From: an uncultured Candidatus Nemicrothrix sp.
Lineage (GTDB): Bacteria > Actinomycetota > Acidimicrobiia > Acidimicrobiales > MedAcidi-G1
DNA: 62,182 nt
Assembly (NCBI GenBank): GCA_964456295.1
Contig: CAYWBE010000001.1
Coordinates: 1-62,182, forward strand
Direction of reading: 5' to 3'
Shown one piece after another: positions 1 through 62,182 of the stretch; within the stretch, counting starts at the first letter, position 1, and each line of letters starts with the position of its first letter. The position numbers were made by a program, and so were the translations under genes. The notes beneath the pieces were generated by a model, which was not told where the DNA came from, made no database searches, and saw nothing but the letters and a program-made list of their open reading frames with translations.

Positions 1-1
1 C

Positions 2-1387
2 GGCATCAAGGGCGGCGCGGCGGGCGGCGGCTACAGCCAGGTCGTCCCCATGGAGTTGTTCAACCTCCACCTGACCGGCGACATGCACGCGGTGACCGCG
101 GCGCACAACATGTGCTCGGCCATGCTCGACGCCCACCTGTTCCACGGCAACGAGTTGGGCCTGGACCTCCACAACATCACGTGGCGCCGGGTCATGGACA
201 TCAACGAGCGGGCGCTGCGAAACATCGTGGTCGGCCTCGGCGGCCGCCTCGACGGCGTGCCGCGGGAGACCGGCTTCGACATCACCGCGGCGTCCGAGGT
301 CATGGCCGCCCTGGCCCTGTGCACCTCGCTGGCCGACCTGCGGGTCCGGATGGGTCGGATCGTCGTGGGCTACGACAAGGCCGGTACCCCGGTGACCGCC
401 GAGGACCTCGGCGTCGCGGGCTCGATGACCGTCATCCTCAAGGAGGCCATCAAGCCGAACCTCATGCAGACCCTGGAGGGCACCCCGGCCCTCGTGCACT
501 GCGGCCCGTTCGGCAACATCGCCACCGGCAACTCGTCGATCATCGCCGACCAGATCGGCATCCACACCGGCGACTACCTCCTCACCGAGGCCGGCTTCGG
601 CGCCGACATGGGCGCCGAGCGCTTCTTCAACATCAAGTGCCGCTACTCGGGCATCGCCCCGGACGCCGCCGTGCTGGTGGCCACCGTGCGCGGCCTCAAG
701 GCCCACTCCGGCAACCACAAGATCGTGGCCGGCCGGCCACTCCCCGAGGCGCTGCTGGCCGAGAACCCCGACGAGGTCCACCAGGGTGGCGACAACCTCC
801 GCAAGCAGCTGGAGAACATGCAGGTCCACGGGGTGTCCCCGGTGGTGGCCATCAACGTGTTCCCCGGCGACCACGACGGCGATATCGCGGCCATCAAGGA
901 GATCGCCGACGAGTTCAACGCCCGCTCGGCGGTCACCACCCACTTCGCCGACGGGGGCTCCGGTGCCACCGAACTGGCCGAGGCGGTCGCCGAGGCGGCC
1001 GACGAGCCCAGCGAGTTCCAGGTGCTCTACCCCGACGAGATGTCGCTGCGGGACAAGATCCGAACGGTGGCCGACAAGGTCTACGGGGCCGACGGCGTGG
1101 ACTTCTCCCCGCAGGCCAACAAGCAGATCGACTCCTACGAGGCCAACGGCTTCGGCGACCTGCCGGTGTGCATCGCCAAGACCCACCTGTCCATCAGCTC
1201 GAACGCGGCCCTGAAGGGCGCACCGACCGGTTGGACGCTGCCCGTCCGCGAGGTACGGGCCTCGGTGGGCGCCGGGTTCGTGTACCCCATCTGCGGCGAC
1301 ATGCGCACCATGCCGGGACTGGGTGCCCAGCCGGGCGCCATGGGCATCGACATCGACGAGAACGGCGAGATCGTCGGCCTGAGCTGA
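2..1387 (+). CDS. fhs: formate--tetrahydrofolate ligase (10-formyl-THF synthetase), 5' end cut by window edge
   Basis: Translation from nt 2 reads GIKGGAAGGGYSQVVPMELFNLHLTGDMHAVTAAHN..., the canonical FTHFS core. It is in the same frame as track ORF 50..1387. Stop TGA at 1385-1387. Confidence 0.93.
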   Translation, partial: GIKGGAAGGGYSQVVPMELFNLHLTGDMHAVTAAHNMCSAMLDAHLFHGNELGLDLHNITWRRVMDINERALRNIVVGLGGRLDGVPRETGFDITAASEVMAALALCTSLADLRVRMGRIVVGYDKAGTPVTAEDLGVAGSMTVILKEAIKPNLMQTLEGTPALVHCGPFGNIATGNSSIIADQIGIHTGDYLLTEAGFGADMGAERFFNIKCRYSGIAPDAAVLVATVRGLKAHSGNHKIVAGRPLPEALLAENPDEVHQGGDNLRKQLENMQVHGVSPVVAINVFPGDHDGDIAAIKEIADEFNARSAVTTHFADGGSGATELAEAVAEAADEPSEFQVLYPDEMSLRDKIRTVADKVYGADGVDFSPQANKQIDSYEANGFGDLPVCIAKTHLSISSNAALKGAPTGWTLPVREVRASVGAGFVYPICGDMRTMPGLGAQPGAMGIDIDENGEIVGLS

Positions 1388-1392
1388 GCCAT

Positions 1393-1416
1393 CTCCCGGT
1401 CGATACCGACCGGGAG
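1393..1416 (+). terminator. perfect 10-bp stem / 4-nt loop hairpin directly after the fhs stop
   Basis: ctcccggtcg-atac-cgaccgggag. A second, weaker stem (gggtcgg/ccgaccc) follows. There is no T-tract, so it may be an attenuator or mRNA-stability element rather than a strong terminator. Confidence 0.35.
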
Positions 1417-1471
1417 CACAAGACAACCCGGGTCGGGACGCCGACCCCCGGAACACCAGGAGGGCGGCAAC

Positions 1472-2332
1472 GTGGCCACCCGACCCCGAACCGACCGGTC
1501 CGTCCAGCGTCGCCTGCTCGAGGGCATGACCTACGAGCTCATCCCGCTGAAGAACCTGGCCGACCAGAGCGCCCACCTCCCGGACGGCGCCACCGTGTCG
1601 GTGACCTGCTCGCCGGCCAAGACCATCGACGACACCTTCGACCTGTGCGCCGGGTACGCGGACAAGGGGTTCACCGTCATCCCCCACCTGGCGGCCCGCA
1701 TGGTCGAGGGCGAGGAGCACGTCGACCGGATCGTCCAGCGGGTCCGGGACATCGGCATCCGGCGGGTGTTCTGCATCGGTGGCGACGCCGAGCCCCGGGG
1801 TCCGTTCACCGATGCCGCAGGGTTCCTCCGATCCTTCCTGGACCGGCGACCCGAGATCGACGTGGTGGGGATCGGCTCCTACCCCGACGGCCACGCGACC
1901 ATTCCCGACCAGGCGCTGGTCGATGCGCTGGTCGAGAAGCAGGAACTGATCCGGGAAGCCGGACTGGAGGGCTACATGGCCACCCAGATGTGCTTCGACC
2001 CCCAGACCATCGGCGACTGGCTGGCCGGACGTCGGGCGGCCGGCGTGGACCTGCCCTGCCACCTCGGAGTACCCGGTGCCGTGGACCGCACCAGGCTGCT
2101 GACCATCTCGGTCCGCCTGGGCATCGGCCACTCGGCCCGGTACCTCAAGAAGAACCGGGCCTCGGTGATCCGCCTGCTGTCACCCGGCGGCTACAACCCC
2201 AACAGGTTGATCGCCCCCCTGTCGGGCCGGGCCAACGAGCTGGACATCGCCGGGATCCACTGCTTCACCTTCAACGCGGTGGACACCACCGAGGACTGGC
2301 GCCTCAGGTCGCTGAAGAAGCTGGCCGGCTGA
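1472..2332 (+). CDS. methylenetetrahydrofolate reductase-like protein (MetF family)
   Basis: 286 aa. YELIPLKN...VSVTCSPAK...VIPHLAAR...RVFCIGGD matches the MTHFR TIM-barrel pattern. GTG start is preceded by caggaggg. Confidence 0.72.
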   Translation: MATRPRTDRSVQRRLLEGMTYELIPLKNLADQSAHLPDGATVSVTCSPAKTIDDTFDLCAGYADKGFTVIPHLAARMVEGEEHVDRIVQRVRDIGIRRVFCIGGDAEPRGPFTDAAGFLRSFLDRRPEIDVVGIGSYPDGHATIPDQALVDALVEKQELIREAGLEGYMATQMCFDPQTIGDWLAGRRAAGVDLPCHLGVPGAVDRTRLLTISVRLGIGHSARYLKKNRASVIRLLSPGGYNPNRLIAPLSGRANELDIAGIHCFTFNAVDTTEDWRLRSLKKLAG

Positions 2333-2433
2333 CCCGACCCGCATGACCCGTCCCGGACCCGGGAGGCGGCCGCGCCGGTCGACCGGGGTGTGGACGTTGG
2401 CCCGGTGGGCCGCCGTCGGGCAGGATCGACGAC

Positions 2434-4608
2434 GTGTCGTCGACTCCCGTCAGGCAACCCAGCAGGCAACCGGCCCCGCATCCCCACCTGCTGTCCCCGA
2501 TCCGGGTGGGGCCGCTGGACCTGCCGAACCGGATCGTCCTCCCGGCCATGGACCAGAACGTCTGCGACGACGGGCTGATCACCGACCTGCTCATCACCCA
2601 CTACGCCGAGCGGGCCCGGGGCGGCGCCGGCCTCCTGGTGCTGGAGACCTCGGCGGTGGCCTTCCCCCACGGAGCCACGGCCCGCCACCAGCCGGCCCTG
2701 TCCCACGACGGGGTGATCGACGGGCTACGCCGCCTGGGCGAGGCCGTCCATGCCCACGGGGCAAGGATCGTCGTCCAGGCCAACCACCACGGTCGGATCT
2801 CCGGGGTGGACACCGCCGAGGACCGGCCCAGCCTGGTGCCCAGCCTTCCGCTGCCCGACGCCGACCCCATGGCCATCATGCGCGACACGACCATGGACGA
2901 GTTGTTGGCCATGGCCACCCTGACCGGCGGGAAGATGCCCACCTACGCCGAGGCCACCACCGACGACCTCGCCTGGGTGGTCGACCAGTTCGCCGATGCG
3001 GCGTCACGGGTACAACGGGCCGGCCTGGACGGCATCGAGGTACACGCCGGACACGGCTACCTCATCGACACGTTCCTCTCGCCGGCCTGGAACCGTCGTA
3101 CCGACGACTACGGAGGCACCGACGAGGGCCGGGGCCGGCTCCTGGTCGAGGTGGTGACGGCCATACGGGACCGGTGTGGCCCGGACTTCGCGCTGCTGGT
3201 CCGACTGAACGGACGCGACGACGCCCTGGAAGATGGCATCACCCCGGACCTGGCTGCCCGGTACGCGGCGATGGCCGCCGATGCAGGGGCCGATGCCATC
3301 CACGTGACCGCCTACTCGTCGGTCACCGGCGGTCCGGGGTTCACCGAGGGGCCGCTGCCGTGGCGTGACTGCCAGTACGAGGACCTGGCCCGCACCGTGA
3401 AGGCCGCCGTCGACGTACCGGTCATCGCCGTGGGTCGCATCCGTCCCGACGACGCCGAGCGGATCCTGGCCGACGGTGGCGCCGACCTGGTGGCCATGGG
3501 GCGCCAACTGCTGGCCGACCCCGACCTTCCCAACCGCCTGGCCGAGGGGCGCCCCGACCTGGTGCGGCCGTGCATCAACTGCTTCGTGTGCGTGGCCCAG
3601 AACTTCTGGTCGGCGGCACCGGTGTGCGCGGTGAACGCCCGCCTGGGCCATCAGGGCGAACCCGAACCGTCCCCCGCCGAGGTACCGGGCCACGTGGTAG
3701 TGGTCGGAGGCGGCCCCGGTGGAATGGAGGCGGCCCGGGTGGCCGCGGAGCGGGGCCACCGGGTGACCCTGCTGGAAAAGGCCCACCACCTGGGCGGGAC
3801 GGCCCGCTTCTCGTCGTTGACCACGCCGCTGAACGGCGACCTGGTCCGCTGGCTGGCCACCGCCATGACCGAAGCCGGGGTCGACGTCCGAACCGGGACC
3901 ACCGCCACCCCGGCCATGGTGGCCGCCCTGCGGCCCGATGCCGTGGTGGTGGCCACCGGCGCGATACGGGCACGGCCCGACGTGCCGGGTGCGGACCTCG
4001 GCCACGTGCTGTCGGGCGACGACCTGCGGAACCTGCTGACCGGTGACGGCGACCTCGGGGCCCGTCGCCCCGGCTTCGTGGTGCGTATCGCCCTGTCCGT
4101 CGGCCGACTGCTGGGCATCACCACCGACCTGGCCCGGGTCCGATCGCTGTCCCGTAGGTGGATGCCCCTCGGCCGTCGGGTCGTGGTGGTCGGTGGCGGC
4201 CTGGTGGGCACCGAGCTGGCCGAATTCCTGGCCGAACGGGGACGCACCGTCACCGTGCTGGAGGACGGGGAGTACCTGGCCACCGAGATGGCCCACCCCC
4301 GACGCTGGCGGGCCCTCCACGAGGCACGGAGCCACGGTGTGGACTTCCGGACCGGCACCCGGCTGGTCGCGGTGACCGCCGACGAGGTGGTGGCGGCCAC
4401 CACCGACGACGACGGGAACCCGGTCGAGGAGCGGTTCGCCGCCGACGCCGTGCTGCTGGCCGGCGGGGTGGTACCCGACCCCTCGCTGGCCGACGCCATC
4501 AGCGCCGTGCTCGACGGCGTCGACGTCCACGTGGTGGGTGATGCCGGGTCCGTCGGCTACATCGAGGGTGCGGTGCGCTCCGGCCACGCCGTGGCCCGCG
4601 ACCTGTAG
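2434..4608 (+). CDS. OYE-type FMN oxidoreductase fused to a 4Fe-4S site and an FAD/NAD(P)-binding domain (2,4-dienoyl-CoA reductase / NADH oxidase / amine dehydrogenase architecture)
   Basis: 724 aa. N-terminal OYE pattern (PNRIVLPAMDQ..., YAERARGGAGLLVLE, HAGHGYLIDTFLSP). C-x2-C-x2-C-x11-C motif (CINCFVCVAQNFWSAAPVC). Two GxGxxG Rossmann motifs (VVVGGGPGG, VVVGGGLVG). Confidence 0.85.
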   Translation: MSSTPVRQPSRQPAPHPHLLSPIRVGPLDLPNRIVLPAMDQNVCDDGLITDLLITHYAERARGGAGLLVLETSAVAFPHGATARHQPALSHDGVIDGLRRLGEAVHAHGARIVVQANHHGRISGVDTAEDRPSLVPSLPLPDADPMAIMRDTTMDELLAMATLTGGKMPTYAEATTDDLAWVVDQFADAASRVQRAGLDGIEVHAGHGYLIDTFLSPAWNRRTDDYGGTDEGRGRLLVEVVTAIRDRCGPDFALLVRLNGRDDALEDGITPDLAARYAAMAADAGADAIHVTAYSSVTGGPGFTEGPLPWRDCQYEDLARTVKAAVDVPVIAVGRIRPDDAERILADGGADLVAMGRQLLADPDLPNRLAEGRPDLVRPCINCFVCVAQNFWSAAPVCAVNARLGHQGEPEPSPAEVPGHVVVVGGGPGGMEAARVAAERGHRVTLLEKAHHLGGTARFSSLTTPLNGDLVRWLATAMTEAGVDVRTGTTATPAMVAALRPDAVVVATGAIRARPDVPGADLGHVLSGDDLRNLLTGDGDLGARRPGFVVRIALSVGRLLGITTDLARVRSLSRRWMPLGRRVVVVGGGLVGTELAEFLAERGRTVTVLEDGEYLATEMAHPRRWRALHEARSHGVDFRTGTRLVAVTADEVVAATTDDDGNPVEERFAADAVLLAGGVVPDPSLADAISAVLDGVDVHVVGDAGSVGYIEGAVRSGHAVARDL

Positions 4609-4700
4609 CCACCCGACCTGAACCCACCCGACCAGGCGGGCCCAGGCTCCCGCACCGCCCGCTTCGGGGCAGCCACCGGACCCTCGGTAGCGTCCGCGCC

Positions 4701-5939
4701 ATGACCGAACCGTCGGCCGTCGACGCCCCGTCGTGGAACCCCTTCGACCCGGCGTTCCTGACCGACCCCTACCCCACCTACGCCCGGCTCCGTGACGAGG
4801 ACCCGGTCCACCGCAACGCCCTGGGGATCCTGATCGTCAGCCGCTACGACGACACCCACCAGGTGCTGCGCGACCCCCACACCTCGGTGAAGCGGTTCGA
4901 GTCGTCGATCGACCTGCCCGAGCACATGCTGCGGCTCCGTAACCGGGGTGCGGACCGCCCACCGTCGATCCTGGCGCTGGACCCCCCGGACCACACCCGG
5001 CTCCGCAAGCTGGTCCAGCGCACGTTCACCCCCCGGTCCATCGCCCGCATGCGGGACCGCACCACGACCATCGTGGACGACCTGCTCGACGACCTGGCCG
5101 GCCGGGACGGCGACGACCCCATCGACCTGATCGCCGACTACGCCTTCGTCATCCCGTTCGCAGTGATCCACGACATGCTCGGCCTGCCCGACGCCGACGT
5201 GGAACGGGTGCGGGCCTGGTCGCACGCCATGACCCAGACCCTGGAGCCCTACCTCACCCCCGAGCAGGTCGACGCGGCCATCGCCGGCGGCGACCACATG
5301 GATTCCTACCTGCGGAACGCCATCGCCTGGAAGCGCCGCGAACCGGCCGACGACCTGCTCTCCGACCTGGTCGCCGTGGAGGCCGACGGCGACCGGATGG
5401 ACGCCGACGAACTGCTGGCCATGACCAACCTGCTCTTCGTGGCCGGCCACGAGACGACCGTGAACCTGATCGGCAACGGCACCCACGCACTGCTCCGCCA
5501 CCCCGACCAGCTGTCCCAGGTACGCAACGACGAGTCGGTGGACGACACGGTGGCCGACGAGCTGCTGCGCTACGACAGCCCGGTCCAGACCTCGGGTCGG
5601 CGGATGATGCACGACGTGGAGGTGGGCGGCGTCGAGGTGCCGGCCGGCGAGATGGTGCTGACCGCCCTGGGAAGTGCCAACCGCGACCCCCGCTTCTGGG
5701 GCGACACCGCCGACCAGTTGGACGTGACCCGGGCCGACGCCAACCGGCACGTGTCGTTCGGCAGCGGCGTCCACCACTGCCTGGGCGCCGCGCTGGCCCG
5801 CATGGAAGGCGAGATCGCGGTGACCCGGCTGGTCCGACGCTTCCCCGACCTTGCCCTGGCCGCCGAGCCCACCTACAACGCCCGGATCATCCTCCGGGGA
5901 CGCGAGGCCATGCCGGTCACCCTGGGCCGGGCTGCCTGA
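4701..5939 (+). CDS. cytochrome P450 (no. 1)
   Basis: 412 aa. I-helix VAGHETT, EXXR DELLRY, heme-Cys loop FGSGVHHCLG. A TAGCGT -10-like hexamer lies 7 nt before the ATG (leaderless type). Confidence 0.92.
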   Translation: MTEPSAVDAPSWNPFDPAFLTDPYPTYARLRDEDPVHRNALGILIVSRYDDTHQVLRDPHTSVKRFESSIDLPEHMLRLRNRGADRPPSILALDPPDHTRLRKLVQRTFTPRSIARMRDRTTTIVDDLLDDLAGRDGDDPIDLIADYAFVIPFAVIHDMLGLPDADVERVRAWSHAMTQTLEPYLTPEQVDAAIAGGDHMDSYLRNAIAWKRREPADDLLSDLVAVEADGDRMDADELLAMTNLLFVAGHETTVNLIGNGTHALLRHPDQLSQVRNDESVDDTVADELLRYDSPVQTSGRRMMHDVEVGGVEVPAGEMVLTALGSANRDPRFWGDTADQLDVTRADANRHVSFGSGVHHCLGAALARMEGEIAVTRLVRRFPDLALAAEPTYNARIILRGREAMPVTLGRAA

Positions 5940-7350
5940 CCCGCCCGGGACACGTCACGGCACAGAACAGGGCACCGGCGGCGAAGATGGCCGACAGGAG
6001 CGTCCACACCCGGTGGTGGGCAGCCAACGGTCCGAGGTGGCGGGCCCCGGAGAACACGGCGATGGCGACGGCGACGCCCGATGCGAAGCCGATCGAACTC
6101 AACGTCCGCAACGTGGCCCCGGCCGTGGCGAAGCGGGCCGGTGGTACGTCCCGCAGGCCGAGGGAGGCATAGGTGGCGAACGAGCAGGCCACCCCCACCC
6201 CGAGGAACAGGTGGGCGGGCAGGATCGTGGTGGCCCACGAGGACTCCATGGTGACCGTGGACCGCAGCCACAGCCCGTTGACCGACGACATCAGGGCGCC
6301 AAATACCAGGATGTTGCGGTGGCCCACCCGGTCCACGATCGCCCCGACCGGTCCGCCGAGGACCGCCGAGAGCGCCGGCCCGACGACCACCCCGAAGCCG
6401 GCGGCCAGCACCGACCACCCCCAGAGTTCCTGGAGGGTGAGGGTGTGGAAGAGGATGGAGGCGATGAAGGCCGTGACGAAGAACACCTGGCCCACCCCGG
6501 CCGACCAGAACGACCGGATGCGGAACAGCGACAGGTCCAGCAGGGGACTGGGGTGGCGGGCCGACCGCACCAGCAGGAGGCCGACCAGCACCAGGCCGGC
6601 GACCGCCGAGGCCACGGTGGCGCCCGAGGTGTAGCCCCACTGCGCGCCCTGGACCACGGCCAGCAGGACGAGGGCCACCCCGCAGGTCCCGGCCGGCACG
6701 CCGACCATGTCGAAGCCGCCCCGGGCGTCCGGGTCACGGGACTCCCGGACGAACCGGGGCGTGGTCGCCAGGATCATCGCCCCGACGGGAACGTTCACGA
6801 AGAACACCCACCGCCAGGAGAGTGCGTCGATCAGCAGCGCCCCCATGGTCGGTCCGATGGCCGCGCCGAGGGCCGCCGAGGCCCCCCACACGGCGATGAC
6901 CAGCGACCGCCGCGACGCCGGAAACTCGGGGAGGATCATGGCCAGCGACGACGGCCCGAGGATCGACGCACCGACGCCCTGGACGATCCGGGCACCGATG
7001 AGGAGGCCCGTGGTGGTGGCCAGCCCCGACAGCAGCGAGCCGAACACGAACACCGCCACGCCGATCAGGAACAGGCGGCGGCGCCCCTTCTGGTCGGCCA
7101 GGCGGCCGGCCAGCAGCAGGAACGCACCCGAGGCGATCGAGTAGCCCGAGAGCACCCACGACAGGCCGGCTGCACTGGATCCGAGGTCCCGTCGCATGGA
7201 CGGGAAGGCCACGTTGACGATGGAGATGTCGATGGTGGTCAGCAGGGCAGCCAGCGTGGACACCGCCAGGGCGATCCAGGCCCGCCGTTCGACCACTTCG
7301 TCTCCGGCTCCGCCCGTCGGCGCCGGGATGGCCCCCGTCTCCCTGTCCAT
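5917..7350 (-). CDS. MFS transporter, DHA2 (EmrB/QacA-like, 14-TMS) family
   Basis: 477 aa and highly hydrophobic. Motifs LLAGRLADQKGRRRLFLIG and WRWVFFVNVPVG are typical of DHA2. It overlaps P450 no. 1 convergently by 23 nt. Confidence 0.85.
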   Translation of the reverse strand: MDRETGAIPAPTGGAGDEVVERRAWIALAVSTLAALLTTIDISIVNVAFPSMRRDLGSSAAGLSWVLSGYSIASGAFLLLAGRLADQKGRRRLFLIGVAVFVFGSLLSGLATTTGLLIGARIVQGVGASILGPSSLAMILPEFPASRRSLVIAVWGASAALGAAIGPTMGALLIDALSWRWVFFVNVPVGAMILATTPRFVRESRDPDARGGFDMVGVPAGTCGVALVLLAVVQGAQWGYTSGATVASAVAGLVLVGLLLVRSARHPSPLLDLSLFRIRSFWSAGVGQVFFVTAFIASILFHTLTLQELWGWSVLAAGFGVVVGPALSAVLGGPVGAIVDRVGHRNILVFGALMSSVNGLWLRSTVTMESSWATTILPAHLFLGVGVACSFATYASLGLRDVPPARFATAGATLRTLSSIGFASGVAVAIAVFSGARHLGPLAAHHRVWTLLSAIFAAGALFCAVTCPGRVRQPGPG

Positions 7351-7360
7351 CGGGGCGACG

Positions 7361-8194
7361 CTAGGGGTGGGGCACCCTCATGGCGTACTCGGCCACCGTG
7401 CAGCCCACGGCGAAGATGGGGATCGGGGCGTAGAACCGCACCGTCCCCTCTGCGCCACCCGCCGCCGCGCTCACCGTGAGGAAGGTCCGGATCTCGAAGC
7501 CCCCCTGGCCGGCGTCGGCGTAGACCCGTGCGTCGTCGTAGTCGAGGAGGGCGTCGCGGTCGTTGCGGCACCAACGGTCCAGGAAGTCCCGGTCCCACGC
7601 CTCGTTGATCTTCCCGGAGTCCGGGGTGGCCGGCCAGTGGGAGATGCCCCCGGTTCCCACCAGGGCGATGCGCTCGGGCACCGAGTCGGCGGCCCTCCTG
7701 AGCGCCTCGCCGAACGTCCACGCCCGGTGCAACGGCGTGAGCGGCGGGCCCTGGCAGTTCACGTTGACCGGCACGACCGGGAGGTCGAACCGGGGGGTCA
7801 GGAAGTGGAGGGGTACGGCGATGCCGTGGTCGAACAGCCACTCCTCGGCATAGGCCACGTCCACGGTCTGCATGACCTCGGCGACCAGGCGCTGGGACAG
7901 GTCGCGGTTCCCCGGGGCGCGGAACTTCGGGATCCTCAGCCAGTCCGGATCCTCGATGGGGCCGTCGTAGTGGTCGGCCATGCCCATGGCGAAGGCCGGC
8001 ATGTTGTCCATGAAGAAGTTGGCGAAGTGTTCGGCGGCCACCACCACCAACGCCTCGGCCCCCGAGGCCTCGATGGCGGTCCGCATCGAGTCGAGGGCCT
8101 CGACGAAGGCACCACGAACCTCCGGGTCGGCCTGGTCGGCCCGGCCGGTGATGCCCGGGGCGTGGCTGCACACGCCGGCGTAGACGAGTGGCAC
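7361..8194 (-). CDS. class III extradiol ring-cleavage dioxygenase, catalytic LigB-type subunit
   Basis: 277 aa. N-terminus MPLVYAGVCSHAPGITG, plus AAEHFANFF and GTGGISHW, which are LigB/HpcB-family histidine motifs. GTG start. Confidence 0.85.
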   Translation of the reverse strand: MPLVYAGVCSHAPGITGRADQADPEVRGAFVEALDSMRTAIEASGAEALVVVAAEHFANFFMDNMPAFAMGMADHYDGPIEDPDWLRIPKFRAPGNRDLSQRLVAEVMQTVDVAYAEEWLFDHGIAVPLHFLTPRFDLPVVPVNVNCQGPPLTPLHRAWTFGEALRRAADSVPERIALVGTGGISHWPATPDSGKINEAWDRDFLDRWCRNDRDALLDYDDARVYADAGQGGFEIRTFLTVSAAAGGAEGTVRFYAPIPIFAVGCTVAEYAMRVPHP

Positions 8195-8195
8195 G

Positions 8196-8591
8196 TCAGG
8201 CCCCCGCGTCCCCGCCGCCGGTTCCGTCGGTCCCGCCGCCGCGGTAGCCCAGCTCGACGTCGTGGGCGTCCACGCCCTGATAGCCGGTCATGGCGTACAC
8301 GCCCTCGCGCACCGGGCCGTGTTCGGCGATGCCGTCGCGCATCTGCTGGAGGTAGTCGGCCCACTCGATGCCGTGGAAGGCGGCGAAGTGCATGAGGATC
8401 TGCCCGTTCACGCCCAGGTGGAACAGGTACCCGACGTCGGGGCCAACCAGGGCGGCCACCTCGTCGTCGACCAGGTCGTCGGCCCGGTCGAAACCCGCCA
8501 CGGCCGCCGCCCGGTCGTCCCGGTAGCGGTCCTGGAGTTCAGAACTCCGGTTCAGCTGGTACAGGAACTTCTGGACGGCGTAGAGGCTCAC
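8196..8591 (-). CDS. LigA-type small subunit of the aromatic ring-opening dioxygenase
   Basis: SLYAVQKFLYQLNRSSELQDRYRDDRAA...LHFAAFHGI resembles protocatechuate 4,5-dioxygenase alpha chains. I place the start at the in-frame GTG at 8591, behind a GGAG and 4 nt after the upstream stop. The longer track ORF (to 8684) would overlap the ALDH gene. Confidence 0.7.
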   Translation of the reverse strand: MSLYAVQKFLYQLNRSSELQDRYRDDRAAAVAGFDRADDLVDDEVAALVGPDVGYLFHLGVNGQILMHFAAFHGIEWADYLQQMRDGIAEHGPVREGVYAMTGYQGVDAHDVELGYRGGGTDGTGGGDAGA

Positions 8592-8595
8592 CGGC

Positions 8596-10122
8596 TCAGC
8601 CTCCCAGAGCGGGCACCGGATGGGTGTCCAGGGCGATGGCGACGTTCTTGGTCTCCATGTAGAAGTCGAAGCTCCAGTCGCCACCGTCGCGGCCGATGCC
8701 GCTGGCCTTGGTGCCCCCGAAGGGCGTCGGCAGGTGGCGGACGTTCTGCGAGTTGACCCAGACCATGCCCACGTCCAGTGCCTGGGCCACCCGGTGGGCC
8801 CGGCCCACGTCGCCGGTCCACACGTAGCCGGCCAGGCCGTAGTCGACGTCGTTGGCGATGGCCACCGCGTCGGCCTCGTCGGTGAAGGGCAGCACGGTCA
8901 GGGTGGGCCCGAACACCTCCTCGCGGGCCACCCGCATCGACGGGTCGGCACCGGTGAACAGGACGGGCGCCGTCCAGTTGCCACCGGCCGGCGCGTCGGC
9001 CCACGGGGTGCCGACCACCACCTCGGCACCGTCGGCAGCCGCAATGGCCCGATAGCCGTCGACCTTGTCCAGGTGTCGGGGGTGGATCAGCGGTCCGACC
9101 ACGCTCGCCGGATCCAGGGGATGACCGACCCGCACGCCGCGCATCTTGGCCGTCAGCCGCTCCACGAACTGGTCGTGGATGGTGTCCTGGACGAGCAGGC
9201 GGCTGGAGCTGGTGCACCGCTCGCCGTTGAGGCTGTAGATCATGAACACCACGGCATCCAGCGCCCGGTCGATGTCGGCGTCGTCGAACACCACCACCGG
9301 GTTCTTGCCCCCCAGCTCGAAGTGGACCCGCTTGAGGGTCGGTGCCCCCTGGGCCTGGATGGCCGAGCCGGTGGACGACTCGCCCACGAAGGCCACGGCC
9401 TTCACCGCCGGGTGTTCGGTCAGGGCCCGACCCGCCGACTCGCCGAACCCGTGGACGACGTTCAGCACGCCGGGGGGCAGGCCGGCCTCCAGGGCGATCT
9501 CGGCCAGCAGGGTGGCGGTGTACGGGCTCCACTCGGCCGGCTTGTGGACCACCGTGCATCCGGCGGCCAGGGCCGGTGCGATCTTCCACGTGGACAGCAT
9601 GAACGGGGTGTTCCACGGCGTGATGACACCCACCGGCCCGAGCGGGTGGCGGGTCGTGTAGTTCACGTGGTGGTCCGAGGGGAGGGACTGCCCGTCGGCG
9701 GCACCCGGCGCCCGGTCGGCGAAGAACCGGAAGTTCTCGGCCCCCCGTAGGGCGGCGGCCGACATGAACCGCATGGTCTGGCCGGTGTCGACGCACTCCA
9801 CCACGGCCAGCTCGTGGGCCCGGGCCTCGATCCCGTCGGCCACCCGGTGGAGGATCCGCCGGCGCTCGGTGCCCGGGGTGGCGCCCCATTCGGTGAACGC
9901 CTCGGCAGCCGCCCCGGCCGCCCGGTCGACGTCCGCGGCGTCACCAGAGGCCACGTCTCCGAGGTGGCCACCGTCGATGGGCGAGGCGTTGGCGAATGTC
10001 TCCCCGGAGATGCTGGGCACCGCCTCACCGCCCACCAGGTGCCCGATGGGCGATGCGGCGAACCGGGCCAGGTGGCGCTCGGCGGCGGCCAGGTTCTCCC
10101 CGAGGGTCCCGAAGGCGGCCAT
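8596..10122 (-). CDS. hpaE: NAD-dependent aldehyde dehydrogenase (5-carboxymethyl-2-hydroxymuconate semialdehyde dehydrogenase-like)
   Basis: ALDH motifs FELGGKNP and GERCTSSSR. The start is taken at ATG 10122 (MAAFGTLGEN), which overlaps the upstream stop as TGATG. Confidence 0.83.
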   Translation of the reverse strand: MAAFGTLGENLAAAERHLARFAASPIGHLVGGEAVPSISGETFANASPIDGGHLGDVASGDAADVDRAAGAAAEAFTEWGATPGTERRRILHRVADGIEARAHELAVVECVDTGQTMRFMSAAALRGAENFRFFADRAPGAADGQSLPSDHHVNYTTRHPLGPVGVITPWNTPFMLSTWKIAPALAAGCTVVHKPAEWSPYTATLLAEIALEAGLPPGVLNVVHGFGESAGRALTEHPAVKAVAFVGESSTGSAIQAQGAPTLKRVHFELGGKNPVVVFDDADIDRALDAVVFMIYSLNGERCTSSSRLLVQDTIHDQFVERLTAKMRGVRVGHPLDPASVVGPLIHPRHLDKVDGYRAIAAADGAEVVVGTPWADAPAGGNWTAPVLFTGADPSMRVAREEVFGPTLTVLPFTDEADAVAIANDVDYGLAGYVWTGDVGRAHRVAQALDVGMVWVNSQNVRHLPTPFGGTKASGIGRDGGDWSFDFYMETKNVAIALDTHPVPALGG

Positions 10123-10517
10123 CAGGGGGAGGCCTCGTCGGTCCGGATGCGGTTGCGGTTGACCCGCCACCGGGCGTCGATCTCCTGGACCTCGATGCTC
10201 CAGGCGATGGTCAGGTCGGTGGCCGTGCCGTCGGGCCCCTCCACGGTGGCCACTGCGTCGTCCAGGATCGCGTCCAGGAAGGCCTGCTTCTCGTCGTCGG
10301 TGCGACCCGGACCGACCCGCACGGTGATGGCCACGAAGGCCCGCGACGCCTCGCCATCAGCCACCCGGTAGTGCCGTCGGGCCACAGCCCGGGTCCGCAG
10401 GCCGGCGGCCGGCACCCAGTCGTGGCCCAGGGCCGTCTCGTGGACGGCGGCCACCAGGGCGTCGACGTCGTGGTGGTCGGCGACGTTGGCCGAGTGCTCG
10501 AGGGTGACGTGGGGCAT
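10122..10517 (-). CDS. hpaF: 5-carboxymethyl-2-hydroxymuconate isomerase family protein
   Basis: 131 aa. The MPHVTLEHSANV N-terminus and overall size are typical of the CHM isomerase (tautomerase-related) family. It is the first gene of the minus-strand hpa operon. Confidence 0.72.
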   Translation of the reverse strand: MPHVTLEHSANVADHHDVDALVAAVHETALGHDWVPAAGLRTRAVARRHYRVADGEASRAFVAITVRVGPGRTDDEKQAFLDAILDDAVATVEGPDGTATDLTIAWSIEVQEIDARWRVNRNRIRTDEASP

Positions 10518-10577
10518 GGGTGGCGTGCGACTTCCTCTTGCGGGTCTCTACCGGCGGGCACTTTCCCTTTCCGGTCC

Positions 10578-10612
10578 CATATGTATAACATGTGAACTAA
10601 TCGTTGGAAACC
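10578..10612. promoter_or_regulatory. AT-rich island in the divergent hpa promoter region (candidate HpaR/MarR operator plus promoters)
   Basis: catatgtataacatgtgaactaatcgttggaaacc sits in an otherwise ~70% GC context between divergent operons. It contains the short palindromes catatg and acatgt. It also contains aatcgttggaaacc, which resembles the motif at 59991-60003. Confidence 0.4.
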
Positions 10613-10631
10613 CCCGGCCGGAGGCCGGCCC

Positions 10632-11561
10632 GTGCGACTCCTCTCCTACTCCCATCCCCACCCGGGCTACGGCCTGTTGGACCGGTCCGGCACCGGCGTG
10701 ATCGACCTCGGCGCCCGCCTACCCGACGTGGCTGACCTCCAGGCCCTGGTGGCCTCGGGCCGCACCGACGAGGCCGTGGCATTCGTCGACGAACCGGCCG
10801 ACCACCCGCTGGACGCCATCACCTTCGACCGGCCACTGGCCTGGCCCCGCAAGGTGTTCTGCATCGGCGTGAACTACGGAGGCCGGGCATCGGAGTATGC
10901 AGATCCCGCCGACGCCTCCTACCCGTCGGTGTTCGTCCGCTTCCCCGATTCGTTCACCGGCCACGACCGGCCACTGGTCCGCCCACCGGAGAGCCCGCAG
11001 TTGGACTACGAGGGCGAGATCGTGGCCGTGGTCGGTCGGGGCGGCCGACGCATCGGCGTGGACCGGGCGCTGGACCACCTGGTGGGCCTCACCCTGGGCA
11101 ACGAGGGCACGATCCGCGACTGGGTCCGCCACGCCAAGTTCAACGTCACCCAGGGCAAGAACTGGGCATCGTCGGGCGCCATCGGCCCGTGGATCACCTG
11201 CTTCACCGGGCCGTCAGACAGCACGGAAGCCGGTGACCACGGCCTGCGTCGAACCGACCTCGAGGACCTGCACCTGACGACGACCGTCAACGGCGAGGTC
11301 CGCCAGGACGACACCCCGGCCACCATGAAGTACGACATCGCCTACCAGGTCCACTACCTGTCCACGTTCACCGAACTGTCCCCCGGCGACCTGATCTTCA
11401 CCGGCACCCCGACCGGCGCCGGCGCCCGCTTCGACCCGCCCCGCTGGCTGGTGCCCGGCGACGTCGTGGAGGTCTCGGTTCCCGGGCTGGGCACGCTGCG
11501 CAACACCATTGCCGACGAGTTCCCCGACGGCCCCGACCACCGACCCCCACAGCCCCGATGA
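10632..11561 (+). CDS. hpaG: fumarylacetoacetate hydrolase family protein (OPET decarboxylase / HHDD isomerase-like)
   Basis: 309 aa. FAH-fold motifs FCIGVNY, LDYEGEIVAVVG and GDLIFTGTPTG. GTG start behind ggagg. Confidence 0.82.
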   Translation: MRLLSYSHPHPGYGLLDRSGTGVIDLGARLPDVADLQALVASGRTDEAVAFVDEPADHPLDAITFDRPLAWPRKVFCIGVNYGGRASEYADPADASYPSVFVRFPDSFTGHDRPLVRPPESPQLDYEGEIVAVVGRGGRRIGVDRALDHLVGLTLGNEGTIRDWVRHAKFNVTQGKNWASSGAIGPWITCFTGPSDSTEAGDHGLRRTDLEDLHLTTTVNGEVRQDDTPATMKYDIAYQVHYLSTFTELSPGDLIFTGTPTGAGARFDPPRWLVPGDVVEVSVPGLGTLRNTIADEFPDGPDHRPPQPR

Positions 11562-12064
11562 CCGACACCGCCGCTCCCGCCGCCGACCTCCGGCCGTTCA
11601 CCCGGTCGCTCCCCATGGCCCTACTGCGGGCCCGTGAGGCCGCCATGCGGCGATTCCGCCCCCACCTGGCCACCCACGGCCTGACCGAACAGCGGTGGCG
11701 GGTACTACGCGCCCTGAACGCCGCCGGCAGTCCACTGGACGTCGGTGAGGTGGCCGACCGGACCTTCCTGCTGGCCCCCAGCCTGTCGAGGATCCTCACC
11801 GACCTCGACGGCCTCGGCCTGGTGGACCGGGTAGCCGACGCCGGCGACCGCCGCCGGGCCCTGCTGTCGCTGACCACCGAGGGACGTCGCGTGGTGGCCC
11901 GGGTGGCCCCCGAGTCCGAGGCCATCTACGGCCAGATCGAGGAGCGCTTCGGCGCCGACCGCCTGGACGCCCTGTTGACCGACCTCCGGGACCTGGAGGA
12001 GGCCCTGGACGAGGAGATCCTGAGCGGGGAGACCCTGAGCGAGGAGAAGGGCACACCGGCATGA
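11558..12064 (+). CDS. hpaR: MarR-family regulator (HpaR-like)
   Basis: 168 aa. The wHTH LTEQRWRVLRAL...VGEVADRTFLLAPSLSRILTDLDGLGLVDR...DRRR is typical of the homoprotocatechuate repressor type. ATGA overlap with hpaG. Confidence 0.78.
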   Translation: MTDTAAPAADLRPFTRSLPMALLRAREAAMRRFRPHLATHGLTEQRWRVLRALNAAGSPLDVGEVADRTFLLAPSLSRILTDLDGLGLVDRVADAGDRRRALLSLTTEGRRVVARVAPESEAIYGQIEERFGADRLDALLTDLRDLEEALDEEILSGETLSEEKGTPA

Positions 12065-12879
12065 GCATCACCGACGATCAGGCCCGGGCCGAGGCGGCCG
12101 TGCTGGACGAAGCCGAACGGACGGCCACCCAGGTGCGCCAGACCACGTCGATCCACCCCGACCTGACACTGGATGACGCCTACCGGATCCAGGCCGCCTG
12201 GCAGGACCTGCGCCTGACCCGCGGCGAACGCCTCGTCGGCCACAAGATCGGCCTGACGTCGAGGGCCATGCAACAGGCCATGCGAATCGACACCCCCGAT
12301 TCGGGCTTCCTCACCGACGCCATGGTCCACGCCGCCGACACCGAGCTCCCGGCGGCCAGCTACACCGACCCCAAGCTGGAGGTGGAGCTGGCCTTCGTCC
12401 TGGGCCGTGACCTGACCGTGGAACCGGGAGCCGACGACCTGACCGTCGACGACGTGCTGGACGCCACCGACCACGTCACCCCGGCCGCCGAACTGCTGGC
12501 CGCCCGTTCGGTGCGAATCGACCCCGACACCGGCCGCACCCGCACCGTCATCGACACGGTGGCCGACAACGCGGCCGACGCCGGCATCGTCTGTGGTGGT
12601 ACACCCGTCGGGCCCCGGGACCTGGACCTCCGCTGGGTCGGCGGCCTCATCGAACGCAACGGCGTCGTCGAGGAGACCGGCCTGGCCGCCGGCGTCGGTG
12701 GCCACCCGGCCCTCGGGATCGTCTGGCTGGCCCGTCGGTACGCCGACCAGGGCCTGAGCCTGCGAGCCGGCCAGGTCGTGCTGGCCGGATCGTTCACCCG
12801 ACCGGTCGACGTCCGACCCGGCGACGAGTTCGCCTTCGACTACGGCCCGCTGGGCCGCTTCACCCTGGGGTTCACCTGA
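12061..12879 (+). CDS. hpaH: 2-oxo-hept-3-ene-1,7-dioate hydratase / 2-keto-4-pentenoate hydratase family
   Basis: 272 aa. The [12 protein letters not shown] motif and FAH-like C-terminal fold match the MhpD/HpaH family. ATGA overlap with the regulator gene. Confidence 0.85.
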
Positions 12880-13676
12880 TGACGACCACCGGAACGAACA
12901 CGCCGCCCAACCGCTTCAAGGAGGGCCTGGCCGGGGACCGGGTCCAGTACGGGCTGTGGATGGGCCTGGCCGACCCGGTGGTGGCCGAGATCATCGCCGG
13001 GGCCGGCTTCCACTGGCTGACCATCGACCAGGAGCACGCCCCCAACGACGTGCGGACCACGCTGGCCCAACTCCAGGCCATCGCCCCCTACCCGGTGGAG
13101 CCCATCATCCGGCCGCTGCAGGCCGACCGGGCACTGGTCAAGCAGGCCATGGACCTCGGCGCCCGCACCATCCTCGTACCGATGGTCGACACCCCGGAAC
13201 TGGCCGCCGAGATGGCCGCCGCCGTGCGCTACCCGCCGGCCGGCACCCGTGGGGTGGCCAGCGCCCGGGCCGCCCGATGGGGCCGTCGGACCGACCACTG
13301 GGAACGGGCCGACGCCGAGGCCTGCCTGGTCGTCCAGATCGAGTCGACCACCGCGCTCGACAACCTGGAGGCCATCGCGGCGGTCGACGGCGTGGACGCC
13401 CTGTTCGTGGGCCCGTCTGACCTGGGGGCCGCCCTCGGCCACCTGGGTGGGGCCGGCCATCCCGAGGTCCGGGATGCCGTGGTCCGGGCGATCCGCGCCA
13501 TCCGGGCCGCCGGGAAGCCGGCCGGCGTGCTGGCCACCACCCCCGAACTGGTGGACGAGTACGTGGCCGCCGGCGCGTCGTTCGTCGGCGTGGGCGTCGA
13601 CACCCACGTCCTGGCCCGGGCCACCAGCGACCTGGCGGGCCGATGGACCGGTCCAGAGGCGGACTCCGATGGCTGA
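12879..13676 (+). CDS. hpaI: HpcH/HpaI-family 2,4-dihydroxyhept-2-ene-1,7-dioate aldolase
   Basis: 265 aa. GLWMGLADPVVAEIIAGAGFHWLTIDQEHAPND and VQIESTTALDNLEAI are class II aldolase HpaI motifs. Confidence 0.88.
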   Translation: MTTTGTNTPPNRFKEGLAGDRVQYGLWMGLADPVVAEIIAGAGFHWLTIDQEHAPNDVRTTLAQLQAIAPYPVEPIIRPLQADRALVKQAMDLGARTILVPMVDTPELAAEMAAAVRYPPAGTRGVASARAARWGRRTDHWERADAEACLVVQIESTTALDNLEAIAAVDGVDALFVGPSDLGAALGHLGGAGHPEVRDAVVRAIRAIRAAGKPAGVLATTPELVDEYVAAGASFVGVGVDTHVLARATSDLAGRWTGPEADSDG

Positions 13677-14949
13677 GCGCGGCTACCACCAGGAGCGGGC
13701 CGAAACCCCTCCACCGCCCAGCGGCTGCCCGGTGCATGCCTCGTGGAGCCCGCTGGACGACGACTACCAGGCCGACCCCTACCCCATCGCCGGTCGGCTC
13801 CGCGACGAGCACCCCGTCTTCTACGCCGAGAGCCTCGACGCCCTCGTGGTGACCCGGATGGCCGACATCGAGGCCGTGTTCACCGACCACGAGACGTTCG
13901 CCTCGACCAACGTCCAGGACCCGGTCTTCCCCCTGGCCCCCGAGGCCCACGACGTGCTCGCCGCCCCGGACTTCGACCCGGTGGCCGTCATGTCCAACCG
14001 CCCCGAGCCCGACCACGGCCGCATCCGGGTCCACACCCGGCAGGGGTTCTCCAACCGGCGGCTTCGCACCCTGGAACCGTTCATCCGCAACCGCACCCAC
14101 GAGCTGCTGGACGCCATGGAAGCCGGGGGGTCACCGGCCGAGTACGTCGAGGCCCTGGCCTTTCCCCTGCCCGGCGAGACCATCTTCCGGTTCATCGGCT
14201 TCCCACCGGCCGACGACGAGCGGCTCAAGGACTGGTGCGGCGAACGCAAGGCCTTCTCGTGGGGCCGGCCCACCACCGACCAGCAGGTGGAGATCGCCAG
14301 CTCCATGCTGGACTACTGGCGGTACTGCCGTGAGTTCACGGCGTCCAAGCGGGACCAGCCGGGCGACGACTTCGCCTCCGAGCTGCTGGCCGCCCACGCC
14401 GAACACCCCGACGAGATCTCCTACCGGGAGGTCGAGTCGGTCATCTACGGCCTGTCCTTCGCCGGGCACGAGGCCATCACCTCGCTGCTGTGCAACACGC
14501 TGCTGTGCCTGCTGCCCCGCCGGGACCAGTGGGACGCCCTGTGCGCCGACCCGTCCCTGGTGCCCAACGCCATCGAGGAGGTCATGCGCTTCGAGTCCAG
14601 CCAGGTCTCGTGGCGGCGGGTCACCACCCGGGACACCGAGTTGGGCGGGATGGAGGTTCCGGCCGGCACGACCATCTTCCTGAACTTCGCGGCGGCCAAC
14701 CGCCAGCCCGACCTGTGGGACGACCCCGACGAGTTCGACATCCACCGGCCCGACGCCAACCGGCACATCTCGTTCGGCAAGGGCGTCCACTTCTGCCTGG
14801 GCGCCAGGTACGCGAAGTTCGAAGCCCAGGTGGTGACCGAGATCCTGACCGAGCGGTTTCCCGGCCTCCGGCTGGTCGACGACCAGGAACTGGACTACTT
14901 CCCCAACATCACCTTCCGGGGCCCCACCGAGTTGCAGGTCGCCTGGTGA
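13669..14949 (+). CDS. cytochrome P450 (no. 2), translationally coupled to hpaI
   Basis: The start is taken at ATG 13669 (MAERGYHQ...), giving an 8-nt overlap with hpaI. FAGHEAITS, EEVMRF, FGKGVHFCLG. The longer track ORF from 13249 lies inside hpaI in another frame. Confidence 0.9.
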   Translation: MAERGYHQERAETPPPPSGCPVHASWSPLDDDYQADPYPIAGRLRDEHPVFYAESLDALVVTRMADIEAVFTDHETFASTNVQDPVFPLAPEAHDVLAAPDFDPVAVMSNRPEPDHGRIRVHTRQGFSNRRLRTLEPFIRNRTHELLDAMEAGGSPAEYVEALAFPLPGETIFRFIGFPPADDERLKDWCGERKAFSWGRPTTDQQVEIASSMLDYWRYCREFTASKRDQPGDDFASELLAAHAEHPDEISYREVESVIYGLSFAGHEAITSLLCNTLLCLLPRRDQWDALCADPSLVPNAIEEVMRFESSQVSWRRVTTRDTELGGMEVPAGTTIFLNFAAANRQPDLWDDPDEFDIHRPDANRHISFGKGVHFCLGARYAKFEAQVVTEILTERFPGLRLVDDQELDYFPNITFRGPTELQVAW

Positions 14950-14965
14950 CGGTCAGGACGACGAA

Positions 14966-15592
14966 TCAGTCGGCGGACCCGGCACGGCGATAGACATACC
15001 CGGCCGGCTCGGGGTGCCCAGCCCAGATCCGAGTTCGGAAAAACTGCAAAGCAGGACCAACCGCGAGCGCGAAAACCACGGTTCCCAACCCGAATCGGCC
15101 TCCAAGGGCGCCACCGACTACCAACACCGTGGCCTCCAGCATGGTTCGGGCGACACGGAGGCTCAACCCAGCATCGACCAGCGCCATCATCAGGCCGTCA
15201 CGAACGCCAATGCCGAGGCCACCACCGATGTAGAGCATCGAGCCAAAGGCCACCATCATCGGGGCAGCGGCCACCAGCACGAGGCGGACCGCCATGGCCG
15301 ACGGTGTATCCACAACGGCCAGCACCACATTCACGGTCGATCCAATGATGGCCACGTTGGCCACCGTGGCCAAGCCAATCGGTTGGCGAAGCCCGACCAC
15401 CAAGCCGAGCAGCACCACACCTAGCCCGACGATGACCGTGCCTGGCTGACGATCGAGTAGGCCGGCCAGAGCGTCGTGTAGGACGTCCCACGGGCCGACA
15501 CCCAGGTCAGCCAGGAACAGGGCTCCGATCCCGGCACCGAACAGAACCAGGCCCACGAGGATTGCCGCAACCCTGATGATCATCTCCCCCAT
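14966..15592 (-). CDS. integral membrane protein, YczE/COG2364-like
   Basis: 208 aa with about 6 TM segments. GAGIGALFLADLGVGPWDVLHDAL resembles the YczE-family signature. Confidence 0.55.
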   Translation of the reverse strand: MGEMIIRVAAILVGLVLFGAGIGALFLADLGVGPWDVLHDALAGLLDRQPGTVIVGLGVVLLGLVVGLRQPIGLATVANVAIIGSTVNVVLAVVDTPSAMAVRLVLVAAAPMMVAFGSMLYIGGGLGIGVRDGLMMALVDAGLSLRVARTMLEATVLVVGGALGGRFGLGTVVFALAVGPALQFFRTRIWAGHPEPAGYVYRRAGSAD

Positions 15593-15747
15593 CAGGTCAT
15601 TCTGATGCCCGTGTCACGGGACGAGCCTGACGGGGCTGGGCATATGCGCGGAGCCGGGCGACCCGACCGAAGAATGTCGGTCGAGCCGCCCGGAGCACCC
15701 GGCAGTTAGATCAGGCGAGGCCAAGCCAGCGCCGACCCTCTGAACAG

Positions 15748-16872
15748 CTACTCGCCGCCCAGGTTGAGGGTCACGTCCACCCGCCGCCAGTTCTTGCCGG
15801 TGGTGTCCACGCCGCGGTTCTTCAACATCTCCACAGCCGCCTCGGCGTACTCCGTCGTGTAGGCGCCGGAATCGGGTGCTGAGGCGAGGATCCCTTGGCT
15901 AGTCGCCACGTCGATGGTCTGGGCCCATAGGCCCCCGTCCATCACACCAGCCCCGTCAGGCGACGGCCAGATCAGGCCATTGATCTCGTTCATCTGCCAT
16001 GCCTGATGTGACGCACCAAGCGATGAACCGTTGTTGAGCACGATCTCAACGCAATTCGCTGAATTGTCACGGCAGTACATCCAACCCTCAAGGGAGGCAG
16101 CCACAAAGCGGGTGGTGATGTCGGCGTAGTCGGCGTCGCCGAGCCGTGCTCCGTCGGCCCACAGGGCGTCTTGGAGCATGGCCGTCCCTTCGTCGTTCCA
16201 ATCGATGACCGCTAGGTCGTCCTCGGTGACACGCTTACCTGTAGCCGGGTTGAGCGACTCAAGCATCTGGGCGTACTCGTTGTAGATCATCGCCTGGGCG
16301 GCGTCGATCTCTCCATTGAGCAGGGCCAGCATGTCAAAGCTCTGCTGAACCAACTCATAGTCGCTGGACGGGTCGAGGCCCGCCTTGCGCGAACCGGCTA
16401 GGAGCTCAAACTCGTTGCCCCATCCCCAGTTGCCGACCACCTTGCCAGCCAAGTCCGCTGGGCTCTCAATGCCGGCGTCGGCCCACGAAACCTGCAGGGT
16501 TCCCGAACGCTGGAACACCTGGGCCACGTTGACGATGTCCATGCCCTCCTCGCGCGGGACCAGGGCCTTGGGCACCCATGACACGGCAAAGTCCACGGCT
16601 CCTGAAGCCAACTGCTGATGGGGGGCAATGTCGACCCCTCCTTCGCGGATCTCTACATCGAGGCAGTATTTCTCGTAGATCCCCTCGTCGGCGGCCGCGT
16701 AATAGCCCGCGAACTGCGCCTGGGTAAGCCACTGCAACTGCAACGAAACAGAGTCAACCGATTCGCAGTCGCCAATGCCGATCGCGGCTTCGTCACTGCC
16801 GCAGGCAGTGGCAAACAGCGTCAGGACTGCCAGCACCGCCAGCAGTCTCGTCGTCAATCGCTTCTTCATCAT
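15748..16872 (-). CDS. ABC transporter substrate-binding lipoprotein, NMT1/THI5 (NitT/TauT, ThiY-like) family
   Basis: The start is taken at MMKKRL... with a lipoprotein signal (LFATAC-GSDE). LQLQWLTQAQFAGYYAA is the NMT1-type core. ATGA overlap with the permease stop. Confidence 0.8.
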   Translation of the reverse strand: MMKKRLTTRLLAVLAVLTLFATACGSDEAAIGIGDCESVDSVSLQLQWLTQAQFAGYYAAADEGIYEKYCLDVEIREGGVDIAPHQQLASGAVDFAVSWVPKALVPREEGMDIVNVAQVFQRSGTLQVSWADAGIESPADLAGKVVGNWGWGNEFELLAGSRKAGLDPSSDYELVQQSFDMLALLNGEIDAAQAMIYNEYAQMLESLNPATGKRVTEDDLAVIDWNDEGTAMLQDALWADGARLGDADYADITTRFVAASLEGWMYCRDNSANCVEIVLNNGSSLGASHQAWQMNEINGLIWPSPDGAGVMDGGLWAQTIDVATSQGILASAPDSGAYTTEYAEAAVEMLKNRGVDTTGKNWRRVDVTLNLGGE

Positions 16873-17681
16873 TCCCTCCCGGGTGTAGTTGTCAACTCGC
16901 CTTCCGCCATCGCCGATCGCCAAGGCATGCTTGCACGCTCAACTAGCAGGGCTATGGCGAACAAACCTAGGCCAAGAGCCGAGGCGACTCCGATGGCGGC
17001 CCAAGCAACGTCATACCTCACGAATGCGACGTTAGATGTGATGACGTTGCCAATGCGATCCTGGGGGCCACCAAAGTATTCGGCCACAATCGCGGCGATT
17101 ACCGACAGGGGCGCCACCAGCCGGAGGGAGTTGGCGAAAAATGGAAGGGCGTTGGGAACTCGCACCTCCCGAAAGATCGTCCACTTGCTGGCCGCGTAGG
17201 AATGCATGAGCTCAATCTCGTCGGGATGTACCGCTGTGAGACCTCGAGATGTGTTGATGAAGACGGGGAAAAAGACCACGGCGATTACTACAGACTGGTT
17301 GCTGAGCGTGCCGGTGATCCCGAACCAGGCATTGAAGATGGGGGCAAGGGCCACTATCGGCGTGGCGTTGACGACCACGGCAAGTGGTGTAAGACCCTCT
17401 TCGAGCGTACGAAAGCGCGTGGTCAAGAAAGCCAGCGCTACACCGGCCATGATGCCGATCAGCAGGCCGCTTACCGCGATCCAGCCCGTCTCCCATATGG
17501 CGTGGCGCAGAACGGGCCAGTTGTCCGCAAGCTCTTCCACGATCGACGTGGGCCTCGGCAACAGGAACTCCCGAATTCCGAAACCCTTTACGACCGCCTC
17601 CCAGAGCAGGAGACCGACCACACCCACCGTTATCGGCGGTCCCAGGACAGAAGCCCGGCCACGAAGTCGCCGCACCATCAC
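16869..17681 (-). CDS. ABC transporter permease (NitT/TauT family)
   Basis: 270 aa and multi-TM, with a BPD-transporter EAA-type loop (SYAASKWTIFREVRVPNALP). Confidence 0.85.
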   Translation of the reverse strand: MMVRRLRGRASVLGPPITVGVVGLLLWEAVVKGFGIREFLLPRPTSIVEELADNWPVLRHAIWETGWIAVSGLLIGIMAGVALAFLTTRFRTLEEGLTPLAVVVNATPIVALAPIFNAWFGITGTLSNQSVVIAVVFFPVFINTSRGLTAVHPDEIELMHSYAASKWTIFREVRVPNALPFFANSLRLVAPLSVIAAIVAEYFGGPQDRIGNVITSNVAFVRYDVAWAAIGVASALGLGLFAIALLVERASMPWRSAMAEGELTTTPGRE

Positions 17682-18472
17682 CCGCCGCCCTCCACGGCCC
17701 GAAGCGCTTCGCGGATTTCAGTCGCCTTCTCGAAGAAGGCTGGGTCCTGCCTCGTATCGTCACTGCGATCACCTAGGTCAACATCGACTACGGAGTGGAT
17801 ACGGCCGGGCCGTGGCGACAAGACCACGACTCGATTGGAGAGAAAGGCCGACTCAGGTACCGAGTGGGTGACGAATACGACGGTGGTCTGGGTTTCTCGC
17901 CAAATCCGAAGTAGTTCAAGCTGCATGTGCTCACGGGTCATCTCATCGAGTGCCCCGAAAGGCTCATCCATCAGCAACAACTTCGGCTGGAACGAGAGCG
18001 CCCGGGCAATGGACACACGCTGTTGCATGCCGCCGCTGAGCTGGCGGGGATAATGCCCACCGAAGTCCTCAAGCCTTACCAGTCCAAGCATTTCTGCTGA
18101 CCTGGCTGACCTCTCGTCTCTTGACCACCCACGGAGTTCCAGCGGTAACTCGATGTTGGCTAGCACCCGGCGCCAATCGAATAATCCGGGATGCTGAAAC
18201 ACCATGCCGTAGTCCTGATCCAGGCGAGCCTCGTGGGCTGATTTGCCGAAGACCGTCACCGCTCCGGTAGTCGGGGCGAGCAAGTCACCGACCAGGCGCA
18301 AGAGAGTCGATTTGCCGCAACCGGAGGGGCCGATCAGCGATATGAACTCCCCAGCTTCAACGGTCAGATCGATGCCAGACAACGCCGCTACCTCGGAATC
18401 GCTCCCTTCGTTGAAGACCTTGGCAACCCCATCTATGACAACCGCCTTTTCTGCCGGAACTGGATTACTCAT
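17678..18472 (-). CDS. ABC transporter ATP-binding protein (NitT/TauT family)
   Basis: Walker A GPSGCGKST, signature LSGGMQQRVSIARAL, Walker B LLLMDEPFGALD. Confidence 0.92.
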   Translation of the reverse strand: MSNPVPAEKAVVIDGVAKVFNEGSDSEVAALSGIDLTVEAGEFISLIGPSGCGKSTLLRLVGDLLAPTTGAVTVFGKSAHEARLDQDYGMVFQHPGLFDWRRVLANIELPLELRGWSRDERSARSAEMLGLVRLEDFGGHYPRQLSGGMQQRVSIARALSFQPKLLLMDEPFGALDEMTREHMQLELLRIWRETQTTVVFVTHSVPESAFLSNRVVVLSPRPGRIHSVVDVDLGDRSDDTRQDPAFFEKATEIREALRAVEGGG

Positions 18473-19335
18473 GACGTGACCTCACCGGTTCGCCGCACCA
18501 CGATCCATTCGGCCAGAGAAACCAGTCCGAAAACCAGGAGACCTAGCACCGCCGCGCCAATCACGGACGCGTAGAGCCGCTCAGGCGAGACGGCGTATCG
18601 TTGCGCATATTCAAGGATTGCCCGTCCCAGACCGGTCTTGGTGCCGATGGAGATCTCACCGACGATCGACCCAACGACACTGAGCGTTGCTGCAATCTTC
18701 AATGCAGGGAACAGATAGACACGTGCAGCAGGAAGCCTCAATTTGACCAGGACTGTCCACCAGGGAGCTGCATAGGAACGCATTAGCTCCACGTGGTCGG
18801 AATCTGGAGACTGCAGGCCCCGAAGCGCGCTGACGGCGACTGGGAAAAACGTTAGGTAAGCAGCGATCAGTGAAATCGAAAGCATGTCGGGTAGATCCTG
18901 TTGGCGCCCCCAGGTCACCACGATCGGTGCTAGAGCGATCAGTGGGATCGTCTGGGACACGTTGATCCATGGAAGCAACCCACGCTCGGCAACCCGCCAA
19001 CGCAGCATCAGGATGGCCAAACCGAGGCCAACTGTCAGACCGAGAGTGAACCCGATTGCCGCCTCCTGAAGAGTGAACCAACCCTTCTTCAGTAGAAATA
19101 GGTATAGCGGCAACCGGGCCCGGCCATCTCGGACCTCTTCGAACAGTTCGTCGGCGATGTCCATTGCGTGAGGCATGGTGAGGTCATCGGTTGACGCTGG
19201 GAGGTCGATTGAAGTACCGGGCCAATAGTCACCAGTCTGTTGGCCAACCCACTTGTATCCCTCCCAGATACCGACCACGAGTAGCAGCGTTATGGCCGTC
19301 GCCACCACCACCCTCAGGATCCGACCGCCCTTCAC
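18469..19335 (-). CDS. ABC transporter permease (second membrane subunit)
   Basis: 288 aa and multi-TM, with an EAA-type loop (SYAAPWWTVLVKLRLPAARV). 4-nt overlap with the ATPase gene. Confidence 0.85.
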   Translation of the reverse strand: MKGGRILRVVVATAITLLLVVGIWEGYKWVGQQTGDYWPGTSIDLPASTDDLTMPHAMDIADELFEEVRDGRARLPLYLFLLKKGWFTLQEAAIGFTLGLTVGLGLAILMLRWRVAERGLLPWINVSQTIPLIALAPIVVTWGRQQDLPDMLSISLIAAYLTFFPVAVSALRGLQSPDSDHVELMRSYAAPWWTVLVKLRLPAARVYLFPALKIAATLSVVGSIVGEISIGTKTGLGRAILEYAQRYAVSPERLYASVIGAAVLGLLVFGLVSLAEWIVVRRTGEVTS

Positions 19336-19430
19336 GACCTGTCCCCGATGCAGAGGGTCCGACCATCAGTAGGTTCATTGCCACCCCGGTCTGCGCACTC
19401 CGACAAGCAACAATCCCTGGGCCTCACGGT

Positions 19431-20333
19431 TCAGCCATCTGCCGATTCGCCGTCGGGTGGACTCCCGGGTGCAAACCGGCGCTGCCTCTCCATCAAGCTG
19501 CACCAGTCCCAATTGGCTCCCCCTAGGGAGTCGACGTCTGCCAGGAACTGGCCGACCAGTGCTGTGACCGGTAGCGAGACGTTCATCGAGGATGCCTCAT
19601 CGAGGACGAGCCCGATGTCTTTTCGCATCAGGGTGGTGGAGAAGCCGAAGTCGTAGTCCCCTTCAAGCATCTTCTCGGCCCGGTTCTCCATCTGCCACGA
19701 CGTAGAGGAGCCCTGCAACATGGCCTCGACCACGTTCTCGACGTCCAGCCCCGCCCTGGATGCGAAGTCGAGACCCTCGGCGAGTGCCTGGCATAGCCCG
19801 ACCACGCAGATCTGGTTCGTCATCTTGGTCAGTTGCCCCGCGCCCGGACCACCCATCCGCCTAATTCGCGACGCGTACGACCCGACCACCGGCTCGGCCT
19901 TTTCGAAGGCGCCCTCGTCGCCGCCGACCATCACCGTGAGGACACCCTTCCGTGCACCGTCGACCCCGCCGGAGACGGGGGCGTCCAGGAAATACGCGTC
20001 AGCCGCAGAGACGCTCGCATTGACAGTCCGGGCCAGCCGGGCTGAAACGGTCGAGTGGTCAACCCATACGGCCCCGGCCGCGATGGTGGGCACCAGTTCG
20101 TCGGCCACGACCTGTAACTCCTGGTCGGCAGGAAGGGAGGTGATGATGAACTCCGCGCCGGTGACCGCAGATGTCACGGAGTCGGCCACCTCACCACTGT
20201 TTTCATCCGCCCACCTGCTCGCCAGACCGTCGACTACGTCGAACACAACGAGCTCATCGACCGCAGCGCTCTCGGACAGATGGGCGGCCAGGTGCCAGCC
20301 CATGCGTCCGAGGCCCAGGACTGCGATCCTCAT
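19431..20333 (-). CDS. NAD(P)-dependent beta-hydroxyacid dehydrogenase (3-hydroxyisobutyrate dehydrogenase family)
   Basis: 300 aa. N-terminal Rossmann motif MRIAVLGLGRMG, plus DAPVSGG and a 6-PGDH-like C-terminal domain. Confidence 0.85.
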   Translation of the reverse strand: MRIAVLGLGRMGWHLAAHLSESAAVDELVVFDVVDGLASRWADENSGEVADSVTSAVTGAEFIITSLPADQELQVVADELVPTIAAGAVWVDHSTVSARLARTVNASVSAADAYFLDAPVSGGVDGARKGVLTVMVGGDEGAFEKAEPVVGSYASRIRRMGGPGAGQLTKMTNQICVVGLCQALAEGLDFASRAGLDVENVVEAMLQGSSTSWQMENRAEKMLEGDYDFGFSTTLMRKDIGLVLDEASSMNVSLPVTALVGQFLADVDSLGGANWDWCSLMERQRRFAPGSPPDGESADG

Positions 20334-20923
20334 GCTGGTACTCCGGGACCGCCCCGATCGGCCAGGCTGAAGCCACCGGTCAGGCGGGCATCGACCCTGC
20401 CGCCGACCGCCATGGCCAGGATCAGCACCAGTTCATCGGGACGTGGAGCGTCAGGCACTCCGACCTCTATCGCGTCGTAGTGGCTTCCGACATAGGACCA
20501 TTCGAGGTGCGTCAGGGGCACGTCCAGCCTTGCTCCGAGCGGGCCCATCTTCTTGGTCGACGGAACGATGGCTTCACCCTTGCCTAGGGCTGCCCGCATC
20601 CCCCCGCCCCCCGGTATGTGCCACATCGCACCATGCTCAATCTCCCCTGCCGCTCCGACAATCGCCCCCTTGCCGTAACTGTCGATCTCGTCTCGGGCAC
20701 CCCCCAGGTGGCTGATGAGTAGTTCGCCGAGGTGTTCTCCCAGTTCACGTAGCTCCTCCACTGCCGGGCTGAGGTCGTCCACGTAGCCGCCTACGAACGG
20801 GTTGCTCACGACTACGGCCACCGCTCCCTTCAGGGCAGGGCGGGCGGGCTGCGGCCCGAAGTCGTGGTAGATCTCCTCGATGGCCACGCAGGTCTTTCGT
20901 TGGACGAACAGCGGGGCCGTCAT
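20330..20923 (-). CDS. DUF1185 / 'amino acid synthesis' family protein (PF06684-like)
   Basis: 197 aa. VVVSNPFVGGYVDDLSP...SYGKGAIVGAAGEIEHGAMW...DVPLTH...VPDAPRPDELVLILAM matches my recollection of this family. Its function is unknown. Confidence 0.68.
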   Translation of the reverse strand: MTAPLFVQRKTCVAIEEIYHDFGPQPARPALKGAVAVVVSNPFVGGYVDDLSPAVEELRELGEHLGELLISHLGGARDEIDSYGKGAIVGAAGEIEHGAMWHIPGGGGMRAALGKGEAIVPSTKKMGPLGARLDVPLTHLEWSYVGSHYDAIEVGVPDAPRPDELVLILAMAVGGRVDARLTGGFSLADRGGPGVPA

Positions 20924-20997
20924 GTCGTCCGAGGCCGACGTCTGGACCGGTTCCTGCCCGGCACCCCCAGTAGGTGAGTCGCCATCTCGATCTCCAG

Positions 20998-21999
20998 TCA
21001 GTCGCTCATGGTGGGGAGGATTCCCCGCCCGTATGCATCGAGGGTCTCATCCTGCTGGTCGTGCATGAGGTAAATGGCAAACTGGTCCACCCCGAGGGCC
21101 TCAAGTTCCCGGAGGCGTTGCACATGGGCCGCCTCGTCCCCCAAGATGCAGAAGCGGTCGATGATCTCGTCTGGCACGAAGTCGGTGTGCTCGTTACCGG
21201 TGCGACCGTGCTCGGCGTAGTCGTATCCCTGACGGCCCTTGATGTAGTCGGTGAGTGCGCCAGGCACCGTTGATCCGTCGGCGCCGTATCGCCCGACGAG
21301 GTCGGCCACGTGGTTGCCTACCATCCCGCCGAACCAGCGCACCTGGTCGCGTTGGTGGGCGATGTCTTCTCCGACATAGGCCGGGGCCACCACGGTGATG
21401 GTCAGCGACTCGGGGTCGCGACCAGCGGCAGCGGCCGACTTCCGGACCGCGGCAATGGTCCATTCGGCGATCTGTGGGTCAGCCAACTGCAGCACGAATC
21501 CGTCGGCCTTACGGCCGCACAGGTCCAACGCCTTGGGTCCGTAGGCGGCCATCCACATGGGGAGCGAACCGTCGTGGCGCCACGGAAAGGTCTGGGTGGT
21601 GCCGTTGTACTCGACGGTGTCGCCCTCGGCCAGACCCTTGATCACCGCCATGGACTCCTCGAGGGTGGCCAGGTTGCAGGGTTTGTTCCCTATGACCCGC
21701 ATGGCCGAATCGCCGCGACCGATGCCGCACACTGTGCGCTCGCCGTACATGTCGTTGAGGGTTGCGAACAGCGAGGCAATGACCGTCCAGTCGCGGGTCC
21801 CCGGATTGGTCACCATGGGGCCGACCACCATCTTCTCCGTAGCGGCCAGCATGGCGCTGTAGATCACGAACGGTTCCTGCCAGAGGACATGGCTGTCGAA
21901 GGTGTATGCGTGGGTGAAGCCCAGGGCTTCAGCCCGGGCGGCCAGTTCCACGACCCTCGAGGCAGGGGGGTCGGTCTGCATGACCACTCCGAACTCCAT
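20998..21999 (-). CDS. luciferase-like monooxygenase (LLM) class oxidoreductase, probably F420-dependent
   Basis: The start is taken at MEFGVVMQTDPP (ATG 21999). GFTHAYTFDSH, VGPMVTNPGTRDW and GIGRGDSA follow the Mer/F420-LLM pattern. The track ORF extension to 22260 overlaps mmsA. Confidence 0.72.
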   Translation of the reverse strand: MEFGVVMQTDPPASRVVELAARAEALGFTHAYTFDSHVLWQEPFVIYSAMLAATEKMVVGPMVTNPGTRDWTVIASLFATLNDMYGERTVCGIGRGDSAMRVIGNKPCNLATLEESMAVIKGLAEGDTVEYNGTTQTFPWRHDGSLPMWMAAYGPKALDLCGRKADGFVLQLADPQIAEWTIAAVRKSAAAAGRDPESLTITVVAPAYVGEDIAHQRDQVRWFGGMVGNHVADLVGRYGADGSTVPGALTDYIKGRQGYDYAEHGRTGNEHTDFVPDEIIDRFCILGDEAAHVQRLRELEALGVDQFAIYLMHDQQDETLDAYGRGILPTMSD

Positions 22000-22015
22000 C
22001 AGCTTCGCCGTCCCA

Positions 22016-23503
<1,488 letters not shown>

Positions 23504-23563
23504 CGATTTCTCCTTCGGGAGGCGGGCCGGTCAGGGCCACCGGCAACTGGAGTCGACTCGGGC

Positions 23564-24976
23564 CTACTGGAGATAGGTCGACAGGCCGCGTCGGAGATAG
23601 GCCCCGTGACCCTTCTCGCCAAGGTACGTGTCGTCCTCGATCAGAACCCGCCCCTTGGACATCACGGTGTCGACCTTTCCGTCGATCGTGTAACCCTCGT
23701 ATGCCGAGTAGTCCATGCTCATGTGGTGGGTGTCGACCGAGATCTCGGTCTTGGCCGCAGGGTCGTACAGCACGATGTCAGCATCCGAACCGGGGGCGAT
23801 CACACCCTTCTGCGGATAGAGACCGAACATGCGGGCCGGGGTGGTCGAACACGTCTCCACCCACCGCTCCAGACTGAGCTCACCCATCGCTACCCCCTGG
23901 TAGATGAGGTCCATCCGGTGCTCGACGCCGCCGATCCCGTTGGGGATGGCCCGGAAGTCGTCCTTCCCGAGCTCCTTCTGGTCCTTCATGCAGAACGGGC
24001 AGTGGTCGGTGGCCACGATGGCCAGGTCGTTGGTCCGCAAGCCCCGCCACAGGTCTTTGTGGTGGGTGTGCTCCTTGGTCCGGAGGGGGGGCGAGCAGAC
24101 GTAGCCAGCGCCGGCGAAACCGGGGGCCCCGAGGTGGTCCTCCAGGTTGAGGTAGAGGTACTGAGGGCAGGTCTCGGCGAACACGTTGTGCCCAGCGTCT
24201 CGGGCCTCGGCCACCCGTTCGAGGGCCTCGCTGGCCGAGAGATGGACAAAGTAGACGGGTGCTCCAGCCACTAGGGCCAACTGGATAGCCCGATTGGTGG
24301 CCTCACCCTCCATACGAGACGGCCGGGTGATGCCGTGGTACACGGGATCGGTCTGGCCCCGGGCGGCCGCCTGCTCGGCCAGCACGTCGATGGCGATGCC
24401 GTTCTCGGCGTGCATGGTGATCAGCGCGCCGTTGTTGGCCGCCTTCTGCATCGCCCGCAAGATCTGGCCGTCGTCGCTATAGAAGACGCCCGGGTAGGCC
24501 ATGAACAGCTTGAAGCTGGTGATGCCCTCGTCTACCAGCGAGTCCATCTCCTTGAGGGCCGCGTCGTCAACGCCACCCATGATCATGTGGAAGGCGTAGT
24601 CCACGGCGCATTCACCCTCCGCTTTGGAATGCCAGAGGTCGAGACAGTCGCGGACGTTTTCGCCGGTCTTCTGGACGGCAAAGTCGATGATGGTGGTCGT
24701 ACCACCCCATGCTGCGGCCCGGGTGCCGATCTCGAAGGTGTCACTGGCGAATGTGCCACCAAACGGGAGTTCCATGTGGGTGTGGCAGTCGATACCTCCA
24801 GGCACCACGTACTTGCCGGTGGCGTCGATGACTCGGTCCGCGCCCGACTCAGCGGCCTGTGCCGGTGCAGAGCCCGGGGCCATCACTGCGACGATGGAAG
24901 TCCCGTCGACCAGCACCTCGGCGGCATGGCGTCCTGTGGCGCTGACCACGGTCCCGTTCTTTATGAGTGTCGTCAT
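23564..24976 (-). CDS. pydB: dihydropyrimidinase / D-hydantoinase
   Basis: 470 aa. GGIDCHTHMELPF (HxH metal site), SFKLFMAY (carbamylated Lys), HAENG, and DHCPF near the C-terminus. Confidence 0.9.
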   Translation of the reverse strand: MTTLIKNGTVVSATGRHAAEVLVDGTSIVAVMAPGSAPAQAAESGADRVIDATGKYVVPGGIDCHTHMELPFGGTFASDTFEIGTRAAAWGGTTTIIDFAVQKTGENVRDCLDLWHSKAEGECAVDYAFHMIMGGVDDAALKEMDSLVDEGITSFKLFMAYPGVFYSDDGQILRAMQKAANNGALITMHAENGIAIDVLAEQAAARGQTDPVYHGITRPSRMEGEATNRAIQLALVAGAPVYFVHLSASEALERVAEARDAGHNVFAETCPQYLYLNLEDHLGAPGFAGAGYVCSPPLRTKEHTHHKDLWRGLRTNDLAIVATDHCPFCMKDQKELGKDDFRAIPNGIGGVEHRMDLIYQGVAMGELSLERWVETCSTTPARMFGLYPQKGVIAPGSDADIVLYDPAAKTEISVDTHHMSMDYSAYEGYTIDGKVDTVMSKGRVLIEDDTYLGEKGHGAYLRRGLSTYLQ

Positions 24977-25023
24977 GTTCTTCCCCCTTTAGTCCCCGTT
25001 ACAACCTCTGACCGTCCGGACGT

Positions 25024-26313
25024 TCAGCCCAGGCGTTCGATGATCCCGGCCAACACCGTTCCGGCCTCGTCGATCTCCTCTTCGGTGACCGTCATCGGCG
25101 GCGCGATTCGCAGCACGTTTCCGTACAACCCACCCTTGCCGATGAGAAGGCCGGCTGCACGTGCCTCCTCCATGATCCGTCCGGCGGCCACAGCATCGGG
25201 TTCGATGGTCCCGGGCTGAACCGTCTCCAACGCACGCATCAGACCCTTGCCCCGTAGTTCAGCGACTGCCTCCGAGGCGTCGACAGCGGGCTGCAGGTGC
25301 CCAACTAGACGCTCACCCATGCGAAGCGCGTGGCCCTGTATGTCGTGCTCGAGCATGTACCGGATTGTCGCCAAGGCACCGACACTGCTTAGGGGGTTCC
25401 CACCAAAGGTGGACAGGGAGTTGCCCGGTAGCGAGTCCATCAAGTCTGCGCTTGCCACCAAGCCACCGAGGGAAAGTCCGTTGGCGACACCCTTGGCGAA
25501 GGTCAGGACGTCGGGCACGATGCCGTGGGCTTGGTATCCCCAGAAGTGCTCGCCAGTCCGGCCCCAGCCGGTCTGGACTTCATCGGAGATGAAGATCACA
25601 CCACGGTTTTCGAGTTCTTTCTTCATAGCCCCGAAGAAGCCATCGGGGGGCGTGGCGAATCCGCCGACGCCCTGGATGGGCTCGGCAATCATGGCCGCCA
25701 CGTCGCCCGAGGTCATCATGTCGAAGACTTGGGTGAGGTCGTCGACGCAGGCAGCCGTGTAGTCCTCATCGTCGAGGTGGCGGAACGGGCTACGCAGCCG
25801 GTAGCCGCCATGCACGTAGTTGACCGACATCCCGCTGACGCTGGTCGGCGACCAGGACCTCTGGGCTGTGATGGCAATCGTGGTGAACGAACGTCCGTGA
25901 TAGCTGTTGCGCATGGCCAGGATCTGGTTTGACCGTCGAGCCGCCGTCGCCAACATGAGGGCGGCGTCGTTGGCCTCCGTACCCGACGTGGTGAAGAACA
26001 CCTTGGCGTCGGGGATGCCCGACAGCCTGGCAATCTCTTCGGCCAACTCGATCATGCACCCCGATAGGTAGAGCGTCGAAGTGTGGAACGTCTTAGGTGC
26101 CTGCTCCTGTACGGCCTTGGTGACCTCAGGGATGTTGTAGCCAAGGCTGGTGGTGAGGATCCCGCCGAAGAAGTCGAGGTAGCGGTTTCCCTCGACGTCA
26201 TAGACATGGCGTCCCTCTCCCCGGTCAAATGAGATCGGAGGGTCGTAATAGAGCGCCAGCCAGTTCGGCAGGACGGCCCGGTGCCTCTCGAGTAGTTCGG
26301 CGTTGGTGGTCAT
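25024..26313 (-). CDS. class III PLP aminotransferase (beta-alanine/beta-aminoisobutyrate or GABA type)
   Basis: 429 aa. FISDEVQTGWGRTG and the PLP-lysine context TFAKGVANG. Confidence 0.87.
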   Translation of the reverse strand: MTTNAELLERHRAVLPNWLALYYDPPISFDRGEGRHVYDVEGNRYLDFFGGILTTSLGYNIPEVTKAVQEQAPKTFHTSTLYLSGCMIELAEEIARLSGIPDAKVFFTTSGTEANDAALMLATAARRSNQILAMRNSYHGRSFTTIAITAQRSWSPTSVSGMSVNYVHGGYRLRSPFRHLDDEDYTAACVDDLTQVFDMMTSGDVAAMIAEPIQGVGGFATPPDGFFGAMKKELENRGVIFISDEVQTGWGRTGEHFWGYQAHGIVPDVLTFAKGVANGLSLGGLVASADLMDSLPGNSLSTFGGNPLSSVGALATIRYMLEHDIQGHALRMGERLVGHLQPAVDASEAVAELRGKGLMRALETVQPGTIEPDAVAAGRIMEEARAAGLLIGKGGLYGNVLRIAPPMTVTEEEIDEAGTVLAGIIERLG

Positions 26314-26357
26314 CGCGTCTCCCGCGGTGTGATTGGGCCCCTCGGGGCTAGATCGCT

Positions 26358-27200
26358 TCAGGCCTGTATCAGCGGGTCATACATGTCAGGACGACGGTCC
26401 CGGTAGAAGGCCCACTGGTTACGTACCTCATCAACCAGTTCCAAATCGAGGTCGCGCACGATCAGTTCCTCGTTCTGGTCGGAGCAGACGTCGCCCACGA
26501 ACTGTCCGCGGGGGTCCACGAAGTAGGTAGTGCCGTAGAAGTCGTTGTCACCCAGATCCTCGACCCCGACCCTGTTACTCGCGCCGACGTAGTACATGTT
26601 GGCCACCGCCGAGGCGGGCTGCTCGAGTTTCCAGAGGTAGGAGGACAGACCGCGACTGGTGGCCGACGGGTTGAAGACCATCTGGGCTCCATTGAGGCCA
26701 AGCGCCCGCCATCCCTCAGGGAAGTGGCGGTCGTAGCAGATGTATATGCCGACCCGACCGACGGCGGTCTCGAACACGGGGTACCCGAGGTTCCCGGGGC
26801 GGAAGTAGAACTTCTCCCAGAAGCCCTTGACCTGGGGAAGATGGGTCTTGCGGTACTTGCCGAGGTAGGTGCCATCAGCGTCGATGATGGCCGCCGTGTT
26901 GTAGAGGAACCCCTCCTGCTCCTTTTCGTACATCGGCAAGACGAGCACCATGCCATGCTTGGCTGCCAATTCTTGGAAACGCTTCGTAGTCGGGCCGTCG
27001 GGGATGGCCTCGGCGTAGTCGTAGAAGGCGGCGTCTTGGACCTGACAGAAATAGGGACCGTAGAAGAGTTCCTGGAAGCACATGACCCGAGCGCCAGCCT
27101 CAGCGGCCTCAGCCAGGTACTTCTCGTGGAGTTCGATCATTGACTCCTTGTCACCGGTCCAGCCCGTCTGGACCATCGCCGCCCGTACTTCGCTCGCCAC
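26358..27200 (-). CDS. pydC: beta-ureidopropionase (nitrilase-superfamily N-carbamoyl-beta-amino acid amidohydrolase)
   Basis: 280 aa. Catalytic Glu context CFQELF, Lys context KTHLP, Cys context ICYDRHFPE. GTG start behind aggagg. Confidence 0.85.
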   Translation of the reverse strand: MASEVRAAMVQTGWTGDKESMIELHEKYLAEAAEAGARVMCFQELFYGPYFCQVQDAAFYDYAEAIPDGPTTKRFQELAAKHGMVLVLPMYEKEQEGFLYNTAAIIDADGTYLGKYRKTHLPQVKGFWEKFYFRPGNLGYPVFETAVGRVGIYICYDRHFPEGWRALGLNGAQMVFNPSATSRGLSSYLWKLEQPASAVANMYYVGASNRVGVEDLGDNDFYGTTYFVDPRGQFVGDVCSDQNEELIVRDLDLELVDEVRNQWAFYRDRRPDMYDPLIQA

Positions 27201-27320
27201 CTTCGCCTCCTACATCCTCAGTGTCCATGCAGACGCCACCTCCTCAAGGTCGGAGCGGAACTTGCCGGACCGGCCCTTGCAGCGCGTCGCGGCGGCCGAC
27301 AGTAGTGGCAACCTGAAAGG

Positions 27321-28376
27321 ATGGTCGGACCCGGGGAAACGTTGGACGATATGGATGGGCTCCTCGACTGGCCGGCCCTGCAGGCCTGGCTCACCAGAAG
27401 CCCAGCGCCGGGCAATGGTGCGGTGGTGGCCTTCCGGGAACTGGCGGGCGGCACCCAGAACCACCTCTTCCACCTGACCCGCGAGGATGGGACGGCGATG
27501 GTCCTTCGACGGCCGCCCCGACATCCCCGGCCGAACAGTGACGAGACGATGCTCCGGGAGGCTCGGGTGCTGGACGCCCTGTCGGGAAGCGATGTCCCCC
27601 ACCCAGCTTTTTACGCTGTGTGCGACGACCCGTCGGTGATCGGCACCTGCTTCCACCTCGGGGCGATGGTCGACGGCTTCAACCCGGGATCTGGGCTGGA
27701 GGGCCGGTACATCGACGACGAGGGCTGGCAGTGGTCGCTCGGACTGTCCATGGTCGACGCCATCGCCGAGCTGGCCGCCGTCGACCCGGCCGCCGTCGGA
27801 CTGGCCGACCTCGGGCGCCCCGACGGGTGGCTGGAACGCCAGGTGCCGCGCTGGCGGGCCCTACTGGAGTCCTACGCGGGCGCCGAGGGATACGACGGGC
27901 CGGACCTTCCTGACGTGGACCGGGTCGGGGCCTGGTTGGAGGAGCACCGTCCGGCGGCCGCCACCATCGGAATCATCCACGGCGACTTCCACCTGGCCAA
28001 CGTGATGGCCCGACACGACCGGCCGGAGGTCGCAGCGGTGGTCGACTGGGAACTCACGACCTCGGGCGATCCACGGCTCGACCTGGCATGGCTCCTGGCC
28101 ACGTCCCGGGGCGTCGGCTCGTTCCCATCGGCGGCACCGGGCTTCCCCGACTGGAGACACCTGGTCGACCGCTACGCCGAGCGGACGGGCCTCCCACTCG
28201 ACGACCTCGCCTGGTGGTGGACCCTGGCCTGCTACAAGCTGGGCATCATCCTGGAGGGCACCAACGTCCGGGCGGCAGCCGGTCGGGCCCCGGCCGAGAC
28301 CGGGCGCGACCTCCACGACCGGGCGGTCCGTCTCCTCACCATGGCCGGTCGGCTGGTCGACGGAACCGTCCTGTGA
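27321..28376 (+). CDS. phosphotransferase (APH/choline-kinase-like) family protein
   Basis: 351 aa. Brenner and catalytic motifs IIHGDFHLANVM and VVDWEL. The start could instead be the ATG about 30 nt downstream (MDGLLDW). Confidence 0.75.
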   Translation: MVGPGETLDDMDGLLDWPALQAWLTRSPAPGNGAVVAFRELAGGTQNHLFHLTREDGTAMVLRRPPRHPRPNSDETMLREARVLDALSGSDVPHPAFYAVCDDPSVIGTCFHLGAMVDGFNPGSGLEGRYIDDEGWQWSLGLSMVDAIAELAAVDPAAVGLADLGRPDGWLERQVPRWRALLESYAGAEGYDGPDLPDVDRVGAWLEEHRPAAATIGIIHGDFHLANVMARHDRPEVAAVVDWELTTSGDPRLDLAWLLATSRGVGSFPSAAPGFPDWRHLVDRYAERTGLPLDDLAWWWTLACYKLGIILEGTNVRAAAGRAPAETGRDLHDRAVRLLTMAGRLVDGTVL

Positions 28377-28393
28377 ACCACCGGCCCCTGCAG

Positions 28394-29788
28394 ATGGGGG
28401 CCATGCGGCGCCGGGAGTTCCTGACCGGGCTGGCGGCCACCGTGGGCCTGGCGGCCTGCGGCTCAGCAGCGGTGGACACACGCTCTGGCGTCCGGACCGG
28501 CTCAGTGGCATCGACGGCCGGCGCCCCACCGGCCGGCTCGCCACTCCCCGAACTGGTGGACTGGCGGATCACCCGGTGGAGGGCCGACCCGTGGGCCCGG
28601 GGCGCCTACTCGTACCTCGCTCCCGGAGCGTCGTCCGCCACCCGCCGCACCCTGGCTGCGCCGGTCGACGACCGGCTCTTCTTCGCCGGGGAGGCCACCG
28701 ACGTGGACCACCCGGCCACCGTGCACGGGGCACTGGCCTCGGGCCGACGGGCGGCGGCCGAGGTGCTGGCCACCGCGCCCCCCGATCCGGTCGTGGTGGT
28801 GGGCGCCGGCGTGGCCGGTCTGGGCGCGGCCCGTGACCTGGTGGCAGCCGGGCGGTCGGTGGTGGTCCTCGAGGCCCGGGACCGGATCGGTGGTCGGGTG
28901 TGGAGCGAGGACGTGGGCGACGCGGTGGTCGACCTCGGTGGTTCGTGGCTCCACGGGCTGCGGGACAACCCGGTCGCCGGGATCGCCGAGTCGCTCGGCG
29001 TCGACCTGGTCCGCACCGACTACGAGGACGCGCTCCTCTTCGACGCCGACGGCAGGCCGGTGCCGTGGTCCCGCCTGGATGACCACTACGAGGCCGTCGA
29101 GGCGCTGCTGGACTCCAGTGCCTCCACGTCGTCGATGTCGGGGGCGGTGGAGGAACTCCGAAGCCGGTTCAGCGGCGACGACCGTCGGTACCTCGACTAC
29201 GTACTGACCTCGGAGGTCGACCACTGGTACGCAGCAGGCCCCGAGGACCTCTCGTTCGCCGCCGTACACGAGGGCGGGTGGTCGCGGGGTGGCGATGCCG
29301 TCCCCCGGACCTCGTACCGACCCATCGTGGACTGGATGGCCGACGGCCTGGACGTCCGGACCGGTGAAGCCGTGGAGGCCATCCGGTCGGGCGGAGCCGA
29401 CACCATCGTGTCGACGGTGCGTGGCGAGCACCGGTGTGGGGCCGTGGTGATCACCATCCCCCTCGGTGTCCTGCAGGCCGGGGCCGTCGAGTTCCAGCCA
29501 ACCCTCCCGGGGCCGAAGCGGGTGGCCATCGGGGCTCTGGGCATGGGCGTGATGGACAAGGTGGTCCTGCGGTTCGCCGAGCCGTTCTGGCCCACCGGGG
29601 TCGACCTGTTCTCCCATGCCTCGGAGCCACCGGGCCGGTTCGTGGAGTGGTACAACGCGGTGCCGTGGACCGAGCGACCGATCCTGGTCGGCTTCAACGC
29701 CGGCCGTCCGGCTGACGAGGTGGAGCGGTGGTCCGACGACGAGACCCTGGATGCCGCCCTCGGGGTCCTGGGCCGGATCCGATGGTGA
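28394..29788 (+). CDS. flavin-containing amine oxidase, Tat-exported lipoprotein, circularly permuted domain order
   Basis: The start is taken at MGAMRRREFLTGLAATVGLAAC (twin-Arg motif plus lipobox). The canonical C-terminal FAD segment (RWRADPWARGAYSY...RLFFAGEAT...TVHGALASGRRAA) precedes the canonical N-terminal VVVVGAGVAGLGAARDL...VVVLEARDRIGGR motif. Confidence 0.85.
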   Translation: MGAMRRREFLTGLAATVGLAACGSAAVDTRSGVRTGSVASTAGAPPAGSPLPELVDWRITRWRADPWARGAYSYLAPGASSATRRTLAAPVDDRLFFAGEATDVDHPATVHGALASGRRAAAEVLATAPPDPVVVVGAGVAGLGAARDLVAAGRSVVVLEARDRIGGRVWSEDVGDAVVDLGGSWLHGLRDNPVAGIAESLGVDLVRTDYEDALLFDADGRPVPWSRLDDHYEAVEALLDSSASTSSMSGAVEELRSRFSGDDRRYLDYVLTSEVDHWYAAGPEDLSFAAVHEGGWSRGGDAVPRTSYRPIVDWMADGLDVRTGEAVEAIRSGGADTIVSTVRGEHRCGAVVITIPLGVLQAGAVEFQPTLPGPKRVAIGALGMGVMDKVVLRFAEPFWPTGVDLFSHASEPPGRFVEWYNAVPWTERPILVGFNAGRPADEVERWSDDETLDAALGVLGRIRW

Positions 29789-29819
29789 CGCCCCGGGCGG
29801 GTGGGCCGTCATCGGGACC

Positions 29820-30692
29820 GTGGCGTCCTGCGGGCATGCTGGATCGGTGAGCGACGACACGACACCACAGGGGGAACCGCTCGCCGGCTGGCGGGTCGGG
29901 GTGACCGCCGATCGCCGGGCCGACCAGCAGGCCGACGTGCTTCGGCGACGGGGCGCCGAGGTGGTGGTGGGAACCACCATGCGGACCCTCGACCTGAGCG
30001 ACGACGACCGCCTGCTGGCGGCATCTCGTTCCCTGGTGTCCGAGCCGCCGACCACCACGGTGCTCCAGACCGGGATGGGGCTCACCATGTGGCTCGACGC
30101 CATGGACGCCGCCGGCCTCGGCGACGACCTCCGACGGGCCCTGGCCGGCTCTGAGGTGCTGGCCCGGGGGCCCAAGGCGGTCAGCGCGGCCCGGAAGGCC
30201 GGCCTCGAGGTGGCGTGGTCGGCACCTGACGAGCTGTACGCCCAGGTGGTGGACCACGTGGTGGCCACCGGTGGGCGGGGCCGACTGGCCCTCCAGTTGG
30301 ACGGGACCGACGAGGAGGTGTTGGTCGGGCCACTTGCCGAGGCCTGCGCCGAGGTGGTGGTGGTCCCGGTCTACCGCTGGGCCTGGCCCACCGATGTCGA
30401 ACCGGCCAGGGCGTTGGTCGACGCGGTGTGCGACGGCGGAGTGGACGCCGTGACGTTCACGACCCGGCAGGCCGCCGTGCACCTCGTGGAGATCGCCGGG
30501 GCGATGGACCGTGGAGTCGAGCTGGTGGCCGCCCTGGACGGAACCCGAGTGGTGCCGGTGTCGGTCGGGCCGGTCTGCTCGACGGCCATGCGGGATCTCG
30601 GCATGACCGGACTCGTGGAACCGACCCGGGCCCGCCTCGTGGCCATGGTCGACGCCCTGGTGGAAGAGGCTGTTCGTCGGGCCGGCGCCTGA
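29820..30692 (+). CDS. uroporphyrinogen-III synthase (HemD) family protein
   Basis: Two-lobe HemD pattern (GWRVGVTADRRADQQADVLRRRGAEVV ... VDAVTFTTRQAAVHLVE). The start is uncertain: in-frame GTGs at 29820 and 29847. The track ORF from 29616 lies inside the amine oxidase gene. Confidence 0.62.
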   Translation: MASCGHAGSVSDDTTPQGEPLAGWRVGVTADRRADQQADVLRRRGAEVVVGTTMRTLDLSDDDRLLAASRSLVSEPPTTTVLQTGMGLTMWLDAMDAAGLGDDLRRALAGSEVLARGPKAVSAARKAGLEVAWSAPDELYAQVVDHVVATGGRGRLALQLDGTDEEVLVGPLAEACAEVVVVPVYRWAWPTDVEPARALVDAVCDGGVDAVTFTTRQAAVHLVEIAGAMDRGVELVAALDGTRVVPVSVGPVCSTAMRDLGMTGLVEPTRARLVAMVDALVEEAVRRAGA

Positions 30693-30713
30693 GCGGTCGA
30701 ACCGGGCCGACGG

Positions 30714-31031
30714 TCAGCGGGGCCTGGTCGGCCGGTCGAAGGTCGCGTCGTCGACCCCGATCTGACGAGCCCATCGCCGGGCCCAGCGACCGGCCACCGG
30801 ATCCAGGTGATCGGCGGCCCCGACCAGCCAGTCCATCGGGAGTTCGTCGGTGACCCATCCCCGGTCGGTCAGTCTGAACCCACCGCGGGAGCCGAACCGG
30901 CCCGCCAGGAGGTAGAGGCCGAGGAAGTCGCCGTCCGGATCGGCCTCGGCCAGGTACACGCGGTCAGGCCTGGGGAGGCCATGGTCCCGGTAGTCCGGCC
31001 CCGGGCCGAGGGGGTCGATGTTGTTCGCCAT
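30714..31031 (-). CDS. hypothetical protein (105 aa)
   Basis: ORF with reasonable composition. I recognised no family. Confidence 0.4.
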   Translation of the reverse strand: MANNIDPLGPGPDYRDHGLPRPDRVYLAEADPDGDFLGLYLLAGRFGSRGGFRLTDRGWVTDELPMDWLVGAADHLDPVAGRWARRWARQIGVDDATFDRPTRPR

Positions 31032-31082
31032 GCCTGACCTGTACCGACCGGACGTGACGAAATCGGCCGACCGGCCCCAGGG

Positions 31083-31661
31083 TCACCCCAGTTCCACCGG
31101 CCTCGAGTAGAGGAGTTCGTGGATCATGCGCTGTGCGGCACCATCCGAGCGCCAGGGCGCCCCCGAACCGGAGGATGCCGCCGCCCCTGGTCTCCGCCGG
31201 GAGCGCATGCCGACCACCCGGTCATCGGGAACGGCCCGCAGCCCCGTGGCCCCGGCACCGTCGGCGGGTTGGTCGAGGGCCCACGAGAACGCGGCCTGCC
31301 GGAATGCCTCGACCCGTCGATCCTGACGTCGGACCTCGCGGTCGAGGTCGGCCAACTGCAGCAGACAGACGTACCCCGAGCCCTCGACCAGCGCGCCGAC
31401 CGCATCGGGGAGGGCAGCGAACGGAACCCGGCCAGCCTCACAGTCTTCGACCAGTTCCTCGTCCAGTCCGTGCTGCTCGGCGAAGGCCGCACGATCCGTC
31501 CCGATCACACCCCGGGCTGCCACCGCGGTGGCCGCGGCCACCGGGTGGACCAGTCCGGCCTCCCGGTAGCGGGTGGCCAGGCCCAGCACCGCGTGGGTCA
31601 TCTCCATGGGCATGCCCGGTGGGCCAGCCCGTCGGTCGCCCGCCCCCCGGTCGCCGATCAT
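31083..31661 (-). CDS. hypothetical protein, translationally coupled to the sigma-like gene
   Basis: The start is taken at ATG 31661, an ATGA overlap with the upstream stop. There is no TM segment and no ZAS motif. A possible short HTH is AFAEQHGLDEELVEDCEAG. Confidence 0.45.
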   Translation of the reverse strand: MIGDRGAGDRRAGPPGMPMEMTHAVLGLATRYREAGLVHPVAAATAVAARGVIGTDRAAFAEQHGLDEELVEDCEAGRVPFAALPDAVGALVEGSGYVCLLQLADLDREVRRQDRRVEAFRQAAFSWALDQPADGAGATGLRAVPDDRVVGMRSRRRPGAAASSGSGAPWRSDGAAQRMIHELLYSRPVELG

Positions 31662-32395
31662 GCGGCCAACCACCAGATCTCGAGCAACGGCACCAGCGAC
31701 GGGTCGTCGTCGATGGCGGCCAGCAGCTTCCGGCGGGTCCGCGAGAAGATCTGCCGGACGTTGTCGGGGCTGAGCCGGAACTCGCGGGCCACGGTGTGTG
31801 AAGGCGACGGGTCGCCGTTGGACCGCTGGACCACGTACTCCAGCACCACCTCGTAGTCACGCTCGGACGCCACCTCGCGCAACGTGTCCAGGAGGAGCCG
31901 GACGAACGGGTGGCGGCAGGCCAGGCGGACGAAGTCCTCCACGACCCGGTCCTCACCGGTCGACTCACCCGGCGCCGGTGGACGACCACCGGCATCCTCC
32001 CCCTCGTCGAACGACCCGTCGTCGAGGTCGGTCACCCGGTGGCCGACGGCGTCGTAGACCATGGCCCGGATGGCCATCGATGCCCACGTCCACGGCATCG
32101 CCCCACCGTCGGGGGACCAACCGGCCGCCCGGTCGCGGATCACCAGGCAGGCCCAGTTGACCAGACCGGTCATCTCGTCCTCGTCGCGCAGGATGTCGCG
32201 CCGGCCCATGTCCTCCAGCACCCGCCGGACCACGAAGCGCACCCTGTGCCCGTGCTCCTGGATGAGCGTGAAGAACGCCGCATCATCGCCACCCACGATG
32301 CGACGCATCAGATCGGCCACCTGCTCCCGATCGCCGCGGCCGGAGCCGCCATTCATTCCGTTGTTCGCCATTCCTCGCCAATTCCCTTTCGCCAA
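31658..32395 (-). CDS. divergent sigma-70/ECF-like RNA polymerase sigma factor (tentative)
   Basis: Region-2-like segment FFTLIQEHGHRVRFVVRRVLEDMG...EMTGLVNWACLVIRDRAAGW. Region-4-like HTH SERDYEVVLEYVV...HTVAREFRLSPDNVRQIFSRTRRKL. Alternative start at MANNGMNGG. Confidence 0.5.
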   Translation of the reverse strand: MAKGNWRGMANNGMNGGSGRGDREQVADLMRRIVGGDDAAFFTLIQEHGHRVRFVVRRVLEDMGRRDILRDEDEMTGLVNWACLVIRDRAAGWSPDGGAMPWTWASMAIRAMVYDAVGHRVTDLDDGSFDEGEDAGGRPPAPGESTGEDRVVEDFVRLACRHPFVRLLLDTLREVASERDYEVVLEYVVQRSNGDPSPSHTVAREFRLSPDNVRQIFSRTRRKLLAAIDDDPSLVPLLEIWWLAA

Positions 32396-32540
32396 TCACA
32401 CCGGAGAGTCGTTCCCCGACGTGCCTCCAGAATGACGATGGGGTGTGACATTCCTCGAAGACCCTTGAAACGACGGGGATCTGCAGGCGTCCACCCCACG
32501 CATCACCTGTTCGGCAGACGTGGCGTCGTCCCTCGCATGG

Positions 32541-32597
32541 GACGTACGGAACTGCTGTGACAGGGCCGTCACAGACCTGTCACGGACCCGTGACAGG
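32541..32597 (-). promoter_or_regulatory. TGTCACAG-N8-TACGTC promoter-like element plus two adjacent TGTCAC/GTGACA hairpins
   Basis: The minus strand reads ccTGTCACGGgtccGTGACAGGtcTGTGACggccctGTCACAGcagttccgTACGTC. The hairpins are 32555-32574 (7-bp stem) and 32576-32597 (8-bp stem). The element lies downstream of rmuC and upstream of the sigma-like gene. Confidence 0.4.
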
Positions 32598-32640
32598 CCC
32601 GCCGTAGGGCCGTATCGCTACCCGGGCAGGGCGGCCGGGC

Positions 32641-33882
32641 TCAGCTGTCGGCGTCGACCTCGTCAGCCGGAGTCGGCAGTTCGGCTGCCCGGAGGTCCCT
32701 CGGGACCACCTCGACGTCCGTCGGCAAGGCCAACTCGCCACTGCCCACCCCCAGGTCCGGGAACTTCCTCATGGTGGGCATCAGACGGTCGTCGACGGAA
32801 CCCACCAACTTGTTGTAGGCGCCGATCGCCGTTCCCAGGCCGCGACCGGTCTTGTCGACGTGCTCGAGCAGCGTCCCGACCCGGTCGTACAACTCAGTGC
32901 CCAACTCGGCGATCTCCCTCGCGTTCTCCGCCAACCGGGCCTGCTGCCAACCCCCGGCCACCGCCCACAGCAGGGCCAGCAGGTTCACCGGCGAGGCCAG
33001 GAGCACCCGCTGGGTCATGGCCTCCTGGAGCAGCCCGGGGTCGGCCCGCAGCGCGTCGGCCAGGAACGACTCACCGGGCACGAACAGCACCACGAACTCG
33101 GGCGACGGCTCACCGTCGGCCTCCCAGTACTTCTTCCCGGCCAGCGCCTTGACGTGGGCCTTCAGCGCCCCGGCATGGGCCTTCAACTCAGCGTCGACCA
33201 CCGCCTGGTCGGTGGCCTCCTGGGCACGCAGGTAGGCGTCCAGGGGAACCTTGGCGTCGACGAACAGCTGGGCGCCGTTGGGAAGCCGGACCTTCACGTC
33301 GGGCCGGATCCGATCACCGGCCCGGTTCTCGGCCGTGACCTGCTCGGTGAAGTCGCAGTACGGCTCCATGCCCGACAACTCGATGACGTTCCGGAGCTGG
33401 TTCTCACCCCAGGCACCCCGGGCCGACGACGAACGGAGCGCCTCGGTCAGGGTGGTGGTGCTGGTCTGCAGGTCCGACATCTGCCGACCCAGCTGCAGGG
33501 TCATGGCCCCCACCGCGCCCTTCTCCTTCTCGTGGGCGGCCTGGAGGTGGCCCACCGTCTCGCCCAACTTCTTCATCTGCTCGCCGAACGGACCGAGCAG
33601 CCCGCGGGTCTGCTCGTGGACCGCCCCCATCCGTTCGGTGGCCAGGGTCAGGAACTGGTCGTTGTTGTGCTTCAGGGCCGCCGACGCCGTTTCGGCCACC
33701 TGGGTCCCGACCTGGGCCCGGACCTCGGCACCGATCTGGGCGACCAGCGCCGCGGCGTCAATCTGCGATGCAGGTTCGGCCCCGCCCGGGCCGACCGGAG
33801 CGGGCCGGCGGAGGGCCCACACCACGGTCACGACCGTGACGAGGACGGAGAAGACGGCGACGAGGACCAGTGCAGTTTCCAT
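32641..33882 (-). CDS. rmuC: DNA recombination protein RmuC
   Basis: 413 aa. One N-terminal TM segment, a long coiled coil, and a C-terminal RmuC nuclease-like domain (ARGAWGENQLRNVIELSGM...DFTEQ...PDVKVRLPNG...FVDAK). Confidence 0.88.
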   Translation of the reverse strand: METALVLVAVFSVLVTVVTVVWALRRPAPVGPGGAEPASQIDAAALVAQIGAEVRAQVGTQVAETASAALKHNNDQFLTLATERMGAVHEQTRGLLGPFGEQMKKLGETVGHLQAAHEKEKGAVGAMTLQLGRQMSDLQTSTTTLTEALRSSSARGAWGENQLRNVIELSGMEPYCDFTEQVTAENRAGDRIRPDVKVRLPNGAQLFVDAKVPLDAYLRAQEATDQAVVDAELKAHAGALKAHVKALAGKKYWEADGEPSPEFVVLFVPGESFLADALRADPGLLQEAMTQRVLLASPVNLLALLWAVAGGWQQARLAENAREIAELGTELYDRVGTLLEHVDKTGRGLGTAIGAYNKLVGSVDDRLMPTMRKFPDLGVGSGELALPTDVEVVPRDLRAAELPTPADEVDADS

Positions 33883-33888
33883 GTGCCG

Positions 33889-33910
33889 AACGTAGGCGCG
33901 CCCTGTGACA
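33889..33910 (-). promoter_or_regulatory. RecA-NDp/PafBC-like promoter: TGTCACAG-N8-TACGTT, 6 nt before the rmuC ATG (leaderless)
   Basis: The minus strand reads ggtccTGTCACAGggcgcgccTACGTTcggcacATG. Confidence 0.45.
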
Positions 33911-33964
33911 GGACCGCGGAGGGAGGTGGAGGACGGGTCGAGGCAGCGCCCCGTCGGGTCACTC

Positions 33965-34003
33965 CGTCAGGTCGCCCCGTCAGGTCGCCCCGTCAGGTCG
34001 CCC
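33965..34003. repeat. 13-bp perfect tandem repeat x3 (cgtcaggtcgccc) spanning the PLD gene stop codon
   Basis: Units at 33965-33977, 33978-33990 and 33991-34003. On the minus strand each unit contains TGA, and a 13-nt period places a TGA in all three frames. Confidence 0.9.
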
Positions 34004-35432
34004 AGCCGGCGGGGTCGATGGCACAGGCGAAGCCGTTCCACGACCCACCGCCCGCCCGACTGGACGCGTTCTCCCGGGCCACCCCGATCAGGCGGGCCAG
34101 CGCGGTCCGGCCGTCCATGGCCTCCGAGTCGAAACCCCCCTGCTCGTCGACCTGACGCACCCGCAGGGACCGGGCGACGGCACCGGCCCCGGAACCGGCG
34201 TCCCAGAAGGACAGGTTCATCTCGGTGTCGCCCTGGAACGAACTGAACACGAGGTTGGTCGACCCGATGGTCGCCCAGACGTCGTCCACGACAGCCGTCT
34301 TGGCGTGCACGTACACCTCCTCGACGCCCCACGGTCGTCGCACCGCCGGAGCCGACAGGCAGAACCCGTCGTAGGCGGCCAACGACGCCAGGGCCTCGTA
34401 GCCGGCGGCGATCCCCGGGTGGGCCCGAGCGGCGGCCAGTTCGGGCATGGGGTCGCCGGGCACCGACGCCATCACCAGCACGCCCCGCTCCAGCGCCTCG
34501 CGCAAGGCCGCCAGCACCACCCGACTGAGCAGGACCTGGTCCTCGATGTAGACGTAGTCCCGTGCACCGGCGATGGCCGCCAGGTACTGCTCGCGCACCG
34601 AGTTCTCCCCGTCCGGTAGCTCCGGATAGAGGCCGGGCAGGACGCTGCGCTGCACCTGGGCCGTCGTCGGACCCGCCTCGACCGGGGCCAGGTCGACCGG
34701 ACGGGCCGACAGGTCGACCGTGCCGCCGGCGGGCCACGACCCGTGGGCACGACCCCGCTCCGAAGCGCCGTTCCAACGCATCACGAAGTTCTCGTGCACG
34801 TCGGCCACGCACGGCCCCCGCACCCCGCAGTGCACGTCGTGGATGTTGGAGTACCGCTCGCCCCGCTCGTAGCCCAGCGACGGGTCGGGCTCGCCGTGGT
34901 CCGGCCCGGCCATCGACCCCCGGGTGATGTTGATGCCACCCACGAAGGCCACCTCGTCGGTGGTCCCGGCGTCGACCAGCCACACCTTCTGGTGCTGGCA
35001 CTGCCACCCGACGGCGTCCCACCGGGCCTGCCACGCCGTGTCCCGCCCGGCCAGCAATGCCGACGACGACGCATCACCCGGGAAGGTGTCGTCGGCTCCG
35101 GCCGCATGGCCCAGGGGATGCCAGAACAGGACCCGGACGTCGACCCCCCGGGCCGCCGCGGCGTCCATCAGGTCGAGGAACGTGCCCCGCTGCCCGACAG
35201 AGCCGGGCCCCCCGGGGAACCGGGCCCCGACCTCGACGAAGGCCACGCACACCCACACCGAACTGGTGGCCGCCTCGACGGCCGCCGCGATCCGGTCGAA
35301 GGCCACCGCCCCGTCGACCAGCGGCACCACGAGGTTCCCCTCCCGGACGGGAAAGGCTCCGGTCGCCGGGGGGATCCGCGCCATCGGCCCTGACGTACCG
35401 GTCGGCCCGGTCGGATCTGTCGGGTCGGCCAC
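33993..35432 (-). CDS. phospholipase D / cardiolipin-synthase-like family protein with two HKD motifs
   Basis: 479 aa. HQKVWLVD and HAKTAVVDDVWATIGSTN. GTG start with TAGCGT 6 nt upstream. Confidence 0.83.
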   Translation of the reverse strand: MADPTDPTGPTGTSGPMARIPPATGAFPVREGNLVVPLVDGAVAFDRIAAAVEAATSSVWVCVAFVEVGARFPGGPGSVGQRGTFLDLMDAAAARGVDVRVLFWHPLGHAAGADDTFPGDASSSALLAGRDTAWQARWDAVGWQCQHQKVWLVDAGTTDEVAFVGGINITRGSMAGPDHGEPDPSLGYERGERYSNIHDVHCGVRGPCVADVHENFVMRWNGASERGRAHGSWPAGGTVDLSARPVDLAPVEAGPTTAQVQRSVLPGLYPELPDGENSVREQYLAAIAGARDYVYIEDQVLLSRVVLAALREALERGVLVMASVPGDPMPELAAARAHPGIAAGYEALASLAAYDGFCLSAPAVRRPWGVEEVYVHAKTAVVDDVWATIGSTNLVFSSFQGDTEMNLSFWDAGSGAGAVARSLRVRQVDEQGGFDSEAMDGRTALARLIGVARENASSRAGGGSWNGFACAIDPAGWAT

Positions 35433-35438
35433 GTCGGC

Positions 35439-35514
35439 ACGCTAGGTCGCCACCCGGGGCACCACCGGCAGGCCCGGCCCCGGCCACGCTCCACGACCTG
35501 CCCGATCGTAGGAT
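35439..35514. promoter_or_regulatory. back-to-back leaderless promoters (PLD gene leftward, amidotransferase gene rightward)
   Basis: The minus strand has TAGCGT (35444-35439) 6 nt before GTG 35432. The plus strand has TAGGAT (35509-35514) 8 nt before GTG 35523. Neither start has a Shine-Dalgarno sequence. Confidence 0.4.
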
Positions 35515-35522
35515 CCCGCCCC

Positions 35523-36224
35523 GTGAAGCGCGCACTGGTGGTGGAACACGACGAGGACGGTCCCGTCGAGGGTGTCGGCACACGCCTTGTGGAGCGTGGC
35601 TACGAGCTCGAGGTGTTCCGGGTCATGGAGGAGCGTGACGACCCGGTGTCGACCACCCCGTTCCCCGACCCCACCGACTACGACGTCGTGGTGGTGACCG
35701 GGTCGCCGCAGTCGGTGCTCGACGAGGCCATCGCCTCGTGGCTGGGCCGCGAGGTCGAGATGGTCCGTATCGCCCACGAATCCGACATCCCGGTGCTCGG
35801 TCTGTGCTTCGGCGGACAGGTCCTGTCCGTTGCCCTCGGCGGCACCGTGTCACGCACCGACACCCCGGAGTTCGGTTGGCAGATGATCGAGTCCGACCTC
35901 CCCGACGTGGTGCCGACCGGGCCGTGGTTCGAATGGCACTACGACTGCTTCACCGTGCCCGAGGGTGCCGTCGAGGTGGCCCGCAACGCCGTGTCCCCCC
36001 AGGTGTTCCGCATCGGGCGCAGCGTGGGCACCCAGTTCCATCCCGAGATCACGCCCCGCCTGGCCCAGTTCTGGATCGAGGGGGGCGGCGCCGAGGACCT
36101 TCGCCGACACGACGTCGATCCCCGGGCGCTGATCGCCGAGTCGGAGTCCCATGCCGAGGGCAACCGGGTCCGGGCCGACACCCTCGTGGACTGGTTCCTC
36201 GACGGGGACGGGGCCGGCGGCTGA
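35523..36224 (+). CDS. class I glutamine amidotransferase-like protein (COG0518 / GMP-synthase-type GATase domain only)
   Basis: 233 aa. Cys-His-Glu triad contexts VLGLCFGGQ and TQFHPE. Confidence 0.8.
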   Translation: MKRALVVEHDEDGPVEGVGTRLVERGYELEVFRVMEERDDPVSTTPFPDPTDYDVVVVTGSPQSVLDEAIASWLGREVEMVRIAHESDIPVLGLCFGGQVLSVALGGTVSRTDTPEFGWQMIESDLPDVVPTGPWFEWHYDCFTVPEGAVEVARNAVSPQVFRIGRSVGTQFHPEITPRLAQFWIEGGGAEDLRRHDVDPRALIAESESHAEGNRVRADTLVDWFLDGDGAGG

Positions 36225-36248
36225 TCCCCTGGAGGTCGGACCGTGCGG

Positions 36249-37124
36249 TCAGGCCGTCCAGCCGTCGTCGGGGCGACCGAACCACATGTGGACCTGGCCG
36301 GTGCCGGCCGTCGACTGGTACTCGGAGTACCGGACGCCCTTCGCCGTGCAGTCCCGGCCTCCGAGCGCCCCGACCATCATGAGGTAGTGGCCGAACAGGC
36401 CCTCGGGGGCGTGGCGCCGGTAGTCGTCGTAGCCGTCGATCACCGGGGCGTGGGCGCCAGCCTCCCAGGCGGCCACCACGGCCTCGTCGGCGGCCCGGGC
36501 CTCCGGGGTGACCACGTTGGCCGGGTCGGACGACTCGTGGTCGCGGAACTCCCGCAACGGCCAGAAGCGGTGGCTCATACCGCCGGAGCCCAGCAGCACG
36601 ACCCGGCGATCCAACCCGGCGACGGCGTCGGCCAGCATGCGGCCCCACAGGAGGAAGTCCTCGGCGCCAGCCGTGCCGCAGATGCTGGTCGTCAGCCAGC
36701 GCTCGTCGCCCTGCAGGAAGCCCAGCAGGTTGACCGTCGGGTAGTGGATGGGCAGATGGGGGTCGTCGACGGCGGAGATCCAGGTCCCGTGGTCGGGGGC
36801 CGCGTCCGCCAGGGCGTGGGCCAACTCGGGATCGCCGGGGATGTCGTAGGGCATGGCCGACATGCCGCGGGGGAGTTCCTCGGAGGTGTAGTGGCCGGTC
36901 CGACGTTCGTGGGAGGCCACCACCATCTCGATCAGGCTGAACCAGTGGGTGTCGAACACCACGTAGGTGTCGGCGCCCAACGGGTCGAGGCACTCGGATC
37001 GCATCCGGTGGAGGCCGGGGACGAGGTCGATCTCCTCGCCGTCGTTGAGCTCGAGGCGGACCTCCGGCGGCAGCACGATGGGTGGCACGTGCGACACCAC
37101 GGCCGCTCCGACGATCTCACCCAT
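36249..37124 (-). CDS. class III extradiol dioxygenase, LigB family (single subunit)
   Basis: 291 aa. MGEIVGAAVVSHVPPI, FDTHWF and GSGGMSHRFW are LigB-type His motifs. TAGGCT lies 6 nt before the ATG. Confidence 0.8.
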   Translation of the reverse strand: MGEIVGAAVVSHVPPIVLPPEVRLELNDGEEIDLVPGLHRMRSECLDPLGADTYVVFDTHWFSLIEMVVASHERRTGHYTSEELPRGMSAMPYDIPGDPELAHALADAAPDHGTWISAVDDPHLPIHYPTVNLLGFLQGDERWLTTSICGTAGAEDFLLWGRMLADAVAGLDRRVVLLGSGGMSHRFWPLREFRDHESSDPANVVTPEARAADEAVVAAWEAGAHAPVIDGYDDYRRHAPEGLFGHYLMMVGALGGRDCTAKGVRYSEYQSTAGTGQVHMWFGRPDDGWTA

Positions 37125-37140
37125 GTCCGAAGCCTATTCG

Positions 37141-37152
37141 TTTGGTCCCTAA
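37141..37152 (-). promoter_or_regulatory. 12-mer TTAGGGACCAAA (read on the minus strand) 16 nt upstream of the LigB-family gene start
   Basis: The plus strand reads tttggtccctaa. The identical 12-mer lies at the identical spacing at 59995-60006. Confidence 0.5.
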
Positions 37153-37171
37153 TGATTCAAACGCGGCGGGC

Positions 37172-38584
37172 TCAGGCCCTCCTGCGCCCATCGGGCGCCG
37201 GGGACGGCGGGTCGTCCGCGAGGCCGTCCAGCACCGCGGCCACCGCCGCCGCCCGGGTGGTCGGGTTCACGAAGCAGAGCCGCAGCACCGGACGACCCTC
37301 CCACCGGGTGGGCAGGCACAACACGGTTCCCGCCCGGGCGTGGTGGACCGACCAGGCCTCGTAGTCGGCCATCTCCCAGCCCACCCGCTCGAGCAGGACC
37401 ACCGACAGGTCGGGCTCCATGACGAGTTCCAGGTGGTCCCGGGCCCGCACCTCGTCGACCACGGTCCGGGTGGTGGCCAGCACGGTCTCGACGGCCTCGC
37501 GGTACCGGTCGGTGCCGTGGGTGGCCAGGGAGAACCAGAAGGGCAGGCCCCGGGCCCGACGGGTCAGATGGACGGCCAGGTCGGCCGGGTTCCACTCGGC
37601 CCGGTCCACCATCTCCAGGTAGTCGGCGAACTGGGAGTGGGCAGCCATGCCGTGCTCCGGTTCCTGGTACAGCAGCGCGCAGCAGTCGTAGGGGGCGAAC
37701 AGCCACTTGTGGGGGTCGACCACGAAGGAGTCGGCGTGCTCGATGCCGGCGAACAGGTGGGCCACCGACGGGGCGACCAGGGCCGCGCCCCCGTAGGCCC
37801 CGTCCACGTGCAACCACAGGCCCCGTTCCCGACACACGTCGGCCACGCCTGACAGGTCGTCGACCACCCCGGAGTTGGTCGTCCCGGCCGAGGCCACCAC
37901 GGCGAACGCGCCCGACACGCCGTCCGCCTCAGCGGCTGCATCGAGGACGGCTGCCAGGGCGTCACCCGTCATGCGACCCCGTTCGTCCGCCGCCACCTCG
38001 AGCACGTCGCAGTCCATGACCCGGGCCGCGGCACGGACCGAACTGTGGGCGTCACCGGTGGCCGCCAACCGCCACCGACCCGAGGGGCCCGGCCCGAGGC
38101 CCCGGTCCCGGGCCCGCTCCCGGCCGGCCACCAGGGCGCTCAGGTTGCCCATGGTGGCCCCGGAGACGAAGCAGCCGCCGGCCGTGTCGGGCCAGCCGGC
38201 GAGGGCGGCCAGCCAGGCCAGGGCCTGGTTCTCCGCGGCGATGGCCCCCGCTCCGGCCTCCCAGGTCCCGGCGAACATCTCCGCCGCGCTGACCGCCAGG
38301 TCGAAGACGAGCGAGGCCTCGGTGGGCGCGGCGGGTACGTAGGCCAGGTTCATTGGGTTGTCCTGGGCCCGTGTGGCCGGGACCATCACCTGGGTGAAGA
38401 GGCGGAGCGCCTCGTGGCCCCCGATGCCCTCGGGAACCACCGTGTCGCCCAGGTCGGCAGCCAGCTCGTGGGCTGGACGGGCCCGGGCCTGCGGGTCCTG
38501 CCCACCCACGATCCGCCTCCAACTCCAGTCCATGACGGAGCGGAGCAACCGTTCGTCGTGCGGCCAGAACCGCTCGCCGGTCAC
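37172..38584 (-). CDS. group II PLP-dependent decarboxylase (aromatic amino acid / glutamate decarboxylase family)
   Basis: VSGATMGNLSAL, HVDGAYGGAAL and the PLP-lysine context SFVVDPHKWLFAPYDC. The start is set at GTG 38584, a GTGA overlap with the MarR stop. The 1003-aa track ORF extension is antisense to real genes. Confidence 0.87.
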   Translation of the reverse strand: MTGERFWPHDERLLRSVMDWSWRRIVGGQDPQARARPAHELAADLGDTVVPEGIGGHEALRLFTQVMVPATRAQDNPMNLAYVPAAPTEASLVFDLAVSAAEMFAGTWEAGAGAIAAENQALAWLAALAGWPDTAGGCFVSGATMGNLSALVAGRERARDRGLGPGPSGRWRLAATGDAHSSVRAAARVMDCDVLEVAADERGRMTGDALAAVLDAAAEADGVSGAFAVVASAGTTNSGVVDDLSGVADVCRERGLWLHVDGAYGGAALVAPSVAHLFAGIEHADSFVVDPHKWLFAPYDCCALLYQEPEHGMAAHSQFADYLEMVDRAEWNPADLAVHLTRRARGLPFWFSLATHGTDRYREAVETVLATTRTVVDEVRARDHLELVMEPDLSVVLLERVGWEMADYEAWSVHHARAGTVLCLPTRWEGRPVLRLCFVNPTTRAAAVAAVLDGLADDPPSPAPDGRRRA

Positions 38585-39102
38585 CGGTCGTCGAGGTCCT
38601 CGACGGTCCGCAGCACCTTCCGGAGCAGGCGGGCCAGGGCGGCCGTCTCGTCGTCGGTGAGCGCCGACGTGACCTGGGCCTCCTCGCGGTTGAAGGCCGG
38701 CATGACCTCGTCGACCACCCCCATACCCGGCCCTGTCAGGACCACCTCGACCCGTCGGCGGTCGGCGGGGACGGGCCGGCGTTCCACCATGCCCTTTCGC
38801 TCCAGGGTGTCCAGCACCCCGGTCAGGGTGCCTCCGGAGATCCCGGCCTCGGCGGCCAGGTCCCGCGACTCCTGGGGACCCCAGATCCGCAGTACGAACA
38901 GGACCACGAAGGCGCTCCACGACAGGCGGTGGGGACGCAGGACGTCGCGCTCCATGTGGTTGCGGACCGCGGTGGCCGTCCGGAACACGTTGGAGACGGC
39001 GGCGAGCGACAAGAGGTCGAGGTCGAGGCCGGCCATCCGGTCCCGGATGAGCCGTTCGGCCTCGACGAGTTCGTCGTCTCCGGCGGCGAAGGCGCGGGGC
39101 AT
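38581..39102 (-). CDS. MarR-family transcriptional regulator
   Basis: 173 aa. wHTH RPHRLSWSAFVVLFVL...SRDLAAEAGISGGTLTGVLDTLERKGMVERR...DRRR. TAGTGT lies 6 nt before the ATG. Confidence 0.85.
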   Translation of the reverse strand: MPRAFAAGDDELVEAERLIRDRMAGLDLDLLSLAAVSNVFRTATAVRNHMERDVLRPHRLSWSAFVVLFVLRIWGPQESRDLAAEAGISGGTLTGVLDTLERKGMVERRPVPADRRRVEVVLTGPGMGVVDEVMPAFNREEAQVTSALTDDETAALARLLRKVLRTVEDLDDR

Positions 39103-39115
39103 GGACGCACACTAC

Positions 39116-39135
39116 ATTTCGGATCCAAACGAAAT
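39116..39135. promoter_or_regulatory. inverted repeat ATTTCG-N8-CGAAAT in the divergent MarR / GS-like promoter region
   Basis: atttcggatccaaacgaaat. The core ggatccaaacgaa resembles gggaccaaacgaa of the 37.1-kb site. It overlaps the MarR -10 region, which would allow autoregulation. Confidence 0.4.
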
Positions 39136-39184
39136 TCACCCCGGCTCCGACGCCCGTCGGCGGCCACCGACCCCGGAATCGACC

Positions 39185-40498
39185 ATGACCGACCACCGCC
39201 GCATCCGCGTCCTCTGGCCCGACCACCTGGCCCTCCCCCGGGGCAAGTACCTGCCGCCCGACCTGGCCCACCGGGGCACCCGCCACTCCATGTCGGTGTT
39301 CACCCTCCTGTACGACCGCGACCTGATCCCGGCGCCCGGAACCCGCATGCTCGAGGGCTTTCCCGACATGGAGTGCACCATCGACATGGACGGCGTGCGC
39401 GACGGCTGGGAGGAGGGCGTCGGCGTGGTCGTCGGCGACCTCGTCGAGGGCGACGAGCCGGTCCCCTTCGCCCCCCGAAACGTCCTGAAGGACGCCGTGG
39501 CCGCCTGGGAGGCGCTCGGCTACACGTCGAAGGTGGGCATCGAGTACGAGGCGTTCGTGCTGCAACCCGACGGCGAGGGCGGCTGGGACCCCTACGACGT
39601 CCCCGGCTCGTTCGTCTACGGCACCGGGCCGATGAACGACCCGGCGGGCATCGCCGAGGCCATCCACGACGTGGCCGACGCCGTGGGCTTCAGGATGGAG
39701 TCGGTCAACGCCGAGTTCGACGCCGCCCAGTTCGAGTTCACCCTCCGGTACGACGACGCCCTGGCGGCCGCAGACGAGGCGTTCCTGTTCCGGACCATGG
39801 CCCGTGACGTGGCCTACGAGATGGGCCACCTCCTGACCTTCCTCCCCCGCCCCCTCATGGATCGGGGCGGCAACGGCGTGCACGTCAACCTGAGCCTCGT
39901 CGATGGCGACGGGAACAACGCCCTGCTCGACCCGACCGGCGGCGACGGCCTGTCCGACCTGGCCCGCCAGTGCATCGCCGGGCAGCTCCACCACCTGTCG
40001 GCCATGGGCGCGGTGTGCGCCCCCAGCGTCAACTCCTACAAGCGCCTGCGACCCGGCCAGATGTCCGGCTACTGGGCCAACTGGGGGCATGACCACCGGT
40101 GCGCCACCGTCCGGGTCAACCCGGAGCGGGACGACTCGACCCGATTGGAGAACCGGATGCCCGACGCCACGTCGCCCATCCACACCACGGTGGCCGCCGT
40201 GCTGACCGCGGCCCGGCTCGGCGTGGAGGCCGGGCTGGACTGCCCCGATGCGGAGACCGGCGACGCCCTGGAGGAGGCCTGCACCGACCGGTTCGTGGCC
40301 GACTCGCTCGGTGGGGCACTCGAGGCGCTGGCCGCCGACGACGCCTTCGCCGACGCCCTGGGGCGGGGGCTGGTCGACCAGCTGGTGGCCATCAAGGAAG
40401 CCGAGGTGGGCAAGTACGTCGAGGCGGTGGGCGACGAGGCCTCGGCCCGCGACGAGTTCACCGACTGGGAGAAGGCGTTCTACCTGCCGTACCTGTAG
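39185..40498 (+). CDS. glutamine synthetase-family gamma-glutamyl ligase (GS-like, catalytic domain)
   Basis: The start is taken at ATG 39185 (MTDHRRIRVLWPD). NAEFDAAQFEFTL, GNGVHVNLSL, NSYKRL and RLENRMPD are GS catalytic-domain motifs. Confidence 0.85.
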   Translation: MTDHRRIRVLWPDHLALPRGKYLPPDLAHRGTRHSMSVFTLLYDRDLIPAPGTRMLEGFPDMECTIDMDGVRDGWEEGVGVVVGDLVEGDEPVPFAPRNVLKDAVAAWEALGYTSKVGIEYEAFVLQPDGEGGWDPYDVPGSFVYGTGPMNDPAGIAEAIHDVADAVGFRMESVNAEFDAAQFEFTLRYDDALAAADEAFLFRTMARDVAYEMGHLLTFLPRPLMDRGGNGVHVNLSLVDGDGNNALLDPTGGDGLSDLARQCIAGQLHHLSAMGAVCAPSVNSYKRLRPGQMSGYWANWGHDHRCATVRVNPERDDSTRLENRMPDATSPIHTTVAAVLTAARLGVEAGLDCPDAETGDALEEACTDRFVADSLGGALEALAADDAFADALGRGLVDQLVAIKEAEVGKYVEAVGDEASARDEFTDWEKAFYLPYL

Positions 40499-40522
40499 GG
40501 AGCGCCCGCGAGCCGGGATCCC

Positions 40523-41185
40523 TCAGACGGAACCGACGCCCCGACGGATGTGGGCCAGCATCTCGGCCTCGGCCCGGTCCGGGTCGCCGGACAGGACGGC
40601 GTCGGCCAGCAGGCGGTGCTCGTCGACGTCCACCGTCGTGCCGTGCCGGGCCGACTCGGCGAAGGACAGCGCCGCCAGGCCGCGGCCCCAGATGGCGTCG
40701 AAGCAGTCGACGACGACCGGGTTCCCCGCTGCCTCCACCACCGCCCGGTGGAAGTCCCGGTTGGCCCGGTAGGCCTCCGACCCGGGCAGGGCCGTCCCCG
40801 AGGCCTCGGCCAGCCGGTCCAACGCCGCGGTGATCGGTCCGGCCGCCTCGTCGGAACGGGCGGCGACCATCCGGACCGCCCAGCCCTCCACCGGCTCCCG
40901 GGCCTGGTACATGGCCCGCACGTCGTCGATTCCGGGGGTCCGGATGACGAATCCCTTGGTGGCCGCCTCCACCAGGCCGTCGGACTCCATCCGCCGCAGC
41001 GCATCGCGCACCGGCGTCCGGGAGATCCCGAGGTCCTCGGCCAAGCGGTCCATGATGAGCCGGTCGCCGGGACCGAAGCCGCCGTCCAGCACGGCGGCGA
41101 GGATCCTCTCGTACGCCACCTCGGCCAGGCTCGGCGCCCCGGCGCCGATGGGAACCAACGCGGCCGGAACGGTCGCCGGGCTCAT
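40523..41185 (-). CDS. GntR-family regulator (FadR/FCD subfamily)
   Basis: 220 aa. N-terminal wHTH LAEDLGISRTPVRDALRRMESDGLV plus a helical FCD-like C-terminal domain. It is the last gene of the operon. Confidence 0.85.
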   Translation of the reverse strand: MSPATVPAALVPIGAGAPSLAEVAYERILAAVLDGGFGPGDRLIMDRLAEDLGISRTPVRDALRRMESDGLVEAATKGFVIRTPGIDDVRAMYQAREPVEGWAVRMVAARSDEAAGPITAALDRLAEASGTALPGSEAYRANRDFHRAVVEAAGNPVVVDCFDAIWGRGLAALSFAESARHGTTVDVDEHRLLADAVLSGDPDRAEAEMLAHIRRGVGSV

Positions 41186-42408
41186 GAACCCGGCTCCGAC
41201 GGGGGGTCCTCCCGCGGGAGGAACCCGCCCCGACCCTGGGGGAGCTTCATGTCCAGCACCCTCGAGGCCACCACGGTGCGAAGGATCTGGGCCGTGCCTC
41301 CGCCGATGGTGAACATCCGGACGTCCCGGCAGATCCGCTCCATCGGGTTGTTGCGTGAATAGCCGGCGGCCCCGAACAGTTGGAGTGCGTCATTGGCCAC
41401 GTCGATGGCCGTCTCCGAGGTGAACACCTTGGCCTGGGCGGCCATCGACGGGTCCGGGAACGGGCTGCCGTCGGGTCCCCGGGACGCGGCGGCCCTCCAG
41501 GTCAGGCTCCGGGCCGCCTCCAGGCGGATGGCCATGTCGGCCAGCATCCACTGGACGCCCTGGAACTCGGCCACCGGTCGGCCGAACTGCTCCCGATCCT
41601 TCACGAAGGACACGGCCCGGTCGTGGGCGCCGGCGGCCAGGCCGAGGGCCACCGTGCCCGCCCCCACCCGCTGGCTGTTGTAGGCGTTCATGAGCTCGGC
41701 GAACCCGCGCCCGAACCCCGACGGCGGGACCAGCACCATGTCGGGCCCGACCACCATGTCCCGGAGCAGGATCTCCGTCTCCGGGATGCCCCGCAGGCCC
41801 ATGGTCGGCTCTCGGCGACCCACCACCAGGCCCGGGTTCTCGCCCCGGACGGCCAGGAAGCCGCCGATCCCCTCCTCGGTTCCGTCCTCGTCGAAGACCC
41901 GGGCGAAGACCAGGTGGAGGCGGGACACGCCGCCACCGGTGATCCAGTGCTTGCCGCCGTTCAGGACGAACGAGTCGCCACGGCGGTCGGCCCGGGTGGT
42001 CATCTGCGAGGCCGCACTGCCGGCCTCCGGTTCGGTGATGCAGATGGCCGGCTTGTCGCCGTCCAGCACCATGCCGGCGGCCAGCCTCCGTTGGGCATCG
42101 GTGCCGTAGGCCATGACGGCCGAGATGGCACCCATGTTGGCCTCCACGGCGATCCGCCCGGTCACCCCGCACGCACGCGCCATCTCCTCGACGACCAGCA
42201 CGGCGTCCAGGAACGAGTGGCCGGGGCCGCCGTACCCGGCGGGCACCGTCATGCCGGTGAACCCGGCGTCACGGAGCGCCTCGACGACGTCCCACGGGTA
42301 CTCCTCGGTGCGGTCCACCTCGGCGGCCCTGGGGGCCACCACCTCGGCGGCCAGCGCCCTGGCCCGGGCCCGCAGGGCCTCCTGCTCCTCGGTCAGGTGC
42401 CAACTCAC
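41182..42408 (-). CDS. acyl-CoA dehydrogenase
   Basis: 408 aa with ACAD N, middle and C-terminal domains (ITEPEAGSAASQM, KHWITGG, and a C-terminal TIGGGTAQI-type motif). Confidence 0.9.
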   Translation of the reverse strand: MSWHLTEEQEALRARARALAAEVVAPRAAEVDRTEEYPWDVVEALRDAGFTGMTVPAGYGGPGHSFLDAVLVVEEMARACGVTGRIAVEANMGAISAVMAYGTDAQRRLAAGMVLDGDKPAICITEPEAGSAASQMTTRADRRGDSFVLNGGKHWITGGGVSRLHLVFARVFDEDGTEEGIGGFLAVRGENPGLVVGRREPTMGLRGIPETEILLRDMVVGPDMVLVPPSGFGRGFAELMNAYNSQRVGAGTVALGLAAGAHDRAVSFVKDREQFGRPVAEFQGVQWMLADMAIRLEAARSLTWRAAASRGPDGSPFPDPSMAAQAKVFTSETAIDVANDALQLFGAAGYSRNNPMERICRDVRMFTIGGGTAQILRTVVASRVLDMKLPQGRGGFLPREDPPSEPGS

Positions 42409-43613
42409 GATTCGTCCTCCTCGTTCCCGACGCGACCCTCGACCACGTCGGTCCAGCGTTCCAGGATGTCGGCGGCCGACGCCTCGCCCAGCACAGCGCC
42501 CAGGCGGTGGATGGCCCCCGGTGTCTCCAACAGTCGCGGCACCACACCCGGCACGGTCATCGGGCCGATCGTCGGATGCTCGACGGTGACCACCGAGTCG
42601 CGGGCCGCCACCTGCGGGTGGGCCAGGTAGTCACCGACGGTCCGGACCAGGCCGACGGGCACCACGGCACCCTCGCAGCCGGCCACCACGCCGTCGACCG
42701 GGGTGGTGGCCACCCAGTCGCCGACCACCATGTTGACCAACTCCCGGTTGGCGATGCGGGCCGAGTTGGTGGCGAAGCGGTCGTCGTCCAGCAGGTCGGT
42801 GCGCCCCATGACCCCGGCCAGGCGGTCGAACATCCGGTCGTTGGTGCAGGCGATGGTCAGCCACCGGCCGTCGACGGTCCGGTAGTTGCTGTGGGGCACC
42901 GACCGGTGCGTGTCGGGCCCCATCCGGTCGCGCCCGATGCCGGTGGCCGCGTAGAGGGGCACCAGCTCGTCGAGGACGCGGGCGATCCCGTCGTACAGGG
43001 CCACGTCGACCAACTGGCCCCGGCCGCTGGCCTCGCGTGCCTTCAGGGCCAGCATCACCCCGAGGGCCCCGTACAGGCCGGCCACGTAGTCGGCCAGGCC
43101 CGACGAGCCGGTCAGGGCGGGGGCGCCGTCCGGCTCGCCGGTCAGCTCCGCGAACCCGGTGAACGCCTCGGCGATGCGGGCCACGCCGGCCGTGGCGGCC
43201 AGCGGGCCGGTGCGGCCGTAGCCGCTGACCGACAGTTGCACCAGGCCGGGGTTGGAGGCCCGCAGGTCCTCGAAGCCAAGGCCCCACCGCTCCATGGTCC
43301 CCGTCCGGTAGTTCTCGACCAGCACGTCGGCCCGGTCGACCATCGAGCGAAACGCCTCGGCCCCCTCGTCGGTTCGCAGGTCGACCTCGACGCTCTCCTT
43401 GTTCCGGGTGTCGCTCAACCACCACCAGGTGTCGCCCTCAGGACCGGCCGTGCCGAGACGCCGCATGGGGTCGCCCACGCCGGGCTGCTCGACCTTGACG
43501 ACGTCGGCTCCGAACTCGCCGAGGACCGACGCCGCGAACGGTCCAGCCAGGATGGTCGCCGCGTCGACGACCCGCAGGCCGTCGAGGGGACGCACCGACC
43601 CGCCCCCGCTCAC
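42405..43613 (-). CDS. family III CoA-transferase (CaiB/BaiF; the alpha-methylacyl-CoA racemase family belongs here)
   Basis: 402 aa. LRVVDAATILAGPFAASVLGEFGADVVKVE is the family signature. Confidence 0.87.
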   Translation of the reverse strand: MSGGGSVRPLDGLRVVDAATILAGPFAASVLGEFGADVVKVEQPGVGDPMRRLGTAGPEGDTWWWLSDTRNKESVEVDLRTDEGAEAFRSMVDRADVLVENYRTGTMERWGLGFEDLRASNPGLVQLSVSGYGRTGPLAATAGVARIAEAFTGFAELTGEPDGAPALTGSSGLADYVAGLYGALGVMLALKAREASGRGQLVDVALYDGIARVLDELVPLYAATGIGRDRMGPDTHRSVPHSNYRTVDGRWLTIACTNDRMFDRLAGVMGRTDLLDDDRFATNSARIANRELVNMVVGDWVATTPVDGVVAGCEGAVVPVGLVRTVGDYLAHPQVAARDSVVTVEHPTIGPMTVPGVVPRLLETPGAIHRLGAVLGEASAADILERWTDVVEGRVGNEEDES

Positions 43614-44866
43614 CGGGAGGCCTCCACCGGCAGATGGGCCACGCCGTTCACGAAGTTGGACGACACCGACTGCGGCTCACCGGCCAGCCGCAGCCGCAGG
43701 CCGCGGCGCAGCACCTCGGCCACCAGTTCGGCCAGCTCGATGCGGGCCAGCGAGGCGCCGAGGCAGAAGTGGGCGCCGCCCCCGCCGAAGGCCACGTGGC
43801 CCGGGACCCGGGGTCGTCCCACGTCGAAGGCCCGCGGATCGGCGAAGTGCGCCTCGTCGAAGTTGGCGCTGGCGTACCACATGACGACCTTGTCGCCCGC
43901 CGCCACCTCGGTGCCGGCCAGCACCGTGTCGACGGTGGCCGTGCGGCGGAAGTAGAGGATGGGCGAGGCGTGTCGCACCACCTCCTCCACGGCCCCGTCC
44001 AGCAGGTCGCCGTCGGCCCGCACCCGGTCGAACTGGTCCTCGTGCTCCACCAGGTGGACCGCCAGGTGGGCCATGGCCGACCGGGTGGTCTCGTTGCCGG
44101 CGAAGATCATCAGTTGGAAGAAACGGGCGTACTCGGTCTCGGTGAGCCGCTCGCCGTCCACCTCGGCCACCGCCAGTTGGGTGAGGAGGTCGTCGCGGGG
44201 GTTCGCCAACCGGTCCCGGCGGGCCCGACGGGCGTACTCCTCGACCCCGAAGGCCGCCGGGCTGTTGAAGGGGAGTTCCCGCAGCGGCTTGGTGTTTCCG
44301 TAGGCGCCGGGGTCCAACTCGGCCGACGAGGTGCCCTCCACCAGGTGGTCGGTCATCTCGATCATCAGGTCGTGGTCGGATTCGGGCACCCCCATGAGGG
44401 CGCAGATCACGCCGATGGGGATGGGGGCCGCCACCTCGGACACCCAGTCGCCGCCCCCGGCCGCCTCCAGGGCGTCGAGCCGCCCGCCGATGCGCCGCCG
44501 TACGTCGCCCACGTAGTCCTGGACGTGCTTCGGGGTGAAGGCCGAGCTGACCAGGCGTCGCAACCGGGTGTGGATGGGCGGGTCCAGGTCGATCATGGAC
44601 GCCCGGGCGTCGCGTACGTCCTCGTCCACGTCGTAGATCTGGATGTGGCCGACCGCCGACGAGAAGGTGGTGGTGTCCCGGGAGACGGCGACGAGGTCGT
44701 CGAGGCGGGTGACCGACCAGAAGGCGGAACCCCACGGCCCGTCCGGATTCCGCACCAGGCCGGGCGTGGCCCGCAGTTCGGCGAACCGTTCGTGCGGGAT
44801 GCCCCGGTCGTAGGTGGCCGGGTCGGCCAGGTCGGACCGGACCGCCGATCGCTCGATCGTGGTCAC
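43610..44866 (-). CDS. cytochrome P450 (no. 3), CYP125/124-like
   Basis: The start is set at GTG 44866, a GTGA overlap with the TTC38-like stop. FAGNETTRSA, EEVVRH, FGGGGAHFCLG. Confidence 0.9.
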   Translation of the reverse strand: MTTIERSAVRSDLADPATYDRGIPHERFAELRATPGLVRNPDGPWGSAFWSVTRLDDLVAVSRDTTTFSSAVGHIQIYDVDEDVRDARASMIDLDPPIHTRLRRLVSSAFTPKHVQDYVGDVRRRIGGRLDALEAAGGGDWVSEVAAPIPIGVICALMGVPESDHDLMIEMTDHLVEGTSSAELDPGAYGNTKPLRELPFNSPAAFGVEEYARRARRDRLANPRDDLLTQLAVAEVDGERLTETEYARFFQLMIFAGNETTRSAMAHLAVHLVEHEDQFDRVRADGDLLDGAVEEVVRHASPILYFRRTATVDTVLAGTEVAAGDKVVMWYASANFDEAHFADPRAFDVGRPRVPGHVAFGGGGAHFCLGASLARIELAELVAEVLRRGLRLRLAGEPQSVSSNFVNGVAHLPVEASR

Positions 44867-46131
44867 GCAGGGGCCTCCGTGGTGGTCGACTGGTCGGCGA
44901 GGCGCCGCGAGGCGGCACCCGTCCGGGCGAGCAGGTCGCGCTGGGCGTGGCTGCCGCCCACCCGGTGGGTGTCGGCGGCCAGCGCCGCGATGGCCGCGGC
45001 GGCCCGGTCGTGGCGACCGGACCGGTGGTCGCGGACCGCGACGGCCAGCGGGCGAACCACCTCGTCGAAGATCCGGGCGTTCTGGGAGCCGCCCCCGCGG
45101 TGGCAGGCCTCCAGCCCGTGCCAGAACGCCTCGGCCCCCGGATCGTCCGGACAGGCGGCGAAGGCCAGGGCGGCGTGCAGGTCGAGGAACCCGGTGGTGT
45201 GCAGCTGGTCCTGGCCACGCCATCCGGCGGCCAACGCCGGCCACCGGTCGCCCACGTCGCAGCCGGCCAGTTCCAGGCGCCAGAGCAGCGACGTGAGGTC
45301 GGCCAGCCCGAAGGCACGGTCGGTGTCGGGCAGCCGCTCGTCGACCAGCGCCAGGCACTCGTCGAAGGCCCCGTCGGCGAGGAGCCGCAGCGCCAGGTGC
45401 CACTCGATGTGCAGGGCCAGGTGGTCCCGTTCGATCCATTCGGGGCGGGTGCCGCGCAGGAAGGCCACGCCCTCGGCGGTGCGTTCCTGCATCTCGTACA
45501 CGTGGGCCAGGGCGTGGATCGCCCAGACGTCGACGGGGTCGACCTCGAGGGCCACGTGGGCGAAGCGTTCGGCGTCGGCGAAGCGACCGACCTCCTCGAG
45601 GGCGAAGGCGTGTTGGCCGGCGGCCACGCCGTAGCCCGGATCGCCGGGCCGGAGGCGACCGATCACCGCGGTGGTGGCCTGCAGTCGCCGGACGTCGTCC
45701 CCGACGTGGAGGTAGAGGTCGTGGGCGGCCTTCGTGGCCACCACGTCGTGGGGGTGGCGGGCCCCGATGTCGTCCCAACGGGCGGCCGCCGCGGTGAAGT
45801 CCCCGGCGACCAGCGTGGTGACCGCCGTGGCGTGCTCCCGTTCGCGTGGCGTCGCACCGCGACTCCGGGCCTCGAGGACCAGCAGGTCGTCCTGGACCTC
45901 GGCCGACTGCGGGTCCTCGCCCCCGAGGACCGCTCCGGTGAGGGTGACCACGAGGCCCATGACGAACCGGTCGTCGCCCGCGGTCAGGCCGTGGAGGCGT
46001 TCGTCCGGCTCGCCGCGGAAGTCGAGCACCTCGTCGATGGCCCGGTCCCACCCGTCCACGGTGGACGGATCGTCGACGGTGACGGCCTGGCCGAACCGGT
46101 CGCTCACCATCTCCTTCACGCCCTCCCCCAT
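44863..46131 (-). CDS. TTC38-family tetratricopeptide-repeat protein
   Basis: The start is taken at ATG 46131 (MGEGVKEM). DVWAIHALAHVYEMQERTAEG is the signature I associate with the TTC38 family. TACGGT lies 8 nt before the ATG. Confidence 0.68.
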   Translation of the reverse strand: MGEGVKEMVSDRFGQAVTVDDPSTVDGWDRAIDEVLDFRGEPDERLHGLTAGDDRFVMGLVVTLTGAVLGGEDPQSAEVQDDLLVLEARSRGATPREREHATAVTTLVAGDFTAAAARWDDIGARHPHDVVATKAAHDLYLHVGDDVRRLQATTAVIGRLRPGDPGYGVAAGQHAFALEEVGRFADAERFAHVALEVDPVDVWAIHALAHVYEMQERTAEGVAFLRGTRPEWIERDHLALHIEWHLALRLLADGAFDECLALVDERLPDTDRAFGLADLTSLLWRLELAGCDVGDRWPALAAGWRGQDQLHTTGFLDLHAALAFAACPDDPGAEAFWHGLEACHRGGGSQNARIFDEVVRPLAVAVRDHRSGRHDRAAAAIAALAADTHRVGGSHAQRDLLARTGAASRRLADQSTTTEAPA

Positions 46132-46174
46132 GTCCGCATACCGTATACGATAATGAACCAGGAATCGACACGGC

Positions 46175-46193
46175 CGAGGGCCGGCGGCCCTCG
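46175..46193 (-). terminator. 8-bp GC stem hairpin downstream of the ferredoxin gene
   Basis: cgagggcc-ggc-ggccctcg. It is followed, in the direction of transcription, by the AT-rich stretch 46129-46170, which contains the palindrome CGTATACG and the TTC38-operon -10. Confidence 0.4.
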
Positions 46194-46213
46194 ATCCTCC
46201 CGGATGGAGCCCC

Positions 46214-46438
46214 TCAGTCCTCCCGGATGGAGATGGCGCCGCTCGGGCAGCGGTCGACCAACTCGAGGGCACGGGCGCGAGGCAGGTCGGCCCCGTCGAC
46301 CACCCGCGAGATGGCGTCCTCGTCGCCGAGGCGGAACACGTCGGGCTCCAGCAGCTCGCACTGGCCGATGCCGATGCACCGGTCCTCGTCGACGGCCATC
46401 GACACCCGCTCCCCGCCCGTCCCGTCCGGTCCGGACAT
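46214..46438 (-). CDS. small [3Fe-4S]/[4Fe-4S] ferredoxin (P450 redox partner type)
   Basis: 74 aa. VDEDRCIGIGQCELLEPDVF...DRCPSGAISI shows the CxxGxxC...CP pattern. TGATG overlap with P450 no. 4. Confidence 0.8.
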   Translation of the reverse strand: MSGPDGTGGERVSMAVDEDRCIGIGQCELLEPDVFRLGDEDAISRVVDGADLPRARALELVDRCPSGAISIRED

Positions 46439-47700
46439 CAGGCCACCGCCAACTCGACCGCCGACACGCCGTGGACGAAGTTGGAGGCCAGGCGTTCCGC
46501 TGGGGCGCCGGGCGCCAGGACCACGTCACGGGCCAGCATCTCCTCCAGCAGGACCTGGACCTCCATGCGGGCCAGGAAGGCGCCGAGGCAGAAGTGCGGG
46601 CCGCCGCCGCCGAAGGCGAAGTGCGGGTTGTCCTGGCGGCCCACGTCGAACCGGTCCGGGTCGTCGAAGGCCTCGGGGTCCCGGTTGGCCCCGGCGTACC
46701 ACATGACCACCTTGTCGCCTTCGGCGATCCGGGTCCCCGCCAGCTCGACGTCGCGGCTGGCCGTGCGACGCATGTGCAGGATGGGGCTGGCCCACCGGAT
46801 GACCTCGTCCACCGCAGCGGGGACCAGCGACGTGTCCGCCTGGAGGCGCTCCCACTGGTCGGGATGCTCGGCGAAGGCCATGGCCCCGTGGATCATCGCC
46901 GTGCGGGTCGTCTCGTTGCCGGCGAACACCAGGAGCTGGAAGAAGTTGCGGTACTCGGCGGCGGTCAGGCGCTCGCCGTCGGCCTCGGCCTCCAGCAGGC
47001 CGGTCACCAGGTCGTCGCCCGGCTCGGCCATCCGCAACTGGCGCATCTTCTCCGCGTACTCGTACAGGGCGTGGCTGGCCGGGCTGTTGAAGGGCAGGAG
47101 CCGGGTCGGCGTGGCGTTGCCGTATGCGTCGTCGGGCAGCGTCGAACCCTCGCCGGTCCCCTCCACCAGGTAGTTGGTCAGCTCCACCATGTACTCGGCG
47201 TCCTCGGCCGGGACGCCGAGGATGGCCAGGATGACCCGGATGGGCAGCGGGGCGGCGACCTTCTCCACCCAGTCGCCCCCACCGTCGGCCACGTATCCCT
47301 CGACCAGCTCGGCGGCGATCCCGCGGGCCATCCCCTCCCACGTGCGGGTGGTGCGCGGCGTGAAGGCCTTCGACACCACGCGGCGAAGGCGGGTGTGGTC
47401 GGGGGCATCGGAGTCGATCAGCGACCGACGGGCCTCCAGTGCGTCGGCCTCCAGGTCCCACAGGTTGGTGTGGCCGATGGCCGACGAGAAGACGTCCGGG
47501 TTCTTGGACACCTCCCGGACGTCGGCGTGGCGGGTCACGGCCCAGAAGCCGCTTCGCTCGCCCTGGTCGCCGTAGGGGTGCCAGACCAGGCCGTCGACCT
47601 CCCGGATGGCGGCGAAGCCCTCGTGGGGGATGCCCTCCAGGTAGATCGACGGGCTGGCGATGTCGGCCGGGCTGGCCGGCCCCTTCGAGGTCTCCGCCAT
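46438..47700 (-). CDS. cytochrome P450 (no. 4), CYP125/124-like paralogue of no. 3
   Basis: The start is taken at ATG 47700 (MAETSKGP). FAGNETTRTA, DEVIRW, FGGGGPHFCLG. Confidence 0.9.
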   Translation of the reverse strand: MAETSKGPASPADIASPSIYLEGIPHEGFAAIREVDGLVWHPYGDQGERSGFWAVTRHADVREVSKNPDVFSSAIGHTNLWDLEADALEARRSLIDSDAPDHTRLRRVVSKAFTPRTTRTWEGMARGIAAELVEGYVADGGGDWVEKVAAPLPIRVILAILGVPAEDAEYMVELTNYLVEGTGEGSTLPDDAYGNATPTRLLPFNSPASHALYEYAEKMRQLRMAEPGDDLVTGLLEAEADGERLTAAEYRNFFQLLVFAGNETTRTAMIHGAMAFAEHPDQWERLQADTSLVPAAVDEVIRWASPILHMRRTASRDVELAGTRIAEGDKVVMWYAGANRDPEAFDDPDRFDVGRQDNPHFAFGGGGPHFCLGAFLARMEVQVLLEEMLARDVVLAPGAPAERLASNFVHGVSAVELAVA

Positions 47701-47735
47701 GGTGGTCCTCTCGTCCACGGAGCCGAGCCGGTGGC

Positions 47736-49094
47736 TCAGCTGAACTCCAGGTAGCGGGCCCGCTCCCAGTCGTTCACGTCGTCGGGGTCGGGGTTGTTCT
47801 CCGCCGCGTGGGCCTCCTCGACTCGGGCCAGGGAGGCGTAGCTGCGGGAGAACCCGTCTCCCAGCATCGACGCCAGGGCGCTGCCCTCGAACGCCTCGAT
47901 CGCCCCGGTCAGCGTGGTGGCCAGCGGCGTGCAGTCGCCGGGGTCGTCGTACATGTCGCCCTCGGACATGGGCGGCAGGGCCAGAGAGCGTTCGACCCCG
48001 TCGCACCCGGCGGCCAGGAGCCCGGCGATCAGCAGGTACGGGTTGGCGTCCGCTCCCGCGGCACGGAACTCCACCCGGTTGGCGGACGAGCCGGCCTCCA
48101 CGATGCACCGGGCCAACACCGACCGGTTGTCCAGGCCCCAGTGCACGTGGGTGGGGGCGAAGCTGTAGGGGCGAATCCGCCGGGGGCCGTTGGCCGTGGG
48201 GGCGCCCAGCAGGACGAGGGCCTCAGCGTGCTCGAGGATGCCAGCCACCCAGTGGCCCATGGGCTCGTTGGGGGCGCCGTCGCTGTCGGCGAAGGCGTTC
48301 GATCCGTCGGAGGCCCGCAGGCTGGTGTGGACGTGGAGGCCGGAGCCCGAATCCTCGGTGAAGGGCTTGGGCATGAAGGTGGCCCGCATCCCGTGCTGCT
48401 CGGCCACCTGCTTGACGACGGAGCGGTAGAGCACGAAGTCATCGGCGGCCCGCATGGCGTCGGTGGGCCCGGTGTTGACCTCGATCTGGCCCGGTCCGTA
48501 CTCCTGGTTGGACGACTCCACCTCGATGCCCGCCCCGGCCAGTCCGGCCCGCATGTCGGCCAGCACCACCTCCAGGTCTGGCGCGTCGGTCAGCGAGCTG
48601 TACTTGATGTACGAACGCACCGGAGTCCAGGCCCCGTCGTCGCCGACGGTGCACAGGTAGAACTCGGGCTCGGTGGCCACCACCGGGTCGACGCCGAGGA
48701 CCCGGCACCTCTCCACCTGGGCGGCCAGCAGGTCCCGGGGGGACAACTCGTGGGGGCCGGTGCCGTGCTCGTCGAGGCTGGAGCAGAAGACGAGGCCGTA
48801 GCCGGGCCGGTGGGTGAGGAGCCGGTGGGACTCCAGGTCGGGGACGATGCGGGTGTCGAGGAAGCCGCTGTCCATGTTCACCGTCGCGTGCTCGACGATG
48901 TCGTCGTCCATGCCCAGGATGTAGATGGCGTCGGCGATGGCCGCCCCGCCTTCGGCCACCTCGGCGAAGTAGCGGTCCACGGGGACCCTCTTGCCCCGCA
49001 GGTGGGCGAAGGTGTCGACCACCGCCACCTCGACGGTGTGGACGCCGGTCTCCTTGCACTTCGTGAGGAAGGTGTTGAGGTTCATCTGAGTCAT
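47736..49094 (-). CDS. glutamine synthetase-family gamma-glutamyl ligase (GS type I-like, PuuA/GlnA3-like)
   Basis: The start is taken at ATG 49094 (MTQMNLNTF). It has the beta-grasp N-terminal domain. SSNQEYGPGQIEVN, SGSGLHVHTSL and EFRAAGADANPYL are GS motifs. Confidence 0.87.
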   Translation of the reverse strand: MTQMNLNTFLTKCKETGVHTVEVAVVDTFAHLRGKRVPVDRYFAEVAEGGAAIADAIYILGMDDDIVEHATVNMDSGFLDTRIVPDLESHRLLTHRPGYGLVFCSSLDEHGTGPHELSPRDLLAAQVERCRVLGVDPVVATEPEFYLCTVGDDGAWTPVRSYIKYSSLTDAPDLEVVLADMRAGLAGAGIEVESSNQEYGPGQIEVNTGPTDAMRAADDFVLYRSVVKQVAEQHGMRATFMPKPFTEDSGSGLHVHTSLRASDGSNAFADSDGAPNEPMGHWVAGILEHAEALVLLGAPTANGPRRIRPYSFAPTHVHWGLDNRSVLARCIVEAGSSANRVEFRAAGADANPYLLIAGLLAAGCDGVERSLALPPMSEGDMYDDPGDCTPLATTLTGAIEAFEGSALASMLGDGFSRSYASLARVEEAHAAENNPDPDDVNDWERARYLEFS

Positions 49095-49173
49095 CTCTCT
49101 GCTCCCCGGGGCGTCGGCCCCGATCTGGCGGGTGGTCGGTGGGGCGGGTTCGTGGTTCGAATGGACTGGTCGA

Positions 49174-50160
49174 TCAGCCTGTGGGATCCAGGACGAGGCG
49201 GCTTCGCACGTCGCCGGCCCGGAGGCGCTCGTGGGCCCGTTGGGCCTCGGACAGGCCGAGGACCTCGACGGTGCCGACGACGTCCGGCTCCCGCCGGGCC
49301 AGACCGAGTAGCTCGTCCATCTGGGCCCGCGAGCCCCAGAAGCTGGACAGGAAGTGGGCCTCGTGGGGCACCGCGCCGAGGCCGAAGGGGATGCGTCCCC
49401 CGAACAGGCCCACGATGGCCACCAGGCCGCGGCGGCGGACCGACGAGGCGGCCAACGCCATCGTCGACTCGGCGCCGAGGAAGTCCAGCACCACGTCGGC
49501 GGTGCCCGGGTCGTCGTCCGGGCCGCACGAGGCGTGGGCACCGACCTCGAGCGCCGTGGCCTGCTTGGTCGGGTCGAGGTCGACGGCCACCACCTCTGCG
49601 TCGGTCAGGGCCCGCAGGTAGCGGATGGCGTACTGCCCGAGGCCACCGGCTCCGATGACCATGGCCCGGGGCGGTTCGCCGTGGCCGGCGGCCCGTTCCC
49701 GGAGGACGGGCAGCCCATGGTCGACGGCCCGGAAGGAGGTCAGGCCACCGCAGGCCAGGGGCGCCACGGCGAACGGGTCGAGGCCGTCCAGCGGGGAGAG
49801 GTAGTCCTCGGAGGGCACGGCCATCCGCTGGGCGTAGCCACCGTCGGCGAACAGGCCGGCCTCGGTGGCGTCCGGGCAGACCTGTTCGACGCCGTCCGCG
49901 CACTGGGCGCACGCCCGGCAGCCCCACGGGGCGTAGAGCATGACCGAACCGAGCCGGTCGTGGACGCCGGTCACCTCGTGGCCCAGCACCATTGGCAGCG
50001 GGCTGGGGAAGTCGCCGTCGACGACGTGCAGGTCGCTGTGGCACACCCCGCAGGCCGTCACCTCCAGCATCGTGCCGCCGTCGGCGACCACCGGCTCGGG
50101 GTGGTCGGTGGCGAGCCGCAGGTCGGCCCCCACCCCGTCACACACCACGGCACGCATCAT
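49174..50160 (-). CDS. zinc-dependent alcohol dehydrogenase (MDR family)
   Basis: 328 aa. GVCHSDLH, GHEVTGV, GAGGLGQYA. Confidence 0.88.
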   Translation of the reverse strand: MMRAVVCDGVGADLRLATDHPEPVVADGGTMLEVTACGVCHSDLHVVDGDFPSPLPMVLGHEVTGVHDRLGSVMLYAPWGCRACAQCADGVEQVCPDATEAGLFADGGYAQRMAVPSEDYLSPLDGLDPFAVAPLACGGLTSFRAVDHGLPVLRERAAGHGEPPRAMVIGAGGLGQYAIRYLRALTDAEVVAVDLDPTKQATALEVGAHASCGPDDDPGTADVVLDFLGAESTMALAASSVRRRGLVAIVGLFGGRIPFGLGAVPHEAHFLSSFWGSRAQMDELLGLARREPDVVGTVEVLGLSEAQRAHERLRAGDVRSRLVLDPTG

Positions 50161-50170
50161 GAGCCCCCCA

Positions 50171-51352
50171 TCAGTAGCTGCGCGGCATGCCCAGGACCTT
50201 CTCGCCGAGGTAGGTCAGGACCAGGTTGTTGCTGATCGGAGCGACCTTGTACAGGCGGGTCTCCCGGAGCTTCCGTTCGATGTCGTACTCCACGGCGAAG
50301 CCGAAGCCGCCGTGGGTGTCGAGCGCGGCGTTGCCGGCCGCCCACGAGGCCTCCGAGGCCAGCATCTTGGCCATGTTGGCCTCGGCGGCGCAGGACCGTT
50401 CGGCGTCGAACAGCTCGGCGGCCCGGTACCGCATGAGGTCGGCGGCCTGCAGGTCGGCGTAGGCCCGGGCCAGCGGGAACTGGACGCCCTGGTTGGCACC
50501 GATGGGGCGACCGAACACCGTCCGCTCCGAGGCGTAGGCCGAGGCCCGCTCCAGGAAGAACCGGCCGTCGCCGATGCACTCCGAGGCGATGAGGATCCTC
50601 TCGGCGTTCATCCCGTCGAGGACGTGGCGGAACCCCATGCCCTCGGTGCCGACGAGGGCATCGGCGGGCAGGACCAGGTCGTCGAAGAACACCTCGGTGG
50701 TGTTGTGGTTCATCATGGTGGGGATCGGGTTGATGGTCAGCCCGGGCGCCAGCCCACCGTCGTCGTCGCGCATCTCGACGAGGAAGACCGACAGGCCGTC
50801 GGTGTGGCGTTCGCACTCCTCGGCCGGCGTGGTCCGGGCCAGCAGCACCATCAGGTCGGAGTACAACGCTCGGCTGGTCCAGATCTTCTGGCCGTCGACC
50901 CGCCACGCGTCGCCGTCGCGCACGGCCCGGGTCCGGATGCTCCCGGTGTCGGAGCCGGCGGCCGGCTCGGTGACGCCGAACGCCTGGAGCCGTAGCTCGC
51001 CCGATGCGACGCGGGGCAGGTACTTCGACTTCTGCTCCTCGGAGCCGTGGCGGAGCACGGTGCCCATGACGTACATCTGGGCGTGGCAGGCCGCCGGATT
51101 GCCGCCACTGGCCGCGATCTCCTCGAGGACCACCGAGGCGCCGGTGAGGTCCAGGCCGCCACCGCCGTACTCCTCAGGGATCAGGGCGCCCAACCAGCCG
51201 TGGGCGGTCAGGTCGGCCACGAACTCCTCGGGATACCGATCGGGTTCGAGGCCCCGCCAGTACTCACAGCCGTACTTGTCGGCCAGTCGACGCACCTCGG
51301 TGCGGATGACGTCCAGGTCATCGCGGTCGGTGGGCTGGGCGCCGGCGATCAT
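50171..51352 (-). CDS. acyl-CoA dehydrogenase
   Basis: The start is taken at ATG 51352 (MIAGAQPTDRDD). VTEPAAGSDTGS and QKIWTSRA. 4-nt overlap with the GntR gene. Confidence 0.9.
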   Translation of the reverse strand: MIAGAQPTDRDDLDVIRTEVRRLADKYGCEYWRGLEPDRYPEEFVADLTAHGWLGALIPEEYGGGGLDLTGASVVLEEIAASGGNPAACHAQMYVMGTVLRHGSEEQKSKYLPRVASGELRLQAFGVTEPAAGSDTGSIRTRAVRDGDAWRVDGQKIWTSRALYSDLMVLLARTTPAEECERHTDGLSVFLVEMRDDDGGLAPGLTINPIPTMMNHNTTEVFFDDLVLPADALVGTEGMGFRHVLDGMNAERILIASECIGDGRFFLERASAYASERTVFGRPIGANQGVQFPLARAYADLQAADLMRYRAAELFDAERSCAAEANMAKMLASEASWAAGNAALDTHGGFGFAVEYDIERKLRETRLYKVAPISNNLVLTYLGEKVLGMPRSY

Positions 51353-52197
51353 CCGACACCCTCCCCGAGGTCGGCCTCGGGGTCGTCGTCCGAGTCGAAG
51401 AAGCCACGGGCGGCCAGCTCGGCGGCCGCCGCCTCGCCACTGGCCTGGAGATGGGCCTCCATGGCCCGACGTGCCTCTTCGACGTCGCCGGCGGCGATGG
51501 CGTCGAGGATGGCCGCGTGGTGCTCGACCGCGACGCGGTTCCATCCGTCGGCGAACTCGTAGTAGCTGGTGGGGACGGAGTGCTCGAGGTGGCGCAGGAG
51601 CCAGCGGGTCCGTCCCGGGGCGGCCAGGTTGATGAGGCGATGGAAGTCGTGGTTGAGCTGCTGGAGGTCGTCCGGGTCCAACGCACCGCCGTCGGACCCC
51701 GCGGCCAGGAAGCTGGCGTGGACGTCGCGGAGCTCGGCCAGGCCCTCGGCGTCGAGGCCCTCGGCGGCCAGGGCGGCGGCCCGTCCCGCCACCACGCCGA
51801 AGAGGGCGTAGTGGTCGACGATGTCCTCCCGTGACAGGCGGGCCACCGACGCCCCCCGGCGGGGAGTCAACTCGACGAGGCCCTCGCGGCTCAGGACGAC
51901 CAGCGCCTCCCGGATGGGGCTGCGGCTCACGTCGAGCGCCTCGCTGATCGCCTGCTGGTCGACCTTCTCGCCCGAGCGCAGGGTGCCGGTCAGGATCAAC
52001 TCGCGGACGTAGTCGACGACCTCCTCGCCCAGGACGCCCCGCCGTCTGGAAGCGGGTGTGCGAGCGGGGTACCGTGATGGACGGTCGACGTCGCCCCGCT
52101 CCACGCCTTCCTGGACGGTGGTGGGCTCCACGGGTCCTCTCGGTGTCACCAGGGGGCCGGTTGCCACCCTTCTCGCAACTTTGAATACATTATTCAT
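51349..52197 (-). CDS. GntR-family regulator (FCD subfamily); start uncertain
   Basis: wHTH QQAISEALDVSRSPIREALVVLSREGLV plus an FCD-like domain. 52197 is the maximal ATG. Its first codons (AAT AAT GTA TTC AAA) are AT-rich and overlap the palindrome, so an in-frame GTG 30-70 nt downstream (for example 52167) is more likely. Confidence 0.75.
   Translation of the reverse strand: MNNVFKVARRVATGPLVTPRGPVEPTTVQEGVERGDVDRPSRYPARTPASRRRGVLGEEVVDYVRELILTGTLRSGEKVDQQAISEALDVSRSPIREALVVLSREGLVELTPRRGASVARLSREDIVDHYALFGVVAGRAAALAAEGLDAEGLAELRDVHASFLAAGSDGGALDPDDLQQLNHDFHRLINLAAPGRTRWLLRHLEHSVPTSYYEFADGWNRVAVEHHAAILDAIAAGDVEEARRAMEAHLQASGEAAAAELAARGFFDSDDDPEADLGEGVG
52182..52196. promoter_or_regulatory. 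perfect palindrome TGAATA-cat-TATTCA in the divergent GntR / PuuD-like region
   Basis: A 6-3-6 inverted repeat inside the only AT-rich stretch of this intergenic region. It is a candidate GntR operator. Confidence 0.5.
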
Positions 52198-52272
52198 TTG
52201 ACGGCCGTCCCGCAAGATCTGGGGAGTCGGGGTTTCGAGGGAGCCGGACGCTCCCGGGGAGGACGAGGACCG

Positions 52273-52989
52273 ATGGGACGACCACTGATCGGGATCACCG
52301 GGCGACGCAAGCGCGGCGACCAGTTGGTGGGCAACCTCGACGTGCTGGCCCACATGCCGGTCGACCTCTACTACGCCGACTACGGCCGCGGGGTGCTGGA
52401 GGCCGGCGGCATCCCGGTCCACCTGCCCCTGGACGTCGACCCCACCGACCTCGTCCCCCGCCTCGACGGCGTGCTGCTGACCGGCGGCGCCGACGTCGAC
52501 CCGGCCCGCTACGGCCACGCCTCGACGACCGATGCCTTCCCCCCGGAGCCGTTCCGCGACGAACACGAATGTGCGGTCCTCGACGCCGCCTACGCCGACC
52601 GCCTCCCGGTGGCCGGCATCTGCCGCGGCCTCCAGGTCGTCAACGTCCACGCCGGCGGCACCCTCCACCAGGACGTCCCCAGCCACTCCGGCTTCGCCGA
52701 GCCGGTGGACACCGAGTGGCACCGGGTCGACTTCACCGCCGGCTCGGTACTGGGCGGGCTGTACGGCGAGGACCGCCCGGTCAACTCGCTCCACCACCAG
52801 ACGGTCGACGAACTGGGCGACGGGCTGGTCGTCACCGCCCGGGCCGAGGACGGCTCCGTCGAGGGGCTCGAGCACGCCGACCTGCCGATGGTGGCCGTCC
52901 AGTGGCACCCCGAGATGCTCCCCGGCCGAGCCGACGATCCGCTGTTCGCCTGGCTGGTGCGCCGGGCCGGCGGGTCAGCCGCCGCCTGA
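52273..52989 (+). CDS. gamma-glutamyl-gamma-aminobutyrate hydrolase family protein (PuuD-like, peptidase C26)
   Basis: The start is taken at ATG 52273 (MGRPLIGITGRR). GGADVDPARYG, GICRGLQVVN, SLHHQ, VQWHPE. Confidence 0.85.
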   Translation: MGRPLIGITGRRKRGDQLVGNLDVLAHMPVDLYYADYGRGVLEAGGIPVHLPLDVDPTDLVPRLDGVLLTGGADVDPARYGHASTTDAFPPEPFRDEHECAVLDAAYADRLPVAGICRGLQVVNVHAGGTLHQDVPSHSGFAEPVDTEWHRVDFTAGSVLGGLYGEDRPVNSLHHQTVDELGDGLVVTARAEDGSVEGLEHADLPMVAVQWHPEMLPGRADDPLFAWLVRRAGGSAAA

Positions 52990-54837
52990 CGTCCCCAGGT
53001 AGGCGGCCCGGACCGCCGGATGGGCCTGGACCTCGTCCGGCGTGCCCGTGGCGATCACCTGGCCGGCGTCCAGGCAGGTCACCCGGTCGCAGATGCCGGT
53101 GATGAAGTTCAGGTCGTGGTCGATGACCACCACCCCGGCGCCCACCAACCCGGCCATTCGCCGAACCTGGTCGACCATGGCCTCCGACTCGGCGTCGCTC
53201 ATCCCCGACGTCGGCTCGTCCAGCAGCAGGAACGACGGGGACATCGCCGCAGCGCGGGCCAGTTCCAGGCGCCGCGACGTCCCGTAGTCGAGCTCGCGGG
53301 CTCGACGGAACCGGACGTCCCACAGCCCGGCGGCCACCAAGAGGCCGTCCACGTCGGGCGGCGGGCGGTGCCGGCGGCTCGACGAGGCCACCAGTGCCGA
53401 CACCTCGACGTTCTCCCGCACGGTCAGCGACCCGAACAGCCGCAGGTTCTGGAAGGTCCGGACCAGGCCGCTGCGGGCGATGCGGTGCGACGGCGCCCCG
53501 GAGAGGTCGGTGCCGCCCAGGGCCACCCGCCCCGAGTCGGCGCCGACCAGGCCGGTGACCACGTTGAGCAGGGTGGTCTTCCCCGCCCCGTTGGGTCCGA
53601 TCACCCCGAGCACCTCATGGCGGCCCACCTCGAGGCCGGCCCCGTCCAACGCCCGAAACCCGCCGAAGGCCACCGTGGCGGCCTCCACCACCAGGACGTC
53701 GTCATCGTCGGGTGACACGACGCCCGGCACCGCGGGCACCGCCGCGTCACGACCCCGCCACCGCTGGAGGCGGGCGTGCAACCAACGGTCCAGGTCCCAG
53801 TCGTCGAGCAGTCCGTCGGGCCGCCAGACCATGAAGCCCAGCATGGCCACGCCGAGGAACACGGTCTTCAGGTTCTCGCGGAAGATCCAGTCCAGCGGGG
53901 CGTCGTCCAGGCCCAGGCCGAACAGCTCGAAGCCGTCCTGGCCCATGCGGCGGGCCAACTCCCGCCCGGCGGTGATGACGGCCACCCCGAGCAGCGCCCC
54001 GGTCACGCTTCGCCGGCCGCCCACGATGAGCATCACCAGGGTGACCAGCGTCAGGTTGAAGAAGAAGTCGCTGGGCAGGATCGAGCCCTTCTCGTACACC
54101 CGGAGGCCGGCGCCCACCGAGACCACCGAGACCGAGACCAGGAGGGCCACCATCTGCTGGACCAGCGGGTTCACCCCCATGGCCCGAGCCGCCAGGTCGT
54201 CCTCCCGGGCCGCCTGGGCCATGCGCCCACCGCGGCTCCGGGCGTAGAGGAGCGCCACCAGGATGGACCCGAGCAGGGCCAGGTAGAGCGGCGTCCGGGA
54301 GTCCAGCGCCCCACCGATCCGGAACGACAGGCCGGCCCGGTCGCCCCCGGTCAGGTCGGGCCAGTTCCGGGCCACCTCGTGGGTCACGAACAGGAGGGCC
54401 AGGGTGATGACCGTGGCCGACACGGCACCTGACTCGGCACCCGATCGGGCCAGGCCGATGCCCACCACGGCACCGACCACCAGCACCACGGCCACGGCGA
54501 CGGCCAGGCCGACCCACGGGCCGAGGTGGACGTCGGTCAGGCCGAAGGGAGCGTCGGAGACCCGCTTGGCCTTCTCGACCGGGTCGATGGCCATCAGAGC
54601 GAAGGCGTAGCCGGCCACTGCACCGAAGCCCATGTGGCCGAACGACAGGATCCCGGTGTTGCCAACGTAGACCTGTAGTCCGAGCACCAGCACGGCGTCG
54701 ATCAGGGCGAAGGTGACCAGCCGCTCCTGGCCGCCCAGGGCACCCTGGTAGAAGAGTCCGGCACCGACGAACAGGCCGAAAAGGACCAGGCCGGCGGCCA
54801 CCGGCACGAATACGTCGCGTCGTAGGTCGGGGAACAT
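52975..54837 (-). CDS. fused branched-chain-type ABC permease (LivM-like) and ATP-binding (LivG-like) protein
   Basis: The start is taken at ATG 54837 (MFPDLRRDVF). The first ~340 aa are multi-TM. They are followed by GPNGAGKTTLLN, YGTSRRLELARAA and LLLDEPTSGM. The track ORF extension to 55575 overlaps livH. Confidence 0.85.
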   Translation of the reverse strand: MFPDLRRDVFVPVAAGLVLFGLFVGAGLFYQGALGGQERLVTFALIDAVLVLGLQVYVGNTGILSFGHMGFGAVAGYAFALMAIDPVEKAKRVSDAPFGLTDVHLGPWVGLAVAVAVVLVVGAVVGIGLARSGAESGAVSATVITLALLFVTHEVARNWPDLTGGDRAGLSFRIGGALDSRTPLYLALLGSILVALLYARSRGGRMAQAAREDDLAARAMGVNPLVQQMVALLVSVSVVSVGAGLRVYEKGSILPSDFFFNLTLVTLVMLIVGGRRSVTGALLGVAVITAGRELARRMGQDGFELFGLGLDDAPLDWIFRENLKTVFLGVAMLGFMVWRPDGLLDDWDLDRWLHARLQRWRGRDAAVPAVPGVVSPDDDDVLVVEAATVAFGGFRALDGAGLEVGRHEVLGVIGPNGAGKTTLLNVVTGLVGADSGRVALGGTDLSGAPSHRIARSGLVRTFQNLRLFGSLTVRENVEVSALVASSSRRHRPPPDVDGLLVAAGLWDVRFRRARELDYGTSRRLELARAAAMSPSFLLLDEPTSGMSDAESEAMVDQVRRMAGLVGAGVVVIDHDLNFITGICDRVTCLDAGQVIATGTPDEVQAHPAVRAAYLGTSGGG

Positions 54838-54863
54838 CGGCGACCTCCTCCTCGCGCTCGGCC

Positions 54864-55751
54864 CTAGACCCGTTCGGCATGGTCGACGGAGACCAGGCCC
54901 TGGGGACGGAAGATGAACAGGAGGGCGATCAGCAGGAAGACCACGCCCTCGGTGAGGCTGGCCACCGAGTCGGGCAGGCGGGAGCGGAGCACCACCTCGG
55001 CCATCCCGAGGGCGAACCCGCCCAGCACCGCCCCGCGCAGGCTGCCCAGCCCGCCGATGAGCGCGGCGAGCACGCCCTTGAGCATGGGGTCGATCCCCGC
55101 GCTGGGGACCGTGCTCCCGGCCCGCATGAGCCAGAACACGCTGGCGATGCCGGCCAGCAGGCCCGACAGGGCGAAGGCCCCCCGGATCACCGAGTCGGAG
55201 CGGATGCCCATGAGGCGGGCCGTGTCGAAGTCGGCCGCCGCGGCCCGCAGCGACAGGCCGAAGGTGGTGCGCTGGAGGACCATCGACGTCCCGACCAGGG
55301 TCAGCAGGGTGACGGCGATGACCACGGTGTCGAAGACCTCGATCCGCAACGACCCCACGGCGTACGTGTTGGTGACCCAGCCCGGCCGGGGGAACGTCTT
55401 CACCGACGCCGAGACGTAGAGCAGGAAGATGGCGAAGACCACGAAGTGGACGCCGAACGAGGTCAGCAGCAGGGTGAACTGGTCGGCCCCCCGGACCCGA
55501 CTGAACGCCACCCGCTCGATGACCAGCGAGGTCAGGACGGCCACCACGAGGATCAGGGGCACGGTCAGGTACCACGACCAGCCGGCGTCCAAAGCCCAGA
55601 ACGTCGCGTAGCCCGACACGGTGATCATCTCGCCGTGGGCGAAGTTGAGCAGGTGCATGACCCCGAACACCACGGCCACGCCGAGGGCCAGCAGGGCGTA
55701 GATGCTGCCCCGACCCAGGCCGTCGACCAGGTTCTGCAGGAGTTCCACCAT
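54864..55751 (-). CDS. livH: branched-chain-type ABC transporter permease (LivH-like)
   Basis: The start is taken at ATG 55751 (MVELLQNLVDGLGRGSIYALLALG), the typical LivH N-terminus. 295 aa and multi-TM. Confidence 0.87.
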   Translation of the reverse strand: MVELLQNLVDGLGRGSIYALLALGVAVVFGVMHLLNFAHGEMITVSGYATFWALDAGWSWYLTVPLILVVAVLTSLVIERVAFSRVRGADQFTLLLTSFGVHFVVFAIFLLYVSASVKTFPRPGWVTNTYAVGSLRIEVFDTVVIAVTLLTLVGTSMVLQRTTFGLSLRAAAADFDTARLMGIRSDSVIRGAFALSGLLAGIASVFWLMRAGSTVPSAGIDPMLKGVLAALIGGLGSLRGAVLGGFALGMAEVVLRSRLPDSVASLTEGVVFLLIALLFIFRPQGLVSVDHAERV

Positions 55752-55786
55752 GGTCGGTTCTCCGGATGTCGGACCCGCGTACGGGG

Positions 55787-56488
55787 TCAGCTCCCCACGA
55801 ACAGGTCGAAGAGGCGTTCGTCGGCCCTCAGGTCGGCGCCGGTTCCCTCGGCCACCACGCCGCCGCTTCGCAGCACGTAGGCCCGATCGGCCACCTCCAG
55901 CATGCGGGTGGCGTTCTGCTCGACCACCAGCAGGGTGCGCCCCTGGGCCCGCAGCGTCTCGACCAGCTCGAAGACCACGTCGACGAGGATCGGCGCCAGG
56001 CCGAGCGAGGGCTCGTCCATCATCAACAACCGGGGTCGGGCCATGAGCGCCCGCCCGATGGCCAGCTGCTGGGCCTCGCCGCCCGACAGGTAGCCGGCCG
56101 CCGTGGTCCACTTGGACCGCAACACCGGGAACAACCCGGCCATCTCGTCGAGCAGGGCGCCCCGCTCGCCGGCCGGGACGGTCACCCCACCGACCCGGAG
56201 GTTCTCCTCCACGGTGAGGTCGGTGAAGATCCGTCGGTGCTCGGGCACCAGGGCCAGCCCGGCCCGGAGGAGGTCCTCCGGCGGCCGACCGGTGACGTCG
56301 TCGCCGTCGAGGGTGACGCTGCCCGACCGCGGCGCCAGCAGGCCGGCGATGGTGTTGAGCAGCGTGGTCTTGCCCGCGCCGTTGGGCCCGATGAGGCCGA
56401 CGACCTCACCGGACCCGACGTGCAGGTCTGCGTCCCGAAGTGCCTGGATCTCACCGTAGGCGGTCGTGAGACCCGACACCTCGAGCAC
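55787..56488 (-). CDS. livF: branched-chain-type ABC transporter ATP-binding protein (LivF-like)
   Basis: 233 aa. GPNGAGKTTLLN, LSGGEAQQLAIGRAL, LLMMDEPSLGL. Confidence 0.9.
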   Translation of the reverse strand: MLEVSGLTTAYGEIQALRDADLHVGSGEVVGLIGPNGAGKTTLLNTIAGLLAPRSGSVTLDGDDVTGRPPEDLLRAGLALVPEHRRIFTDLTVEENLRVGGVTVPAGERGALLDEMAGLFPVLRSKWTTAAGYLSGGEAQQLAIGRALMARPRLLMMDEPSLGLAPILVDVVFELVETLRAQGRTLLVVEQNATRMLEVADRAYVLRSGGVVAEGTGADLRADERLFDLFVGS

Positions 56489-56494
56489 GGGCGG

Positions 56495-58960
56495 TCAGCC
56501 GCCGATGGTGGCGACGAGGGTGTCGGCGCCGTCGACGATGCGGGCGATCGGGACCGCCTTGGGCGGGATGCCGTTGGTGCCCGCGTAGGTGATCTCTCCC
56601 GACAGGCCGGCGAAGCCCGAGATCTGCGCCACGGCCTGGCCGATGCCGGCCGGGTCGTCACAGCCACAGTCCAGGATCCCCTGGATGCCCAGGAACAACG
56701 AGTCCACGTAGAGCGGCATGAACCCGCGGCTCTCCAACGCCTCGCCCTTCGCCGCCTCGTAGCTGGCCAGCAACTGGTCGTTGCGGTCGCCGGCGACGAT
56801 GTTCACGTGCGGCGTGTGGGCGATGCCCTCGTTGTTGGCCTCCACCTGGATGCCCGTGGCGTCCATGGCGTCGGTCCCGATGTAGGTCAGCCCGTCCAGG
56901 CCCTGGCCCTCGAGCTGGCCACGCAACGCCGTGACCTGGAAGGCCAACGCCGCCGAGAACACCACCTCGTCGTTCTGCGAGATCTGCGCGATCTCGTTCA
57001 CCTGCGCCGAGAAGTCGGTGTCAGCCGCCCACACGTACGTCTGGGTCGACACCACCTCGCCACCGCCGGCCTCGAACGCCGCGATGAACGCATCCGGGTT
57101 CACCCCGGTGTAGGGGATCCCCTCGCCCTCGGTGAACACGATCGCCCGCGAGATGCCCTGGTCGAGCGCCCACCGGGCCGCCGCCGAGGACTGCCCATGG
57201 TCGTCGAACGTCACCAGGTACGAGTTGATCGACGCATCGGCCAACGTCGGCTCCGTCGACGCCGCCACGAACATCGGCACCCCGCCACCCGTGGTCTGCA
57301 GGATCGGCAGGGCGAAGTCCGCGAACGGCGGACCGATCAGGAACTGGGCACCCCAGTCCAGCAACTCCTGGGCCGCCAACGCCGCGTCATCGCCGACCTC
57401 GGCGACACGGACCTCCACCGGACGACCATCGATGCCGCCCGTGCAGTTGATCAACTCGGCCACGTACGGCACCAGCTTCGAACCCGGGATGTCCACGAAC
57501 CCCACCACGTCGGAGAAGTCCATCGCCATCCCCACACGGATCGGATCACCCGACGGCGCATCCGCACACGCCGACAGATCCGCCGCGACCACCGCATCCA
57601 CATCCAGACCCGACGGGGAAACCGGAGCAGCGGTCACACCGCCCTCCCAGTCGGTGCCGATGGTGGCGACGAGGGTGTCGGCGCCGTCGACGATGCGGGC
57701 GATCGGGACCGCCTTGGGCGGGATGCCGTTGGTGCCCGCGTAGGTGATCTCTCCCGACAGGCCGGCGAAGCCCGAGATCTGCGCCACGGCCTGGCCGATG
57801 CCGGCCGGGTCGTCACAGCCACAGTCCAGGATCCCCTGGATGCCCAGGAACAACGAGTCCACGTAGAGCGGCATGAACCCGCGGCTCTCCAACGCCTCGC
57901 CCTTCGCCGCCTCGTAGCTGGCCAGCAACTGGTCGTTGCGGTCGCCGGCGACGATGTTCACGTGCGGCGTGTGGGCGATGCCCTCGTTGTTGGCCTCCAC
58001 CTGGATGCCCGTGGCGTCCATGGCGTCGGTCCCGATGTAGGTCAGCCCGTCCAGGCCCTGGCCCTCGAGCTGGCCACGCAACGCCGTGACCTGGAAGGCC
58101 AACGCCGCCGAGAACACCACCTCGTCGTTCTGCGAGATCTGCGCGATCTCGTTCACCTGCGCCGAGAAGTCGGTGTCAGCCGCCCACACGTACGTCTGGG
58201 TCGACACCACCTCGCCACCGCCGGCCTCGAACGCCGCGATGAACGCATCCGGGTTCACCCCGGTGTAGGGGATCCCCTCGCCCTCGGTGAACACGATCGC
58301 CCGCGAGATGCCCTGGTCGAGCGCCCACCGGGCCGCCGCCGAGGACTGCCCATGGTCGTCGAACGTCACCAGGTACGAGTTGATCGACGCATCGGCCAAC
58401 GTCGGCTCCGTCGACGCCGCCACGAACATCGGCACCCCGCCACCCGTGGTCTGCAGGATCGGCAGGGCGAAGTCCGCGAACGGCGGACCGATCAGGAACT
58501 GGGCACCCCAGTCCAGCAACTCCTGGGCCGCCAACGCCGCGTCATCGCCGACCTCGGCGACACGGACCTCCACCGGACGACCATCGATGCCGCCCGTGCA
58601 GTTGATCAACTCGGCCACGTACGGCACCAGCTTCGAACCCGGGATGTCCACGAACCCCACCACGTCGGAGAAGTCCATCGCCATCCCCACACGGATCGGA
58701 TCACCCGACGGCGCATCCGCACACGCCGACAGATCCGCCGCGACCACCGCATCCACATCCAGACCCGACGGGGAAACCGGAGCAGCGGCGTCGGATCCGC
58801 CGTCGTCGGCGGCCGTGGTGGCCGGAGCGGCGGTGGTCGCCGGCGCGGCGGTGGTGGCAGGTGCCGCGTCGGAACCGCCGTCGTCGCTGCCGCAGGCCGA
58901 GGCCACCAGGGCCAGGACCGACAGGACGGAAAAGAGGACAATCGTGGACTTCTTCTTCAT
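56495..58960 (-). CDS. Liv/amide-type ABC substrate-binding lipoprotein with two identical tandem type-I PBP domains
   Basis: 821 aa. Signal plus lipobox MKKKSTIVLFSVLSVLALVASAC, then an (APATTA)x3 linker. A 377-aa block (PVSPSGLDVD...ADTLVATIG) then occurs twice, joined by the linker TDWEGGV. Confidence 0.85.
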   Translation of the reverse strand: MKKKSTIVLFSVLSVLALVASACGSDDGGSDAAPATTAAPATTAAPATTAADDGGSDAAAPVSPSGLDVDAVVAADLSACADAPSGDPIRVGMAMDFSDVVGFVDIPGSKLVPYVAELINCTGGIDGRPVEVRVAEVGDDAALAAQELLDWGAQFLIGPPFADFALPILQTTGGGVPMFVAASTEPTLADASINSYLVTFDDHGQSSAAARWALDQGISRAIVFTEGEGIPYTGVNPDAFIAAFEAGGGEVVSTQTYVWAADTDFSAQVNEIAQISQNDEVVFSAALAFQVTALRGQLEGQGLDGLTYIGTDAMDATGIQVEANNEGIAHTPHVNIVAGDRNDQLLASYEAAKGEALESRGFMPLYVDSLFLGIQGILDCGCDDPAGIGQAVAQISGFAGLSGEITYAGTNGIPPKAVPIARIVDGADTLVATIGTDWEGGVTAAPVSPSGLDVDAVVAADLSACADAPSGDPIRVGMAMDFSDVVGFVDIPGSKLVPYVAELINCTGGIDGRPVEVRVAEVGDDAALAAQELLDWGAQFLIGPPFADFALPILQTTGGGVPMFVAASTEPTLADASINSYLVTFDDHGQSSAAARWALDQGISRAIVFTEGEGIPYTGVNPDAFIAAFEAGGGEVVSTQTYVWAADTDFSAQVNEIAQISQNDEVVFSAALAFQVTALRGQLEGQGLDGLTYIGTDAMDATGIQVEANNEGIAHTPHVNIVAGDRNDQLLASYEAAKGEALESRGFMPLYVDSLFLGIQGILDCGCDDPAGIGQAVAQISGFAGLSGEITYAGTNGIPPKAVPIARIVDGADTLVATIGG
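56501..57633. repeat. tandem direct repeat, copy 1 (1133 bp, identical to 57656-58788)
   Basis: The offset is 1155 nt (385 codons). I checked both boundaries base by base. The internal six-frame ORFs 56931/58086 and 57132/58287 have identical sequences. Confidence 0.97.
57656..58788. repeat. tandem direct repeat, copy 2 (1133 bp)
   Basis: Same evidence as copy 1. The unique 22-nt junction tcacaccgccctcccagtcggt lies at 57634-57655. Confidence 0.97.
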
Positions 58961-59011
58961 TTGGTGACACCCCTCGGGTCGTTTAGCCGGGTTCCCACCC
59001 GGACGATGGAA

Positions 59012-59040
59012 TATTTACATACAAAATCTAAATTTACCAA
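59012..59040 (-). promoter_or_regulatory. sigma-70-like promoter for the liv-type operon: TTGGTA-17 nt-TAAATA
   Basis: Read on the minus strand within the AT-rich stretch 59008-59050. A 5' UTR hairpin (ccgggtgggaacccgg) and a gagggg SD follow before the ATG at 58960. Confidence 0.4.
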
Positions 59041-59063
59041 GACCTGATTCCCCGGCCCAGCCT

Positions 59064-59930
59064 TCACCACTTCGGGGGGCGAATCCCCCGGAACTCCCAG
59101 TCGCCGCCGAGGGCCGTGGACAGGACCTCCTCGGACTCCGTCGGCTGGGCCCCGCAGTCGTCGCGAATGGGCGTCGGCCCGGTGGTGACGGTGTTGGTCA
59201 GCGCGCCCAGGCCCTCGACCTCGACGGTCACCACGTCGCCCGGCTGCACGGGCCGCGAGTTGGCTGGCGTGCCCGAGAAGACCATGTCGCCGGGCAGCAG
59301 GGTGATGGTGCGGGCCAGGTCGGCCACCAGGTAGTGCATGTCCCAGGTCATCTCGTCGGTGGTGCCGTCCTGGGCCACCTCGCCGTTGACCAGCGTCCGG
59401 ATGCCCTTGCCCCGGAAGTCCCAGCCCTCGACCAGGCCGGGCCCCACCGGGCAGAGGGTGTCGGACCCCTTCACCCGGAGCATCGACCCGGCGTCGGTGT
59501 CGCGGAAGTCGTGCAGGCCGTAGTCGTTGCCGATGGAGTAGCCGGCGATGTAGTCGCCCGCCTCGTCGGGGCTGACGTTGCGGCACGGCCGCCCGATGAC
59601 GATGACGATCTCGCCCTCGTAGTTCAGCCACCGGCAGCGTTCCGGGCGGACCACGTCGCCCCGGTGTCCGTTCAGCGACGACGTGGGCTTGTGGAAGTAG
59701 GTCGGGGCGGCGGGCAACGAGACCTGGAATTCCTCGACCCGGCTCACGTGGTTGAGGTGGACGCACAGGATCTTGGACGGCTCGCTGGGCGGGAGGTGGA
59801 TGGCCTCGGCCTCGGCGATCCGCCGCCCGTCGCCAGCCACCAGCTCCTCGCCGTCGACGGCCACCGGGGTGGGAGACCCGTCCAGCAGGATCCGCCTCGT
59901 CTCCCGCGTGAGGCCTGCGTCGGTACCCAT
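59064..59930 (-). CDS. fumarylacetoacetate hydrolase family protein
   Basis: The start is taken at ATG 59930 (MGTDAGL). LNYEGEIVIVIG and GDMVFSGTPAN are FAH-fold motifs. Confidence 0.85.
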   Translation of the reverse strand: MGTDAGLTRETRRILLDGSPTPVAVDGEELVAGDGRRIAEAEAIHLPPSEPSKILCVHLNHVSRVEEFQVSLPAAPTYFHKPTSSLNGHRGDVVRPERCRWLNYEGEIVIVIGRPCRNVSPDEAGDYIAGYSIGNDYGLHDFRDTDAGSMLRVKGSDTLCPVGPGLVEGWDFRGKGIRTLVNGEVAQDGTTDEMTWDMHYLVADLARTITLLPGDMVFSGTPANSRPVQPGDVVTVEVEGLGALTNTVTTGPTPIRDDCGAQPTESEEVLSTALGGDWEFRGIRPPKW

Positions 59931-59994
59931 CACTGCTCCCCGTCGACCGGTCCCGCTTCCCTCCGCGGGTCCCGGCATCTTGGCATGGAAATCG

Positions 59995-60006
59995 TTAGGG
60001 ACCAAA
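59995..60006 (+). promoter_or_regulatory. 12-mer TTAGGGACCAAA 16 nt upstream of the ADC-like gene start
   Basis: Identical to the minus-strand site at 37141-37152. It is followed by tga-TACGCT-ggcttcc-ATG, a leaderless-type -10. Confidence 0.5.
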
Positions 60007-60022
60007 TGATACGCTGGCTTCC

Positions 60023-60835
60023 ATGGCCGACCTCCAGGGCTTCACCTTCCCCCGCACCCCCACCGGCGCCTCCTCGCTGGTCCCCGCCCCGCCGTGGCAC
60101 TACTCGGGCGACATGCTCACCATCGAGTACCGCACCGATCCGGACGCCGTGGCCGAACTGCTGCCCGCCCCGCTCTCCCCCGCCGAGGACGACCCGGGCG
60201 CGGTGGCCGTCATCTGGGCCGACTGGCAGTCCTGCTCCGACGACTTCAACGAGGTGCTCGACCCCGACCGACTCCAGTACAAGGAGTGCTTCGTCGTGGT
60301 CCGCTGCTCCTACGAGGGCGAGACGTACAGCCGCTGCGCCTACATCTGGGTCGACAAGGACTACGCCATGCTCCGCGGCCACGTGCAGGGCTACCCCAAG
60401 AAGTTCGGCGACATCTGGATGACCCGACCCGTCACCGTCGGGAAGGCCGGCCCCCGGCTCGAGCCCGGAGGCCGCTTTGGAGCCACCTGCTCGGCCTACG
60501 GCCGCCGCCTGGTCGAGGCCGAGTTCACCATCACCGGAGACAGCGAGCACACCGGCTTCGTGAACGCCCTGCCCATGCTCCACCACCGCCTGCTCCCGGC
60601 GATCGAGGCCGACGGCACCGACTCGCTCAACGAGTTGGTCACCATGCGGGGTTATGACGCCGAGGTCGGCCCGGCCTACACCGGCGACGTGGACCTCCGG
60701 GTCTTCGAGTCCCCGACCGAGGAACTCCACCGACTCGCCCCCCGCGAGATGATCGCCGGCTACTGGCGCAGCGTCGGCGTGTCGTGGAACGGCGGCACCA
60801 CGCTGGCCGACCTCCGGACGGACCCGGGGTCGTGA
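60023..60835 (+). CDS. acetoacetate decarboxylase (ADC) family protein
   Basis: 270 aa. SSLVPAPPWHYSGDMLTIEYRTDPDAV...YKECFVVV matches the ADC-fold N-terminal pattern (MppR/Sbi00515-like family). Confidence 0.78.
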   Translation: MADLQGFTFPRTPTGASSLVPAPPWHYSGDMLTIEYRTDPDAVAELLPAPLSPAEDDPGAVAVIWADWQSCSDDFNEVLDPDRLQYKECFVVVRCSYEGETYSRCAYIWVDKDYAMLRGHVQGYPKKFGDIWMTRPVTVGKAGPRLEPGGRFGATCSAYGRRLVEAEFTITGDSEHTGFVNALPMLHHRLLPAIEADGTDSLNELVTMRGYDAEVGPAYTGDVDLRVFESPTEELHRLAPREMIAGYWRSVGVSWNGGTTLADLRTDPGS

Positions 60836-62115
60836 GCACCGGCACCACGGCACCCCTCACCCGCCACCCCTGGACGCCCGACGCCGACGACGGCCACGCC
60901 GACCTGGCGTCGCACGACACCTGGGTGCACGGCACCCCCTACGCCACCCTCCAGCGAATGCGCGACGAGGATCCGGTGGCCTGGGTCGACGAGGCGGACG
61001 GCTCGGGCTTCTGGGCCGTGACCCGCTACGCCGACGTGGTCGAGTTGAACCGCCGCTGGGAGGACTTCACGTCGTACCGGGGCATCCGGCTCGAGGAGAT
61101 GGACGCCGAGGAGACCGAGGCCCGGCGAACCCTCATGGAGCTCGACCCGCCCGACCACACCCGACTGCGCCGCCTCGTCAACCGCGGCTTCACCCGCCGG
61201 ACCGTCGAGTCCTACGAGGACCCCATCCGGGAGCTCACCGCCGGCATCCTCGACGAGGCCCTAGCCCTCGGCGAATTCGACTTCGTGAGCGAGGTGGCCC
61301 GGGTCCTACCCATGCGGATGCTGGGCCGCCTGCTCGGCGTACCCGACGACGACGCCGCCCAGCTGGTCGACTGGGGCGACCAACTGCTGTCCAACTCCGA
61401 CCCCGAGTACACCGACCACGTCGTGGACCGGGTCGACACCGACGAGTTCCGCCTCATCCCCTTCCGCAGCCCGGCCGGCCTCGAGGTGTTCCGGTACGCC
61501 CAGGAGGCGGCCGCCGAACGACGGGGCTGCCCCCACGACGACGTGATCACCCGGCTACTCGCCCCGACCACCGACGGCACGCCGCTGACCGACCTGGAGT
61601 TCAACAACTTCTTCGCCCTGCTCGTGGCGGCCGGCAACGACACCACCCGCTACTCGCTGACCGAGGGACTTCGGGCGCTGGTCGACCATCCCGAGCAGAT
61701 GCAGGCGCTGCGGGACGACCCGTCGATCATGGACACCGCGGTGGAGGAGGTCCTGCGGTGGACCACGGTCACCACGCACTTCCGCCGCACCGCCACCAGC
61801 GACCAGGAACTCCACGGCCGCACCATCCGCGAGGGCGACAAGGTCGTCCTGTGGTGGGTCGGAGCCGACTACGACGAGCGAAAGTTCGCCGACCCCTACC
61901 GGTTCGACCTGACGCGGGACCCCAACGACCACGTGGCCTTCGGCCGCAACGGCCCGCACCTGTGCCTCGGCGCCTGGCTGGCCCGCATGGAGATCCGCAT
62001 CACCCTGCAGGAACTGCTGGCCCGCACCACCGACATCGAGGTGGTCCACGAGTCCGACCGGCTGCGCTCCAACCTGATCAGCGGCACGAAGCACCTGACC
62101 GTCCGGGTCGCCTGA
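60832..62115 (+). CDS. cytochrome P450 (no. 5), CYP125/124-like
   Basis: The start is set at GTG 60832, a GTGA overlap with the ADC-like stop. AAGNDTTRYS, EEVLRW, FGRNGPHLCLG. Confidence 0.9.
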   Translation: MSTGTTAPLTRHPWTPDADDGHADLASHDTWVHGTPYATLQRMRDEDPVAWVDEADGSGFWAVTRYADVVELNRRWEDFTSYRGIRLEEMDAEETEARRTLMELDPPDHTRLRRLVNRGFTRRTVESYEDPIRELTAGILDEALALGEFDFVSEVARVLPMRMLGRLLGVPDDDAAQLVDWGDQLLSNSDPEYTDHVVDRVDTDEFRLIPFRSPAGLEVFRYAQEAAAERRGCPHDDVITRLLAPTTDGTPLTDLEFNNFFALLVAAGNDTTRYSLTEGLRALVDHPEQMQALRDDPSIMDTAVEEVLRWTTVTTHFRRTATSDQELHGRTIREGDKVVLWWVGADYDERKFADPYRFDLTRDPNDHVAFGRNGPHLCLGAWLARMEIRITLQELLARTTDIEVVHESDRLRSNLISGTKHLTVRVA

Positions 62116-62182
62116 CCCGGCCGAGGGGCACCTGACCGTCCGGGTCGCCTGACCCGGCCGAGGGGCACCTGACCGACCGGGT
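62091..62182. repeat. 37-bp tandem repeat (about 2.5 copies) that duplicates the 3' end of the P450 gene; runs off the window
   Basis: Unit gcacctgaccgtccgggtcgcctgacccggccgaggg at 62091-62127 and 62128-62164. A third, diverging partial copy starts at 62165. Confidence 0.9.
62103..62120 (+). terminator. 7-bp stem hairpin overlapping the P450 no. 5 stop codon
   Basis: ccgggtc-gcct-gacccgg. It recurs in the next repeat unit. There is no T-tract. Confidence 0.35.

Follow-up and report, generated by a model that had tools for sequence, protein, structure and literature searches.

The window analyzed here is the whole 62,182-nt stretch of DNA, the sequence of which contains no N. It holds an operon encoding an ABC importer of the LivFHM(G) type. 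The first gene of this operon, an uninterrupted open reading frame on the minus strand, encodes a protein of 821 amino acids (N terminus MKKKSTIVLFSVLSVLALVASAC...). This protein consists, in order, of a lipoprotein signal, an (APATTA)x3 spacer, a LivJ-like domain, the short linker TDWEGGV(T), the same domain once more, and a glycine followed by the stop codon (Table 1). Self-comparison of the window showed that the two domains are encoded by a direct repeat of 1133 nt with zero mismatches, the copies of which are offset by 1155 nt, or 385 codons. The exact match cannot be extended by a single base at either end, and it is the sole long perfect direct repeat in the window. Between the copies lies the junction TCACACCGCCCTCCCAGTCGGT, and the peptide across the domain boundary reads ...LVATIGTDWEGGVTAAPVSPSGLDVDAVVAADLSACADAPSGDPIR. 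Two identical 1.1-kb stretches cannot have originated by chance. An earlier, sequence-only reading of this DNA had claimed both the base-perfect in-frame repeat and the domain order with its preserved reading frame; the self-comparison confirmed the former, and the 821-residue translation together with two PF13458 matches confirmed the latter.

Table 1. Features of the tandem binding protein gene and its operon in the window
Feature	Position	Strand	Evidence
Tandem (double-domain) LivJ-like solute-binding lipoprotein gene, 821 aa	56495..58960	-	ORF; two PF13458 matches; exact protein on 19 metagenome contigs
Signal peptide and lipobox, residues 1-23, to Cys23 (LSVLALVASAC)	58892..58960	-	Pattern check; pattern also in relatives
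Low-complexity Ala/Pro/Thr spacer (GSDDGGSDA, APATTA x3, ADDGGSDA) from lipid anchor to domain 1	58789..58891	-	Translation, sequence
Repeat copy, domain 1 (N-terminal, membrane-proximal)	57656..58788	-	Identical to 56501-57633; AlphaFold model of unit
Unique 22-nt junction, inter-domain linker TDWEGGV(T)	57634..57655	-	Homologous to L021, L017, L014, L018, and L085 junctions
Repeat copy, domain 2 (C-terminal, distal)	56501..57633	-	Identical to 57656-58788
Last Gly codon and stop	56495..56500	-	ORF; ATPase gene begins 6 nt downstream
LivF-like ABC ATPase, 233 aa	55787..56488	-	PF00005, E=7.7e-31; synteny at all orthologous loci
LivH-like permease (BPD_transp_2), 295 aa	54864..55751	-	PF02653, E=4.5e-35, scored on L001 copy (L001:13210-14097)
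LivM-like permease fused to LivG-like ATPase, 620 aa	52975..54837	-	PF02653, PF00005, PF12399, scored on L001 copy (L001:14124-15986)
AT-rich upstream intergenic region with RBS GAGGGG; presumed operon promoter/operator	58961..59063	-	Sequence

In the full-length protein, the Pfam profile PF13458 (Peripla_BP_6) is matched twice (E=1.3e-50, 173.4 bits, against a gathering cutoff of 31.7 bits), with the best stretch spanning profile positions 1 to 342 of 343. The AlphaFold model of a single repeat unit reached a pLDDT of 90.4 and a pTM of 0.89, and a Foldseek search with this model returned 4gnr, 3td9, and 4n0q (E values of 1e-19 to 1e-21, TM scores of 0.73 to 0.84). Each half is thereby predicted, with high confidence, to be a complete two-lobe alpha/beta binding domain of the LivJ/LivK-like kind, with hinge-joined lobes. 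Identity to solved structures is 17 to 21%, a sequence search of the PDB gave weak LivJ-like matches only (E values of 1e-8 to 1e-9), and the structural neighbors bind Leu/Ile/Val, aromatic acids, urea, or GABA; neither the PDB sequence search nor these neighbors allowed a ligand to be assigned. While the structure prediction proposed in the sequence-only reading was thus informative for the single unit, the full-length model, built on an 11-sequence alignment of tandem orthologues, reached only pLDDT 37 and pTM 0.27 and is uninformative on inter-domain placement. As for the lipoprotein signal, which had also been claimed, the N terminus matches a PROSITE-type lipobox pattern (Cys at residue 23; K2-K4; K/R among residues 1 to 7), and so do those of the tandem orthologues and single-domain relatives checked (P0001, P0011, P0012, P0014, P0024, P0025, and P0027), which fits a putative lipid-anchored lipoprotein.

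The flank that carries the LivH-like gene is 99.95% identical between the window and contig L001, on which the permeases were scored. A sigma-70 consensus scan upstream of the tandem gene gave no match, and Rfam, promoter, and terminator scans around it returned nothing meaningful; two “terminator-like” matches are one sequence present in both repeat copies, on the noncoding strand. Long plus-strand open reading frames within the repeat (e.g., 55766 to 59047) are unsupported and represent a usual by-product of 70% G+C.

The exact protein is shared among near-clonal relatives, with flanks that are 99.9 to 100% identical; in all five contigs retrieved (L001 to L005) from the 19 that encode it, the gene is also identical at the DNA level. 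Comparison with related genomes, as the sequence-only reading had advised, further revealed about 20 double-domain homologues (725 to 828 amino acids, 80 to 90% identity). In those inspected the halves are self-identical, except in P0018, which is a clear inter-strain chimera. Marine Acidimicrobiia belonging to 10 or more diverged lineages possess syntenic tandem orthologues. Several studies, and several assemblers, contributed these loci (TARA and JGI among them), and every tandem lineage has its own perfect or near-perfect internal repeat (1093 to 1136 nt, offset 1143 to 1179 nt). Between lineages, the repeat unit is 78 to 90% identical at the nucleotide level, with dS of 0.30 to 1.21 and dN/dS of 0.03 to 0.13, so that both domains are under strong purifying selection. 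Between halves, only two differences were found in the approximately 11.2 kb compared (zero or one per lineage), one 24 and the other 34 nt away from a boundary of the repeat. The two copies in a given genome hence resemble each other more closely than orthologues from different genomes do, synonymous sites included. A 9-nt insertion specific to the window, encoding “VSP,” precedes both domains, as expected from conversion. Single-domain relatives (60 to 85% identity), including some on complete MAG chromosomes, occupy the same operon position; they are the commoner form and the norm among relatives. The best tree places all tandem lineages in one clade with 21% bootstrap support, and the clade with the DWEGG linker receives 60%.

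The junction between the halves bears on the history of the duplication. Homologous junction DNA is present in six lineages (the window, L021, L085, L017, L014, and L018), where the (D/G)WEGG peptide is kept while Gly and Ala codons vary synonymously. Such variation under a constant peptide indicates that the fusion of the two domains is very probably translated. Since these lineages are separated by dS of 0.45 to 0.97, sharing of the junction points to one duplication that would predate their split. The linkers fall into three classes that cannot be aligned with each other (xDWEGGx, SGTTVT...AAAP, and TGSSGGGATAT), and in the SGTTVT/SGSNVS class the junction is likewise homologous across L006, L008, and L022 (dS of 0.30 to 0.57). 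A single duplication may have founded all three classes, with two or three independent events as the alternative. The sequence-only reading had held that the 22-nt junction, matching neither outer flank, speaks against a simple head-to-tail duplication. This argument was not supported, as the junction may represent an old 1155-nt unit whose edge has diverged: it significantly resembles the spacer that precedes domain 1 in L006 (p<0.0005), and in the window the resemblance is only suggestive (p=0.13; other DWEGG lineages likewise not significant). The companion argument, that a unique in-frame junction speaks against a simple assembler stutter, was upheld, and the stutter was rejected, because lineages that have diverged from one another still preserve the junction as coding sequence.

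The assemblies themselves set bounds on how the repeat can be read. Judging by their names (scaffold/NODE), all tandem contigs seem to be short-read assemblies, with coverages of 4 to 27x, and a 1.1-kb repeat exceeds the span of short reads; an assembler passes through such a loop a single time and collapses minor differences, which makes the identity of the interior, as well as the copy number (two or more), assembler-dependent. MAG contigs L023 and L024, from the same populations as L017 and L020, match these at 99.4 to 99.95% identity but lack exactly one unit; such one-copy forms may reflect either genuine deletions or collapse during assembly. Several gene calls also cut the N terminus, giving proteins of 725 or 756 amino acids. 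Should the two-domain picture hold on long reads, such one-domain MAG genes and truncated calls would together warn that domain copy number in metagenome-derived proteomes can mislead.

Taken as a whole, the data are probably best explained by an old duplication followed by concerted evolution of a double-headed receptor. The protein would be a membrane-anchored binding lipoprotein with two LivJ-like domains (type I, cluster B) on one lipid anchor, serving the LivF/LivH/LivM-G-type importer encoded immediately downstream. In an ancestor of one clade of marine Acidimicrobiia, the whole domain together with a portion of the spacer may have been duplicated in tandem and in frame, and homologous recombination would since have homogenized the 1.1-kb halves repeatedly, likely by intragenic gene conversion and/or by unequal sister-strand exchange via three-copy and two-copy states. 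Only the junction and the outer flanks, having lost homology, would then diverge freely. Long repeats this close together should be deleted readily; that many lineages nonetheless keep the two-domain form suggests selection for two domains. The likeliest benefit would be a larger number of binding sites per lipid-anchored polypeptide and hence greater substrate capture for a type I importer, a kind of transporter that requires a 10- to 200-fold excess of binding protein (PMC12094219).

The sequence-only reading had left the choice between a very recent event and continuing gene conversion. A duplication private to this genome or strain, with halves identical for want of time to diverge, would account for the zero differences over 1133 nt and for the near-clonality of the carriers of the exact gene. 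Nevertheless, at least nine other lineages, in which the unit differs by 10 to 21% at the nucleotide level, share its architecture and its place in the operon, each self-identical, and five of them share a homologous (D/G)WEGG junction. This makes a recent private event very improbable, whereas the conversion half of the proposal stands. Alternatively, each lineage could have acquired its own recent duplication, independently and without long-term concerted evolution. The three nonalignable linker classes and the low bootstrap value of the single tandem clade are in line with such recurrence, and unrelated tandem Peripla_BP_6 proteins show that events of this kind do recur. However, an independent event would not recreate the junction DNA that is homologous within the DWEGG class and again within the SGTTVT/SGSNVS class. 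Recurrence can thus account for no more than two or three founding events, and not for the identity of halves within lineages, and we consider it unlikely as a full account.

More weight must be given to the possibility that the tandem array is real while its details were set by the assembler: halves differing by up to about 1% may have been merged, more than two units may be present, or cells with one and with multiple copies may be mixed. The short-read-style names of all tandem contigs are consistent with this, as are the position of both half-versus-half differences in the sole place where reads can phase, the one-unit-shorter contigs L023 and L024, and the chimeric P0018. Then again, the reads must contain a junction that leads from the end of one unit into the start of the next, and this junction evolves like coding sequence; moreover, halves more than a few percent apart would assemble separately, which is seen in no lineage. 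No contig with a three-unit array was found among close homologues or in a metagenome-wide scan for the DWEGG junction, where 20 pattern matches included five true junctions and no two of these lay on one contig, although assemblers would not produce such a contig anyway. We regard assembly-set details as quite conceivable, if short of an even chance, and they would leave the main finding standing. It is, finally, hardly credible that the gene is in transition toward a circularly permuted binding protein, as the sequence-only reading had proposed on the permutation-by-duplication model. Formally, that model begins with a tandem duplicate, and the “finished circular permutant” claimed for 28394-29788 of the window does look permuted, yet it is a flavin amine oxidase and not a binding protein, i.e., a member of an unrelated family. 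Both domains of the tandem gene are complete and constrained (dN/dS about 0.1), the tandem state is conserved across lineages, and the fetched proteins with two matched stretches are full tandems. On inspection of 61 close homologues, 61 genome loci, and the 150 best representatives, none of the relatives appeared permuted.

Building on the old duplication with concerted evolution, it is tempting to speculate that the locus is held in a recombination equilibrium, in which repeats are both homogenized and deleted at a high rate and selection maintains at least two copies over a dS of about 1. Wild populations would then be polymorphic for one, two, or more heads, and the locus would act as a fast, reversible dosage switch of the contingency type with which oligotrophic marine Acidimicrobiia adjust their nutrient capture. 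Among prokaryotic examples of long-lasting concerted evolution, it would be the first to be intragenic and to involve a whole protein. We offer this extension tentatively and consider it doubtful as a whole.

How does this protein relate to known systems? As in LivJ/LivK-type proteins of LivHMGF importers, each half matches PF13458 end to end, and the gene stands first in an operon that encodes LivF-, LivH-, and LivM/G-like components. In contrast to these, it places two complete domains instead of one on each lipoprotein, and LivM and LivG are fused. Tandem binding domains are also a feature of GlnPQ importers, the domains of which belong to the type II fold class (PF00497). In the GlnPQ systems of Lactococcus and Streptococcus, binding domains and permease form one polypeptide, and the domains are unlike each other in specificity and affinity (PMC8025302). 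Both designs put two serial binding domains on one polypeptide at the membrane beside the translocator. Such an arrangement, which in GlnPQ adds binding sites and makes the domains compete for docking (PMC8025302), would do the same here. Here, however, the domains reside on a separate lipid-anchored protein that ends in a stop codon (56495-56497), followed by ATPase and permeases as separate open reading frames, and they are identical in sequence. If it holds on long reads, a lipid-anchored receptor carrying two identical heads would be a transporter design not seen before. It would also offer a clean case in nature for testing how uptake depends on the number of tethered sites, for which GlnPQ is unsuitable because its domains differ.

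Long-lasting concerted evolution in prokaryotes is known for tufA/tufB, mtrA, and others, which are separate genes with gene conversion as the accepted cause, and a survey of 26 such genes includes no ABC transporter or binding protein (PMC6053082). As with tufA/tufB-type pairs, the copies described here are more alike within than between genomes over deep divergence, also at synonymous sites. Unlike those pairs, they are domains of one open reading frame in direct orientation, only 22 to 48 nt apart, which should favor deletion. If it holds on long reads, this would thus be a rare prokaryotic case of long-lasting concerted evolution that is intragenic; with repeats this close and frequent deletion expected, mutation, conversion, deletion, and selection would become measurable against each other in wild populations. 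Surface proteins such as alpha C/Rib and SasG/Aap contain long, DNA-identical tandem repeats in variable number. The tandem gene resembles them in its in-frame repeats of approximately 100% DNA identity in a surface protein and in its one- and two-copy versions in different assemblies. It differs in that the unit is a whole 385-residue binding protein rather than a small spacer domain, and in that only two copies are seen, the one-copy forms L023 and L024 being possibly due to assembly collapse.

In our literature searches, we came across no report of LivJ-type domains arranged in tandem on a lipoprotein. Tandem substrate-binding domains and prokaryotic concerted evolution are both known kinds, and their combination here is a new variant. 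The claim that a free lipoprotein with two identical domains is unusual stood in part, since five other double Peripla_BP_6 proteins with an N-terminal anchor (P0181, P0162, P0170, P0175, and P0201; about 730 to 780 amino acids) exist, but four of the five have diverged halves. They are only 24 to 27% identical to the family of the window protein and thus arose independently. Whereas the halves of the lipoprotein P0181 are 95.6% identical, those of the other four are 34 to 48% identical, which is the usual fate of such halves without homogenization.

The stretches 56501-57633 and 57656-58788 are identical at 1133 of 1133 positions on direct sequence comparison, lose identity at the very next base on either side, and start 1155 nt (385 codons) apart, exactly the direct repeat described in the sequence-only reading. 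This pair is the sole long perfect direct repeat in the 62-kb window, which has a G+C content of 70% and no N bases. A single minus-strand ORF of 821 aa (56495-58960) encloses both copies, and its product, a lipoprotein by sequence criteria, has two Pfam matches to PF13458 (E=1.3e-50). Long ORFs in other frames or on the opposite strand over the repeat are unsupported and are expected of any coding region with 70% G+C. AlphaFold, given 28 single-domain relatives, modeled one repeat unit with confidence (pLDDT 90.4, pTM 0.89), and the nearest solved structures were of the LivJ/LivK type (4gnr, 3td9, and 4n0q; TM 0.73-0.84, identity 17-21%), with binders of aromatic acids and of urea close behind. 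On this basis, each half is predicted to be a complete, self-sufficient type I binding protein; each belongs to the LivJ-like binding-protein family. The gene heads a four-gene minus-strand operon and is preceded by an AT-rich intergenic stretch and a GAGGGG ribosome-binding site.

Features of the tandem binding-protein gene and its operon
Feature	Location	Strand	Basis or role
Signal peptide with lipobox LSVLALVASAC, Cys23	N terminus of 821-aa ORF	-	Lipobox pattern
Ala/Pro/Thr spacer with (APATTA)x3	Between signal peptide and domain 1	-	Translation
First Peripla_BP_6 domain	After spacer, 821-aa ORF	-	PF13458
Linker TDWEGGV(T)	Between the two domains, 821-aa ORF	-	Translation
Second Peripla_BP_6 domain, same as first	After linker, 821-aa ORF	-	PF13458
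Gly and stop	End of 821-aa ORF	-	Translation
LivF-like ATPase	55787-56488	-	Operon gene 2
LivH-like permease	54864-55751	-	Operon gene 3
LivM-like permease fused to LivG-like ATPase	52975-54837	-	Operon gene 4

Neither an assembler stutter nor a feature private to this genome accounts for the tandem, since the exact 821-aa protein occurs on 19 metagenome-assembly contigs from several samples and a protein search returned about 20 double-domain homologues (725-828 aa, 80-90% identity), besides many single-domain relatives of about 450 aa. The gene is identical at the DNA level in the five of these 19 contigs that were retrieved (L001-L005), whose flanks are 99.9-100% identical to the window and therefore represent one nearly clonal population. 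We fetched syntenic loci for nine further lineages (L006, L008, L011, L014, L017, L018, L021, L022, and L085), which come from several studies and assemblers. A complete lipoprotein signal lies upstream in every fetched orthologous locus (database entries of 725 and 756 aa are late start calls only), and every locus holds an exact internal repeat of 1093-1136 nt at an offset of 1143-1179 nt. Across ten lineages and about 11.2 kb, the two halves differ at only two positions: a T/C in L012, 24 nt from the right boundary, and a C/A in L022, 34 nt from the left boundary. Between lineages, the repeat unit is 78-90% identical and the adjacent ATPase gene 73-86% (near-identical pair L014/L015 excepted), with dS of 0.30-1.21 and dN/dS of 0.03-0.13 for the domain, which is under strong purifying selection. 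Although the proteins differ from one another, the halves were mutually identical inside each double-domain homologue inspected except P0018, and they are thus about three orders of magnitude closer within a genome than between genomes, synonymous sites included. P0018, a JGI protein, combines two lineages in one chimera, and its halves are unlike; together with P0021 (a one-domain version with a frameshift), P0022 (PF13458 plus the ABC ATPase domain PF00005, suggesting read-through), and locus L076 (frameshifted into the ATPase gene), it is evidently a gene version damaged by assembly.

The sequence-only reading had offered either a recent event or gene conversion to explain the identity of the halves. 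The junction between them (57634-57655) speaks to this point, because its DNA aligns plainly among the window, L021, L085, L017, L014, and L018 (e.g., ACC GAC TGG GAG GGC GGT GTG versus GCC GAC TGG GAG GGT GGA GTG). It encodes (D/G)WEGG in all six of these lineages, which are separated by dS of 0.45-0.97, and the Gly and Ala codons vary at synonymous positions. An independent event would not produce this junction anew; the duplication is therefore older than the split of the six lineages. A recent duplication was accordingly rejected; halves that had diverged freely would differ by 10-20% and would assemble separately. The junction also appears to evolve as translated linker sequence, an argument for real production of the fusion protein. 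Only the window lineage has a 9-nt insertion (Val-Ser-Pro), and it precedes both domains, as would be expected of half-to-half copying. The second linker group (SGTTVT.../SGSNVS... in L006, L008, and L022; TGSSGGGATAT in L011) shows the same pattern among its own members. In a neighbor-joining tree of 58 domain sequences, all tandem lineages fall in one clade, and a single duplication origin is the simplest reading; however, the bootstrap of that clade is only 21% (60% for the DWEGG group, 100% for the second group), so that two or three independent origins across the linker groups are conceivable. With one origin or several, the within-lineage identity of the halves needs continuing homogenization, and their evolution matches the definition of concerted evolution. 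That the 22-nt junction matches neither flank had been taken to speak against a simple head-to-tail duplication, but this does not hold for an old event, because the edges of a unit whose length is the 1155-nt offset can diverge once they lie outside conversion tracts. The junction of L006 is significantly similar to the spacer before domain 1 (P < 0.0005), those of L008 and L018 are borderline (P of about 0.05), and that of the window is suggestive at most (ADDGGSD versus TDWEGGV, P = 0.13). The 22 nt could be a diverged spacer copy or filler DNA.

From their short-read-style names (scaffold_, NODE_, k141_; coverage of 4-27x), all tandem contigs appear to come from short-read assembly. A 1.1-kb repeat is longer than short reads and their inserts; the assembly graph represents it as one edge, looped through the junction, and a short-read assembler goes round that loop once while merging small bubbles. 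The tandem arrangement is real, because reads linking the unit end to the unit start via the unique junction must exist, but the copy number should be read as “at least two,” and sparse interior differences between the halves would be erased. Such interior merging fits the position of both observed differences: each is no more than about 35 nt from a boundary, close enough for reads to phase it. Two MAG contigs, L023 (same population as L017, 99.7% identical) and L024 (same population as L020, 99.4-99.95%), carry the gene minus exactly one unit of 1149 nt and are either real deletion variants or collapsed assemblies. Whichever reading holds, domain copy number in MAG proteomes is unreliable for this gene.

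Relatives were present in 61 species-representative genomes, of which L022 alone assembled as a tandem; three others, L023, L024, and L042, lie within the tandem clade, yet are single or chimeric as assembled. Every remaining genome has one domain, at 60-85% identity, and many of these are complete MAG chromosomes (Candidatus Poriferisodalis, Poriferisocius, and Aldehydirespirator). A single domain is the ancestral condition and the common one. When JGI metagenomes were scanned for the DWEGG junction, five contigs carried a true junction, and none carried two. A one-domain query against 1.84 billion cluster representatives delineated a small family (31 representatives at E<1e-30) and also returned five double Peripla_BP_6 proteins unrelated to it, which share 24-27% identity with the window domain: P0181, a 780-aa lipoprotein with halves 95.6% identical, and P0162, P0170, P0175, and P0201, with an N-terminal membrane anchor and halves 34-48% identical. 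Whole LivJ-type binding proteins have therefore been duplicated in tandem more than once, repeatedly so, and the architecture is rare but recurrent. Divergence of the halves is the usual long-term fate, against which the homogenized state of the window family stands out. Locus L042 (~2000-4131 of JAZADL010000131.1) and P0023, which represents 86 member sequences, show an ORF in which a BMP-family binding domain (PF02608) is joined to the LivJ-like domain of the window family through the spacer ...ATTAAPAMSGLD..., either as a second kind of hetero-tandem binding lipoprotein or through misassembly across shared low-complexity APATTA spacer DNA.

The gene thus encodes a protein, lipid-anchored by its lipobox pattern, in which about 8-20 linker residues join two LivJ-like domains, both complete and identical to each other; it is encoded alongside its own ABC importer and conserved under purifying selection. 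Homogenization might proceed by RecA-type recombination between the halves, through gene conversion or through unequal sister-strand exchange via three-copy and two-copy states. Close direct repeats should delete readily, and a one-copy product could not regain the junction, so that the two-domain form would have to be selected for. The most economical benefit would be a gain in binding sites for each lipidated polypeptide that is exported. Type I importers run on a 10- to 200-fold excess of binding protein, which is required for activity (PMC12094219). A cell that lacks a periplasm would have to tether every binding protein. In GlnPQ, tandem tethered domains place more sites near the translocator and compete for docking (PMC8025302). 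By analogy, the window protein may work in the same way, although it is not fused to a permease, belongs to another fold class, and has identical domains, whereas those of GlnPQ are unlike each other; since its two heads are identical, we propose an effect on capture rate, not on substrate range. Long-lasting concerted evolution in prokaryotes has been described as very rare, and a survey listed 26 genes, each a separate paralogue, with no transporter binding protein among them (PMC6053082). We found no account in the searchable literature of LivJ-type domains arranged in tandem within a lipoprotein.

Genes nearby encode P450s, acyl-CoA and aldehyde dehydrogenases, FAA-hydrolase-family and acetoacetate-decarboxylase (ADC)-family proteins, a glutamine-synthetase-like protein, a peptidase C26, and a GntR/FCD regulator, a hint at catabolism of some small organic compound. 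This neighborhood, in which the peptidase is of the gamma-glutamyl hydrolase type and a NicX-like protein and an amidase also occur, is conserved between the window (~45000-62182) and loci L001-L020. We take it to resemble gamma-glutamylation-type amine catabolic clusters, a possible clue to what the transporter carries. Just ahead of the binding-protein gene, an AT-rich island in this 70% G+C genome (58961-59063) holds repeated GTAAAT motifs (ttggtaaatttagattttgtatgtaaatattcc) and may be the promoter of the operon and the operator for the nearby GntR/FCD regulator; a sigma-70 scan around it gave no match. The same-strain contigs L001-L003 differ from the window at ~60816-61046 by a short segment, replaced or shortened, at the boundary of the ADC-family and P450 genes, which alters the gene calls (P450 of 338 aa versus 427 aa; a 266-aa ORF without Pfam match versus an ADC-family gene).

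Elsewhere in the window, the plus-strand gene at 28394-29788, previously read as a finished circular permutant, encodes a 464-aa secreted flavin amine oxidase (PF01593, E=1.2e-62, in two stretches) and not a binding protein; it does appear to be permuted. Residues 140-461 align with profile positions 1-363 of 443, and the N-terminal segment (~residues 40-125; ...RWRADPWARGAYSY...FFAGEATD...) resembles the family's C-terminal end, set before the GxGxxG Rossmann start.
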